NCBI GenBank assembly: GCA_038143065.1
Contig: JAYQLI010000005.1
Span: 1-61,206, forward strand
Direction: 5' to 3'
Length of the DNA stretch: 61,206 bases
From: Rhodospirillales bacterium
Lineage (GTDB): Bacteria > Pseudomonadota > Alphaproteobacteria > Bin95
Position 1 is the first letter of the stretch; every line of letters starts with the position of its first letter. The notes beneath the pieces were generated by a model that searched no databases, was not told where the DNA came from, and saw only the letters and a list, made by a program, of their open reading frames with translations. The position numbers and the translations under genes were made by a program. Shown piece after piece: positions 1-61,206 of this stretch.

Positions 1-551
1 TTCTCTAAATTCAGGATCACCTTCTAAATCATCAAGGTCCATATATGACAGCGGATTAAAAACGGTTTCTTCCTAACCTGTTATGAGGATGAACTTACCT
101 TTTATGCTCTGGAAGTTCTACAGCAGTTTCCCAATCTTTTCATTCATAATTGGTTGAAATATGAAAACTTATTTTCTTCTTTTTATTTAAGACAGAGGCC
201 TGCCATATTTAAAAAAGAGGCGCTGCTGTATCAATATTGTTCTTGAACTCAAACAGCTGCCGACCAGGAACGCACTTTATGAAAGCTCGTCATAATTCCA
301 ATACCCTTTGACGACCGACAGAGGGGAATACGTGTATATCCAGCCTATATGGAGGTGATTGGCATATAAAATGTCTTCTCCTGGTTAAAGAAGAGGATAA
401 TTATGGAGGCAATATAGGTAAAAACAAAAGTCTTCAGAGAATTTTATTAGAAAAACATTGTAAAAATATCAGGCAAACTGCATTGAGTCAGCAGCGTCAA
501 GCATTTCGGACGGCTTTCAGGCCTGCTTGTGATTCGTGCATTTGAAAGCGG

Positions 552-1711
552 CTATCTTGACGCTAACGGGCGCCGCCTAATTCCAAGCACCCAGAGTGCT
601 TGATTGAAATTTATTTGATCTAACCGCTCTAAATTAACGATTGTAGATAGCATGAGCCTATCTTGGCTCCAATCTCTCTGAACGCTGGATCGCCACTGTA
701 ACATAACAGCACAGACGCCACAAGCGGCACAATGAAACAGAGGGTCAAAATACGCGAGCGCCGCAGATGATTGGCATGAAGAAGCGACACGACCCGCTGT
801 TCTAAAAAGCTTTTCTACCTTCTCGCCAAGACAGACGATCTGCTGTTACCAAGGTGACCTTTGGAAAACGCAATCAAAAAGCTGCGATCTTTGCGCAGGC
901 TTCTTTGACAAACGAGCAAAGTTTCACAATAAGAAACGATATCAACCCGACCTTTTTTAAGCACTTCGCTGTCACAGCTTAATTCGCGCAAATGTTCAAC
1001 TTGCCGCTTCCAGGCGTGATATGCTGGGTTCAAAGATTGGTTTTAAAACTTCGAGTAAAATCTCCCATTCGATATCGCCTTGCCGCAAATGCTGTAGCTC
1101 ATGCGCCAAAGATACTTTCATCTCATCCTTTTGGCCAAGCATATGGGACGGGATGACAATACAATAATTTCGCAAACCACGCGTTGAGAAAGGCACCAAG
1201 ATCCTGTCAGATAAACCGATTTTCACCCGCTCCAGCCGCCAAGCGTGGCTTTGACGCACTATTCTGTAAAGACAAAATGCTGAAAAAATCAGCCGCCAGA
1301 CAGAGAATCGCACACCCCAATAGAAACGCAGCAATTATGCTTGACGCGCCCCATCCGACAGCGTTTGCTACATTTTCAGTCAAGGTGCCGCGGACTGCCA
1401 AAAGACGCTCTAGATCGGCCGCTTTCATATCAAATCCACCGCTTAAGTAATGCGAGACAATTTGATCCGACAGATTGAACTTTAAATGCGCGGTAAACCC
1501 GTGTGTTTGCAGAGCATTCAACGTTAAAATCAAAGCGGGAGAAATAAGAACGGCCAAGAATAAGCGTTAAAAAGTTTCAAATGGCTTCGATAAGCATGCT
1601 GTAAGCCAAAGGTTTGCAATAGATAGCGACAGATCCACCATCCGAAATAACCACCAAAATCAGAATATTTAATGTGATGAACACATCTAAAATAGCACTA
1701 ATCGATATCAT
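552..1711 (-). CDS. M56 family (BlaR1/MecR1 N-terminal) metallopeptidase, frameshifted in this consensus
   Basis: HELQH zinc motif followed by RQGD..WE and NP..H.WKR..E..RELSCD; N-terminal TM segments; directly downstream of a BlaI-like gene; spread over ORFs 1207-1557, 996-1334 and 815-1033; ends approximate. Confidence 0.8.
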
Positions 1712-2085
1712 TTTTTAACCTCTTATCCACAAGTTCACGGATTTGAGACAAGGCTTCTTCTGTCAGATTCGTCATTCACCAAACGTGCAACCAAAGAAGC
1801 AGGCGCATCGTCAAACAGTTTGGTGGACAGATCTTTTAAGAGCGCGCTTGATAAGCATGTTTTGCCAAGCCGGTTGATAAACATGGCTTTTGCCTTTTGC
1901 GGCTGGTAACAAATTCTTTTGCTCTAAAATCCGAAGGATTGTTGCTGGATGTATAGGCCAGATCACGCTCATTCGGCAGTTTGTCCAGCACATCGCGCAC
2001 GGTGGCTTCCCCCTAAGGCCCAAAGCTTGCTCATAAATTCCAACTCAACTTCAGTCAGAAATTCATGTTTTTTCTTTTCTCTCAT
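1698..2085 (-). CDS. BlaI/MecI/CopY family transcriptional repressor (frameshifted)
   Basis: Hand translation: MREKKKHEFLTEVELEFMSKLWALGEATVRDVL...LAYTS.ATILRILEQK. Confidence 0.85.
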
Positions 2086-2164
2086 TAAATTCGGTCCTCA
2101 GGCTATGTACGCCTTGCTTCTTAAATCAGTAAACACGAAACATAATTAAATCCAAAGTGAAATT

Positions 2165-2568
2165 TCAAACTTTCCAAAAACAGAAAACCATCCACCCAAT
2201 ACTAATCGCCACTGGCCACCATAATGGTTGCCCCATCAGGCCAAGCCACGCCAAAAAGATATAAGCTGCCCCCAATAACGAAATAAACAATCTATCACCG
2301 CGCGTGGTCGTTAATCCCAAGACACCGCGCCGCTCATCGCCACCCGGTCGGCGTATTTCCAAAACGGTGATCACTGCCATCGCTGAAAAGATTCCGCAAA
2401 ATAATAGAAATGTGGCCGGTGTCCATGCCATCCAAAAATCTGGCCATAATGGGTCCGTCCAGGAAAAACCCAACCTCTTCTTTTTTGCCGCCACTTTTCC
2501 CAACCAGAGGCCAGCGCTTGATTCAATGGCAAAGCCAAGAATAGGAATGAAAGAAAACGAAACATCAC
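2165..2568 (-). CDS. glpU: DUF2160 small membrane protein of the glycerol ABC operon
   Basis: WMAWT...RRGVLGLTTTRGDRLFISLLG signature; position after the permeases; N-terminus lies in another frame. Confidence 0.8.
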
Positions 2569-3360
2569 ACCCTTCCCAGGGCAAAACCCTTAGCAATGTA
2601 GTTGCGTACAAAATAGATAACGATTGCCCCCGGAATGATGGTCAGCGTTCCGGCTGCCGCCAGCAAACCCAATTCATATCCGGCAGAAGAAGCCGTTTTG
2701 GTCATCGTTGCCGCAATAGGCTTAGCGGCAACGGCAGTCAGCGTTTTTGCCAATAAAAGCTCGACCCATGAAAACATGAAGCAAAAGAAGGCAGCAACGC
2801 CAACTCCAGCTTTGATTGTTGGCAAAAAGATAGAGACAAAAAACCGCGGAAAAGAATACCCATCAACATAAGCGGTTTCATCAAGCTCTTTTGGAACACC
2901 CCCCATAAAGCCTTCTAAAATCCAAACCGCTAAGGGGATATTGAACAAGCAATGCGCCAGCGCAACGGCCAAATGGGTATCAAATAAACCAACCGAGGAA
3001 TAAAGCTGAAAAAATGGCAGGGCGAATACAGCAGCCGGAGCCATACGATTTGTCAGCAACCAGAAAAACAATTGTTTGTCGCCTAAGAACCGATAGCGCG
3101 AAAAAGCATATGCTGCAGGCAACGCCACGCTGACGGAAAAACCGTATTGAGCGATACATACAGGATCGAATTATAATAGCCCCAATACCAAGTTGGATCG
3201 GTGAAAATGACGCGGTAATTGTCAAAGGTAAATGTTTGCGGAAACAGACTAAAACCAGACAGAATCTCGCCCGTGGTTTTAAAGCTCATCGCCACCAACC
3301 AATAAATAGGCAACATCAGAAACAGAAATAGATAATCGGAATTAATGACCGTTTCCTCAT
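2565..3360 (-). CDS. glpQ: Carbohydrate (glycerol-type) ABC permease
   Basis: EAA loop ELDETAYVDG; NRMAPAAVFALPF; one or two frameshifts. Confidence 0.8.
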
Positions 3361-4221
3361 TTTCGATCATCCTTTGTCATCAAAGTGTAGAACAGCCAGC
3401 TCACCAACAAGGTGATGGCGAAATATATCAAAGACATTGCTGCCGCAGGCCTAGATCAAACTGACCAGAAGCGCTATTTTCACCAAATCGATCGACAGCA
3501 AGGTGGTTGAATTGCCCGGGCCTACCACCGGTTAAAACGAAAGGTTCCGTGTAAATATTGAAGCTGTCCATGAAGCGCAGGAGAATGGCGATGGTCAACA
3601 CCGTCTTCATTTTTGGCAATTGAATATAGCGAAACACTTTCCAGGGTGATGCAGCATCGATTTTAGCTGCTTGATAATAGGCATCGGGAATAGAGACCAA
3701 CCCAGCATAAGATAAAAGCACCACAAGCGAGGTCCAATGCCAAACATCCATCACAATAATGGTTACCCATGCCGCAAAGGGATTTTGCGTCATATCATAA
3801 GTGATGCCCAAAACATTGTTCATCAAATATCCCAAAGGCCGATTTCAGGCAGGGTAAAGATATTCCACATGGCCCCAACCACATTCCATGGAATCAACAT
3901 CGGCAACGCCATCATGACCAAGCAAACCGAAACCCAGATCCCCTGGCGCGGCATAGAAAGTGCAATGATAATGCCCAACGGCACTTCAATAATTAAAATT
4001 GAGGCTGTGAATAAGAATTGCCGCCCCAACGCGGCTTGGAAACGCTCAGAGCGCAAGATTTGTTCAAACCAATCTACCCCCTGCCAAAAAAATACATTAT
4101 TTCCAAAGGTTTCTTGCACCGAATAATTCACAACCGTCATGATTGGAACCAACGCATTAAAAGCAACCAGCAATAAAACAGGCAAAACAAAAAACCATGC
4201 TTTCTGATTTTCAGTTTTCAT
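3357..4221 (-). CDS. glpP: Carbohydrate (glycerol-type) ABC permease
   Basis: MKTENQKAWFFVLPV...YSVQETFGNN; EAA loop YYQAAKIDAAS; ATGA overlaps with neighbours. Confidence 0.8.
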
Positions 4222-5287
4222 GCCTGTGCCTCCGTTGCGATCCAACCATCCCGATAAAGCCGCGTTTGATCTTGACGAAATGCCAAATTTACCCAATCGC
4301 CTTTCGCGGGCATCTGACCTGCACCAACGGCTTTGACATGACTGGAACCGACAACAACTTCTACGATGGAATGACGCCCAACATCAGAAACTTTATGAAC
4401 TTGGCCCCGAATGCCCTGATCGGCAAAGCGAAATAATTCCGGACGTATTCAGTTGAAGCTGGCCGCCTGATCCAATGACAGGGCCTTCCAACGCCATCAC
4501 ATGGTTTTCAAAAAGCACATCGCCATCTTTTAGCTTGACCGGCAGGATATTCATGCCCGGCGATCCGATGAAATGCCCTACGAAAACATGTTGTGGACGT
4601 TCGAATAATTCCACCGGGGTTCCGATTTGTACAACCTCGCCCTCTTGCATCACAACCACTTGATCGGCAAAGGTCAACGCTTCCGTCCTGATCATGCGTA
4701 ACATAAATCATCGTAGCCCCAACCCGCTGGTGCAGTTCTTTAAGTTTGGACCGTAATTTCCACTTCAAATGAGGATCAATGACGGTCAGGGGCTCATCAA
4801 ACATCACCACATTCACATCTTCGCGCACCAACCCGCGCCCCATAGATACTTTTGCTTATTATCGGAGATAAATTTGACGCCCGGATATCGAGCATGTCTT
4901 CAACCTCTAACAAGGCGGCAATTTGCTCCACCCGGCTGGCGATTTTTTCTTCATCGACGCCGCGATTGCGCAGCGGAAAAGCAAAGTTTTCGCGCACCGT
5001 CATCGTGTCATAAATGACCGGGAATTGGAAAACCTGCGCAATATTGCGTTGATCAGGTAAGATCGGTGACATCGTGATCGTCGAATAAAATGCGCCCCGA
5101 TGAAGGTTTTAACAACCCCGAAATTATATTCAGCAAGGTGGATTTGCCGCATCCCGATGGCCCCAACAGCGCATAGGCGCCACCGTCTTGCCAATCAAGG
5201 TCGATTTCTTTGAGCGCATAATCCTGAATATTTGCAGGGTGAGGCAAATAAGAATGGCGCAATTTGGACAGGGTTATTTTTGGCCAT
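4218..5287 (-). CDS. glpT: ABC transporter ATP-binding protein (frameshifted)
   Basis: Walker A GPSGCGKST; FDEPLTVIDPHLK; YVTHDQ. Confidence 0.8.
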
Positions 5288-6352
5288 CAAGCAACAAGCC
5301 TCCCATCCGGGTCGAAGTAAAACGCTTGGCTCACATCCATGAAAAATTCATGCTCCTGCCCCACATGATAACGATAGACACCATGGGCAAGAGACACCCA
5401 GCTATCCGCCCCCATTTGGAAATGCGCACTGGAATCCGAGCCTGACAACTCTGTTACCAAAACGCGCCCTGGAACGGCGATGCTTTGCGCATCTTGGGCC
5501 GTAGGGGTGACGTGGTGGGGGCGAATTGCCATTGTGTAAGTACCATCAGGTAAAAACTGCCGCGTCTCCGCTTGGCGGCCAACTGGGGCCTTTATCGATT
5601 TGCGCCAAAGCGCCTTTTTTAACCACAATGGCCGTGTTGATTGGAGGGTCGGAAAACACCCGAGCTGCGGCAAGGCTTTGCGGAGAACGGTAAATTTCGG
5701 CCGTCGGACCGGGTGGGTTGTAACCCCATCATCCATAAGCACCGTCTTTCCGCCCAACAGCAACGCCTCTTCTGGCTCAGAAGTCGCATATACCACCACA
5801 GCTCCGCGGCACTGCGAATAATTCAGGCAACTGTTCGCGCAGTTCTTCGCGCAACTTATAATCCCAGATTTGCAAGCGGTTCGTCTAAAAACACCGTGCG
5901 GCTTTCCTTGGCAATGGCGCGCGCCAAAGCGCAGCGCTGTTGTTGGCCTCGCTTAATTCATGGGGCCGGCGCGCCAACATTGGGCGCAGCTGTAAAAAAT
6001 ATCCGCCGCCTCTTCCACACGCCCAGCGATTTCTGACTTGGCCATACCCGCCACGCGCAGCGGAGATGCGATATTGTCAAAACGGTCATATGGGGGTAAT
6101 TCACAAAGAACTCGTGCACCAAACTGATATTTCGCTTTTGCGTTGACAGCTTTGAAACATCTTCTCCATTCATCAATATTTGACCCGTTGCCAAAGGGTC
6201 CAAACCCGCCATCAATTTGATCATCGAGGTCTTTCCAGATCCTGTCTGACCAAGAAGTACGTTAAAGTGACCCGGTTCAAAAAGCAGCGATGTTGGTTTG
6301 ATATGGGTGATCCGCGGATCACTTTACTCGCCCCTCTGAGCTCTAAGGTCAT
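5287..6352 (-). CDS. glpS: ABC transporter ATP-binding protein (frameshifted)
   Basis: LLGQTGSGKTS Walker A; LDEPLANLDYKLREELR; VVYATSEPEEALLLGG. Confidence 0.8.
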
Positions 6353-6395
6353 TGGTTATCTTTCTGCATTCGATTTTTGTGTATCATTATGAAAT

Positions 6396-6422
6396 GGCCA
6401 GAGCTTGGCAACAGCTCTGGCC
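6396..6422. terminator. Intergenic hairpin after the solute-binding protein gene
   Basis: GGCCAGAGCT-N7-AGCTCTGGCC perfect 10 bp stem. Confidence 0.55.
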
Positions 6423-6456
6423 TGAATTGGCCCCATTTAGGTGGGGCCAAGCCATG

Positions 6457-8188
6457 TTACTTATTCCAACGGGCTACGAGTTCATCATAGTTTACCGTCT
6501 GGCCTTGTGGTTTTTCGTTGTCCAGCTTCGCTTTCGCGCCGCCTTTACCCAACCACACAGATGGATCTTGCTCTTCATTCAACCGAGGACCACATCCACC
6601 ATAGACATTGGCAGCTTCATCAGCAGCTTGCATCCGTGCCATGGTGATATCCATTTCTTCGGCCAAGCGATCCATCGCTTCTTGTGGCGTAAACGCGCCT
6701 GAGTTCACGTCTCCGATTTGCTGCCACCAAATTTGGGCCAGCTTTGGATAATCAGGAACGTTGATCCCTGTGGGTGACCAAGCGACACGATCCGGTGAGC
6801 GATAGAATTCGACCAAGCCCCCCAGTTTCGGAGCCCGCTCAGTGAAAGAGGCATGATTAACCGAGCTGTCGCGGGTAAATGTCAGACCAACATGTGATTT
6901 TTTCACATCAACGGTTTTTGACGTCACGAATTGGGCGTAAAGCCAGGCTGCTTGCGCACGCTCAGATGGGGTGGATTTCAAGAAGGTCCAAGATCCCACA
7001 TCTTGATAGCCCACCTTTTGGCCTTTTTCCCAGTATGGGCCATGCGGAGAAGGTGCCATCCGCCACAAGGGGTTCCCGTCGCTGTCAACCGTGTTATTGC
7101 CTTCTGACCGTGGCTTCACCATATCGGCCGTAAACGCTGTATACCAGAAAATCTGCTGGGCCACATTGCCTTGCGCCAAGGCTGGCAAAGATTGGTAGAA
7201 ATCGTAGGATGCAGCACCGGGAGGGGCATAGTTGCGCAGCCACTCATCCCATTTGCGGATCGCATATACCGCCGCTGGGCCGTTTGCCGCCCCGCCACGT
7301 GATACAGAGGCACCGGCAGGGTTACACGATCCCGCTTCCATGCGAATGCCCCATTCATCAATTGGCACACCGTTCGGCTCACCTTTGGAACCGGTACCCG
7401 CCATTGACAGCCACGCATCCGTCATCCGCCAACCAAGATCTGGCGCGCGTTTACCGTAATCCATATGGCCATAAATAGCGACGCCATCCACTTCTTTCAC
7501 ATCATTTGAAAAGAAATCGGCAATGTCTTCAGGCAGACCAGTTTACCGGAACACCCAGCTCATACCCGTATTTTGCTTTAAACGCCGCTTTGTTATCGGC
7601 ATCGTCAAACCAATCCTTTCGGAACCAGTACAAGTTGGCGAATTGCTGGTCGGGCAATTGATACAAATTGCCATCGGGACCAGTGGTGAATTGAATGCCC
7701 ATAAAATCGTCTAGATCAAGCGTGGGTGATGTTGTTGCAGCCCAGTCGCCGGCCATTTGTTCCGTTAAGTTATATGCCAATTGCAAACGTGAATGGGTTC
7801 CAATCAAATCAGAATCGTTCACATACCCATCATAAAGGTTGCGCTGCGTTTGCATCTGCGTTTGCACCGCTTGCACCACTTCACCCTCGCCCAGAATTTG
7901 GTGATTCACCTTAATTCCAGTAATCTCTTCGAACGCCTTGGTCAGCACTTCGCTTTCATATCCATGGGTTGGAATGCCCTCGGATAAAACATTTACTTCC
8001 ATGCCACTATAAGGTTTTGACGCTTCGATAAACCAGTTCATTTCAGCCATTTGCTCGTCTTTTGACAAGGTCGATGGCTGGAATTCTTGGTTGATCCATT
8101 TCTGGGCTGCTGCCTGATCGGCAATAGCAGTCCCATGCCCTGCAATGACAGCCAAAGCCGCCGTTGCAGAGAGTAAATACTTACGCAT
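6457..8188 (-). CDS. glpV: Glycerol-type ABC transporter substrate-binding protein
   Basis: Signal peptide; EFQPSTLS..EQMAEM.WF, YQLPDQQFANLYWFR, WSPTGINVPDYPKLAQIWW; two ORFs joined by one frameshift. Confidence 0.85.
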
Positions 8189-8734
8189 AGTATATCCTCC
8201 CGAAAAATTTATAACCGGTCTTTGCCGGATATCGATATCGTAATATTATGGAAATATAACTGTCAAACTAAAAATTTAGTAGATTGAAAATAAAAGTTAA
8301 ATCATTAAAAAACAATAGCTTAATTGGTTAATCTTCAAAGTTTTTATAACTCTGCTTGCAAAATCAAAACAAATGAGTCGTCCGGTCACAACAATTGCCT
8401 ACCCTATGACCCCGCGATGCTCAGAACTGGGAAGGCGCTCACTCATACGTATCTTTGTTTTAGCAAAACGCGGCAGTCAACCATACAAAACCTTAACTGA
8501 AACCAACTGTTCAGATTCTAAACGAGACGAAGCTTAACGATGGTTTTGCCAAGCCATGAGCTGTAAAATCGCAATCCAACCCGGCTTTTAAAAGCACTTT
8601 GGAAAAACGTGTGAATGTTCATCAAGATCAGGCTTCTTGCGGGATGCAATGGCAGGTATCCAGCTGTTGCATTATCGCACCTGATGAGATTGGAAGGCGA
8701 TCTTGGTATTTAGATGAGGCATCAGCTGTGTCGT

Positions 8735-9999
8735 TTATGTTAAAGCCTTTTCCTGATACTCGTCTCTGCTGAGTTCATATCGTTTGCCCGTGAGCATGTC
8801 TTTCTTAAGCCTTGGCGTGAGATGGCAGTGGTGGCGCTCAATCATGCCATTGCTTGTGCCCATCTGTATGGCGAGGGCATAGACATCCATTCCATCGTAT
8901 ATCACAGCGAATGTCGCGTAAGTATGGCGCAGGCTATAGAGCGTTCCGTTAAGACCCGTACGTGGGCATTTGATCAGCTCGCTCTCTTTCACGAATGCGC
9001 GGAAGGTTTGATGGATGTTCTTGCTCACAATCCCATCAGGCAATCTAAATACTGGCAGATCTACGCGCTCTTTCACCAGCTGTTCAAAGCTCATGTGATT
9101 GAGGTCTTCTGAGCGTTCATGGATGCGTTTGAGGCAATTGATGGTTCCGCTGCGGCAGATGATATCCTGCCTGCCCGTTTTCCTGTCACGCTCATTTCAA
9201 GGTATTGAAGATCATTTTCCTCAAACAGCGTGATGTGTTTCCCGTTCAGGTTAAGAACCTCAGCCCCATGGCGCATGCCCGTGTTGGCCAAGATGAGAAC
9301 ATAATCATGCATGAGATATCGCATGTCAGTGGCTTGCTCCACTTTGCCTTGTTTGATCCAGTGCGGCAGTTTACGGATCATGGTTGCGTATTCTTAACGT
9401 GTAAAGTCTGGACGTTCGCGTTCGCTTTTCTCACCTTTGTTCAAAAGCATTGGCACATTTTTGTGTGCCAGAAAGCCTTTCCACAGCTTCATCAAACACG
9501 CGGTTCATTGCATCGGGGTTCGTTATGTGTATTGAGTAAGCAGCGCTTGCTTTCGGGTCCCTGCCCATCTTTGTTCTGCACCTCTCATAGAAGCTTTGTA
9601 CCTTCCCTCATAATCAACGGAGGTTACGTACTGCGAGCCAAAGTCGGGAATGCGGTATCGCTCAATGCACATGATGTACTCTGCATAGACTTTCTCAGCC
9701 CAAGCCCGCGTCCAATTGCTTGCGCATATCGCCAATTGCCAGCCGCGCTAGCATTGCTGAGAATTTCTTAGTAATCACAATGGAAAGGTCGTTCTTATGT
9801 CTGAACTTATATTCTAGATAAGTGTCCCGCGCGATCTCTTTGGCTTCATTGAGATCTTTCTTACCAGTACTGATGGAGTATGGGCTTTACCATAATGCTG
9901 AATGCAGCCTGCCATCTTTTTTACTGCGTTCGCGACGATACACACGGACCTCGCCGTCCAAGATCAACACAGTATCATCTCGCAAGTGTCGCACGCCAA
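8735..9999 (-). CDS. Tyrosine recombinase/phage integrase (copy A), fragmented
   Basis: ILANTGMR.G.E box I and LYSLRHTYAT box II; starts ~240 bp downstream of the tRNA-Phe fragment at 10245. Confidence 0.8.
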
Positions 10000-10244
10000 T
10001 CTAAAGACCTTGCCAAATTATATGGCTCGCAACACTGACAAGATCTACCAAACTGTGCTTTTTGATTAGGAGAAATCCAAAGACCAAAGACTCTGTTCAT
10101 TCACTAGGGTTAAGACACAGTGTTTAAGCCTGAAAACGTGCCCCATAAACACGCAAAAAAGTGTGTGTTTGGTGTGTTTTTGAAATATACACGCATACGA
10201 TCCTGTAGCGAAAAAAACTAAGTCATTGATATCATTTTGGAATA

Positions 10245-10316
10245 TGGTGCCCGGGGGCGGATTTGAACCACCGACACGAGGATTTTCAGTCCACTGCTAA
10301 AAACCCCTGAGCTACC
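10245..10316 (-). pseudogene. tRNA-Phe(GAA) relic / att site lacking the 5' acceptor strand
   Basis: Minus strand reads GGTAGCTCAGGGGTTTTTAGCAGTGGACTGAAAATCCTCGTGTCGGTGGTTCAAATCCGCCCCCGGGCACCA: GAA anticodon, T arm and CCA present; D stem damaged; no GCCCG 5' end. Confidence 0.85.
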
Positions 10317-10384
10317 TCATTAAATCATATACTTAGCTTAATTGACAAAGCCCTTGTCACAATTGGGTCCAAGGGGAAAGTTTA

Positions 10385-11443
10385 ATGGCCAGTATTCGTA
10401 GGAGAAACGGAAAGTTTCAGGCACAAGTCAGAAGATTAGGGACCACATCAATTAGCAAACATTTACCCATAAAAAGGATGCCCTAGTTTGGGTACGAGGT
10501 ATTGAAGCGCGAATTGATGTGGGTGAAACCAACGTAGTTGCACCTCATCAAGACGGTCACTTTGGGCGACGTAATGGAACGATACAGTCATTCCAAGGGA
10601 AATTACGCCACAAGAAATGTGCCAGTTAGAACAGAGGCGGCTGTTCCGCCTATCTAAAGACGCCATAGCTAAAATACCGCTATCAAAGTTAACGAGTACG
10701 AAGCTCGCGACCTTCAGAGATCGTAGAATTCAGGATGGTGTGAGAGCTGCACAATACGACCTTATCTAATCAGAGCAGTTCTAATAAAAAGATTTATTCC
10801 GAAACCTTAGAATGGGGCATTTCACTGCCGTCCAACCCTGTAGATAATATCCGTGTTCCAAACGGAATTAGACGGCGTGAAAGGCGCCTAGAGGATGGCA
10901 CAATATCACAAACCTCAATTTAAAGCAAACGCTGCGCAAAGTTGCAGAAACCAATAAATAATGGTTCAGTGGTTGAATTCGTTCTTACGAGACCGCGATG
11001 AGACGCAGTGGAAATACTTTCATTATTGCAGTTGGCAGCATACGGATCTCAGAATGCTGGTTTAGACAAATCTAAAACTTCTTGCAACCAATTTTAAAAA
11101 TGCTACCGCTATAGGTTTTGAAGAAGTGTGCCGCTTACGCGTAGAGCTTGCCTTGCGTAATCAATCAATTGCTCTCATCACACATAGTCTTGTTTTCGTT
11201 AAAAACTACGGACTATTCTATCCGCCATTGGCTGGGACCGTTTGGTGAAGCGAGCAGGGATAAAAAACTTAGGTTTCACGATCTTAGACATGAGTTGCCG
11301 TATCTAGATTATTTGAAGCTGGATTGATATTTCCTGTGAGTAGCACTAGTAAAGCGGACGATAAAGATTTTAGAATGCTTCAACTTTTCTGCATCTGTTT
11401 GAAAGCTGAAACTTTGCGCCTGAAGGATCATTTTAAAAAATAA
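10385..11443 (+). pseudogene. Tyrosine recombinase/integrase of a second family, heavily disrupted
   Basis: MASIRRRNGKFQAQVRR.G...SKTF..KKDA..W N-terminus; ETAMRR..E and LRFHDLRHE motifs; many indels (decay or low-coverage consensus). Confidence 0.75.
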
Positions 11444-11626
11444 TTCAAGCAATCTTCTCATTTACAACATATTAACAACGTGTACCTATTTTTTGACCAA
11501 AATATTAACTGTGCTCAATTAAATGGCTCATATCAGTGCACTATTACAAGAACAGATTACCGCAACGTAAAATTGACGAATAATTGGGTAGGCGCTGTAG
11601 TTAACCCTTCTAATCAGGAGACTACA

Positions 11627-12087
11627 ATGAAGAAGATTATTGCTGCGCGCTAATAGCGGCTGTTCCTACGTTATCATTCGCAGGTGGCCATGGGGATTTA
11701 GGTGGACATGGAACTGGCGTCACAATTGATACCCATGTTATGGAAGGAAAGACTGGCGGTCTTGTCATGCAGACCACTCAGGATGTATGGATTTGGGACA
11801 ATCCACCAGAAGGATTTCAGCAGCATCGACAGCAACCTGCAACCAATACATAGCATTTGGAGCTACACCGCAGCCCATTGGTGGGGTGTTCGTATGCAGA
11901 TCAGTGAGATCCAGACGGTGACGTGTCGCTAAATACTGGAGCGTTTCAACCAGATGGTTCAGCTATGATTACGAGCATTGCAGCAACTGGCAAATGGGCA
12001 GCATATGTTGGAGCTAGCTGGATTGGCAAAACCACTATCCAAGCCGGTGAAAACCGAACAGTATACACTTTTACACCCACAAATTAG
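11627..12087 (+). CDS. Hypothetical secreted protein (frameshifted)
   Basis: RBS CAGGAG; MKKIIAA..IAAVPTLSFAGGH signal peptide; ends at a hairpin. Confidence 0.5.
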
Positions 12088-12096
12088 ACAACAAAG

Positions 12097-12122
12097 AGCG
12101 AGCAGGACGCAATCTGCTCGCT
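12097..12122. terminator. Hairpin between convergent genes
   Basis: AGCGAGCAG-N8-CTGCTCGCT. Confidence 0.55.
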
Positions 12123-12142
12123 TACATTTCTTTAAAATGTTG

Positions 12143-12551
12143 CTAAGTTAGCCATAGTCTTTGGAGCTTTTCAGACAGTGCCGTAGTGATCTCATCTTCA
12201 GATCTTTCTACCTCAGGCACTTCCTTAGGCTTGAACAAACCCAAGTTCTTACCCAGCAGCTCGATGGCCTTTAGCTTTGCTGATACGGGGCCATCACCAA
12301 AGGCCACCGCTTCAAGCTCCTTCAGAATTCTCTCTTCTCGTGAGAGCGCTTGTATGCGCTGTCTGCGGGCCTTTTCTGCCTCCAGCTCGATTATCCTTGC
12401 AGCCACCTTGGGTGCCTCCTGAGCCTCGAGATTCCTCCCAGACAGTCTTTGGCGCCATCTGCGACGTATCATATGCCTTTCTATAGGCATTCGACTGAGA
12501 GCTGCCTTCACTGACCTCTTCCACAAATTTTGTCTGCTTAGCTGTGAGCAT
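12143..12551 (-). CDS. Terminase small subunit (HTH, pac/satellite type), one frameshift
   Basis: MLTAKQTKFVEEV..G.SQSNAYRKAY...S(R)L..HPKVAARI.EL...AKLKAIELLGK.LGLF, typical of TerS. Confidence 0.75.
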
Positions 12552-12556
12552 GTGAT

Positions 12557-13018
12557 TTAGGCACCTAATAATTTTAGCGCGGCCTTGTAACGAGAAAGGC
12601 GATTGATATCGCCTTCAGTTATATCATCAATGCGTGAGATATCTAAGTTATCTTTGATATCAGAAATTTTCACTTCACGCCCAATCTTGTTGGCTTTAGC
12701 GCGGGATACAAACTCAAGGTAATGATCAAGCTTTTCACCTTCAGACAACCGACGGTACTCAGCCTCTTCTTCTGGCGTTTTACTTACGCGCTGCAGCGCC
12801 TCAATGATTTCCGTTGAGACGCCTTCACCTTTAAGACGTTGCCATGTCCAACCCTCACAATCCTCAACAACGTCGTGCAACACGCCAACAATACGCTCTT
12901 TCCTCCGTATTCAGCGATAACATTACCCTAAGGGGATGGAGAATGTAGGGATTGCCACCCTTGTCCACTTGCCCCGTATGCGCCTCTCGGCGATTTTGAT
13001 GGCCTTTTCTAAATTCAT
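12557..13018 (-). CDS. Standalone HD-domain hydrolase (Mesh1/SpoT-hydrolase-like)
   Basis: MNLEKAIKIA.EAHTGQVDKGGNPYILHPLRVM...GVLHDVVED...VKISDIKDN. Confidence 0.8.
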
Positions 13019-13113
13019 TCTTGTCCTTTCTTTTAATTTCGAAACTATTTTTTTGATCATTCCACCACTTTCTACAAAACCCAGCGCCAACATAGGGCGC
13101 TGGGAAGAGGTGC

Positions 13114-13524
13114 CTATGCGGCTTCCTTAACAGTGTAATTTACCCCCTCATTCTCTGCCTGCACGAGCTTAATCGCCAGACTTATCAGCCCTACAACTTG
13201 ATGATGTTCCGTTTCTGGTGCGTCATTAAACAATCCAACATTACGATAGTCTGAGAACAAGCCCAGCGCTGAGCGAAGGAACCAAAATGGCTCTTGTATT
13301 TCACCGCGCACAAGATCGCCTCTGACGTAGTTAGGTTGGTCAGATACATGCTCCTCAGGCACCTTGAAACTGGGCATACCAGCCGCATAAAGTGCCCCAT
13401 TGATACAATAGGCATCCCCTTTGCGCAGGTATACCTTACACCATCGCTTAGGGTCTCTGAGGATCTCCAGAGCGCCCTGTAAGTGGCGCTCTGTGACAGT
13501 GTTATTTGGGAGGAAGTGTATCAT
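13114..13524 (-). CDS. Phage-type hypothetical protein (DUF6197-like)
   Basis: Intact 136 aa ORF with W.K......YC..GAL and FND...T.H..V motifs. Confidence 0.5.
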   Translation of the reverse strand: MIHFLPNNTVTERHLQGALEILRDPKRWCKVYLRKGDAYCINGALYAAGMPSFKVPEEHVSDQPNYVRGDLVRGEIQEPFWFLRSALGLFSDYRNVGLFNDAPETEHHQVVGLISLAIKLVQAENEGVNYTVKEAA

Positions 13525-13725
13525 TTATATTTCCTTTCTGCTTGATCCGTATGAAGGGTTTATTGGTCTGGGCAGTGTTGGGGTTAGGCAGGGTTTCCAT
13601 AACCTCTTGCCCTTGCTCAGGGCGTTTAGCTTGTTGAGATGTGTCTCAGCAGTGCTCACGCCAAAGCCACGCGTCCTCATCGAGGAGCGGCGTTTATTTT
13701 GATTTTCAGTCATGATTTTCTCCAT
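13525..13725 (-). CDS. Small basic phage-like protein (frameshifted)
   Basis: Corrected frame gives LNKLNALSKGK.VMETLPNPNTAQTNKPFIRIK. Confidence 0.45.
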   Translation of the reverse strand: MEKIMTENQNKRRSSMRTRGFGVSTAETHLNKLNALSKGKRLWKPCLTPTLPRPINPSYGSSRKEI

Positions 13726-13818
13726 CAGAGCAAGACTAGAGATGCCATGAAATGGCGATCTCGCTTGCTGCTAATGGATTTCAATTTCTTATAATTCAGT
13801 TGACGTTCTGTAGCAAGC

Positions 13819-15781
13819 CTAGATCTGTTGGAGTCCGCAATCTCTGAGATAATTGAAAACACCATCATAGTACGTTGGAGGTCGGGTAGGATCGTTTTCA
13901 GAACCTTCTGGAATAAAAATAACCATTCCCTGGCGAGCTCTGGTTAAGAGAACACGATAGGCATTTAAAATGTATTTCTTCCGTTCAGGAGACGAAACAT
14001 TCTGCCACTTGGAGCCTCTGAATGCATGCATTTTCCAACCAGCATCTTCATATCGTAAATCAGCATCCCAACAGACGCCAACGTAATCAAGTTCTAGACC
14101 CTGTATATCAAATTGCGTAGCCACATCTTCTAAGAAAAAAGATGATCGAACATCACCTTTATCATTCAAAAACCAATTCGTGGCATCGATTTCCGACTTA
14201 ATAAAAATTCCTTCTGGCCTAAGCCTCAAAGCACCAGCTGAAGCCACAAGCCCAATCCTTTCCGTTCCCCTGCCGGACCGGCGTAGCCATTCCCTTGCGG
14301 CTTCCAGTTTCCTTGTTAAGAATATTGGATAGTTATCGGCTAAGGTAGAATATATTTTCAGAGCCGCCTTATCATTGCCGCTTATTATTTCAGAAATGAA
14401 AGCTGATAATTTCTCTGCTCTAAAGGAGCGCATGCTAGTGGCAAGATGCAAATGCTTGGATGTTTGATAGGACGAGGACTGTAATTTAAGTCTAGCCACA
14501 TCATCGATGGTGTAGTGCTCATCCGACAGCACATCTGAAATATATACATCCCAGCTTGAAAGTGTTCCATCTAAAGCCTTCAGCCACTCAATAATCCCAG
14601 CCTCACCGTATTAATTTCTTGCCCACCGCCTATTAAACAAACCACGCAACACCAGTCATTGTGTCGGTCCATAACTTTAACAAAAATTCAGGCTCTGACT
14701 GGGGTGCATAGCCTGAGCCCCACTTTCCAGTCATAAATTTAGTAGCCTGTTCTTTCGACCATGCTCTTTGGGCTTCATCAAATATTACTACTTTTTCAAT
14801 AGGAGCCTGTGGATTAGTAAAATATTCGTCCCTGAAGTGATGTATATTCTGAATAAAGCTACTGACTTCTCGTTGAGCATCTTTCTTCTTAACTTTTTCG
14901 CTTACGACTTTATCGCGTGCTAGCGCTTCACGAAGAACTTCAACAAGAGGTCCATTACCTGACAGAAAGACAGCATGTTCTTCCTTTTAACAGAACGAGA
15001 CGTCGCGATATTAAGGATTACCAAGTGTTTTTCCTGCTCCAGGCACGCCCGTTACAAAACAAATGCTCTTGTGACCCAATATCTTGGAACGTTCTATTAT
15101 TTTAAAAATTTCGTCAGTTGTTTCAGATAAATTTTTCGCGCCAGAATCAGAACGAGCAATATCTTCAACGTTATGGGATTTATATAATGCTTGTGCTGCT
15201 TCAACTATTGTTGGTGTTGGCATGTAACCGGACTTTTCCCATACCTCTGCAACTGTAAAACCTGCATGAGATGAAGTGTGAGCGGCAGAAAGACAATCTT
15301 TAATCAAAGAATTCAGTCCCAGCTCGCCTATAAGAAAAGGCTTGGCGACAAGGTCCTTCGCAATCTGTATTTGATTGGTTGAGGGGTATTGGCTTTGGTT
15401 GCAACGACAATAGGAAATATTAGTAAATCATGTGAACCTAAATGGAAATTTTTAAGATCAATGCGTAGTCATAGGCCTGATCGATGGCAAATCGATCAAA
15501 GGAAGAAGAACCTACTTTAAACTCCAAAACGAACACACATGAATTGATAAATAAAATACAATCCGCACGCTTGCCCATGCGCGGAATCTTGAATTCAAAA
15601 TAAATTTTCCCTTTCCAATGTTGTTCGAGTTGCTGTTTTAGATATGTGAAATTTGGTTTTGCCATGCGATGGTCTGTAGATGTTCTAGGGCTTGCACATG
15701 AAACGAGGTCAGTGTGCCTAGAATTTCATCTTCATTAGTGTCCCAGAACTGTTCCAGTTGAGCTTGATAATATGCTTGCAT
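13819..15781 (-). CDS. DUF2075 (Schlafen group-3-like) DNA/RNA helicase with N-terminal nuclease-like domain, frameshifted
   Basis: [12 protein letters not shown]...VFVLEFK; Walker [12 protein letters not shown]; IFDEAQRAW; QGLELDY; [13 protein letters not shown]. Confidence 0.85.
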
Positions 15782-15862
15782 GACCACTTCTCCTGCAGCC
15801 CAATGTCAGCCAAACATATTACAAATTCAATCTAATCCTTGTGCCATCTGCTTCAGCATTTC
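15736..15862. repeat. Direct repeat copy 1: 3' end of an unknown gene plus the DUF2075 start (copy 2 at 23570-23695)
   Basis: Shared TAGTGTC...TATGCTTGC.TGACC.CTTCTCC.GC...CCAATG.CAGCCAAACAT.TTA.AA.TCAATCTAATCC...TTCAGCATTTC. Confidence 0.8.
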
Positions 15863-15978
15863 AAGATGAACGGGCAATTATATTATTTGATTGCATTTGG
15901 GGATTATCATTGTGTTGGGATCACGAGCGTTCGTTGTGTAAGTACCTTTAAAGTTTAATTTTTCGTTGATTTAGCATG

Positions 15979-16569
15979 TCAATAAATCTCAACTTTTACA
16001 GGCGTGGGATTATAACCATTGCAGGGATTATGCATCTGAGGGCAGTTGGACAGCACTGCCAAAGTGTCTGTCCTAGCCAGCAGTGTTACATAGCTATTTG
16101 GTTTAAGAGTTACATTATCGACGCCAGCCGATCCGTCTTCCAAAACAGGAACCGACATAAACCAATTTATATTGGGAACTATAGCCTCTTTACCCATCCC
16201 GTTTTTGATAAGCTCCGCCTGAAAGTTATCGTAGCAGGACTCCGTCGTTTCAACACCATATCTGAGCTTGTTGTTAGGATTGCTGCAGCAGCCATAAATA
16301 GTGTCATGCCGCCCAATAGTGTCTTCCACCACCTCAAGTAACTGGGTGCCACTATCAGAGTACGATACACTACCTAATCCTACATAGACATTACCCTGAA
16401 CTTTAACCGTGTTAGTAGCTGAATATCGATCTGAGCGATCAACATTATTATAGCAGAGAAAGTCTACGGCTTGTTGACCTTCAAGGTCAGTTATCTTCAG
16501 GCGTTGGCCCTCTTTTACAACTCCTGACCATGAAGTTTTAGCTGCGACCTCTTCTTCGTAAATGCCCAA
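15979..16569 (-). CDS. DUF1989 urea/guanidine carboxylase-associated family protein
   Basis: DLEGQQAVDF, HDTIYGCCS, SCYDNF, NINWFMSVPV, SNCPQMHNPCNG motifs. Confidence 0.85.
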   Translation of the reverse strand: MGIYEEEVAAKTSWSGVVKEGQRLKITDLEGQQAVDFLCYNNVDRSDRYSATNTVKVQGNVYVGLGSVSYSDSGTQLLEVVEDTIGRHDTIYGCCSNPNNKLRYGVETTESCYDNFQAELIKNGMGKEAIVPNINWFMSVPVLEDGSAGVDNVTLKPNSYVTLLARTDTLAVLSNCPQMHNPCNGYNPTPVKVEIY

Positions 16570-16737
16570 ATTTTCACTCCTTCTATTTCTTAATTCAGGG
16601 ATATCAGATTTTCAAAATACAACCACATCTAGGGCCCATTTGTTCATGCATAGTTTTACATAAGGCCTTACAAAATCTAGGAATGGCCCTAGGGATGGCG
16701 CTACTTTATCTTACAGCAAGCGATAACAGAGTTCGCT

Positions 16738-17190
16738 TTATAATTCACGTTCTGAAAGAGATAATATAACTTTTTCAATTCTTTCCATTACAGCTGCTTC
16801 CTCAAAACGCTCAGAAATGCATCCATTATCTGAAAGCCAGTTGAGCTTTGAATTGGTGAAAATTTCAATGTCGGGTTCATGCTTCGTGCTATCATCAAGA
16901 GTTCCAATAGGAATAATGGCTAACCCTTCAATAACCTCAACGCTGTAGAAGGCTTTCGTGGAGCAGTTAGGACAAAAAAATAGCTCAATATCTCCTCCGC
17001 TCCCTCCGTTGTAGGTATATTTTTAAGTTACCGGAAACTTCGATTTCTTCTTGCGAAAAAAAATACCCGTTACGGACAAAACGCTGTATAGTTTCCTGCA
17101 ACTTGTACAATTGCATTGGTTAATAAGCATTGGGGCATAATTCGATTTAATTTCGATACTGCCACAATGGTATGAACCAATTTTCTTCAT
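16738..17190 (-). CDS. GFA/CENP-V family zinc-binding protein (frameshifted)
   Basis: Hand translation: GS.HCGSI...QCNCTSCRK...FFCPNCST...GTLDD. Confidence 0.75.
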
Positions 17191-17262
17191 TTTATATCTC
17201 CAAAACCGCTATCTGTTTAGGGATTGTAATCAGCAGTACAATGAGTTTGGTGCGCATAAGGT

Positions 17263-17632
17263 TTATTCCCATTTATCACCTTCAGCAGGATACTGACGCA
17301 TAATTTCATCGGAGGCCCGATAAGCGGACACAAATTGGTGCATCTCGCTGACCCTGGAATTAACCACTGTGCCTTCAAGTTCAAAGGCATTCAGTTGCTG
17401 ATAAACATCATCTTCACTTTCAGCCATCCAGTGACAGTAAAAGAAGTCATCGTTTCCACACCAAGTCTGCATACATTGAGCGTGTTCGCCGATCGCTTCT
17501 ACTGCCCACTGCAACTCCGACTTTGCGGTTGAGGCGGATCACGTTTTTCAGGCGTTAAATATTCTTGACGCGCCTCATCAGATACAAATGAGTGGATAAC
17601 AAAAAATGTTTAGAAAAACGTTCCTTGAGCAT
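17263..17632 (-). CDS. Small hypothetical protein, probable dimeric alpha+beta barrel
   Basis: HFFVIHSFVSDEARQEY...CMQTWCGNDDFFYCHWMAESEDDV; frameshifted. Confidence 0.55.
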
Positions 17633-17773
17633 ATTTCAACCTTCATTTTGTTTGCTTGTGATGAGCCCGTTTAGATATTTTAGAATTTTTAAACCCCCGT
17701 GAACTTAACTTTATAAGTTGTGGAGGCTCTTTTCGTTCCAAATCCAAATGTAAAATGCGTAGATTTTTACTAG

Positions 17774-18089
17774 CTAATGTTTCATGTGAGCGTCTGGATA
17801 ATTGGTAAAATATTCTTCTGATATTGGTGTCATTACGCCGCTTTCAATTACGGCACCGCCTTGCCTTCTAATTTCCAGTCAACTCTGCATCAGAACCAAA
17901 GGCTTGAAGCACTTCCATGCTAGGAAACATCATAATTGCGTGAAGTTGAGTAGGATCATTCTTCTCAGTACCAGCAAACAGAAACTTAATTCCATTTCTT
18001 TAATTCTGTCTTCTTGTGACTTTACCATCGCTTGCCAAGTATCAAAACCTTTTGAAAGCTTTATTGAACTTTTTTACTATAATTGCCAT
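17774..18089 (-). CDS. Small hypothetical protein (DUF3764-like barrel), frameshifted, absent from the ORF track
   Basis: Hand translation: IKLSKGFDTWQAMVKSQEDRIKEM..FLFAGTEKNDPTQLHAIMMFPSMEVL; RBS GGAGAGGG. Confidence 0.55.
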
Positions 18090-18236
18090 TTCCCTCTCCG
18101 ATCAGCCAAATTTAATTAGTTTTGAAAGCTGGTCAGGCGAAAAGCAATCAGAACGTGGCGTTATCTATGCTTTGTATCAAATTCAGAATAATACTTATGA
18201 GTACGCCGCTCATTTGGTAAGTTGGTTTTTCTTCTT

Positions 18237-18536
18237 CTATGATATTTCTGCCAAATTAAATGAGCACATCGCCTTCCAAGACCACGGTATCTTTTAAATG
18301 CTTGCTAAAAATATCTGTCTGCAGTCCTTTTTACGTATCTCATGTCCAGCCAAACGCGCTTTTTCATTTTGATAAACAGTTATGCCCACACCGCTAGCTA
18401 CACCCGTTTTCACGAAAACAGTCTGCTCAGTGTTTGGATACGGCCCATGAGCCTGCCAAGCATCCACAAATGCTTCAAGACTATCAGCGCTGTTAAATTC
18501 AAACATCATTATATTGGAGACTTTCATCGGATCCAA
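18237..18536 (-). CDS. Small hypothetical protein, probable alpha+beta barrel
   Basis: VSNIMMFEFNSADSLEAFVDAW...VKTG...GITVYQNEKAR...VVLEGDV. Confidence 0.55.
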
Positions 18537-18593
18537 AGCTCCAATTGTTTTAAAAATTTTACATTCAATTCTATTGACATGTTTAGCACGAAG

Positions 18594-18886
18594 TTAGTTC
18601 TGCCCTGTTACATATGACGGCTCCTGCTCAACAAAAGCCGTGTAAGGGCGCGTATGTCCCACCTCTGGTGAATACTCTTCTAACATATATCTATGATCAT
18701 CAAGCCAATCTAAAGCTTCCGATTGTTGCTCAGCCAACTTTTCAACGCTTGGCTGCAACCAAATTTCAATGACTTCATCATCGCGAGTAAGTATGTAGCT
18801 TTCTGGGGAACTCTTTTTTAGCGCTCTACATACTGTTCGAAATATTCTGGTTTTGGCTTGAAATAAACCATTGTCATGGTCTTCAT
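18594..18886 (-). CDS. Small hypothetical protein, probable alpha+beta barrel (frameshifted)
   Basis: MKTMTMVYFKPKPEYFEQYVE...IEIWLQPSVEKLAEQQSEALDWLDDHRYMLEEYSPEVGHTRP; RBS AGGAG. Confidence 0.6.
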
Positions 18887-19387
18887 TAAAAGGCTCCTAT
18901 GATTTGCCTCAGAATAATGCGCTGTGGCGATATGTGGAGTCCTTGTTTGAACACTTGTGCGCGCATGGGTTTGTATTACGCCATATCTGCCAAGTGGGGT
19001 CCCCACGGGTGGAACTAATTCCAATTATGTATGAGCATTCCGCCTATTTACTGCTGGTATCAACCTTGATTGTACAATTTAGAGTAACTTAATGCGCAGC
19101 GTTTTCTATGTGACGCTTGAATAAAAATTAGGCAGATCATCAGTATTTTTAATTTGTGACGTTAGGTAACACTTTGGCATTCAAATAGGTAGGGCAAATA
19201 TGAAAAATTGAAGCATGTATTTACCAGTTATTGTTTCATCGATCGGCTTCCTTCGATGTTTGGGAAGCCGGTCTTCCTTAAGAAGTGCGCGCCCTTCACG
19301 TGTTATAGTTAATAATTGGCTAGCCTTACCGATAGGTCAGCCATTTTTACAATAGTAGCTTTAGCCCCCGCCTGCGTCGCAAGCATA

Positions 19388-19473
19388 ACTAGCTTAATCG
19401 ACTCTGCAACCTGAGCACCTTCAGGAATTAAGCAGTATTATGCTCAATAAACGCCCCAATTATTCCACCGCGT
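19388..19473 (-). pseudogene. Terminase large subunit 5' fragment (copy 3)
   Basis: Translates RG.II.AFIEH/YCLIPEGAQVAESIKLV, homologous to the fragment at 20898-21112. Confidence 0.75.
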
Positions 19474-19515
19474 ATCTTTTGTATGCTAACCTCGCAGCCA
19501 AAAAAGGAGAAATTA

Positions 19516-19785
19516 ATGTTTGCCACATTTACTGATTGGACTTTGGATGAACCAAAAACATTTGCTGAAAGCGCGGAAGAGTTTTGGCCAAGCATGAAAG
19601 AGGCTGGCGCAGTGAATATGCGAATTGTTCAAACAAGCGATAAGGGTGTGCGCACTATGACTATGTGGCCAGATGCTGAAACTGCGCTAATGGCTATTCA
19701 AGCAATTTCAACAGTGGGCACTTCCTCAACTGGCATTGAAGCGGTGGGAGGCGCTAAAGGCGCTGTTTTAGCGGAGTTTAATTAA
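19516..19785 (+). CDS. Small hypothetical cassette protein (ABM-like alpha+beta barrel)
   Basis: Intact 89 aa ORF; RBS AAGGAG; W...K.AGA....VQT...RTMTMWPD. Confidence 0.7.
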   Translation: MFATFTDWTLDEPKTFAESAEEFWPSMKEAGAVNMRIVQTSDKGVRTMTMWPDAETALMAIQAISTVGTSSTGIEAVGGAKGAVLAEFN

Positions 19786-19843
19786 ACTGCTTAGCGATCA
19801 GCTTATTAACGCTAAAGACCTTTAAAGCTGCGCTAGCCTCTCT
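19778..19843 (-). repeat. terS 3'-end fragment (repeat copy D)
   Basis: Translates EASAALKVFSVNKLIAKQFN*; shares AGCGATCAGC and CTAGCCTC with the other copies. Confidence 0.75.
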
Positions 19844-19897
19844 TTGCACCATAATCATTTATGTTCTACATTCACGAAAGAAACAAGGAAGCAAGTA

Positions 19898-20284
19898 ATG
19901 GCTGAACTAAACGCACACTCTGACCGCATGGTCCTGGTATTTAATTGTAAAGTTAAAAGCGCCGATGATTTCAAGGCTTGGTCTAAAGATCGGGCGGCAA
20001 AATATGTTTACGAATGTAACGAGGAAAACACTATAAGTTATGAATGGCACATTTCTGATGACGGATCTGAAGCAACTCTTATAGAAACTTTTAAAGACAG
20101 CGACAGCATGATGGTGCGCCTTGGAAACCACGGGGCCAGTCCAATTGCAGCTGAAGTTATGGAGCAAGTCGAAATAACCGGCGTTCTATGTTTAGGCAAT
20201 GCCAAGCAAGATGCCAGAGATGCTCTGTCCGCTTGGGGTGCAATCTTCCATGCACACCATGCTGGCTTTCATAAAAGTAATTAA
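19898..20284 (+). CDS. Antibiotic biosynthesis monooxygenase (ABM)-like protein
   Basis: Intact ORF; EENTISYEWHISDDGSEATLIETFKDS is a typical ABM pattern. Confidence 0.7.
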   Translation: MAELNAHSDRMVLVFNCKVKSADDFKAWSKDRAAKYVYECNEENTISYEWHISDDGSEATLIETFKDSDSMMVRLGNHGASPIAAEVMEQVEITGVLCLGNAKQDARDALSAWGAIFHAHHAGFHKSN

Positions 20285-20293
20285 GCAGCTTAT

Positions 20294-20358
20294 TTAACGA
20301 ATGGGATGAGCGATCAGCCCATCAACAGCAACACCCTTTAAGCCGCTCTAGCCTCAAC
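20294..20358 (-). repeat. terS 3'-end fragment (repeat copy C)
   Basis: Translates VEARAA/KGVAVDGLIAHPIR*. Confidence 0.75.
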
Positions 20359-20362
20359 CTTA

Positions 20363-20481
20363 GCCATGTAGGTAATCAATCACATCCAGAATCAACATGC
20401 GATAAACCTTCATAAGCTTGATTGGTTGCCCAGCCTTAGCTTTTTCTTGAATTAAACAATAATGTTATCTTTCGTGGCGTA
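20363..20481 (-). pseudogene. Terminase large subunit 5' fragment (copy 2)
   Basis: Translates HYCLIQEKAKAGQPIKLMKVYRMLILDVIDYLHG versus HYSLILEGAQIGQQIKLIKFLRKFILDVFDNPHS in copy 1. Confidence 0.75.
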
Positions 20482-20542
20482 ATATTTGACAGAAACGGAT
20501 CACTGCTTTTCGATGATTGAAGTCATAACTAGGGAGAGAAAA

Positions 20543-20827
20543 ATGTCATACTACACAATTTCGTACTGGGAAGCCGATGAATGGACAGATGAAATGGAAG
20601 CGATTGCTAAAGATAAATTTGGCCCAATGATTATGGCTGTGGGTGCTCGTTCAGTCGATTTTGTTAAAACCGGTGACAATACAATGTGCGTTGTAACCAA
20701 GTATAAAGATGAAGCAACTGGAACGGCTGCTCTGGCAAAGATTGCTGAAATTCGAGGTCAAGCCGCATCAACGCTGCCGGTCAGGATGGTTTCTGACGTT
20801 AAAGGTTCTGCGTTCGTAAGTATGTAA
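20543..20827 (+). CDS. Small hypothetical cassette protein (ABM-like alpha+beta barrel)
   Basis: Intact 94 aa ORF MSYYTISYWE...; RBS GGGAG; distantly similar to the 19516 gene. Confidence 0.7.
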   Translation: MSYYTISYWEADEWTDEMEAIAKDKFGPMIMAVGARSVDFVKTGDNTMCVVTKYKDEATGTAALAKIAEIRGQAASTLPVRMVSDVKGSAFVSM

Positions 20828-20828
20828 T

Positions 20829-20897
20829 TTAATGAGCGGGCTGAGCGATCAGCCCCTCAACTCCAACAGCCATTAAAACCGATCTAGCCTCGCCATC
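20829..20897 (-). repeat. terS 3'-end fragment (repeat copy B)
   Basis: Translates DGEARSVLMAVGVEGLIAQPAH* versus EGAARAALKDVGVAGLVDQLVN* at the end of the full terS. Confidence 0.8.
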
Positions 20898-21112
20898 AAC
20901 AGCACTAGCAGTATGGCTGCTATTATCGCAGACTTGTCGTATTTTCTCGCCACTGACAGATAAGCGCGCCTGGCACTGTGCGGGTTATCAAAGACATCCA
21001 GAATAAACTTGCGCAGAAATTTGATCAGCTTGATTTGCTGACCGATCTGAGCGCCTTCTAGGATCAGGCTGTAATGCTCAATGAATACGCATATCTTTTG
21101 GCCGCGTGTCAT
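20898..21112 (-). pseudogene. Terminase large subunit 5' fragment (copy 1)
   Basis: MTRGQKICVFIEHY.LI.EG...G..IKL..F.RKFILDVFDNP...RRAYLSVARKYDKSAIIAAILL; the Walker A ARKNGK is degenerate; truncated after ~70 codons. Confidence 0.8.
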
Positions 21113-21199
21113 AACAATGTCACCTTTCGTTACGTAATCATTGACATGGGCCGTCATCAAATAGTGGGCTAAGGTTATCAAAAAAGAGGGAGAAATAAA

Positions 21200-21571
21200 A
21201 TGACACCCAAAGAAGTGGTACAAAAAGGATATGATTGTTTTGCATCAGGCGATATGGAAACTTTCGTCAGACTGTTTCATGAGGATTGCACCGTCACGAT
21301 AAATGGTATGCACAAATTCTCTGGAACCTATAATGGGATAAATGAGTTCATGGGCGTATTAGCATTGATACCATCCCACTATGATAATTTTTCTGTGACC
21401 GTGTCGAATATGATTTCTGAAGGAGATCAAGTCGCAACTCAACTGGATGCGTCTGCTGACGGTATGGAAGCTAAATTTGGGCATTTCCACAGAATTGAAG
21501 GAGGCAAAATAAAGGAGTTTTGGATTTACGATGATAGCCAAAAAATGGCGCATGCAATGAAAGCCGTTTGA
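21200..21571 (+). CDS. SnoaL-like/NTF2 family protein
   Basis: VVQKGYDCFASGDM...FHED...GTYNG...ISEGDQV...IEGGKIKEFWIYDDSQ. Confidence 0.85.
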   Translation: MTPKEVVQKGYDCFASGDMETFVRLFHEDCTVTINGMHKFSGTYNGINEFMGVLALIPSHYDNFSVTVSNMISEGDQVATQLDASADGMEAKFGHFHRIEGGKIKEFWIYDDSQKMAHAMKAV

Positions 21572-21626
21572 TATATTTATTGGTTGGGCAAACGGCCCAG
21601 CCACGCCTATCTAAAGGAGACATAAG

Positions 21627-21890
21627 ATGAACGTATTTATGCACGGAACAGTAGAAGCTGGTTTTGATGTTCTTAAAGCTAAGATTGAAAGCGATATGGC
21701 AGGTCCAGCGGGAAAATTCGTTGATGAATATCGCCTCGCTCATCTTGGTAATGGTGAAATTATGTTTTGCGCACAGGTGAATGATTTCGAAAAAATGGGG
21801 GCATTCATGAGTGACCCTGCTGAAGTGCAGTGGGACAAAGACCACGGTTGTGTTTACAAAGTTTATTCAGTCGAAGAAATGCAGGATTAA
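21627..21890 (+). CDS. Small hypothetical protein, probable alpha+beta barrel
   Basis: Intact 87 aa ORF; RBS AAGGAG; its stop overlaps the terS stop in TTAA. Confidence 0.7.
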   Translation: MNVFMHGTVEAGFDVLKAKIESDMAGPAGKFVDEYRLAHLGNGEIMFCAQVNDFEKMGAFMSDPAEVQWDKDHGCVYKVYSVEEMQD

Positions 21891-22360
21891 TTTACAAGCT
21901 GATCGACCAGTCCCGCAACGCCAACGTCCTTAAGCGCAGCCCGCGCAGCGCCCTCTAACTTAGCCGCTACATGGATCGTGCGCGGATCAGAGGCCGTTTG
22001 GTTTAGTGACATTGATCGGATAACCGCCAACTGACGCCGCTTAAGGACATCAATAACTGCCGGCAGCGAGTTTGGAATTGGCGTCCCGCGCCTATTCTCA
22101 ATCATCATATCCATAGCATCCAACTCAATCTGAGCTGCCCGGATGTCCAGCTTCCATCCTTACAATTTTCGTCAATAAGAACAAGTCCATATCACGCCAA
22201 TCTGACCTCGCGCAGGGGCGGATGAACCGGTGCCAGATTATTAGCTCAGCCTTGCTGCGTAGCTCCACTCCAGCAGGTAGTGGAATGAGATCATTAATGG
22301 CACCAACAAAATCATGCCACCGCAGAGGTCACACCATTTTTTGAAAGATCGTTTTTTCAT
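21887..22360 (-). pseudogene. Terminase small subunit (P27-like, cos type), frameshifted or decaying
   Basis: Hand translation: MKKRS.KN...PLPAGVELRS..ELIIW..F...ARSDWRDMDL.LL.KIV.MEADIR...IENRRGTPIPN...RRQLAVIRSMSLNQTASDPRT; lies between HNH and terL. Confidence 0.7.
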
Positions 22361-22444
22361 AATTCTGTTACGACCTCTCGTTATATTTTTATTTATCTTG
22401 ACTTGCTGTTACTGACCCACGTTTTGATCTCATTTAAAGCGTGG

Positions 22445-22526
22445 GTTTTTTTCGTAAACGCAAAAACGTTTTGATGTGAACACCAGTTTCTTGCCCTTGG
22501 CTTTTAACTTCTGACTCACCCCTCCG
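22445..22526 (-). other. Possible decayed cos packaging region
   Basis: GGAGGGGTGAGTCAGAAGT...TTTTTGCGTTTACGAAAAAAA between HNH and terS, the canonical cos position in HK97-like phages. Confidence 0.35.
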
Positions 22527-22631
22527 ACGTTACGTCAAAAAAATTGTTGTTGAAATCTAGCAGGACAGCAGTTTTATTGTTTGTGTAGCCAAACTGTAGG
22601 GAACCTTCATTTATTAGGGAATGGAGGATCT

Positions 22632-22894
22632 ATGCTTAACACTCATGAAGTAAATCTATTTGAACATGTCCTTTGGCACTGCCAAAACGTCTATAAGCTT
22701 AATACTCTTCAAGAAGCTGTAATAGCTGCGAGGCGAGACGGCTTTTAGACTGGGACAACAAACTAACTCCAATTGGGCGACATGTTGCAGAATTAATGAT
22801 GCAAGACTTCGAAAATTATAAATCGCTCTTTGAAGTTGATGTTAAAAAGCCGCCGGGTTATGTTTATCAACCGGCTATCCATCAGCTCCAATAG
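22632..22894 (+). CDS. Small hypothetical protein (frameshifted)
   Basis: RBS GGAGG; MLNTHEVNLFEHVLWHCQ...DWDNKLTPIGRHVAELMMQDF. Confidence 0.45.
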
Positions 22895-23190
22895 TCATGT
22901 CGTATCCCCATGCTTCGTCCAATTGGATCGTGTGTGAGTGATAGCGCCAGCAAACTGTTTATAAGTTATTTAGATCAAAAAACAGTTTTAGATCACCCTC
23001 GTGTGGCTTTAAATGGCTCACCACTGCACTACGTGGGTGAATCCTGCCTGCCTGCAATTATGCGCCGCAGCCGCTGTGTTGACACTGGTAATCTTCGCAT
23101 GTGACAGCCTGACGCCTGAGTGTTGTCTAATGCTTCGTGCTGTAAAGCGAGCGATATGGCTGTGCTTATGCACTCCGTTGAGTAATTGAT
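22842..23190 (-). pseudogene. Phage packaging-associated HNH endonuclease pseudogene
   Basis: One frame reads YRSLYSTKH*TTLRRQA...YQCQHSGCGA*LQAGR.HPRSAVVSHLKPHEGDLKLFFDLNNL*TVCWRYHS...IGADG*PVD, with four in-frame stops; start approximate. Confidence 0.75.
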
Positions 23191-23306
23191 CATATTTTAG
23201 CCATAACCTAGTTTTCACTGGTTGAATTTTATGCAGATAAAATGTGCGTTGAAAGTATACCTATGTATTCTTTGACTATGAGCACTAGCGTTATATTTTT
23301 CACGGT

Positions 23307-23486
23307 ATGAAACGGAAAATCTGCTATAAGTGCGAAGCTATATGCAATTCTTTAAGTGAAGATTGCCCAAGTTGTGGAACATTACTGAGTTCCAAAACCT
23401 TAGACAATTTTAACTTAATGCCTTTGATTGTTGCCGTCTGCGCTTCATTGTTGATAATTGGCGCTATGATTGGCGCCACTGCATAA
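23307..23486 (+). CDS. 59 aa zinc-ribbon protein with C-terminal TM helix (below ORF track cutoff)
   Basis: MKRKICYKCEAICNSLSEDCPSCGTLL...LMPLIVAVCASLLIIGAMIGATA*. Confidence 0.6.
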   Translation: MKRKICYKCEAICNSLSEDCPSCGTLLSSKTLDNFNLMPLIVAVCASLLIIGAMIGATA

Positions 23487-23569
23487 TTCAGCAAATTCAC
23501 AAGTTACTACACTTGATTGATCAATATACATTTGGTCCACACTCAATGTAACAAGTGCAGGCTCTAGGC

Positions 23570-23695
23570 TAGTGTCACACAGCTGTTATAGTTGAACTTT
23601 ATATTATGCTTGCGTGACCGCTTCTCCCGCGGACCAATGGCAGCCAAACATCTTATAAATCAATCTAATCCATTTGCCAACTAATTCAGCATTTC
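23570..23695. repeat. Direct repeat copy 2 of 15736-15862 (decayed DUF2075 start)
   Basis: ATG CAA GCA TAT TAT has become ACG CAA GCA TAA TAT. Confidence 0.8.
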
Positions 23696-23836
23696 TTCAT
23701 ACATGGTTTTATATAAAGCCTTTTCTCAATATAGGGGTGCACCCACGGGTGGAGACTGAGAAAGTTTTTTTGGCATAAAAATGGTGGAAGATGCTATAAT
23801 TCCACTGCTCGCAAACATCATTTAAAGGCTTGGAAA

Positions 23837-25287
23837 ATGACCAATTTCACACTCGAAGATATTGAACATAGCCGCCCTTTAGACGTGCACAGATGGTCAG
23901 ATTTTACCGCAATAAATAACTTAATTAACAGAATGTTCGTTCAGTACTTCCAAGTTAATTTTCACAGTACAGATGCCAAGGCCAGAGCAAAAAAGCATGT
24001 GAAAGTGCTTATTATTGACCTCTTTGTACTGACGACTGAAGACGTATACAAAAGTATCGGCTTACCGATGTCACCAAAGAGTTATCAAAAAGGCTCAAGG
24101 TTCAGATCGCTACACGTCAAAAGCTTGATGATCAATATAGTTGATATGGCTGAAACCGCTGGGTTGATTGAAGTTTGGCGCGGCACGGAGGGAATTTCAC
24201 GCGTCAGCAGAATAAGACCAACCAAACAGCTGTTATCCATCTTTAAGAAAGCTAATCTCAAAAAATTTCAAAGGCAGCTAGCCCAAACCACTAAGCCATC
24301 AATTTTACTACGCAGCGCAGATAAAAAGTTAAGCTTCCAACCACACGAACTACCGTTGAGTGACGAGGACAATCTCCAGCTATCCAGGTCGGCCTTGATA
24401 TTGAAAGAGTATAATGCGCTTCTCGAAAAAACCTTTGTGGACATACCAGACCTAAATTCACCCCGTATCACGACATCAAGAGAAGGCAAACAAACATCAT
24501 ACGCGCTGGTAACACAGTCGAGCAAAACAGTTTATAGAGTATTTAACGACCTGAGTATTGAGAGTGGCGGCAGGTTTTATGGCCCCTTCTGGCAGCAACT
24601 TCCAAAAGAGATTAGAGCGCGCATCTACATTAATGACGAACCAACAGTAGAGATCGACTACTCAGGCATACATATAAATCTTATCTACCATTGCCTCAAT
24701 ATCGACCAAAAGGCTCCTACAGGAGACCCATACGGAAATCCAGCTGCCTCAGCTGGGGATTAATAAACCAAAGCTTAGGCGAATGGCTAAACAGCTTATG
24801 CTAATAGCAATTAATGCCCAGGATCTAAAAACCGCGCTCCAAGCCTTTAGGGCTTGGCTTATCACCCAAAAAGATCTTGGTGAAAACCTACCAAACCTTA
24901 CAAACAAAACATTAAAGCTGATAATCGAAGCATTAAGAGAAAAGCACAAAAGCATAGAACAATATTTCTTCACAGGGTTAGCTAAAAGCCTAACGACAAT
25001 GGACCCATTAATCCTCGAGGAACTTATAGGAGTGTGTACATCCAGAAACATTCCAATTTTAACGATACATGACCTGTGATAGTCCAGTTAAGATATGCGA
25101 AGCTCTAGATCAATTAATGAAGGAAACCTATAAATTAGTTACGAAAAAAGGGGATATAAACACAGACATACTACCTATAAAAAGAGGCCTGGGAAGCATA
25201 GAAACAGGTGCCACAAAGAAAAGAACTAAAAGGTATCTGAAAGAACAACGCCTTCACAACCTACTATACAATGGCCAGGTAACTTAA
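23837..25287 (+). CDS. Uncharacterised family-A DNA polymerase/T7-RNAP-like palm protein of mobile elements (frameshifted)
   Basis: GGRFYG..WQ.LP...R..I.INDEPTVEIDYSGIH (motif A-like), R.MAKQLMLIAINA (motif B-like), ILTIHD (motif C-like) across three ORFs. Confidence 0.6.
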
Positions 25288-25607
25288 CACAGACACCCAT
25301 TCCATTACGGGAAAAGTTAATTCCATCAAAGCTACTTCTCATCAAACACTTACGTTCATTCCGCGTAGCTTTATAGAGATCGAATTTAAAAGTGTTAACT
25401 ACCAGCTGCTAAGGCGTCGGCTGAATTAGTATCTCAAGCACCTGTATCCTGATCAATAGAGTGTTTCAGAAAGGTTTGCGTCATCTGTCACAATACAATA
25501 CAAATGTCACATCGAACAGGTGAATATTCGCCAAATTTGACAAATAAAACTTTTCGTGGAATTCTGCTTGGTGCGTTTGCTTTTAAAGAGTTATTTTTAT
25601 TTAAAGA

Positions 25608-25625
25608 TGGTGCCCGGGGCGGATT
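25608..25625 (-). repeat. tRNA-Phe 3'-end fragment (att core)
   Basis: TGGTGCCCGGGGCGGATT matches 10245 and 52957 (one G short). Confidence 0.8.
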
Positions 25626-25969
25626 GTGGCTCCGCCAACAGGCGCCATGTTCATCTAACCAGGCTGATTTATCCTGTGATTTCATTATGGCCTATACGCC
25701 TTGCCAACGTCAATCAGGCATTAAAACCACTACGGTATTCACTACGGCTAGAGAGCACCTACACGAGTGCCAGCGCACACCCTTATGGATACCGTGCATG
25801 ACCCTGACCTGAGAGTTAGATTTACCAATCGTCAACTAACCTCATAAGACCGTTTCATCGGGGTCTTGACGGTTTTATCTGACTAGTGGATGGAGGTATT
25901 GTGCATCCAGCTTATACGAGGTGATGTCTTATATATTATTACCCCTCTTCGTAAAAGAAGAGAGATAAC

Positions 25970-26071
25970 AGTGTAGGGAATGTAGCAATGTAGGCAAATC
26001 CGAAAAGTCCTCAGAGAATTCCCCAGAAAAGTTTTCCAAAAATGCCTACATTGCCTACAATACCTACATTG
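25970..26071. other. Putative iteron replication origin (copy 2)
   Basis: Three TGTAG(G) repeats at ~9 bp period facing three inverted CCTACA repeats. Confidence 0.6.
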
Positions 26072-26089
26072 GTCGGGGTTAGAGATGGA

Positions 26090-26539
26090 TTACCGGTTGG
26101 ATACCGTGCCATTGCATTCCGCTAGAGGAACGGATTGGCAAACATTTGGGAGTTTATCCATGGCTTTAAAAGCATTAGTCGACTGCGGTTTGCGACCGAT
26201 GGCCTGACAGTATTGGCGGTAAGCCTCGTACAGTTTAGAAGCTGAATACTTAGTATCTGCCTCTAGGCTACATTCCTGCTCAATAAACTGAGCGATGCTA
26301 TCCATCTCGGTCTTGTAAGCCCTGACTTGGTCAAGGACCACTCTGCGGTGGTCTAAGCCTTGCTCTTGCCAAATCCAAACACCCCTTGATCGCCCAATTA
26401 AGGATGCCGGGGGAGTTCCGTTGTCAGTTTAATACCAAGGTCTTTGTCTTGCTGTTCTGCAGTAAAGGTACGGTTGAACGGTATAGCGTATGCGCCGCCA
26501 GATACCGTGGTCAGTATTATTGATCTGAGGGAGACTGTT
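26090..26539 (-). pseudogene. 3' fragment of the primase-helicase gene
   Basis: AIPFNRTFTAEQQDKDLGIKL and YKTEMDSIAQFIEQEC match the C-terminus of 48960-51113. Confidence 0.85.
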
Positions 26540-26682
26540 GTTGATGGTTGAATTTGCTTTTGTAATTCAAACCAATTTTTGAATCTCTGACGCAACCCAT
26601 CGATAAATCGTTATAAAAATCCCGGTGCGTGTTTGAAATGTGATAGTAAGCCGATCGAACAGAATTGAACTTTCTTCAAAGC

Positions 26683-27343
26683 TTAATGCCCTTTAGCAAG
26701 TCGGCGCTGGCGCGATCACCGCGTGTAATTTGCGTCTTAAGAACCGTTTTAGCGGCTTTCAGTTTCCCGTCTTTGAGAAGCGCGGTGACGCCTGATGTTC
26801 CTCAAAGGATTTGGTTAGTGCGATCTTTGGTTTTAGAAAGGTAAGTACGCATGGTTTTGACGATGTCTGCCACTTTATTATAGCCCTCGCAGAGGTAGTG
26901 GTTCCTGCAATGGTTGAAAAATGTATCATGAAAATCTGAATCAAGATCGAGATAATGTTCAAATGCGCCAGAGTCTCGGGCTGTCGCCATCTTTATCACA
27001 ATATATTCCAGCTCTGTTACCAATGCCACGGGAGATTTCGCAAATGACTGATCGAGTGCCGCGGTTTCTAAGAGCAGTCGAAACTGGCAAGCTGAACAAT
27101 TTCCTGCTTTGACAGGCTGAAAACGAAAGCACCTCTTTGAGGTATGATTTGAACCAAGCCCTGAAGATTAAGCGCTGACAGAGCCTTCGCGAATCGGTGT
27201 TTTACTAATCTATAGCATCAGATAATTTACTGAGAAGCGATCTGCCCATCCGAAACCTGCCCCTAACAATACTTTCTCTGATATGATCTTCTGCTATTTT
27301 ACTTCAATGAATTCGGTCGTTTAATTTGCATCGGCCCGGTCAT
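26683..27343 (-). CDS. GntR family regulator with FCD domain (frameshifted)
   Basis: MQIKRPNSL...ISKTPIREGS.SALNLQGLVQIIPQRGAFVF...YLDLDSDFHDTFF. Confidence 0.75.
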
Positions 27344-27402
27344 GCTTTGTCTATCCTTTAGCTTCTCTTGGAAGATAGCACATCATTTGTTGATTTCCAA
27401 AA

Positions 27403-27424
27403 TATATCTGATATGTCAGATATA
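27403..27424. promoter_or_regulatory. Putative GntR operator ATCTGA-N4-TCAGAT
   Basis: TATATCTGA-TATG-TCAGATATA palindrome between divergent gntR and dctP. Confidence 0.65.
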
Positions 27425-27464
27425 AGATCTTAAATTAACTGCAACCAAATCCAGGGAGGATATT

Positions 27465-28457
27465 TTGTTTAAGAAATCTACATTGGCACTAAGCGTTTTA
27501 TTGTCGGCAGGGCTCGCTTTTGCAGCATCGGCAGGAACAACCATAAAAGTTGGGCATGGCGCAAAGGAAGCGTTCCATATGCATCGTGCGCTTTTGAAAT
27601 TTGAGGAACTGGTCGAAGCTGGATCGGGCGGTGAAATCGATGTTCAAATTTTCCCATCCTCGCAAATGGGACCAGATCGTGAAATGATCGAAGGTGTTCA
27701 AACTGGCGTTCTAGAAATGGCCATTCCGCCATCTTCTTTTCTTTGCAGGCTGGACCCAGCCTTTGCCGTTATCGAGCTCCTTATATGTATGCTTCTAAAG
27801 ACATCGCTTTTGATGTGCTGGATGGCAGCGCCGGCGATGGAATGTTATCTCGGGTCGAAAATCAAGGTTTGGTCGGGCTCGGATGGCTCGAGCTCGGTGT
27901 ACGCAACGTTACAAATAATGTGAGACCGGTTGCCACACCAGAAGATCTAGAAGGCGGAAGTTGCGGACGATGAAAGTTCCAGCCCATGTTGCAACTTTCG
28001 AAACGCTCGGCGCCAACCCCACGCCAATGAATTTTGGCGAGGTTTATTCTGCGCTTCAGCAAGGCGTGATTGACGGACAAGAAAATCCTTGCAATCATCA
28101 CCTCAGCGATTTTACGAAGTGCAAAAATATCTATCGACAACCGGACATGTTTTCGCAGTTTATATGCCGGTTATTTCAAAACCCTTCTTTGAAAGCCTTT
28201 TCAGCAGAGCACCAAAAACTTGTAAGAGATCTGATGGCTGCGGCGCGTGATCATCAGGCGCAGTTGGTTGCTGGTGAGGATGCTGCGCAATTAGAACAAA
28301 TTCGCGCAGCAGGTGTGGAAGTCTTAGAGCTGACAGCTGAACAGCGTCAAGTGTTCGCAGACAAGACCGAAAGCGTTCGCCTCCAGTATCGTGAAAAGGT
28401 TGGTGCAGAGGCCTATGACAACTGGTTTCGGCGGTAGCTGCTGTAAGCGTTAAGTAA
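27465..28457 (+). CDS. dctP: TRAP transporter substrate-binding protein (frameshifted)
   Basis: IFPSSQMGPDREMIEGVQTG; GANPTPMNFGEVYSALQQGVIDGQENP. Confidence 0.9.
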
Positions 28458-28484
28458 TCTTGACCAACAGCTTTTGCACAACAA

Positions 28485-28513
28485 GGCATCCGAGCCTACG
28501 AAGTTCGGATGCC
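28485..28513. terminator. Intergenic hairpin after dctP
   Basis: GGCATCCGA...TCGGATGCC stem. Confidence 0.5.
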
Positions 28514-28535
28514 ATTCTTCATCATGGGGCAAACA

Positions 28536-29020
28536 ATGTCTGTAATTAAATGGATTGATGCAATGCAGAGAAAGCTCTGGCGAGCACTTTGTTGGCGATG
28601 ATTGTTTTGCTGATTTTTATAAATGTGTTCATGCGCTACATCATGAATGCTTCACTTTCTTGGGGAGAAGAGCTTACCCTTTGGCTATTTGTTTGGTTCG
28701 TTTGGTTGGGCGTCAGCTATGCGTTTCACACCGGCGATCACGTGCGGATCACGAGCTGCGCGATCTTCAGTGCGCGCACCTGACTTTATGCAGATGTGAT
28801 GATAAGTCTCTGCGTTCTTGTCTTCCTTTTTATTCTAACTTTTGAATGCATCAAGCTGATTATGATGCCGTTTGTCATCAGTCAGAGCTCGGTGGTTTTG
28901 GGTTTGCCAATTCCTATTATTCTTTACGCCTCAGCACCCGTAGGTGCGGCCCTATCAACGATCCGTGTCGTCCAACATTTGATACGAACGTTGCGTCTCA
29001 TCGCAAACACAAAAGGTTAG
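28536..29020 (+). CDS. dctQ: TRAP transporter small permease
   Basis: NVFMRY...SWGEEL...W..WLG.SY.....HVRI; four TM segments. Confidence 0.85.
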
Positions 29021-29029
29021 GGAGACGAA

Positions 29030-30311
29030 ATGCTTGCAATAACTCTTTTTCTTACGCTTTTGGCGCTGCTTTTGTTCAGCGTCCTGATTGGTATTTGCCT
29101 CGGCCTTGCGACAATGATCGTGATGGTTCTTGTGGATGGCACTCCGCCGCTTGTGCTGTTGGCGCGCTCCGTGGTGACGGGGGCAGATCTTCCCTTTGAT
29201 CGCAGTGCCCTTATTCATTCTGGCAGGCGATCTCATGCAACATGGAGGCATGTCGCGTCGTTTGGTAGGCTTTGCCAATGCGCTCATAGGTCATATTCGC
29301 GGCGGTCTGGCATATGTGAACGTTTTGGCCTGCGTCTTTTTTGCCGCGATCTCGGGATCCTCCCCTGCCACCGTGGCTGCTATTGGCTCAAACATGATCC
29401 CAGAGATGGAAAAAGTTGGTTACACGCGAAAATTTACCGGTGCTCTCACGGCCTCCTCTGGTATGATAGGCGTGATGATCCCTCCAAGCATTCCTTTTAT
29501 CATATATGGTGTCACAGCCGAGGTTTCGATTGGCAAACTGTTTTTGGCAGGCATCATCCCCGGGGTTTTGTTCGCATTAATGTTTATGCTCGTGGCGCGG
29601 TTTTACTCGCGAAATGATGACGTTATCCAGAAATCTGCTGTTGCCTTCTTCGGGGCCGAGCGTTTGGCAAAGCTTTCGAAGCCTCGATTTGGGCGCTCTT
29701 GGTGCCGGTGATCATCCTTGGGGGTATTTACAGTGGCATCTTCACTCCAACAGAGGCCGGAGCGGTCGCCGTGGTTTACGCAACCCTTATCAGCATTTTT
29801 GTGTATGGTGATATTACCTTGAAAGACGCCAGAAATTTTGGCCAGCAGCGCAAAGACAAGCGGCACAATTTTGGTGCTTGTGGTTATGGCAACCGCCTTT
29901 GGACGGTTGATTACACTGGCGCGTATTCCGAGCGATTTGGCCATGAGCATTACCAGTCTGTCAGACAATCCAATTATCATTTTGTTGCTGATTAATTTGC
30001 TTCTTCTAGTGATTGGAATGTTCATGGAAACAATTTCTTCGATCATTATCATGACTCCAATTCTGTTACCGGTCGCCACTGCGCTTGGGGTTGATCCAAT
30101 ACTGTTTGGCGTCATTTTGACGGTTAATCTGGCGATAGGTTTTTGTACACCGCCTTTAGGCGTTAACCTGTTCGTAGCCAGCAGCATCTCCAAGGTCTCG
30201 ATCGAAAGCCTAAGTCGCGCGATTTTGCCGTTTTTCGTTGGAATGATCATTCTGTTGATGCTCGTTACCTATATTCCCTCCATTTCATTGGCAGTTCCGT
30301 CGCTATGGTGA
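29030..30311 (+). CDS. dctM: TRAP transporter large permease
   Basis: AVPLFILAG, FAAISGSSPAT, IPPSIP, GIFTPTEAG, TPPLGVNLF. Confidence 0.9.
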
Positions 30312-30358
30312 GGCGACTTAACGCCTCGATCAAAAGGTTAAAATATTAAAGGACCCTG

Positions 30359-31551
30359 ATGATGGATCTGGACTTATCTCATCCCTCAATAGAAGATTTA
30401 CGGAAGACTGCGCGCAAGCGCATACCGAGATTTGCCTTTGAATATTTGGACAGTGCAACGGGCAGAGAACTGGGTTTGCAGATTAACCGTGATGCCTTGG
30501 ATGCGATTGGCTTTATGCCCAGCGTTTTATGCGGGCGGACCAAAGCTGACCTTTGCAAACCACATTACTGGGGCAAACTTATGATCTACCCTTTGGGATC
30601 GCACCCATAGGTATGGCCGGGCTGATGTGGGCAGGGGCTGAACGCTTGCTTGCGCAGGCCTCTGTTGCACATAATATCCCCTTTTCACTGTCAAGCGTGG
30701 CTGTTGCATCTCCTGAAGACGTAGCACCCTATATAGGCCAAAATGGGTGGTTTCAGCATTATCCGGTGAATTCTGGCGCGTTGCGGCGCGCCATGCTCAA
30801 ACGGATCAAGGCTGCTGGCTTTAAAACCTTAATCTTTACGGTTGATATTCCGGAAGAAAGCCGGCGTGAGCGCCAGCGTCGCGCCAACCTTACGGTTCCT
30901 CCTAAAGCAGATTTGCGCACAATTGCGAATATGCTTGTGCGGCCCGCTTGGTGCCTTGCGCATCTACGTGAAGGCATCGTGCCGCGGATGCGTTTTTTTG
31001 ATGATTACATTCCGCAACGCGGCAGAGAAAGCTTTACCCATGCCGGCGCTTTGATCCGCGGCATTCCGGATTGGCAATATCTGCACGAATTACGAGAAGA
31101 ATGGGACGGGCATCTTATTGCCAAAGGCGTTTTGCGCCCAAAAGACGCCAAGCGCATGGTAGAGGCGGGCATTGATTGTATTTGGGTCTCTAATCACTCT
31201 GGCCGGCAATTCGAAGCAGGCCCTGCTGTGATCGACCAATTACCAAAAATTCGTGAAGCTGTCGGGCCGGAGGTATCGCTGATCTACGATTCAGGTGTGG
31301 CATGGGGATTAGACGTCATGCGTGCCTTGGCCAAAGGCGCTGATTTCGTGATGCTGGGGCGGGCCTTTCAATATGCGGTCGCGGCTTTTGGCGCGCGCGG
31401 TATTGATCATGTGATCCATATTCTTAAAACTGATATTGAGGCAAATATGAGCCAGCTTGGTGCAGAAAAACCAGCCAACTGGCAGATTATTTTTTGCCAT
31501 AAATCTGAAGTTAGATCCTGCCAAGCAAGGAAGATATCGCGTTTCCGATAG
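30359..31551 (+). CDS. FMN-dependent alpha-hydroxy acid oxidase/dehydrogenase (LldD-like)
   Basis: ARKRIPRFAFEYLD; PFGIAPIG; VSNHSGRQ; DSG...GLD. Confidence 0.85.
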
Positions 31552-31901
31552 CGCGGGTTTTTCACCCGGCTTTTTTAAGGAGTTTGCCCCCTGTCTCAGG
31601 CCTGTGCGGCTAATCTAACTCGATCGATACCGATACGTTTGAAGGGTTTCACTCCTAAAAAGATCAAGTGATTGGCAAGCGCTGTTGATTTAAAGTTCCA
31701 TCAAGATCGCGCGACCCAGCCGTTGGTTTCCATAATCGGCCGAGTTGTTCAACTTTCCCTCATTTTATTCACGTCCGATCCGCCAAGAAAGCATTGTTCT
31801 CGCCGCGGTAGCCCTTGTCGAAAATCTTCGCACATGACCGCAAGATCCCTTCTCAATCGAGAGTTTTATAAACCCCGGCGATGAAACGGCTTAGCAGAAC
31901 A

Positions 31902-32420
31902 TCATCGAATAAATTGCTCAACGAAATCTTCACCAAGACCCATGTCAGAAAAGTGCTTCCGACAAAGGTCGATTTTGGTGAAAACGTCTTCATATCCAGT
32001 GACTTTGCCCCATGGGTCAACATAGCACATTACGCCGTTTACCTGAAAATATGTGATCATCTCATCCACTTCGTCGGGCACCACCAACGTGTGAGTTTCG
32101 CCCGGCGGCTCGTAGACATAACTACCTTCTTCGGCTGTCCAATCATGTTCTAAATAATGCCAGCGCCCTTTTAACACAAATCCATGAACCGGCTGCGGAT
32201 GGCGGTGGCGCGACAGAACACCTGCTTTTTTAACTTTTAACAGGTTCATCCAATATCCTTGCGACCGATTGAGGCATAAGGGCCGAAACCATACATTTTC
32301 TGCCTGCGGCACCCAAAGCCTTTCATCTTCGCTTACGGCGTTAGGAATTACGATTTCCTCCTGCGCATCCTTTGGAAATGGCAGTTGGTAGGGCATAAGG
32401 GCGCTGTCTTGATCTTTCAT
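31902..32420 (-). CDS. 2,4'-dihydroxyacetophenone dioxygenase-family cupin
   Basis: RHRHPQPVHG...GRWHYLEHDW....YVYEPPGETHTL. Confidence 0.8.
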   Translation of the reverse strand: MKDQDSALMPYQLPFPKDAQEEIVIPNAVSEDERLWVPQAENVWFRPLCLNRSQGYWMNLLKVKKAGVLSRHRHPQPVHGFVLKGRWHYLEHDWTAEEGSYVYEPPGETHTLVVPDEVDEMITYFQVNGVMCYVDPWGKVTGYEDVFTKIDLCRKHFSDMGLGEDFVEQFIR

Positions 32421-32430
32421 TGTGTTCCTT

Positions 32431-33131
32431 TCACATTGCGAGATAGCCGCCATCGACGGGGTAAATTGATCCCGTTACGAAGCTGGCATTGTCGCTTAAA
32501 AGCCACTGCACCAGCGCTCCAACTTCATCGGGCTTTCCCCATCTTTTCATTGGCGTGCGCGCCATAATAGCATCGGTTCGCTGCCTATCCTCTCGGAGGC
32601 CTTGCGTCATTTCGGTTTCGATCCAACCAGGTGCAATCGCATTTACGCGGATATTATCTTCTGCCCATTGCCCGGCCAAGGCTTTGGTAAGTTGCGATAC
32701 ACCCCTTTAGAGGCTGAATAGGCTGGCACCAGTGGTCCTCCAAAACTGCTTAACATCGAGGCCGTATTCACGATTGCCCCGCTGGTTTTGGCCAAAAGCG
32801 GCTGGGCGGCAAGACAACACCGCATTGTTCCGGTCAGATTTACATCAAGCACTTTGGTGAATATATCGATATCATATTCTTGCCCGCGCGACAGAATACC
32901 CGCACAATTCACCAAGCCATCAAGTTGCGATACCGTTGCAAATAATGAATCTATTGAAGCCTGATCCGTGACATCCAGCAGAGCAACAGTGATCCCATCT
33001 TGCGACGGGAAGGCGTCGAGCTCGGCTGCCGAGGCGGAGGCTGCAATCACCGACCAACCTGCATCGGCCAGGCTGCGCGCCACGCCGGCGCCAATGCCGC
33101 GCGTGCCACCCGTCACGAGAGCCTGTTTCAT
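32431..33131 (-). CDS. SDR family oxidoreductase
   Basis: TGGTRGIG; YSASK; RVNAIAPG; one frameshift. Confidence 0.9.
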
Positions 33132-33749
33132 GTAAGTTCCTTCCATGCTGCTGCAAATGCCCGCGCCCGCGCGCGGATATCATCCAGTGCATATTCTGGC
33201 TTAAAAGCGCGGAGCCCAAGCCGAATCCGTTTGCCCCTGCGCTATGATAGGCGGCCATGTTATCAGGAGCAATCCCGCCAACAACGGCGATCAAAGCCTC
33301 TGGTGGTAACACCGCACGCAGCGCCGCAATAGCCTTTGGTGGCGCCATTTCGGCTGGAAAGAACTTAAGGGCCGAGGCGCCAAGCTCCAACGCCCTGAAC
33401 GCTTCTGAGGGCGTCATAACGCCCGGGCACCAGAACAGCCCCTTGGCTTTGGCTGCGCGGCCCACATCTGGGTTCATATTGGGAGACACGATAATCCGCC
33501 CCCTGCCTCCGGCAACGGCGTTTACTTGCGCGGGGGTTATCACAGTCCCGGCGCCAATCAAAGCGTTGTCAGCGTGTTGCTCGGCAATCCTTGCGATTGA
33601 TATCAACGGCTCAGGAGAGTTCAACGGAACCTCGATGATCTTAAACCCAGCCTCTACAAGCATATCGGCTACGGCCAAAGCATTTTTACCTCGAGCCCGC
33701 GTAAGATTGCGATCAACGGGTTTTCAGAAAACCCGGCAGCAAAATCCAT
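33128..33749 (-). CDS. dgoA: 2-dehydro-3-deoxy-6-phosphogalactonate aldolase
   Basis: PLIAILRG; IEVPLNSPEPL.SI; GAGTV; LKFFPAE; GFGLGSAL. Confidence 0.9.
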
Positions 33750-34666
33750 CATTCGATCAACCCTGCTGCGCGGGCAATCAAGAAATGCCCTTTGGCAACG
33801 ACGTCATCCGGTGCGCGGCAACTCTTAAATCCAGCCGCATCAAGCGCGGTTTGATATCGATCTGATAAATCATCGCGTCCAATTATGGTGATTGCACCAA
33901 GATCTTTCACATCCGCGGTGACCGCCGCCACTTCAGTACCAATCAAAAGCCCAGACATATAGTCTGCCGTTGCGCCTTTGTTATTTTCCCCATCAGCGGA
34001 AGGGTGCGCACATGAAACAAATTATGCAGCAGGTTTGACTGACCTTTAACGCCCGCTTGCACCCCCATTTCGAAGGCTTCTTTGCTGAACTTATCAGCTT
34101 CCATCAACGTTCCTAGGATTGTATGTTCTTTCAGGGCTGCAAAAATTTCACCAGTCATATAGGTTGAAAAATCCAATATTTTTTCCTGCGCGACTTTGAC
34201 CCATTTGCTATGGGTGCCAGGCATTACGAAAACACCGTCCTTAAAACCAAGCGCTGAGGCACCAATAATCTGCGTTTCTTCGCCTCGCATTACGTCAGGG
34301 CCCCTGAAATCTTCAGTAGAGGCGCCGGTCACAAAATGAATATGGGTCCCGCTTTCAGCTTGATGCGGCACCAAAGCGCGCGCCAGACCCTTGGCATCTA
34401 GCGGCATATCCGCATAGGGTGTTTCAACCCAACCGTTTCGGCTGGTGATCATACCGGAGGCCAGAATTGGCAGCGCGTTTTGGGCGACCCAGGCCAATGA
34501 GGCGGTCAAGCACCGCCTCAAAAGAGTTTTTCGATATCTGCATAATTCCTTCAGAGGATGATACCCCTTCGATGACTTCGCCTTGGGTTCCGATGAGGAA
34601 GGCGCGCAGCGATGAAGTTCCCCAATCAACCCCGATGAGCGCTGGCTCAGATTCGGCCAAATTCAT
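33749..34666 (-). CDS. dgoK: 2-dehydro-3-deoxygalactonokinase
   Basis: IGVDWGTSSLRA; GMITSRNGW.E; DVMRGEETQ; PGTHSKW; MTGE. Confidence 0.9.
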
Positions 34667-35335
34667 TCAAAAGATCCTCGACGGTTTTTCCCTTCGCCAC
34701 CCATTTGCGGGTTTCTTCTTCGCGATCAGCTTGTTCTTGGGCAAGGCGCACAGTTTCTTCGGCGAGCTCTTGAGGTATGACCACCACACCCATCAAATCC
34801 GCCACGATGAAATCGCCAGGATTTACAACCACGCCCCCACAAGCGATTGGAACGTTGATCGAAAGCTCTTCTTTGCGCCCTGAAAACATTGTGTGCGTTC
34901 CCTTGGGGTGATTGCGCGCGTCCAGATCGGCCAATTGATATCTTCCAACTCATCAGTATCACGGCCTGCGCCATCCACGATCATAGCGCGAATGCCTCTG
35001 TTTTGAGCCAATCCACCCATCAATCCACCGCATACTGAAGTGTTCAGGTCGCCGCCTGCATCTACGACGATCACATCGCCCGGCTGACCCATTTCTAAAG
35101 CTTTTAAAGGGTCAACCAGATCACCTTTTGACAATTGTACCGTCACCGCTTGACCTGTGACCTTGGCGCGAAAGGCAGGTTTGATTGCGCTGTCCATCAC
35201 GCCTGTGCGGTATTGCACATCGGCAAATATCGCAGCGGCTGAATAGGCTTGAAGGACCTTATCAAATTTTTTTAGCAAATCTGGATTGCGTTCAAATTCG
35301 TTAAAGACCCTTAGATCACTGCTAACTTCTGGCAT
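34647..35335 (-). CDS. RraA/HMG aldolase family protein
   Basis: GQAVTV; PGDVIVVD.GG; GGLM; VDGAGRD; V.PGD.IVAD..GVVVIP. Confidence 0.85.
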
Positions 35336-35354
35336 TTTTTATCTCCTATTTAAT

Positions 35355-36380
35355 TTATGTTTTTGCCAAAGCTTTGGCGTTAACGGTGTAATCTGGTTCT
35401 TGCCCTGTCAGGACTTTCGCCACCTGAGTGGCGGCGGTTACGCGCGCTGCATGAATCGACTCTTCAGAATAATAGGCTGCATGGGGCGTTACCAAGACAT
35501 TGGGCAAAGTGAAAATTGGATTGTCTTTGGGGCTCCAATTGCTGCGCTTTGCGGGTTCTTCTTCAGGGTCATCTAACCCTGCTGCCGCCAAATGGCCTTT
35601 GGTTAATGCCTGGTAAAGCGCCTTATTATCAATGGTCGGCCCCCGACCTGTATTTACCAGTATTGCGCCGGGTTTCATGGCTGAAAATTCTGCGTCCGAC
35701 AAAAAGTGATGCGTTTCCGGCGTCATTGGAGCTTGCATCAAAATATAATCCGAACGCGCCAAAAGGCTGTCTTTAGACACCAATTCAACACCAAGTTCGA
35801 CCGCTTTTTCCACGGCGAGATAAGGATCATAGGCGATCACGTTAACGCCAAACGCATGCGCACGCGATACAATCGCTTGACCGATTTTTCCTAAAGAAAC
35901 GATCCCCATCGTACGTCCGCGCAGGCGATAAACTGGTTGCCCACTTTGCCATTTCCAAATGCCGGCATGAGTTGCACGGTCGTATTCTGGCAATTTACGT
36001 GCAAGTGTCAGCCACAGGGCAACAGCATGATCTGCCACTTCCTCGGTACAGTAATCCTGCACATTTGTGACCAAGATGCCATTTTTGGTTGCCGTCTCAA
36101 CATCAACAATATCAAACCCCACCCCATAGCGGGCAATCACTTCACATTTTTGCATCCGTGAAATGGTTTGTGACCCGATCCGCGCATATTGGTTGATCAT
36201 CGCAGCACAATCAGGAGCCACATGAAACAGATCTTCTTCGCACTTGGACTGAAGCGCAATAACTTCAGCGCCAGCGGCTTCAAGAATCTCTGTTTCCACC
36301 GCGACATTTTCAAAATCGTAATCTGTGATGACCACTTTAGGTTTATCCGATCGCGGCCGAAACACTGGACGCTCAGACAT
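35355..36380 (-). CDS. D-2-hydroxyacid dehydrogenase (CtBP/SerA-like)
   Basis: RYGVGFD; DYCTEEVADH; G.IG; LVNTGRG; TPHAAYYS. Confidence 0.9.
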   Translation of the reverse strand: MSERPVFRPRSDKPKVVITDYDFENVAVETEILEAAGAEVIALQSKCEEDLFHVAPDCAAMINQYARIGSQTISRMQKCEVIARYGVGFDIVDVETATKNGILVTNVQDYCTEEVADHAVALWLTLARKLPEYDRATHAGIWKWQSGQPVYRLRGRTMGIVSLGKIGQAIVSRAHAFGVNVIAYDPYLAVEKAVELGVELVSKDSLLARSDYILMQAPMTPETHHFLSDAEFSAMKPGAILVNTGRGPTIDNKALYQALTKGHLAAAGLDDPEEEPAKRSNWSPKDNPIFTLPNVLVTPHAAYYSEESIHAARVTAATQVAKVLTGQEPDYTVNAKALAKT

Positions 36381-36866
36381 AAGCGCCCGCCGAATATGTG
36401 AGCTCATAAGAATGGCTGTATAATTCGAATATATTGCCAAATGGATCTTCCATATAGACCATACGATAGGGCTTGGCATCGGGGTAGTATTTGCGCACTT
36501 GCTGCATCCGCTGTTTCCCGCCCAGGCTTTCTATAATTTTAACGCGTCCCTCTAGGTCTTCATCTTGTACGCAAAAGTGAAACAAACCACGGCGCCAATA
36601 TTCAAACGGGCGTTCTTCTTCGATCGTTTTTGGAATTCAAACAACTCAATTCCAACCCCGTCACCCATCGACAAATGCGCGATCCGAAAGCTGCCCCAAC
36701 CCTCGCCAAACACATCATCGCACATTTGGCCAATGGCGCTTTCATCGTGCAAAATTTCTGTTGGTTCCATCAACACGTAAAGGCCAAAGGCTTTGGAATA
36801 AAAATCGACAGCCTTCTCAAGATCTGGGACTGTTATTCCGATATGAGAAAAAGTAAGTGCGGCCAT
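36373..36866 (-). CDS. VOC/glyoxalase family protein
   Basis: FSHIGITVPDLEKAVDFY; GIELFEF; FHFCVQD; EDPFGNIFELYS. Confidence 0.85.
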
Positions 36867-36888
36867 GGGTGGCTCCTTTGCTTGCGTG

Positions 36889-37676
36889 TTAAAGAATATT
36901 GCGGACAATACCGCCTTCGATCCGATGTGCCGCGCCATTCGAGGCGGTACTGGCAGAAATTGTAACGATCATACGGGCCACCTCATCTGGTTGGACAAAG
37001 CGTTGAATTAAGGAAGTGGGCTCATCGATTTCAAAATAATTTTCAATAATTGTATCGATGGGGGCGTTTTTTTGTGCTGAAAGCCCGTCAAAATAGGCTT
37101 CCACACCTTCCGTCCATGTCGGGCCCGGCAGAATTGAATTAACCCGTACATTGGTGCCTTTGGTCAACTCAGCCATACCACGCGTAAGCCCCAGCATCGC
37201 TGTTTTGGTCACGGAATAATGCACCATTTGCGGCAGGGGTTTTACCGCTGCTTCACTGGCCATATTGATGATTGATCCAGAGCCTTGTTTAAGCATAGCG
37301 GGTAGAAAAAGCCGGCTCATGCGCACTGCCGACAAAACATTAACGTTGAAGTAAAAGAGCCAGTCCTCATCTGTGAGCTCTTCAAATTGTTTAACGGAAA
37401 AAACACCTACATTATTGACCAGAACATCAACGCTTCCCGTGCTTTTGCAAAATCGGCAAGCACAACGGCCTGATCCGTCTGGGTAAGATCAGCGGCAATT
37501 CCATGGACTTCTCCGAAAGGCGATAGCTCTTCCATACAGGCATCTACTTCGGCTTTGGTCAGCGCGTGCACAACAAGGCGCGCCCCTTCTTCAAGATAGG
37601 TTTTTGCGGTTGCTTTGCCGATTCCTGATCCAGAACCCGTGACAAGGACTAATTTATTTTCCAATCCGAGATGCAT
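36889..37676 (-). CDS. SDR family oxidoreductase
   Basis: VTGSGSGIG; YSVTK; RVNSILPGPT. Confidence 0.9.
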
Positions 37677-37677
37677 T

Positions 37678-38679
37678 TTACATTTCTTTCCCGTCGGTCT
37701 TTGAAGGCCTGTCTGTGCCTTTGCCAAACAAGCCGCCCATCAGGCTGGACAGCTCTGCGCGCCACATATCTATGCCAACTGCCAATAGAATGATTAGGCC
37801 GAGTACGATGTTTTGAACGGAAGAGGGTGCAGCGTTGAGATTGAGCCCATTTTGTACGATCACAATCGTCATCGCCCCCATCAATGTGGCCAGAATATTA
37901 CCGCGCCCGCCCGCCAGACTTGCGCCCCCGACAACCGCCGCAGCAATGGCCTGTAATTCGAGGGTTTGCCCATAGTTGGGCGAACCAGAGTTGAGCCGCG
38001 CTGACATCAAAATCGCACCCACGGCCGTCATGAAACCCGCAATCACAAAGGTTGTTGCCTGCACTTTGCGCACATTGATACCGGTTAAAAGCGCTGCAGC
38101 CGGATTGCCGCCGACCGCATAGATCTCGCGGCCCAATTTCGTATAATTCATGGCAAAAGCAGCCAATGCGTAAAAGAATACCAAATAGAAAAATGGCAAA
38201 GGAATTCCTGCAAGTTTGCCATAAAAAATGGGTTCAAGCGCCGGATCAAGCGAGAAGATAGGTGAGCCATTGTTGAATGTAAGCGCCATCCCGCGAAACG
38301 CGATTAACCCCGCCAATGTGGTAATGAAAGAAGGGATGCGCCCATAAGCGGTGATGATTCCAATAAAAAGCCCAAGCACGCCCCCGACAATCAGGATCAT
38401 CGGTACGGCGAGGCTCAGCGGAATGCCCATAAATTTAAGAAACTGCGCAAGGATCATTGTGAGCAATGCGACCATTGAGCCAGAGCTCAGATCAATACCG
38501 GCTGCGAATATCACAATGGTCGATCCGATTGCGATCAATGCCACAATACTTACCTGTAAAGATAGGTTTGACAGATTGCCCGGGTTGAGAAACCGTTCAG
38601 TGGTAAGCGCCACGATAACAGCGACAATCACCATAGCGGCAAATGGCCCGATCAATTGGGTATCAAAGATCCGCTTCAT
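37678..38679 (-). CDS. Sugar ABC transporter permease (RbsC-like)
   Basis: GIDLS.GS; GREIYAVGGN; ELQAIAAAVVGG.SL.GG. Confidence 0.9.
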   Translation of the reverse strand: MKRIFDTQLIGPFAAMVIVAVIVALTTERFLNPGNLSNLSLQVSIVALIAIGSTIVIFAAGIDLSSGSMVALLTMILAQFLKFMGIPLSLAVPMILIVGGVLGLFIGIITAYGRIPSFITTLAGLIAFRGMALTFNNGSPIFSLDPALEPIFYGKLAGIPLPFFYLVFFYALAAFAMNYTKLGREIYAVGGNPAAALLTGINVRKVQATTFVIAGFMTAVGAILMSARLNSGSPNYGQTLELQAIAAAVVGGASLAGGRGNILATLMGAMTIVIVQNGLNLNAAPSSVQNIVLGLIILLAVGIDMWRAELSSLMGGLFGKGTDRPSKTDGKEM

Positions 38680-40199
38680 ACTGAAAACTCCTGAGTTTTG
38701 GCGCCAGAGACATTATCGGATGCACGTACCAGATCGGCATGTGTCAGTTCCGAGGCATTCGTAATCCGAGTAATTGTACCATGCTGGACTATCGCAATAC
38801 GGTCGCTCATCGCGAGAAGCTCATCATGATCAGAGCTGATTAGAATGATTGATTTGCCGGCGCGGGTCAGCTTATTCATCAATTTATAAACGGCAATTTT
38901 CGCGCCTATATCGATGCCTTGCGTCGGCTCATCTAATATCAAAATTTCTGAATCAGAAAATAGCCAGCGGGCAATCACGATCTTTTGCTGATTGCCGCCG
39001 GATAAAAAATTTACCGTCTTCTCTTCGGCCTGAGATGAAATTTCAAGATCGCGGATGAGATCCTGCGTTGCCTCTTGTTCTGCTTTCAAGTTCAAAACGC
39101 CAAAACGTGAAAGACCCGCCAGCGATGCGGCCGTGATATTGCCAGCAGCTCTGAAATTAAAAAATAAACCGTCATATTTCCGGTTTTCAGGCACCAAGGC
39201 TATTCCGGCGCGGATTGCGTCAATCTCGCGGCGAATATTAACAGCTTTTCCGTTTATAATAATTCGGCCGGCGGTCAGTTCGTCGGTTCCAAATAACGCC
39301 CGCGCGATTTCCGTGCGGCCGCTGCCAAGCACACCACCCAAGCCTAGAACTTCGCCTTTTCGCAGTTGTAAAGACGCATCAGTTACGCCGGCATTGGTAG
39401 CCAAGCCAGCAGCCTCTAGCACAATTGTATCAGTTGCATTTTGTTCTTTTGGATAATGTTCGGTGATATCTTCGCCGACCATGGCATTTACGATCTCAGA
39501 GACATTTATTTTGGTTTCACCGCTGGCGCGTACCACCCGTCCATTGCGCAAGATCGTAACTTCATCAACGATCCGTTCCACCTCGTCTAAGCGGTGTGAG
39601 ACGTATAGAATAGATGTGCCTTTGCGGCTCATATTGCGCAAAAGCTCGTGCAGGCGTTCAATTTCATCCTCTCCCAAAGCAGCTGTTGGCTCATCTAGGA
39701 TGATCATGCGCGCATTCATGGCGATTGCTTTGGCAATCTCTACCAATTGTTGTTCGCCAACCGAGAGGCGTGCCGTGATAATATCGGGGGAAATCTCGAC
39801 GTTCATTTCCGCCAATACGCGAGCCGCTTCGTTATGCACGCGGGCCCAATCGATTATTCCATACTGGGATCGGGGCATATTCCCCAAAAATATATTTTCG
39901 CCTACTGAAAGCGTAGGTACAATTGAAAATTCTTGAAAAACCGTTGCGATGCCAAAATCCCGTGCCATTTGCGGATCATTGATCAATGTGGGGTGACCAT
40001 TATGGAGAATTGTTCCGCTATCGGGCTGTTGAACACCAGAAAGCGTTTTAATCATCGTTGATTTGCCGCAGCCATTCTCGCCCAGAAGCCCGTGAATCGA
40101 GCCGGGAAGCAATTTAATATTGACTCTGTCATTCGCCAAAACCCCCGGATAGGCTTTGCTTATATCGACAAATTCCCATAACGGCGTTTGGATGGTCAT
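38676..40199 (-). CDS. Sugar ABC transporter ATP-binding protein (RbsA-like)
   Basis: GENGCGKST; two ABC domains; LSGGNQQK; DEPT.GID.GAK. Confidence 0.92.
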   Translation of the reverse strand: MTIQTPLWEFVDISKAYPGVLANDRVNIKLLPGSIHGLLGENGCGKSTMIKTLSGVQQPDSGTILHNGHPTLINDPQMARDFGIATVFQEFSIVPTLSVGENIFLGNMPRSQYGIIDWARVHNEAARVLAEMNVEISPDIITARLSVGEQQLVEIAKAIAMNARMIILDEPTAALGEDEIERLHELLRNMSRKGTSILYVSHRLDEVERIVDEVTILRNGRVVRASGETKINVSEIVNAMVGEDITEHYPKEQNATDTIVLEAAGLATNAGVTDASLQLRKGEVLGLGGVLGSGRTEIARALFGTDELTAGRIIINGKAVNIRREIDAIRAGIALVPENRKYDGLFFNFRAAGNITAASLAGLSRFGVLNLKAEQEATQDLIRDLEISSQAEEKTVNFLSGGNQQKIVIARWLFSDSEILILDEPTQGIDIGAKIAVYKLMNKLTRAGKSIILISSDHDELLAMSDRIAIVQHGTITRITNASELTHADLVRASDNVSGAKTQEFSV

Positions 40200-40238
40200 G
40201 GTGGTGGCCTCGACATATAGGTCAAAAAATTGATCGAA

Positions 40239-40272
40239 TTCCTTGGCAACACACCTCTATGCTGCCAAGGAA
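40239..40272. terminator. Intergenic hairpin after the SBP gene
   Basis: TTCCTTGGCA...TGCCAAGGAA. Confidence 0.5.
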
Positions 40273-40284
40273 CGGGGAGAAGGC

Positions 40285-41319
40285 TCAGTAGGTCTTAGAC
40301 GGCTGTGGAAACAGCTTTTCTGGCTCTTGCAAAACGCTGATTGCACCAGCTTTATCTTCGATCGATGTTGGTGTTTCGATCCAACCACCTGGATAGGTGC
40401 CCTTCAGCGCATCTATGGTCGCATACATCGCCGCTTTACCCATCAAAAATGGTGAGGTGTTTACGGTCGCCGTGATATTACCGGCAGCGATTTCTTCGAG
40501 GCCTGATGTATCGCCATCATTGCCAAGAAGAACGATATCAGAGCGTCCCAGTGCTTTGGCTGCAAATGAGGCGCCTATGATCATGTAATCATTTGCCGCG
40601 AACACCATGTCGAGATCCGGATGTGATTGCAAAATATCCATGCCGGCTGTGTTGCCGCCTTCGACATTCCACTTGCCATCGATAGAGACGACAACTTTGA
40701 AATTATCGTTGCCTTCGATACCATCCAGAAAGCCGCCAACGCGCTCAGTTGAGTGATAACCTGGCTGACCTTCGATAATACCCACCTTCAAAGGTTTGTC
40801 GCCATAGTTTTCAATCGCCCAATCTGCGATGTTATGGGTGCCATTACGTTGAGAATATCCAACAACTCCGTGGATCGGAGTGGGGAAGTTTGGAATATCT
40901 GAGTTGATCATAAGCACCGCCATACCCTTGTCGACAGCTTGCTTGAGCAAAGGTGCTGCGGCGAATTCATCATGGGTGCCAAAGATAATCGCATCAACAT
41001 CTTGCGTAAGAACGTCTTGAATCATGCCCATCTGGCCATTGATATCAGCACCGGATTGAGGGGCCAGCATGAACACTTCGACCCCGGCCTCTGCGGCAAC
41101 GGCTTTGATGCCTTCGCCAATCGCAATATAATAGTTAAACTCTGTCGCCGGGGGCATATATGCGATGCGAAATGTGTCATTCTTAGGTGAAATCGCAGAA
41201 ATAAGCGCTTGAGCGCCATCATTTAGCGGCACTGGCGCCGGATAATTTTCTGCATGCGCTAGGCTTGCCATAATGGCAAATCCCGCCGCAAAACTTGTTG
41301 TCTTCAAGGTAGTAAACAT
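40285..41319 (-). CDS. Sugar ABC transporter substrate-binding protein (RbsB-like)
   Basis: Signal peptide; FAAND; periplasmic binding protein type 1 pattern. Confidence 0.9.
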   Translation of the reverse strand: MFTTLKTTSFAAGFAIMASLAHAENYPAPVPLNDGAQALISAISPKNDTFRIAYMPPATEFNYYIAIGEGIKAVAAEAGVEVFMLAPQSGADINGQMGMIQDVLTQDVDAIIFGTHDEFAAAPLLKQAVDKGMAVLMINSDIPNFPTPIHGVVGYSQRNGTHNIADWAIENYGDKPLKVGIIEGQPGYHSTERVGGFLDGIEGNDNFKVVVSIDGKWNVEGGNTAGMDILQSHPDLDMVFAANDYMIIGASFAAKALGRSDIVLLGNDGDTSGLEEIAAGNITATVNTSPFLMGKAAMYATIDALKGTYPGGWIETPTSIEDKAGAISVLQEPEKLFPQPSKTY

Positions 41320-41346
41320 TTTTCTCTCCTCCAGAGTTATTGTTTG

Positions 41347-42216
41347 TTATCCTTTGAATGGCGTATCTATCACGCCGCGTATGCCGGGCTTCACGGCAAA
41401 TAGGCCGCCTGCACTCGGTTCTTTTTTAATGCTGCTTCATCGCTCATAAGGCGCGATGTTGTGATGAATAATGTGTCTCAGATTCGGGCCGCCAAAGGCA
41501 CAGCATGTGGGCTTCAAACGGGCACATCGATCACATGATCGATTGTGCCATTCGGAGCCACCCGAACCACTCTGTGACCTTCCCATTCCGCATTCCAAAC
41601 GCCCCCTTCGGCGTCTACGCAGGAGCCATCGGGCAAACCGGGTTCTTGCTTGAACGAGGCGTGTAGGCGCTTATTGGTTAGCGTGCCTCTGTCTTTCTCG
41701 TAATCAAAGGCCAAGATTTCACGATCTGGGGTATCGGCGAAAAACATCGTGTTTCCAGCGGGTGAAAAACATATAGAATTGGCGCAGGAGATCTGATCAA
41801 TCAGCGTCTGCACTTTCAAGTTGCCATCGATGGAGATAACCGAGGAATCAGGCTTTCCGGATACTTCATTCATACCACCGACAACCAAACGGCCCTGACG
41901 ATCCGTGCGGCCATCATTCAACCGTGTCTCGGGGTTTTCAGGCTCGAACAAAGTCACCAAAGTTTCTTTTTTTGTTTCGGGGTCGAATAAGACAACCCGG
42001 TCCGAATAGGCCACAATCAAACCGCCAGCCGCACGAGGCGCGAAGCAGCAAACCCGATCTTCCATGGGAAATCGAGGCGCTTTGTGTTGTGACAGGGTCA
42101 AATGACCAAAGCGCACGACCTTGGATATCCGTCCACCAGATTCGGCCATCAGAGGGATTCCAAAAAATCCCCTCTCCATGCTCGTTCTTGCAGTCAACAA
42201 TAAGCTCGGCGCGCAT
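41347..42216 (-). CDS. SMP-30/gluconolactonase family protein
   Basis: GEG..W; RLNDG; AN.ICFSP; PDG.CVDAEG. Confidence 0.9.
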
Positions 42217-42247
42217 TAAAAAATAAATCCTCTATCTAATACCTGAT

Positions 42248-42285
42248 ATCTGATATTCCAGCTTGTTTTACCTGGTGTATCAGAT
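42248..42285. promoter_or_regulatory. Two imperfect GntR operator copies in a divergent promoter
   Basis: ATCTGA-TATT-CCAGCT and ACCTGG-TGTA-TCAGAT. Confidence 0.45.
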
Positions 42286-42327
42286 ATTGTAAATGGTGCA
42301 ACAGTTTAATTGGAGGTACGCGGTAAA

Positions 42328-42997
42328 ATGCTGCAGAGACCTAAGTCGCTTCGCGAGCTTGCCTTAGAGCATCTCAGAAACAGCATCATCGATGGGTCAC
42401 TCGAGATGGGCCAAATATTATCAGAGCGCAAAATTTCTGAAGAACTTGGCGTTTCTAAATCGCCGGTGCGCGAAGCCCTGGCCCAACTTCGCGACGAGGG
42501 GCTTGTCAGCATCGAACCGCAAAAAAGGCGCGCGGGTGTTTTCGCTGTCTGAAGAGGAAGTGTCCCAAATTTGTGATTTTAGACAAGCGATCGAAATTGC
42601 GGCATTCGAACTGGCGCTGGTCCGGGACCCTGTTGGCTTATCGGTTGAGATGAGTCGCGTCGTTGAAGACATGGCGCGCAAGCGCGACAAGTCCGATGAA
42701 AAGGGCTATTTATCCCTAGATACGACTTTTCATCATTTGATTTTTGAAAAAGCGGGGAATATTTATCTGACTGCAAGTTACGATCGTTATACGGGAAAGA
42801 TTGCCGCTTTACGCACCCATTTGGCAAAGTTTCCACAACATACAGATCTATCCTTCAGGGAGCATCAGCACATTTCTGCAGCAGTGGGTCAAGGCGATAT
42901 GGCTGAAATAAAATCTCTTTTAATTGAACATATCGATCGTACACGACAAGCCTATAAAAGCGCATCAATTGTTCAAGAGGCTGCTTTCGCCTCCTGA
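42328..42997 (+). CDS. GntR family regulator with FCD domain
   Basis: LSERKISEELGVSKSPVREAL; YLSLDTTFH; one frameshift. Confidence 0.9.
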
Positions 42998-43021
42998 TCC
43001 AAGCATCTCAACATTTCAAAC

Positions 43022-43050
43022 AAAGGCGGCTTCTCTGAAAGCCGCCTTTT
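43022..43050 (+). terminator. Rho-independent terminator
   Basis: AAAGGCGGCTT-N6-AAGCCGCCTTTT. Confidence 0.75.
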
Positions 43051-43078
43051 ATGTTTAAGGGAGGTGAATGATTATTTG

Positions 43079-43104
43079 TTGACATCTGAGATATCAGATG
43101 TCAA
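43079..43104. promoter_or_regulatory. Putative GntR operator overlapping a TTGACA -35 box
   Basis: TTGACATCTGA-GATA-TCAGATGTCAA perfect 11 bp arms. Confidence 0.7.
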
Positions 43105-43127
43105 CTATTCCTGCGGGAGTATAATCA

Positions 43128-44685
43128 ATGGTTGTAGCTTTGGAACGCAATGCGCGGAACGCGCCCCTCTTATCCAGCTGGATGAAGTGGCAATGGAGTT
43201 TGGCGCGAATACCGTTCTTGAAGGCATTAATTTTGACCTTAACCCGGGTGAGGTACATGCTTTATGCGGTGAGAATGGCGCTGGAAAATCCACGTGTTTA
43301 AGTCTTCTTTACGGCTTGCATCAGCCCTCGCGCGGCAAACTTCTGCGTAATGGGGTTGAGCAACGGATCGAAAACCCATCGCATGCGCAAACACTCGGGA
43401 TCAGCTGCGTTTTTCAAGAACTAAGCCTTGCTGGTGCTCTCTCGGTTGCCGAAAATATTTACGCAGGCCGGGTTCCCACGAAATTTGGAATTGTGGATTG
43501 GGCAGAGCTGCGCCGGCGGGCCGAAGCCTTATTGGCTGAATTTGGATTGAACGTTGATGTCTCAATGCCGGTTGAAAACTTACCGGTCAGTTCTCGGCAG
43601 ATCGTTGAGATCGCTAAAGCGCTATCGTTAAACGCGCGCGTTTTATTGCTGGATGAGCCAACATCTGCACTTGCACCGGATGAAGTAGAGGCTTTGTTTG
43701 AGGTCTTACGCGGATTGGTCGCAAGAGGTATCGGCATTGTCTATGTCAGCCATCATCTTGCCGAGGTTTTTCGAATTTCCGATCGTGTGACTGTTCTGAG
43801 AGACGGCCGCCATGTCAGCACGTTAAAAATTTCGGACACATCTCAAGAGCAGCTGGTTTCAGAGATGATTGGATCTTCCCCTACCGGCGAAGTTAAAACA
43901 CACAACCGCAAACATGGCGCTGAGGTTCTGAGCATAAAAGGCCTCAGTGAACCTGGTGTTTTTGACGATATTTCCTTTTCCATCAAAGCCGGTGAAATTA
44001 TTGGTATGGCAGGGCTTATGGGCTCACGCCGCAGCGAAATTATGCGCTCAATTGTTGGCCTGACGCCAAGCGCGAAGGGCGATGTCGAGCTGAATGGAAC
44101 CCCTATGAGCTTCACGTCGCTGCGCCAAGCGATGCGCGCCGGTGTTGGCTTCGTACCAGAGGACCGCAAGACAGAAGGCTTATTTTTGGAGCAATCCCTA
44201 AGCGATAACCTGATTGCTGCCAGTCTCCTAGAACATTCCAAATTGGGCTTCATGCGCAAGCGCTCAATCAAGCAAGCAAGCGAAAAGGCCATTGCTGCTT
44301 TTAGCGTGAAAGCGCAAGCGATTGGCCAGCAGGTTGGAGCGCTCTCTGGCGGCAACCAACAAAAAATCATGCTGGCCAAATGGCTAAAACGTGCACCAAA
44401 TTTACTGATCATCGAAGAACCCACCAAAGGCGTTGATGTAGGTGCAAAATTTCAGATTCATGCGGAGCTTTTACGCTGTGCCTCAGAGGGTATGGCAATC
44501 TTGGTGGTTTCTTCAGATTTTCCTGAACTTGTATCGTTATCGACCCGAATTTTGGTTGTTCATGAGGGACGGCTGATGGGGACATCGCAGCCCATGAGGC
44601 CAGCGAAACCACCTTGCTGCAAATGGCAGCTGGCAAAAAAGCACCAACACCTTCCGCCCCTCTCGAAACTTCAGGAGCTCAGTAG
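43128..44685 (+). CDS. Sugar ABC transporter ATP-binding protein
   Basis: GENGAGKST; LSGGNQQK; EPTKGVDVGAK; ends corrected for frameshifts. Confidence 0.88.
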
Positions 44686-44690
44686 CACCA

Positions 44691-45676
44691 ATGACCACGC
44701 CCGCTCAAACATCTACAAAACAGCGCTTTTTGCGGCGTATATTGCAATCTTTTATCGATATCCGCGAGCTGACTTTGGTTGCTCTTATCGCTGTGATTAT
44801 TGTCGTGATGGCCAATATCAACCCCTATTTTTTAGCTTTTCTAATTTTTCGCGCCGTTGCCGTCGGCATGACCCCCACGGCAATTATCGTCATTGGCATG
44901 GCAATATTATTAGCATCTGGTGGCTTTGATCTCTCGGTCGGCTCGGTGATGGCTTTATCTTCTACAGTCGTCGCCATGCTATTATTGACTGGTCTGCCGA
45001 TACCTATCGCAATTTTTTGCGGTTTGATTTTGGGGGTACTGTTGGCATCGCCAATGGTGTTTTGGTTACCAGCCTTGGTATCAATCCTTTAATAGCAACT
45101 CTTGGCACCATGTCGATCGCACGCGGAATTGCGCTTGTGCTCACAGAAGGCTTCTCTGTCTCCAGCCTTCCGCCTTCTTTTGCATGGATTGGAAAGACAA
45201 ACTTAGGCGGCTTTCCAGTGATTGTCCTTCTAACGTTGCTGCTTGTTATTTTCTTTGACTTAGCCGTTCGGCATACGCGCTTTTTTCGGCAAGTGTATTT
45301 CATCGGTGCTAATGAAAAAGCTGCGATGCTCTCGGGTATCCATGTCGATCGGGTCCGCATCACGCTTTACGCCTTAACAGGTGTTCTGGCCGCTTTAGCG
45401 GGCGTTTTATTGGCGTCGCGCTTGATGAGCGGCACGCCAACGGCCGGCAATGGTATCGAACTGCAGGTTTTGGCCGCAGCTGTCATCGGAGGCGCATCCC
45501 TGCGCGGCGGCGAAGGCACTATTCTTGGCGCGTTCCTCGGCGTCGTCTTCGTGGCGCTAATCAACAACACAATGACCATGCTCGCTGTATCCATCTATTG
45601 GCAAATGATCGTCATAGGCGGCGTGCTTATCACGGCAGTTGCGCTCGACATGCTGATCCGAAGCAAACGAGGCTGA
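44691..45676 (+). CDS. Sugar ABC transporter permease
   Basis: GFDLSVGS; ELQVLAAAVIGGASL.GGEG. Confidence 0.9.
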
Positions 45677-45729
45677 TCTGCTCAATCCACCAATTCAACA
45701 ACCAAAGATCCAAAACAGGGAGATCAAAA

Positions 45730-46725
45730 ATGACTGGATTAAAGGTAAATCGACGCAAGCTTTTAACGGCAGGCGCAGTTACGGGGCTTGCAGGAGCATT
45801 TGGATTGCCAATGCTGTCAAAACAAGCGCTGGCTGCTGGGGAGGGCATGGAATATGTCTTTCTATCAGTGGTGACGCAAGTGCCATTTTGGGTAGATCAT
45901 AGAGCAGCGTTAGAGGATGCCGCCGCCGCCTTAGGGGTGAAAACCCGTTTTACCGGGCCGCTCGACTTTGACACTGCAGGTCAAGCGCGCCAGCTTGATG
46001 AATTGATTGCGCGCCGCCCGGCGGGCATTATGATTTTTCCCGGTGATGCTGCTGCAATGGCACCAGGGATCGACCGAGCTGCTGAAGCCGGCATCCCCGT
46101 TGCTTGCCTGACTGGCGATGTTCCGAATAGCCGTCGTTCAACATTCTTTGGAATCAATGGTTTCAACGCGGGTCGCATGGGCGGCGAAATGCTTGCCAAG
46201 GCCATTGGTGGCAAGGGTAAAGTCATATTGGGTACATTTCCAGCACCTTCCGTGCTTGAGCGGGTTGAAGGTTATAAAGCAATATTTGCTGAAAAATACC
46301 CAGAGATTGAAGTCGTCGATGTGGTCAATGACAAAGCCGATCCTTCATATGCGCCAACTGCTTATCTGCAAGCAATCCAGGCCAATCCTGATATCGTGGG
46401 TATCGGCGGCACCGATGGCGATAGCGGCAAAGGAGCCGCGATCGCGGTTAATGAAGCGGGCCGTAACGATATAAAAATTGTAGCTATGGACCGCAATGAT
46501 GACATGCTGCCTTATATCGAAGATGGTACGATTCACGGCGCAGTTGCGCAAAAATCTTATATCGAGGCATTCCTCGCAGTACATATGCTGCATTGGCAGA
46601 ATACCGATGGTATCAAAGTTGTTCCCGATTGGAGAGCCGCTGGAATTAACCCTCTACCAGAAACTGTTGATACCGGAGTTATGCCGATTACGGCAGAGAA
46701 TGTCGGGCAGTTTAAACATGTTTAA
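45730..46725 (+). CDS. Sugar ABC substrate-binding protein, Tat-exported
   Basis: NRRKLL twin-arginine signal; periplasmic binding protein type 1 pattern. Confidence 0.85.
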   Translation: MTGLKVNRRKLLTAGAVTGLAGAFGLPMLSKQALAAGEGMEYVFLSVVTQVPFWVDHRAALEDAAAALGVKTRFTGPLDFDTAGQARQLDELIARRPAGIMIFPGDAAAMAPGIDRAAEAGIPVACLTGDVPNSRRSTFFGINGFNAGRMGGEMLAKAIGGKGKVILGTFPAPSVLERVEGYKAIFAEKYPEIEVVDVVNDKADPSYAPTAYLQAIQANPDIVGIGGTDGDSGKGAAIAVNEAGRNDIKIVAMDRNDDMLPYIEDGTIHGAVAQKSYIEAFLAVHMLHWQNTDGIKVVPDWRAAGINPLPETVDTGVMPITAENVGQFKHV

Positions 46726-46729
46726 AAAC

Positions 46730-46762
46730 TTTCCCCGGCGCAGAAGTTTGCGTCGGGGAAAA
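46730..46762. terminator. Intergenic hairpin after the SBP gene
   Basis: TTTCCCCGGCGCA...TGCGTCGGGGAAA. Confidence 0.5.
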
Positions 46763-46782
46763 CTACGTTTAAGGAGCGTAGT

Positions 46783-47675
46783 ATGGCAGATCGGTGGGAC
46801 GTAATAACGCTGCAGGTGGAAAATCTTCACCTGCAGATACTTCCGGCATCGGAGGCCGTCTCTGGGATGTCAAATTCCACAACCGGTCTTTGCTGTTTCA
46901 AAACCCCGATTTGATTGGGCTTTCGGTTGATGAGACCAATCTAACAGCTCTGCCCACGCGTTCCCCTCACTTCAAGTTTCCCTTATGGGGCGGTGAAAAA
47001 ACATGGATTGCACCCGACTATCTATGGGCAAAGGGCGCGCCTTACACTGCCCTTGATAGCGCGCCATTTCAAATCACCTCTCTCAGTGCAACCCATATCG
47101 AGCTTGAAAGCCCGGTTTGCCCAATATCGCATCTTTCGGTGAAGCGCCGTATCGATGTGGTTTCAGCCCAGCGATGGACGATCCGGCATCACGTCCAAAA
47201 CCATGGCTCGTCTGCGCGGCCTACCGGGATATGGTCAGTCATGATGATTGACAGGCCCGCAACGATTGGCGTGGAAATGCAGAAGCCGGATTTTCAGCTT
47301 GTTTTTGGAGCGGTAGGAATCTCGGTCGTTGAGCTTGAGAACAGCTGTATTGCGCGCTGCTTAGAGCCGCAAGAGTTTAAAATTGGTCTGCCAAATCCTG
47401 ATGGAAAATCGCTAATTAAATTTGGCCCAAATGGACCATGGTTAAAATGTTGCGTACCACCTCCACAACCCGGCGATACCTTTGCGCATCAATATCCATT
47501 CGAAGTTTTTAATTCGAAAGATTACCCGTATTGCGAGGCAGAATGGCATTCGCCGATCGCGCTTTTGCAGCCAAACGGCATAATAACCTATCAGCAAGAG
47601 TTTCAATTATGGGCTGATGACGCAACATTTTTTGGCACAGAACATGAGGAAATGATCAGATGCATGTCTTTATAA
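46783..47675 (+). CDS. DUF4380/galactose mutarotase-like protein
   Basis: GIGGRL...LLFQNP; WGGEKTWIAP; EAEW.SP. Confidence 0.55.
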
Positions 47676-48469
47676 CAGGCGCTGGGGGCCATCTGGGGCG
47701 CAAATTGTTTGATACACTTGAGCAAGAGACAGGTTTTCATGTTTCGGGCATTGATCTCCGCCCAGTCGATCACCCAAGAATATACACCGCTGATCTTTCA
47801 GAAGATCACAGTTGGATTGAATACCTGACGGGCGTAGATGTCATCGTGCATTTGGCGGGTGACCGAGAACCCACTGCAACATGGGCTTCTGCGATCAAAC
47901 ATAATATGGATGCCACGCTCAGTTTATACCACCACGCTGCGGCCTATGGCGTAAAGCGGGTTATCCTTGCCAGTTCCAATTGGATCCATGGCGATAAGCG
48001 GTTTACGGACGATATATTGAACGGCTCCACCGCCCCAGGGCCTATTAATGCCTATGGGATGTCAAAGCTTTTTGGCGAAAGGAGCGGCGCTTATTTTGCC
48101 AAATATTACGATATTTCAATCATTTGCCTTCGTATTGGATGGACGCAATGGACGCATAACAATAAGCCCGGGCCCCATATGGCGATGGGCCGTTGGGGAC
48201 AGGAAATGTGGTTGAGCGATCGCGATTTCCTCAATGGTATGAAAGCTGCCATCGCCGCACCAAAGGTGCAGTTTGCAGCGTTGAATTTGATGTCGAACAA
48301 TCCAGGCATGCGCTGGGACCTTGAAGAGACCAAACGCGTTATCGGTTATAATCCGCAAGATGGCAGTCCGGCAGAAGTGCCTTTTTTAATGGCTACTAAA
48401 TCTGCGTTTAAAGCTGTAATCACTTCCAAATTACCGCGGTTTTTCGAAAAGCATTTTCCGCATTGGTAA
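47660..48469 (+). CDS. NAD-dependent epimerase/dehydrogenase (uronate dehydrogenase-like extended SDR)
   Basis: TGAGGHLG; ASSN; YGMSKLFGE; LRIG; WLS.RD. Confidence 0.8.
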   Translation: MHVFITGAGGHLGRKLFDTLEQETGFHVSGIDLRPVDHPRIYTADLSEDHSWIEYLTGVDVIVHLAGDREPTATWASAIKHNMDATLSLYHHAAAYGVKRVILASSNWIHGDKRFTDDILNGSTAPGPINAYGMSKLFGERSGAYFAKYYDISIICLRIGWTQWTHNNKPGPHMAMGRWGQEMWLSDRDFLNGMKAAIAAPKVQFAALNLMSNNPGMRWDLEETKRVIGYNPQDGSPAEVPFLMATKSAFKAVITSKLPRFFEKHFPHW

Positions 48470-48734
48470 AGTGTATAGGGGGTTTATTTTAAATTAAGCC
48501 TGAAACCTCTGTCAAAATTAAACCTAGCCTTGATTTCGGTACAGATCTATTTTGATGGATCAACAGGGCTTGAGCGAAAGCGAATAAATGTTGCAGCTTG
48601 AGCTTGAAAATCGAGGGGCTTTTCAACTTTTGAGGGCGCATAGCTTTTCAGCCAGAAACAGCATGAAGACCTTATAGGCACTTAAGGTGAAAACTTATTA
48701 TTAAATAAAATCAATAATTTATCCTCATTTTTAC

Positions 48735-48763
48735 TTGATTTGCTCTCAGCAATAAAGTATGAT
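48735..48763 (+). promoter_or_regulatory. Putative sigma70 promoter of the primase gene
   Basis: TTGATT-N17-TATGAT. Confidence 0.45.
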
Positions 48764-48959
48764 GCGAAACATCGGACCGCGTGTGCGCGCGATACCCGTG
48801 TTTTAACTGAACCGCACAAGTGCCTACCTGCGGACCCCGCTTCAGGGATACCCGCAAAAGATAATCCCCCCGATAAATAAATGGCAGTGGATTACTTGGA
48901 TAGGCTTTCTTCCCAAACTTATGACACGCGGCGCGTGCCGTGTGTTTAGGAATCTTTTA

Positions 48960-51113
48960 ATGTCAAACATAAACATATGCGCGCAAGACGCCTATCTTGC
49001 ATTGTATCCGCAGTCCAAAAAGCCTGTGGGTGTTAACTGGCCCGATGAGGGTAAGTCACGAGAACAAGCCCTAGCCACAAACGGCAATCTTGGTCTTCTG
49101 CTTGGGCCTAAATCTGACGTCATGGATGTCGATTTAGATTGCCGAGAAGCAAAGGACCTTGCCCAACTGATATTGCCAAAACCTTTTGCCCAGTTCGATA
49201 GAGGAACGTCTGACAGCGGACACTATCTTTATAAGGCTATTACTTGTGGTCCGACGAAGAGGTTTTCTGGCAATGGCCCTAAATCGACGTTGGTCGAACT
49301 ACGCGGAGATGGTTCTCAAACAATGATCCCGCCATCTATCCACCCAGATGGAAGTCGTTTGAACTTCACTGATATCAACCAAGATGCACCTGAAGTTGAA
49401 TATGCTGATTTATTGAAATCGGTGTCGCTTCTAGCTGGTTGCTCTGAGGTCGCCCAACTATGGGTATCAGGTCGAAGGCATGAGCTAGCACTGTCCTTTT
49501 CGGGCCTTTGTCTGAAGCAAAACGTCAACCCTCAACTGCTCATAAATATTATCCAGCGTATTTGTCAGACAATGGGCGACAGGGATGAGCAGGATCGCAT
49601 GAACTGCGTGAGAACTTCTGTTGGCAAACCTCATGACGAACTTCGAGGGTATAATGGCTTAGTGGACTGCATCGGAAAGGCTGCAGCGGATCGTATAGCA
49701 AAGCTTGTTGGACAATACTGCGGTCGAGAAGAAGGATCGTTAGCGGTTATCCAAGAAGCCAAGTCTGAGATTGTTAATTTTGGGCGTTTTGCAGATGGGT
49801 CCAATGTGACAGAGGCAAGATTGAGCGAGGCCTTTGGTCAATGGCTTGATGGAAAAGCAGTGTATGTTTTCCAGACTAGGCAATGGATGATTTGGAATGG
49901 GGCCTATTGGTGCGCTGACGAACGTGGGTTGATGATCAGGTTTGCTTTCAATTTCATAAGAGAATCGAAACAGGCCCTTTTTGATACAGGCAATCACAGT
50001 GCTGCAGGAAACTTATCGTCCTTTGAAAGCCTCAGTAAACTCGAAAACCTTTGCAAATTAGCCGCGACAGATAGAGCTGTTTCACTGAGTGACTTTGATA
50101 CGGATGCAATGCTCTTGGCTGCACCAAACCAGTGGATAGACCTCAAATCTGGGGAAGCATTTGATCCTGATCCATCAATTTTGGTCAGCAAGTTAATAGC
50201 CACGGATTATTGCGCCAAAAGTGAATGCCCAAACTTTGAAGCTTTTCTTGGAGATATTTTTGAGGATGACCTAGATCTGATAGGCTACGTGCAAAGAGCC
50301 ATTGGCTATAGTCTTACTGGCTCAACTTCTGAGCAATGTCTCTTCATTCTGATAGGCGATGGAGCCAACGGAAAATCTACCTTTATAAATGTGATCAACA
50401 AGCTATTGGGTGATTATTCAAAGGCAGCCTCATCTCAAACTCTTGTTGCGAAAGGAAGCTCTTCTATCGGTGATGATTTGGTTGATCTGGTATCGGCTAG
50501 ATTGATCTCGGTAAGTGAAACTGAAGCAGGTGAAGCTCTGGCTGAAGCCAAGATAAAACAGATGACAGGAGGAGATGTTCTTAAAGCTCGCCCGTTATAT
50601 GGAAGCTGGTTGGAATTCAGTATCATTGGGAAGATATTCCTGGCGACTAATAGTCTCCCTCAGATCAATAACACTGATCACGGTATCTGGCGGCGCATAC
50701 ACGCTATACCGTTCAACCGTACCTTTACTGCAGAACAGCAAGACAAAGACCTTGGTATTAAACTGACAGCGGAACTCCCGGCATCCTTAATTGGGCGATC
50801 AAGGGGTGTTTGGATTGGCAAGAGCAAGGCTTGAACCCACCGCAAGTGGTCCTTGACCAAGTCAGGGCTTACAAGACCGAGATGGATAGCATCGCTCAGT
50901 TTATTGAGCAGGAATGTAGCCTAGAGGCAGACACGAAGTATTCAGCTTCTAAGCTGTACGAGGCTTATCGTTTAGTTCTGTCAAGCGCTTGGTCGCAAAC
51001 CGCAGTCCACTAATGCATTTAAAAAAGCCTTAGATAAACTCCCAAATGTTTACCAACACCGCACTTCTAGCGGAATGCAATGGCACGGTATCCAACCGGT
51101 AATCCATCTCTAA
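48960..51113 (+). CDS. Bifunctional primase-polymerase + P4/D5-family SF3 helicase (satellite replication protein)
   Basis: N.GLLLG...DVDLD; GH.LY; IPPSIHPDG; Walker A GDGANGKST; KQMTGGD...AR.LY; D.GIWRR; 3' frameshifts. Confidence 0.9.
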
Positions 51114-51589
51114 CCCTCAACCAATGTAGGTAGTGTAGGCAATGTAGGCATTTTGGAAAACTTTTCTGGGGGAATTCTCTGGGGACTTTTCGGATTTGCC
51201 TACATTGCCTACATTCCCTACACTGTTATCTCCCTTCTTTTACGAGGAAGGGGTAATAATATATAAGTCAAACACCTCGTATAAGCTGGATACACAAGCA
51301 GCCCCCATCCACTGGTCAGATAAAACCGTCAAGACCCGATGAAACGGTCTTATGAGGTTAGTTGACGATTGTTAAATCTAACTCTCAGGTCAGGGTCATG
51401 CACGGTATCCATAAGGGATGCGCTGGCACTCGCGTAGGTGCTCTCTAGCCGTAGTGAATACCGTAGTGGTTTTAATGCCTGATTGACGTTGGCAAGGCGT
51501 ATAGGCCATATTGAAATCACAGGATAAATCAGCCCGGTTAGATGAACATGGCGCCTGTTGGCGGAGCCACAATCCGCCCCCTGGCACCA
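50649..51589 (+). repeat. ~930 bp inverted repeat, right copy
   Basis: Reverse complement of 25608-26539. Confidence 0.9.
51123..51224. other. Putative iteron replication origin
   Basis: AATGTAGGT AGTGTAGGC AATGTAGGC ... TGCCTACAT TGCCTACAT TCCCTACAC immediately after the primase stop; AT-rich tract follows. Confidence 0.65.
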
Positions 51590-51658
51590 CTTTTCACAAT
51601 AACATACTGATATTGTTCTGTTTTCGTTAATGGATGCAGGATCGTAGTTGATGTCGTT
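51571..51658 (+). repeat. tRNA-Phe 3' att core + leader, inverted copy of 52888-52975
   Basis: AATCCGCCCCCTGGCACCA..TTTCACAATAACATACTGATATTGTTCTGTTTTCGTTA...GTAGTTGATGTCGTT. Confidence 0.9.
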
Positions 51659-51664
51659 CGTTGA

Positions 51665-52898
51665 TCAGAGTTTTAACACGATAGCAGACAACCATTTTTG
51701 TTTAAGCTGCAGGCTATAGCCCTGACCATAAGCTGCCCCAATTCCATCAGTACTCCAACCACCAAGTGCATCCGTGAGTTCGATAGGACACTCCACCGCT
51801 CTTAAACGATCTCGGAATGAATGCCTGAAGCTGTGCATCGTGCAATCGGGGTTCGTTTGCTGCTTGAGCCATTTTGATAAAGCAGCGCTTGCACTATTGG
51901 AGTTCGTAGAAACTCCATCGTTGTAGCGTGGGAATAACACCTTTTGAATTCGTTGATTGGTAGGCAAAAGATGAGTAATTCCCCAGCTTGGGAGCTCAGA
52001 CCGTGCCATCCTCCAATCTGAAAGAGCTGATCCAACCAGCGGAATATCCCGCTCATCACTTGCAAAAAACCGTTTTAAGCAGTTCAGGGAATCGCCACGG
52101 CCGGGGCCTGATCGAAATGTGGGGAATATCGCCATCTAATCTGACGTCAGTTTTACTCAGCCCCACGATCTCAGCCATTCTACAACCCGTGTCACTGATG
52201 GCCGCCACGATCCAGCGCAACTCGTCATCTGCGTGCCAGCATTGCTGTTGAACCCTTTGCAAATCATTCAATGGAATAGGCATTCGCTTCTTTGGTCTTA
52301 TGCTTTTATCCACGAACAAGCCCTTAAATGGATTTGAGAGCTCTGACCCTTCTTCTTGAATGGCAAAATTGATCACGGCTTTGATTGTCGTAAGCACACG
52401 AGTGACTGAAGATGGAGCAAGGCCTTTGGCAACAAGATCATCCCGCACGGCTGCTGCATCCTTACGGGAGATTGCAAGCAAAGGTTTATTCCCAATCACT
52501 TTAACGACGTAACCCAAAGCCCGCTCTACAGCACTGTGGAATGTCTTTGGCTTGTTTGAACCTTTGAGCCGTAGGTACATCTCACCAGCCTCAGCCAAGC
52601 TTAAACCTAAAGACTGCTCCACCTTTGCCTGCTCCCGCTGACCCTGATCTCGCAAAGCAACTAAGTGCTGAGCGGGCACTTCGCCGTAAGCAAGCCTGAG
52701 AGAATGCCAATAGGCTTCAAGCTTTGCACTGGCACTGCGAGCTAGAGCCATGGCGTCCCGTGCTGATTTTGTTCTAAGCGAAAAGGAAATCCGATTGGTT
52801 TTGTAATGCTGGCGAACATCCTCAGGGATATACCGCTGCAAGTAATAAATACCATCTTTGCGATAGGTATAAGGCACACTCAACAACAACGACATCAA
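51665..52898 (-). CDS. Tyrosine integrase with DUF6538-like N-terminal domain (one frameshift)
   Basis: YRKDGIYYLQRYIPEDV...SLRTK; DTGCRMAEIVGL; HSFRHSFRDRLR; GGW; YGQGY. Confidence 0.9.
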
Positions 52899-52956
52899 CT
52901 ACAATCCTGCGTCCAATAACGAAAACAGAACAATATCAGTATGTTATTGTGAAAGA

Positions 52957-53001
52957 TGGTGCCCGGGGGCGGATTTGAACCACCGACACGAGGATTTTCA
53001 G
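52957..53001 (-). repeat. 45 bp tRNA-Phe 3' fragment (att site starting at the anticodon loop)
   Basis: Identical to 10245-10289: TGGTGCCCGGGGGCGGATTTGAACCACCGACACGAGGATTTTCAG. Confidence 0.92.
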
Positions 53002-53254
53002 CAGCGATGGCGTTAAATTAACATTTAACTACAATGGTTTATACAATAGTTAATTAGGTGTGCGCGAAGGTGTGTTTTTACTATTTCGTTTGATGTGTAG
53101 AGACCACTGAGTCTTGAACCAATGGCGGAATGCAATTTGATTAGCCATTATAAGATTGCTACTTGTTCTAGCAATCGTGAACAACGTGAATTTCTGACAG
53201 TGCCCTATTTGAGCCCAAATCTCAAAAACACCATATGCATGTTTACTCAAAACC

Positions 53255-53953
53255 CTAGGTTACGGTAACTTCTAAATGGCCAAACGGGGTCCAGTGAAAG
53301 GCGCATAACGTCGCCCTTTTGAACAGGCCCGACACCTGACGGGGTGCCAGAGAGGATAACATCGCCCGGCGCTAGTTCATAATAAGCGCTAGATAGGCAA
53401 TCATGTCTGGAACCTTCCAAATCATTTGATTCAAATTGCCTTCCTGACGAATTTCGCCATTGACCGTTAAGACGATATCACCTTCGGTGGGGTGCCCAAC
53501 ATCCGAAGCTAAGTGCAGCGGTCCACAAGGTGCCGAGTGCTCAAAGGCCTTGCCAATTTCCCATGGGCGGCCCGCTTTTTTCATTTCCCCTTGCCGATCA
53601 CGGCGCGTCATATCAAGGCACAGAGCATATCCATATACATGAGACATAGCATCCGCATACTCGATATTTGTACCGCCTGATTTCAAGGCAACCAGCACTT
53701 CTGCTTCATGATGCACGTCCGAACTTTTAGGAGGATATGGAAAGCGCCCGGTTAAGTTTAAATTATCGGGGTTCTTTTGGAAAAAGAAGGGATCTTCTTT
53801 ATCAGGATCATGCCCCATTTCAACAGCATGCGCTGCATAATTTCGTCCAATACAATAAACACGGCGCACTGGAAAAACTTCATCTTTTCCAACTATAGGC
53901 AGTGTTTGAATTTGCGGTTCTGGTATTGCGTAAAGCGCCATATTTGACTCCAT
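53255..53953 (-). CDS. Fumarylacetoacetate hydrolase family (fumarylpyruvate hydrolase-like)
   Basis: FPVRRVYCIGRNYAAHAVEMG; HHEAE; DMTRRD.Q; RPWEIGK. Confidence 0.9.
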
Positions 53954-53961
53954 AATGTAGT

Positions 53962-54082
53962 TACCAATTGTATTTTAAATTAAACCAATCGCAACCAATT
54001 TAATACTTATTGACAATTTGAAAATATTTTGCAACCAATTTTACAGAAAAGATAAAAATATTGGTAAATTGGTCGACCAAAT
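53962..54082. promoter_or_regulatory. FadR-type operator cluster in a divergent promoter
   Basis: Several ACCAAT/ATTGGT half sites and the palindrome TTGGTCGACCAA next to the regulator start. Confidence 0.5.
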
Positions 54083-54793
54083 GAATGATTCATATGATAC
54101 GCAGAGCAATAGATTGGTCGAATTACAACCGGGATATAGCACCGTTGAGAAGCTGAAATCATTGATTGCCAGTGAAAATTTTGCGCCGGGCACCCGTCAC
54201 CATCTGAACGCGATTTGACCAGTCGCTTTAAGATCACCAGAGCTAATTTACGCAAAGCCTTTGATATTTTGGAACGCGAGGGGGTTATTTGGAGGCATGT
54301 TGGCAAAGGGACATTTATTGCAGAGCCTAATTCTGAAAAATCGATTTTGAATATATCGGAACTGGTTAATGAGCTGACACCCGTTCAATTGCTGCGAGCG
54401 CGTTTATCGATTGAACCTGCGATCGCACGTGAAGCTGCAATTCACGCATCAGAAGCAGATGTATCTCGCATTGATGCTGCGTGTAATGCCGCGTCTAATG
54501 CGACCTCGTGGTCAGAATATGAACGTGCGGATGACCTATTGCACCATGAAATTGCTGCAGCAGCACAAAATCCACTTTTAATGTCAATGTTTGAATATTT
54601 AAACGCGGTTCGGCGTGCCGTGTCTTGGAATAAGGTGGTGCGCAGCAGCGATCGCCCAGCTTCTGACCATGACAGCTTTGCCGAGCATAAAAGAATTTTC
54701 GCAGCGATTGAGGGACGAAACGCCAATGAAGCACAAGCCGCGATGCGCACGCATCTAATCTCAGTTTCAAAACGTCTTTTTGGGGATGATTGA
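54081..54793 (+). CDS. FadR/GntR family regulator
   Basis: LRKAFDILEREGVIWRHVGKGTF; FCD domain D..LH..IA.A..N. Confidence 0.88.
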
Positions 54794-54865
54794 GCACTCA
54801 ACTCAGCAAGAGAAAAAGCAAAAGCAACCTTGCCATCACACGTAACGCTTCCTGGGAGGAGTAAC

Positions 54866-55839
54866 ATGATAAATTTTTTTAAAAAGACCGTAAAGTTTGC
54901 GGCTGCTATCCCAATTGCCCTGTCGTTTGCAATTGGCGCTGCTCAAGCTGAAAAAATTAAAATTGCGCTGGCAGAAGCACCATCAGATGAACTTGCTGCA
55001 TTCTTTGTTGCTCTTGATCGCGCGCGGGCGAATGGCTTAGATTATGAATGGACAGCATTTTCTGATGAGGAACTGGCGATCCAAGCTGTGCTTAGTGGGC
55101 AAATGGATATTGGATTTGGAACACCATATGCAGCCATGCAAAGATCAAAGGCACCTCTGCGCATAATATTCCAACTTTCAAAGTTGAAATTTTTCCCGTC
55201 ACCACGACCAAATACGCGTCGCTGAAAGATCTAGATGGTGAACCGATTTTATTACATTCAAGAGGCGGCGGCACTGACTCAATCGCAAATGTGATTGAAG
55301 ACCGGCTTGGGATGCAGTTTGGCAAGCGCTCATACGTGCCAGGATCGTCTAATCGCGTTGCTGCGCTGCTGGGTGGGCGCGCAGATGCAACCATTATTGA
55401 CCTGTCAAACAAGAATAAACTCATGCGCAGCGAAGCTGGCGAAAACTTCAATGTGTTAGAAATGTTTGAGGTAGAGGCCAGTGATGAGGCCTTATTTGGA
55501 AATCTTGACTGGATTAAAAATAACGAAAAAGACGTTGATATTTTTGTGACCGCGCTTTTGTCTGTTTGGCAAGATCTTCATAAAGATCCAACGATAATCC
55601 GTCGTGAGACCAATCCTGATGGACCAATCGGTCAATTGCCCCTGAAATCTTGGCAGAGCTTGATGGGTTTTACACCGATGCCGTAGCAGGCGGTCTATAC
55701 GATCCTAATGGGGGGGCGAAAAGCTGCAAATGCCGATATGGAATGGTATTCTGCTGCTGGCCAACTTGAGGGCAGCGCCAGTGATTTGAATATCGAGGAT
55801 TTCTGGTATTTGGCACCGCTTGATAAAGCATCACAGTAA
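54866..55839 (+). CDS. NitT/TauT-family ABC substrate-binding protein (frameshifted)
   Basis: Signal peptide; operon with NitT-type permeases and ATPase. Confidence 0.75.
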
Positions 55840-55903
55840 TTTTGCGAAAACTTTGGTTGCGCTTAAAATTGGCGCAACCAATTCCTATAGACGGATTAAA
55901 TAA

Positions 55904-56665
55904 ATGCAAAATCGAGCCTTCATATTAAAATTGTTTTCTGCTTTTGCCCTTTGCGTTGCATGGGAAATTGCAGGAAGAGTTCCTGTAAGCTACGCGTTTC
56001 CTACGTTTTTGGAATCAATGTCGGCGCTGATGGAAATGACCGCAGATGGAAGGCTGTTCGAGGCATATGCAGAAACATTGCGCCCTTTAATAATTGGTAT
56101 CGCCATTTCTGCCGTTATTGGAATTATCGTGGGATTATGGGTCGGTTTGAGCCAATTTTTTGACTGGCTATTTTCGCCAATCTTTATCGTCATGCAAGCC
56201 GCGCCATTAGCTGCTTTGATCCCGCTTCTCGTTTTGGCATATGGCATTGGTCTCACGTCAAAAGTGATTGTTGTCTGCATCATGTCAATGCCCGTGATAG
56301 TTCTAAATACTAGTGGCGCCGTGAAAAATACCCCCTGAGTCCTTAAAAGAAATGGGCATATCTTTTCTTGCATCGCGGTTGTCCGTTATATCTCGGATCA
56401 TCATTCCGGCGGCATCTCCGGTCATTTTCGCCGGTCTCCGACTTGGCATATCGGCAGGGTTCATTGGAGCTATTTTAGCCGAACTGAAAATCACCCCCAC
56501 TGGTGTTGGTGATATTATAACTTACAGCCGCTCGATCGCAGATTATCCATCTATGTATGCTGCTATTTTTTCAATTATTGTGCTGTCAGTTTTGTTTTTA
56601 AACCTCTTGATAAAGTAGAAACCCTTCTCTTCAAAGGAAACGAGCGTGGTTATGTCTCAGATTAG
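55904..56665 (+). CDS. NitT/TauT-family ABC permease
   Basis: P.AALIPL; IIPAASPVIFAGLRLG; one internal stop/frameshift. Confidence 0.85.
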
Positions 56666-57452
56666 AAATATTGATAAAGATCCTCAAAGCCCTGAAAAAC
56701 CAATAGCCGTTTCCGTCGATAATATTTCAAAAAATTATGGAAATGTTGAGGCTTTGAAGGATATGTCTTTAAAATTTCCAAAGGGTGAATTGACTTCACT
56801 ATTGGGTCCTTCGGGATGCGGTAAAACAACCTTATTGAAAATCATTGCGGGATTGCTTGAGCCGAGTTCTGGAACGGTAACGGTGAATGACAGGCGCGTC
56901 ACCGGTCCAGGAACAGACCGCGCATTTGTATTTCAAGATTTTGCGCTGATGCCTTGGGCGTCCGTTTTGAAAAATGTCTCATTTGGGCTTGAAATGCGAG
57001 GTGTCGATAAAACTGAGCGCGAAGGAATTGCCCAGAATTACATCAAAGAAGTTGGTTCTACAGGGTTTTGAAAATAGTTTCCCGCATGAATTATCTGGCG
57101 GTATGCGTCAAGGGTCGGTTTGGCCCGTGCGTTGGCTGTTGATGCAGATGTACTGTTGATGGATGAGCCCTTTTCAGCCGTCGATGAGCAAACGCGCCGT
57201 AAGTTTCAAGAAGACTTGTTGCAGCTTGTTGAAAGCAAAAACAAAACATTTATTTTCGTGACGCATTCTATCGAAGAAGCTGTTTATGTATCGGACCAAA
57301 TTGCTATCTTATTGCCTCGCCCAAGCCGCGTGTCGGAAATTATCAGACCGTCAAATTTTCGGGCAAAAGGAGTTGATGCAATACGACGGGACTCTGAATA
57401 TCTTGATATCGTTGATGATATTTGGACGTCTTTACGCAGTTACGTTGAATAG
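56652..57452 (+). CDS. NitT/TauT-family ABC ATP-binding protein
   Basis: GPSGCGKTT; VFQDFALMPW; ELSGGMRQ; MDEPFSAVD. Confidence 0.9.
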
Positions 57453-57463
57453 GAAAGCCGCGC

Positions 57464-58214
57464 ATGCATTTATTTGGATATCGCTTACCCGGCATGTCAT
57501 CCCTGCTTTTATGGGGGGCTCTCTGGGAATTTATTGGGCAGGCTAAGGTTACGTTTTTTATTCCTCCATTAAGTAAGGTTTTGTCTACCCTTTACGAAGT
57601 TTTGGGGACCGTAGCTTTTCAAAATGCACTTAAAGAAACGGCCTATGCATTTTGTTCTGGGGTGCTTTACGCCGTGGTAATCGGAATAATTGTTGGAATA
57701 TTAATGGGTAAGAACCGCCTGATTGATGAGTTGTTACTCCCTTGTAAACGTATTTCTTAGTGCCCCCTTACGGCTTTAGTGCCCGTGTTAATGGTGCTTT
57801 TTGGGTTTGGCATGAAGTCTATCATTATCACCACGTCTCTTTTTGCTGTTTGGATTATCATCTTAAATACCCGTGCTGGTGTAAGACAGATTAACCGCTC
57901 TCTGGTAGAGATGGCGACCAGTTTTGGCGCCACGCCCCCTAAAGGCCTTTACAAAGATATATTTTTGGGCCGCATTGCCGGAAATTTTAGGAGGCGTCCG
58001 GATCGGAATTATAAGGGCAGTAAAGGGCGTGATTATAGGCCAATTACTTATTTCTATTGTGGGTTTTGGTGCTCTGTTTGAACTTTATTCGGCAAATTTT
58101 CTGATGAGTCACTTTTGGGCGGTTCTGATTGTTTTGTTTGCACTCGCTTTTTCAATTTCAGAGTTTTTGGCTTATTTAGAGCGGCGTGTAAGCTATTATG
58201 CTGCGAAGCGGTAA
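57464..58214 (+). CDS. NitT/TauT-family ABC permease
   Basis: SLVEMATSFGA EAA loop; AALPEILGGVRIG. Confidence 0.85.
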
Positions 58215-58464
58215 ACCGGCAATCTGCTTAAAACCTTTTATGCAGCTTCAAAATTTATGGGTCATTTTTTTGTTTCGCCCGCGTAAACTTAGTCTATGGT
58301 CCCTGCCTGCGCGTGTCTGGTGTTTATTTTCACGATGGATCAGATGTGGTGAGTATCAGGTCTGAAGTCGAAGTTCTTTAACCATATCTAAACCAATTCG
58401 TATTAAACTATGTGTCTCAAGACTAAGGGCAACGGGTAATAAATTTACTTACAGACGCATAAAA

Positions 58465-59065
58465 CTGTAGAGTTTTGGCTGAGTTTGCAGCGTAGTTTTT
58501 CGCGAATGTTGGTTTCTAACTACTGCCCAGCGGTGCTTGTGCTGCCTGTGGCTTGAGCCTTTCATAATCTGCTTGTGAGATTGCCGTGCTGATGGCAGGG
58601 GCATACCGGTTGTGGTGTCTTGCGGCTTAGGTGTATTCGCAGACTTTGGGATACTAGGCATTGGTGGTTTTGGTTGCCCCACAGTCTTTGCGGATTTTGA
58701 CTTACTCTTTGGCTTTGCATCCTTGGATCTGAGACGCGTGCCTAAAGCGTTCACGCAAGGAAGCTTGCCGTGTTTGCAAAAGTTTGATGTCATCCACAGC
58801 TTGCTCCAACACTGGTGCTCTTGGCCCCTTCTCAATCACATCAATAAACTGCGCATCTCCTCTCTTGTATCATCCATGGTAGAGTTTCCTTACGCGTCCA
58901 TCCTGTCTGGTTCTCGCCATATTTGATGGGCTTGTTTGGCGATTGCTTGATCACACAAATCTTTAAGGCGGTCAAAACATTGAACCCAGATTTTGTGAGT
59001 GTCCAGCCATTGCTGCCTCTCAACTTGTCTGCATAATGTCCAAGTTTATGGGAACATGTCTAACG
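58465..59065 (-). pseudogene. Decayed gene fragment of a mobile element, unassigned
   Basis: Broken coiled-coil-like, Pro-rich frames next to the truncated integrase; no recognisable motif. Confidence 0.25.
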
Positions 59066-59169
59066 TCAGCGCGTTTGGGACAGATTTGACGATTTGATCG
59101 AGGAGGATTTCTGGTTCATCTTTAGGGTTAAATATGCAGCCTGCCTTTGATGTTGCAAGCGGCGATATT

Positions 59170-60047
59170 GGATTGTCCGCGCGTTCATGGATGCGTTTGA
59201 GGTAATTGATGGTTCCGCTTCTGCAGATGATATCTCGCCCTGCCCGTTTTTCCCTGTCACGCTCATTTCAAGGTATTGAAGATCATTTTCCTCAAACAGC
59301 GTGATGTGTTTCCAGTTTAGGTTAAGTGCTTCAGTCCCATGGCGCATACCCGTGTTGGCCAATATGAGCACATAATCCCGCATGAGATATCGCATGTCGG
59401 TGGGTTTGCCAGCCTTACCATGTTTGATCCAGTGCGGCAGTTTACGGATCATTTGGCGTATTCTTCACGCGTAAAGTCTGGGCGCCGCTCGCTCTTCTCA
59501 CCTTTGTTCACAAGCATTGGGACGTTCTTATGTGCCAGAAACCCCCGTGCCACAGCTTCATCAAACACGCGGTTCATCGCAGAGTTATGTGTGTTGAGCG
59601 TACTTGCTTTGGGCTCCCTGCCCATCTTTGCTCTGCGCCACTCATAGAAGCTTTGCACCTTCTCATAGTCAATGGAGGTCACATACTGCGAACCAAAGTA
59701 GGGAACGAGGTATCGCTCGATGCAAACGATGTAATCTGCATAGACTTTCTTGCCCAATCCAGCATCCAGCTGTTTGCGCACAGTCAGCAATTGCAAGCCG
59801 CGCTAAGCATCTGAGAACTTCTTTGGTAATTACAGGGAGGTCGTTCTTATGTCTGCTGAAGTGTATTCTAAGTAAGTGTCTCGCGCAATTTCTTTGGCCT
59901 CATTGAGATCTTTTTTCCCAGTGCTGATCCCAATAGCTTTGCTATCAATGCTAAATGTAGCCTGCCATCTACGACTATGTTCGCAGGCGACACGAACCCT
60001 CACTCGTCCAAGATCAACACAGTATCATCTCGCAAGTGTCGAGCCAA
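59170..60047 (-). pseudogene. Tyrosine integrase (copy B, paralog of 8735-9999), 3'-truncated
   Basis: MIRKLPHWIK.GK...TDMRYLM.DYVLILANTGMRHG shared with copy A; homology stops near 59170, so HxLRH box II is missing. Confidence 0.85.
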
Positions 60048-60167
60048 TCTCCTTGCCAAATTATATGGCCCGCAACACTGACAAGTCTACCAATGTGTGC
60101 TTGATTAGACAAATCCAAAGAGAAAGACACTGCTATTCTTTTCAAACACGTTTAAAATTTGTGTTAC

Positions 60168-61021
60168 TTACAAAAATTCTTTTCAAAAGTCAAACTGATG
60201 CATCGTGCCTCTCAAGAAGTTGACTAGAAGGCGCCGGAAGTGCGGTTAACCATCCGCCCACGTTGAACGCAAATCGTTCGTTGATTTTTTCAGCCCACTC
60301 TAAAACATGCTTGCAATGGTCACATCCAAAATTTCCAGCTTTATACAATCTACCAAGCAACAGCTGTCCATACCAAGGCCAAATACTACACTCGCAATTG
60401 AACAGCTGGACCACTTACAAATTGCATCGGGCCAGGCGCTGAATAAAAACATTAGCTGTCGTTAGCTCCATAGCAAAACGATCAATCGCATATTTATTTT
60501 TTCAGGCGCATAACTAGAAAAACACCAAACCCTCCACCAAGGTAAAAGGCGCACTACCCATTTGCCAAAAAAGCCAAGATAAACACTCTGTTCTTTCAGT
60601 TGGGTTCTCGGGAATGAATCTCACCAAATTTCTCAGCCAAGTATAGACAGTGCTCCAGACTTCAAAAACTCGTTGTGGCTTTTCCTAAATCGCAATCCAT
60701 TAGAGCTGGAACCTTTGAACCTGGATTAACTTTCACAAATCCTGGTGGAAACTGATTCCCATCGTTAATCCGACAAACCCCAAGCATCATATTCAGCTCC
60801 CGAGTGCCTTCCAGCAACAATATCCTCTAGCATAATAAGTTATCGTGACACCATTTGGAGTTCCTCGAGAATAAAGCTGAAGAGGATGGCGCCCCTTCGG
60901 GTAAATCCTTCTCATGTGTCGCGCCGGCGGTAGGACGGTTAATGCTGGAAAATGTGCCTCCATTATCGCCAGCCATTGTCCACATATTTTATGCAGGCTC
61001 ATAGCCAGTTGGATAACTCAT
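60168..61021 (-). CDS. yghU: Glutathione-dependent disulfide-bond oxidoreductase (GST), error-rich
   Basis: GGTFSSINRPTAGATHEKDL..GRHPLQLYS.GTPNG; IWPWYG.L.LG.LY.A; RGRMVNR; ERHDAS. Confidence 0.75.
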
Positions 61022-61206
61022 GTTTGTTTTCCTTTGTTTTGAACTCAACCTCCTCCGACTAAAATCGAAGGGTTCGGATCTTTGAGAGCGCCTTCGGTGC
61101 ACAGTAGGATCTTTTCCGACTGAATTCGGAGGTTTTCAAACGAGATTTTTAGAAAATAAACTTCGTTAACCGCTTCAGATGCTAATTATGCTGCTGTGAC
61201 AGCTCT

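What the first reader, a model, noticed from the sequence alone, without database searches (positions are those of the whole stretch)
19308..22360. Integron-like cassette array built from terminase gene ends: [terS 3' end][antisense cargo][terL 5' start] repeated in tandem
Seen: each plus-strand cargo unit (21200+21627; 20543; 19898; 19516) ends tail-to-tail with a ~65 bp diverged repeat (GCGATCAGC...CTAGCCTC). On the minus strand this encodes the TerS C-terminus: EGAARAALKDVGVAGLVDQLVN* (full gene, 21887), DGEARSVLMAVGVEGLIAQPAH* (20829), VEARAA/KGVAVDGLIAHPIR* (20294) and EASAALKVFSVNKLIAKQFN* (19778), with a weak fifth at ~19308-19370. Three units have a TerL N-terminal fragment upstream of the cargo (20898-21112, 20363-20481, 19388-19473), and at least two are fused directly to the next terS tail. 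All terS tails start at about the same codon (the G/E-E-A-R region), whereas the terL fragments break at variable points. Inference: the terS-terL junction of a cos phage lineage is a moron hotspot. Different alleles were serially captured into the chromosome, possibly at a fixed recombination or terminase/HNH cut site within terS. This would be a gene-accretion system with no integron integrase or attC; I know of no description of it.
Basis: partly seen in the sequence, partly recalled or inferred. Interest (0 to 1): 0.9.

Follow-up and report, generated by a model that had tools for sequence, protein, structure and literature searches.

The report
Stacked phage moron cassettes with terminase-end linkers
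A dead prophage end in a marine bacterium carries five small, still-conserved accessory genes stacked between scraps of the phage's two terminase genes, and related phages show that these genes are shuffled as cassettes, most likely by ordinary recombination and not by an integron-like enzyme.

Summary
The repeat pattern is real. On the minus strand lie a broken HNH gene, a frameshifted terS, then five plus-strand cargo ORFs. Each cargo has a terS 3' tail (36-93 nt) at its 3' end, and three are preceded by a terL 5' head.

The terS-terL junction is a hypervariable hotspot: the gap ranges from -4 bp (overlap) to 4.9 kb in the 74 of 80 viral loci where it could be measured. Every window cargo recurs elsewhere, alone or in another order. 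Two locus pairs differ by units bounded by tails or linkers. Cargo genes are under purifying selection (dN/dS 0.05-0.51).

Tail starts are not one site. Six junction classes begin 36-93 nt before the terS stop, with about 3-nt overlaps at the two mapped junctions. Several classes are inherited and re-used in new contexts. The same tail/cargo/head layout occurs at the terL-portal junction.

No integrase lies near the array, and there is no attC signature or conserved fold.

Best reading: additive illegitimate joins followed by homologous shuffling through chimeric terL-head/terS-tail linkers. This is a new variant of phage moron or hyperplastic-region shuffling.

The parts
22854..23189 (-). HNH endonuclease remnant (broken reading frame)
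   Evidence: tblastn with the C12 HNH protein: 52% identity over residues 44-153, E 1.7e-27. Only short ORFs remain here. The C12-type protein matches Pfam HNH in the relative G061.
21887..22384 (-). terS (small terminase), frameshifted near 22125; its last ~65 nt form tail D
   Evidence: Two frames carry the N and C parts. Both parts hit phrog_5601 'terminase small subunit', E 0.0014 and 0.0093. tblastn to C12 TerS: 50% identity over 171 aa, E 8e-34.
21627..21890 (+). cargo D2, 87 aa, no family found
   Evidence: ORF; no Pfam hit. 91% DNA identity together with its tail to L038 5773-6127. dN/dS 0.12-0.17.
21572..21610 (-). short terS tail remnant D' (last 36-41 nt of terS)
   Evidence: Weak tblastn hit to the L038 tail. 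Homologous to the L038 short tail (local score 92). That L038 tail matches a terS 3' end better than all of 1000 shuffles. The junction is shared with L038 and L159. On its own the window copy is not significant: 105 of 500 shuffles reach its score.
21200..21571 (+). cargo D1, 123 aa, SnoaL/NTF2-like
   Evidence: Pfam SnoaL_2, E 1.9e-14. 81% aa identity to a copy in L130; dN/dS 0.05-0.11.
20898..21146 (-). terL leader (~35 nt) plus terL head (nt 1-211)
   Evidence: tblastn to phage TerL, E 8e-20. 83-89% DNA identity to terL starts in L035-L040. Head end mapped to terL nt 211.
20829..20900 (-). terS tail C (72 nt), fused to the head above
   Evidence: nhmmer E 3.2e-16. 90% identity to the L037 terS 3' end. 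The same junction occurs in L161.
20543..20827 (+). cargo C, 94 aa, ferredoxin-like family (paralogue of cargo A)
   Evidence: Aligns with the cargo A family at 25% identity. Sits alone between terS and terL in L135 (73% DNA identity). dN/dS 0.28 against C7.
20363..20548 (-). terL leader plus terL head to nt 138, with an internal deletion
   Evidence: 88% identity to the L037/C12 leader; 77% to terL nt 36-138.
20294..20365 (-). terS tail B (68-79 nt); junction class I
   Evidence: nhmmer E 8e-15. The same terL-nt-138 | tail junction occurs in C11, in L142 (twice) and in L152. A variant of it appears in 4 of 4 laid runs.
19898..20284 (+). cargo B, 128 aa, no family (ABM is only a lead)
   Evidence: ORF; no Pfam hit. 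Atlas lead: ABM on 40% of members of one cluster. 74% aa identity to copies in L130 and L144; dN/dS 0.09.
19778..19842 (-). terS tail A (63 nt clear; perhaps a decayed stretch up to ~93)
   Evidence: nhmmer E 2.1e-14. Tail plus cargo A is 89% identical to L038 5406-5760, where it is the live terS end. The junction is shared with L130.
19516..19785 (+). cargo A, 89 aa, dimeric ferredoxin-like (ABM-like) fold
   Evidence: AlphaFold model pLDDT 81, beta-alpha-beta-beta-alpha-beta. Foldseek best hit 2od4_A, E 8e-5, TM 0.74. dN/dS 0.17-0.19.
19391..19476 (-). third terL head (about terL nt 33-103)
   Evidence: blastn to the terL starts of L037 (E 4e-9) and L039 (E 1.7e-7) and of C12 (E 1.3e-7). Local alignment.
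   Evidence: No better than shuffles against a terS 3' end. 79% identical to a segment upstream of HNH in L142 and L127, and 73% to C12:77606-77838.
15736..15862 (.). left copy of a 127-bp direct repeat bounding the 7.8-kb block that holds the array
   Evidence: 83% identity to 23570-23695.
23570..23695 (.). right copy of the 127-bp direct repeat

Best explanation
The locus is the packaging end (HNH-terS-...terL) of a defective HK97-like, HNH/cos-type prophage or satellite-like element. In this marine lineage the terS-terL junction is a hotspot for small accessory genes (morons), mostly antisense.

The array was probably built in two kinds of steps. Both are inferred.

(1) Rare additive 'backward' joins between two related genomes with different cargo. 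A point just downstream of one cargo, often inside its terL head, is joined by illegitimate or microhomology recombination to a point inside the last ~40-90 nt of the other genome's terS. This leaves a chimeric linker [terL head | terS tail] between two cargos.

(2) Much more frequent homologous exchange, possibly by relaxed phage recombinases. It uses tails, leaders, heads and whole linkers as short portable homology arms. This swaps, adds and deletes cassettes and spreads old junctions into new contexts.

Longer duplicated pieces of the conserved terS body or of terL would be removed by recombination between repeats, which would explain why only short ends survive. The cargo genes are kept by selection while the phage genes decay.

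The outcome resembles an integron array, but no dedicated integrase or attC-like site is involved.
For: Shown:

- Hotspot. In 80 viral loci the gap is -4 to 2 bp in 9, 49-98 bp in 3, 209-512 bp in 26, 938-1452 bp in 27, 1.9-2.6 kb in 8 and 4.9 kb in 1. In 6 loci terL was not in the locus. Cargo differs between near-identical terS/terL backbones.
- Cassette re-use. Tail A + cargo A (89%) and tail D + D2 + short tail (91%) are adjacent in L038 but far apart in the window. L130 has B followed by D1. C, B, D2 and an A-like gene each occur as the cargo next to terS in L135, L144, L159/L140/L148 and L133.
- Unit indels at repeats. C11 equals L142 minus one [cargo + leader] unit; 207 nt of linker align to both L142 linkers. 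L161 lacks the window's segment between tail C and tail A, and its single tail aligns to both.
- Junction classes. Class I (terL nt 134-138 | tail 68-79) occurs in 5 places with different neighbours. Class II occurs in 2 places, class III in 2 and class V in 3.
- Mapped overlaps of about 3 nt (GGC; TTG/GTTG) at junctions B and C.
- The same [tail][antisense cargo][head] layout at the terL-portal junction in L015, with duplicated terL tails in L015, L016, L018-L021 and L099.
- Metagenome contigs show alternative adjacencies and loose ends exactly at cassette borders: 20548, 20826-20831, 20465 and 21112-21114.
- Cargo dN/dS is 0.05-0.51 in the 13 of 16 comparisons that gave a value. In the C5/C7 pair the cargos are 94-100% identical per 100 columns, while the terS body is 85-94% and segment X is 58-87%.

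From the literature. Relaxed homologous recombination between phages and defective prophages, stimulated near cos, is experimentally established (PMC3945230; abstract and section 7 read). Many viral contigs end just upstream of terS, which is consistent with cos lying about 0.5 kb from this hotspot.
Against: - No recombination event was observed. The two-step history is inferred from end products.
- All six junction classes have tails of 93 nt or less in a terS of roughly 470-530 nt. Under uniform breakpoints this would be about 1e-5 (my arithmetic). Some constraint therefore exists. I explain it by instability of long repeats, but that is untested.
- Two classes (III and IV) begin at the same GAGGCTAG, 63 nt before the stop. 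This could hint at a preferred site.
- No recombinase of the Rad52, Erf or RecT type was looked for or found in the related element G061. Only 10 of its ORFs were scanned.
- Tails of 36-90 nt at 75-90% identity are short substrates for homologous recombination.
- The consensus scan found no sigma-70-like promoter upstream of any cargo and no terminator in any tail, so expression of the cargos is unproven.
Confidence: 0.6

Rival explanations
1. A dedicated, integron-like capture system. A site-specific recombinase or nuclease (the neighbouring HNH, the terminase, or an unknown enzyme) acts at a defined site at the start of the terS tail. It inserts [tail + cargo (+ terL head)] cassettes next to terS.
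For: Every cargo has a tail: 5 of 5 in the window, 3 of 3 in L038 and 3 of 3 in L142. Tails are always short, 36-93 nt. Two different upstream sequences join at the same GAGGCTAG (classes III and IV). The terS body is highly conserved up to the tail and mosaic after it.
Against: Six junction classes start at 36-41, 52, 63, 63-93, 72 and 68-79 nt, so there is no single position. No conserved fold exists: only 1 of 4 tails folds better than shuffles on either strand. There are 0 attC-type core-site pairs against 0.75 expected by chance. No tyrosine recombinase above the Pfam cut-off lies on the window contig; the only sub-threshold piece is about 30 kb away. The same layout occurs at terL-portal, where no terS site exists. 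Many 'hits' are a single inherited junction.
Confidence: 0.1
2. Plain decay. Several related prophages integrated in tandem, and independent random deletions removed everything except the terS-terL neighbourhoods.
For: The phage genes here are broken: HNH, terS frameshift, truncated terL. HNH-terS-cargo-truncated terL remnants are common in larger metagenome contigs (about 24-373 kb): L112, L113, L115, L116, L139, L153. C41 is another example.
Against: Random deletions would not give tails of 93 nt or less in six of six junction classes. They would not give the same junction in different cassette contexts. They would not give three-cassette arrays next to intact terS (L142), or between intact terS and intact terL and portal (L038/G061). 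No trace of integrase, att sites or other prophage genes lies between units.
Confidence: 0.1
3. The ends are kept by selection. The cargo's promoter lies in the terL leader/head and its 3' end signals lie in the terS tail. Only transfers that carry both scraps yield an expressed gene. This explains why scraps travel with cargos, whatever the joining mechanism. It complements the best explanation more than it competes with it.
For: Cargo starts lie only 33-90 nt from the terL or portal start. A conserved ~35-nt terL leader contains the complement of TTGACA (read by eye). Cargo and terS stop codons overlap or lie within 1-9 nt. Cargos are under purifying selection.
Against: The consensus scan found no promoter upstream of any cargo and no terminator in any tail. 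Three window cargos or units lack a head (D2, B, and D' has none). Tails show no conserved structure. No RNA data were examined.
Confidence: 0.15
4. In-place tandem duplication of one [tail-cargo-head] unit, followed by divergence.
For: Cargo A and cargo C are paralogues at 25% identity. Tails B and C are 78-82% identical.
Against: D1 (SnoaL-like), D2 and B are unrelated to A and C. Each window cassette has a closer relative elsewhere (72-98% aa or DNA identity) than within the array.
Confidence: 0.03

Closest known systems
PeSL-mediated modular shuffling in hyperplastic regions of T4-type phages (Arbiol et al. 2010, PMC2839356; Comeau et al. 2014, PMC4122927). I read the abstract and outline of the first and only the search listing and abstract start of the second.
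   Same: Small non-essential ORFs sit in a phage hotspot, separated by short repeated sequences. Recombination between those repeats inserts, deletes and replaces ORF modules.
   Different: Here the repeats are not promoter/stem-loop cassettes. They are scraps of the flanking essential genes (terS 3' end, terL 5' end), often fused into a chimeric linker. The phages are temperate HK97-like, and the largest arrays sit in defective prophages. Mini-circles were not looked for.
Phage morons and prophage/satellite hotspots (Juhala 2000 and Cumby 2012 as cited in bioRxiv 10.1101/2024.10.15.618418, of which I read passages; Rousset 2022, PMC9122126, search listing only)
   Same: Independently oriented accessory genes are inserted between conserved late genes. 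Cargo is highly variable at a fixed genomic position.
   Different: The stacking of up to five cargos, each with a duplicated end of the flanking gene, and the re-use of chimeric junctions as linkers, did not turn up in my searches. One search was aimed at the recombination literature. Supplementary files of papers were closed and were not seen.
Integron cassette arrays (IntI, attI, attC)
   Same: Tandem, mostly co-oriented small promoter-poor ORFs, each followed by a ~40-90 nt repeat. Content varies between relatives. Cargo types (small NTF2-like or ABM-like proteins) recall, from my memory, those of chromosomal integrons.
   Different: No intI is nearby. There are no attC core sites or conserved fold. 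Boundaries are not nucleotide-exact. The repeats are homologous to coding ends of phage genes.
Relaxed homologous recombination between temperate phages and defective prophages (De Paepe et al. 2014, PMC3945230; abstract and section 7 read)
   Same: Exchange between phages and prophage remnants occurs through short, diverged homology and is stimulated near cos.
   Different: That work describes replacement mosaics in lambdoid coliphages. It does not describe additive arrays with partial duplications of flanking genes.

Membership tests
Integron (cassette array) | An IntI-type tyrosine recombinase gene adjacent to the array | tested here: not met
   A PF00589 search of the whole genome found no match above the cut-off on contig C5. 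One sub-cut-off piece lies at 51728-51949, about 30 kb away. IntI-specific models were not run.
Integron (cassette array) | attC sites: paired core sites (RYYYAAC ... GTTRRRY; consensus recalled from memory) and an imperfect palindrome that folds | tested here: not met
   0 core-site pairs on either strand of 19000-22500, against a mean of 0.75 in 200 shuffles. Only tail C folds better than shuffles (z -3.0 and -2.5); the other three do not (z -0.8 to +0.6).
Integron (cassette array) | Nucleotide-exact cassette boundaries | tested here: not met
   Tail starts lie at 36-41, 52, 63, 63-93, 72 and 68-79 nt before the end of the terS stop.
HK97-like HNH/cos-type packaging module (HNH, P27-type TerS, TerL, portal) | HNH endonuclease immediately upstream of terS | tested here: met
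   HNH remnant at 22854-23189. Intact homologues sit upstream of terS in C12, L014, L027, L035-L040 and others. Pfam HNH in G061.
HK97-like HNH/cos-type packaging module (HNH, P27-type TerS, TerL, portal) | TerS and TerL homologous to those of known phages of that type | tested here: met
   The TerL head matches TerL of Rhizobium phage 16-3, HK022, HK542 and Burkholderia/Ralstonia phages, E 8e-20 to 3e-14. TerS matches only a PHROG terminase-small-subunit family, weakly (E 0.0014 and 0.0093), with no Pfam hit. The 'P27-type' label is my recollection.
HK97-like HNH/cos-type packaging module (HNH, P27-type TerS, TerL, portal) | cos ends next to terS | tested here: inconclusive
   Many IMG/VR contigs begin or end within ~10-50 nt of the terS start. 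Physical ends were not determined.
PeSL-type shuffling cassettes | Repeats consisting of a strong early promoter plus a terminator stem-loop | tested here: not met
   No consensus promoter or terminator in tails or linkers and no conserved hairpin.
PeSL-type shuffling cassettes | Module gain, loss or replacement bounded by the repeats | tested here: met
   C11 versus L142 and L161 versus the window differ by units bounded by linkers or tails. The same cassettes appear in different orders.

The most novel reading that the evidence does not exclude
The chimeric terL-head/terS-tail linkers, and the matching terL-tail/portal-head scraps, work as portable recombination sites. This would be a phage analogue of attC or PeSL made from the ends of essential packaging genes. 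Defective prophages in marine bacteria would then serve as standing libraries of small accessory genes. Active phages or satellites of the lineage would draw cassettes from these libraries and deposit cassettes into them, perhaps through excised circles, with double-strand breaks at the nearby cos site driving the exchange.
Probability: 0.3. Interest if true: 0.75.

Novelty: new variant of a known kind. Interest (0 to 1): 0.55.

Why it matters
This would be a clear natural example of how phages accumulate and trade accessory genes without any dedicated cassette enzyme. One rare illegitimate join creates a linker out of the ends of two essential genes. Ordinary homologous recombination then re-uses that linker again and again.

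The array occurs in 20 public runs from 11 studies of estuarine and marine water, so the process is active in abundant marine populations. The cargo is a set of small conserved proteins of unknown role (ferredoxin-like/ABM-like, SnoaL-like, membrane and secreted peptides). These proteins stay under selection after the phage has died, which marks them as candidates for host-beneficial or anti-phage functions.

The finding also gives a practical search key. Partial duplicates of terS, terL or portal ends can be used to locate moron hotspots and cassette libraries in metagenomes.

Tried and rejected
- attC/integron reading: rejected.
- Tails as intrinsic terminators for the cargo: no terminator-like site falls in any tail, and only one tail has a strong hairpin. 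Left as untested.
- Fifth tail at 19308-19370: rejected.
- C11 first tail (51 nt) as a cassette junction: dropped. The sequence just upstream matches the stretch just beyond an IS6-family transposase gene seen in L142, so it is probably an IS-mediated truncation.
- IS6 elements as builders of the arrays: considered because transposase remnants flank the arrays in C11, C12 and L142. No IS copy lies between units and none lies next to the window array, so this was rejected.
- A shared regulatory motif between the terS-terL and terL-portal hotspots: none seen by eye in the leaders. No motif program was run.
- Weak tail-like hits (E 0.034) inside the portal gene of L036, L038 and L042: treated as chance.
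- Relatives: none of 60 other genomes of the same genus, family or class had this terL with the 89-aa query, so no comparative series within the genus was possible.
- Pfam and PDB-sequence searches gave nothing for cargos A, B, C and D2. PHROGs gave only weak hits (E 0.07-0.1) for A and C and none for B and D2. Atlas hits are leads only.
- The depth tables and uncovered parts were not used as evidence.
- Not used: complex prediction, the search of protein representatives, the search for homologous proteins, RNA-model tools.

Full report
WHAT IS THERE

The window is contig C5 of a 4.63-Mb, 52-contig genome. The minus strand of 19.3-23.2 kb reads, in order:
- an HNH endonuclease remnant (22854-23189; tblastn 52% to the genome's intact copy on C12);
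- a terS split by a frameshift near 22125 (both halves hit PHROG 5601 'terminase small subunit');
- a series of plus-strand ORFs, each separated by scraps of terS and terL.

An nhmmer model of the four ~65-nt repeats finds them at 21887-21951, 20829-20893, 20294-20356 and 19778-19842 (E 1e-13 to 3e-16). In the whole genome it otherwise finds only the paralogous contig C7, the terS end on C12 and two sites on C11.

The terL pieces are genuine:
- 20898-21166 matches TerL of Rhizobium phage 16-3, HK022 and Burkholderia/Ralstonia phages (E 8e-20 to 3e-14).
- 20363-20464 matches the genome's own TerL (E 2.4e-7).
- 19391-19476 matches terL starts at the DNA level (E 1e-7 to 4e-9).

259 of 500 shuffles score as well, and the stretch belongs to a segment that lies upstream of HNH in other elements.

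It is homologous to short tails in L038 and L159. The L038 copy matches a terS 3' end better than all 1000 shuffles. So each of the five cargo ORFs has a terS tail at its 3' end, and three are preceded by a terL leader or head.

Contigs from other studies bridge several junctions. A 7.8-kb paralogue on C7 (95% identity) has the same order. The structure is therefore not an assembly artefact.

THE CARGO

- D1 is SnoaL/NTF2-like (Pfam E 1.9e-14).
- A and C belong to one family with the cargos of C41, L031 and L038. The family model (pLDDT 81) has a dimeric ferredoxin-like (ABM-like) fold. The best PDB match is 2od4, E 8e-5, TM 0.74.
- B and D2 have no family. ABM is only a lead for B.

All five are under purifying selection against copies elsewhere: dN/dS is 0.05-0.51 in the 13 of 16 comparisons that gave a value. 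In the C5/C7 pair the cargos are the best-conserved parts, while the terS body and segment X are the most diverged.

THE LINEAGE AND THE HOTSPOT

None of 60 related genomes has this terL. A terS profile found 3 loci in species-representative genomes. It also found 80 of 111 confirmed loci in IMG/VR and 80 of 256 in metagenome contigs.

Gap between the terS stop and the terL start in the 80 viral loci:

| Gap | Loci |
|---|---|
| -4 to 2 bp | 9 |
| 49-98 bp | 3 |
| 209-512 bp | 26 |
| 938-1452 bp | 27 |
| 1.9-2.6 kb | 8 |
| 4.9 kb | 1 |
| terL not in the locus | 6 |

The ~1.2-kb class mostly holds a same-strand ParB-like methyltransferase-type ORF (named by eye). I examined 13 loci of the 209-512-bp class. 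The longest ORF in the gap is antisense in 9, on the terS strand in 3 and absent in 1 (L015, where one search shows an antisense ORF overlapping the terL start). The cargo differs between nearly identical backbones. The terL-portal gap is variable as well.

CASSETTE BEHAVIOUR

- L038 is a provirus record with intact terS, terL and portal. It carries three cargos: [tail A + cargo A] (89% to window 19840-19486), then [tail + D2 + short tail] (91% to window 21929-21575), then an ABM-like gene.
- L130 has B followed by D1.
- C, B, D2 and an A-like gene each occur as the cargo next to terS in L135, L144, L159/L140/L148 and L133.
- L142 has an intact terS and three intact antisense cargos separated by two copies of the same chimeric linker.
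- C11 of the window's own genome equals L142 minus the middle unit. 207 nt of linker align to both L142 linkers.
- L161 lacks the window's stretch between tail C and tail A, and its single tail aligns to both.
- Contigs from four runs of four studies show alternative neighbours and loose ends at 20548, 20826-20831, 20465 and 21112-21114. They also show a back-joint that places cargo B next to a C-like tail.

Extra tails or heads were flagged in 3 of 80 viral loci (L038, L043, L071). They were flagged in 7 of 80 metagenome loci (L130, L142, L144, L151, L152, L159, L161). L151 appears to be the same sequence as L043.

WHERE THE JOINTS ARE

Internal tails were aligned to a panel of intact terS 3' ends and terL starts. 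This gives six junction classes.

| Class | Left side of joint | Tail length (nt before end of stop) | Where found |
|---|---|---|---|
| I | terL nt 134-138 | 68-79 | window B, C11, L142 twice, L152; a variant in 4 of 4 laid runs |
| II | terL nt 211 | 72 | window C, L161 |
| III | cargo-B 5' region | 63, perhaps a decayed 93 | window A, L130 |
| IV | cargo-A 5' region | 63 | L038 |
| V | cargo-D2 5' region | 36-41 | window D', L038, L159 |
| VII | end of a methyltransferase-type ORF | 52 | L043/L071/L151 |

A seventh candidate (C11, 51 nt) was dropped as an IS6-associated truncation.

Overlaps at the two mapped junctions are about 3 nt: GGC at B and TTG/GTTG at C. The tail start is therefore not one site. 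Much of the apparent regularity comes from old junctions being inherited and moved.

All tails are short, however. With uniform breakpoints in a terS of roughly 470-530 nt, six of six at 93 nt or less would be about 1e-5. This is my arithmetic; the classes may not be fully independent, and tails under about 30 nt would escape detection. Heads are short too (0-211 of about 1500 nt).

The terS protein is nearly invariant up to '...DPRT.NG.AK' and mosaic after it. In L096 an unrelated terS body (27% identity) ends with the same '...DGLIARPQ' next to the same cargo and terL.

NOT TERS-SPECIFIC

In L015 the order is: terL, two antisense cargos, a portal head (MGLFDNF), a 39-aa terL tail identical to the live terL end, another antisense cargo, then the portal gene. 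The duplicated terL tail also occurs in L016, L018-L021 and L099. C12 and L011 carry an antisense ABM-like ORF between terL and portal. A mechanism tied to a cut inside terS is therefore unnecessary.

MECHANISM

I infer two layers.

1. Rare additive joins between two genomes with different cargo, made by illegitimate or microhomology recombination. These create a chimeric [downstream-gene head | upstream-gene tail] linker.
2. Frequent homologous exchange through tails, leaders, heads and linkers. This swaps, adds and removes units.

Relaxed, RecA-independent recombination between temperate phages and defective prophages, with joints enriched next to cos, has been shown experimentally in coliphages (PMC3945230, abstract and section 7). 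Here many viral contigs end just upstream of terS, which is consistent with cos lying about 0.5 kb from the hotspot. Short ends would survive because longer duplicates of conserved terS or terL sequence are themselves substrates for deletion.

An added possibility is that the scraps carry the cargo's expression signals. Cargo starts lie 33-90 nt from the terL or portal start, and a conserved ~35-nt terL leader exists. The consensus scan gives no support for this.

A dedicated integron-like system is unlikely:
- No integrase above the Pfam cut-off lies on the contig.
- There are no attC core sites.
- There is no conserved fold.
- Boundaries are not exact.

COMPARISON AND NOVELTY

The closest described system is PeSL-mediated modular shuffling in T4-type phages (PMC2839356, abstract and outline; PMC4122927, listing only). 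The logic is the same: repeats between small ORFs drive gain, loss and replacement. The repeats differ: here they are scraps of essential flanking genes, not promoter/terminator cassettes.

The locus also fits the general moron and hotspot concept (bioRxiv 10.1101/2024.10.15.618418, passages; PMC9122126, listing only).

My five full-text searches (one search was aimed at the recombination literature) turned up no description of stacked morons separated by terS-tail/terL-head linkers. I rate the finding a new variant of a known kind, of moderate interest.

LIMITS

- No RNA data were examined and no recombinase was identified.
- The organism's taxonomy was not established. The only named close record is a 3-kb contig binned as Rhodobacteraceae, and the window's G+C is 41-54%.
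- The history of the array is inferred from end products.

Noticed in passing
window 15736-15862 and 23570-23695: A 127-bp direct repeat (83% identity) brackets the 7.8-kb block that holds the array. By my reading of the frames it looks like a duplicated 5' end of the broken Schlafen-group-3 helicase (DUF2075-type) gene, whose pieces lie at 13819-15665 (Pfam SLFN-g3_helicase, E 2.9e-42). It could be an old attachment-site duplication.
   Followed up: partly
G000 contig C7:18638-26436: A second copy of the whole 7.8-kb block, 95% identical with the same cassette order. Identity is mosaic: cargos 94-100%, terS body 85-94%, segment X 58-87% per 100 columns. Tyrosine-recombinase genes lie about 4 kb and about 1 kb outside it (C7:14509-14916 and 27378-27764). 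Whether this is a true paralogue or a second strain in the assembly (contamination estimate 5.5%) is open.
   Followed up: partly
L015:2521-3668, also L016, L018-L021, L099; C12:123797-124200: The terL-portal junction is a second hotspot with the same layout: antisense small ORFs, a duplicated 39-aa terL tail and a portal-head scrap.
   Followed up: partly
L097/L098 (record G061, 24.1 kb provirus holding L038): This relative has a P4-type integrase, DUF3631, an AAA_25 protein, a PDDEXK nuclease, HNH, terS, three cargos, terL and portal. A GH108 lysozyme and a second integrase follow within about 3 kb, and no ORF large enough for a major capsid protein lies after the portal. It may be a satellite-like or deleted element and not a full phage.
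   Followed up: partly
L112, L113, L115, L116, L139, L153; G000 C41:35475-37118: Larger metagenome contigs (about 24-373 kb) repeatedly carry HNH-terS-cargo followed by a terL cut after only 25-65 codons (about 105 of 123 ORF residues in C41). The cargo-bearing packaging end seems to outlive the rest of the prophage.
   Followed up: no
L096:1425-1880: A terS only 27% identical in its body to the lineage's terS nevertheless ends in the same '...DGLIARPQ' and is followed by the same ferredoxin-like cargo and an 82%-identical terL. This is a mosaic joint at the terS tail.
   Followed up: no
G000 C11:54228-54906, C12:129702-129986; L142:3866-4606: IS6-family transposase genes or remnants lie next to three related arrays. 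The genome has 33 tblastn segments of this transposase, many of them fragmentary. In C11 the IS end abuts a truncated terS tail.
   Followed up: partly
window 23837-25287: Three consecutive plus-strand ORFs; the first two together match PHROG 4756 (unknown function; E 5e-25 and 9e-14). It looks like one gene broken by frameshifts.
   Followed up: no
window 25603-26539 and 50649-51593: A ~940-bp inverted repeat at 93% identity, with shorter copies on C2 and C12. It is probably an insertion sequence.
   Followed up: no
L043/L071:666-3177: Between terS and terL lie a full ParB-like methyltransferase-type ORF, then a 52-nt terS tail, then a second truncated copy of the same ORF. This is the same tail-duplicating additive join, but with same-strand cargo.
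   Followed up: partly
window 15979-16569: An intact DUF1989 gene (Pfam E 3.7e-54) sits at the far end of the 7.8-kb block on the same strand as terS. Small minus-strand ORFs at 17263-17514 and 18294-18536 have no family. The former resembles, by eye, an ORF downstream of the array in L011.
   Followed up: no
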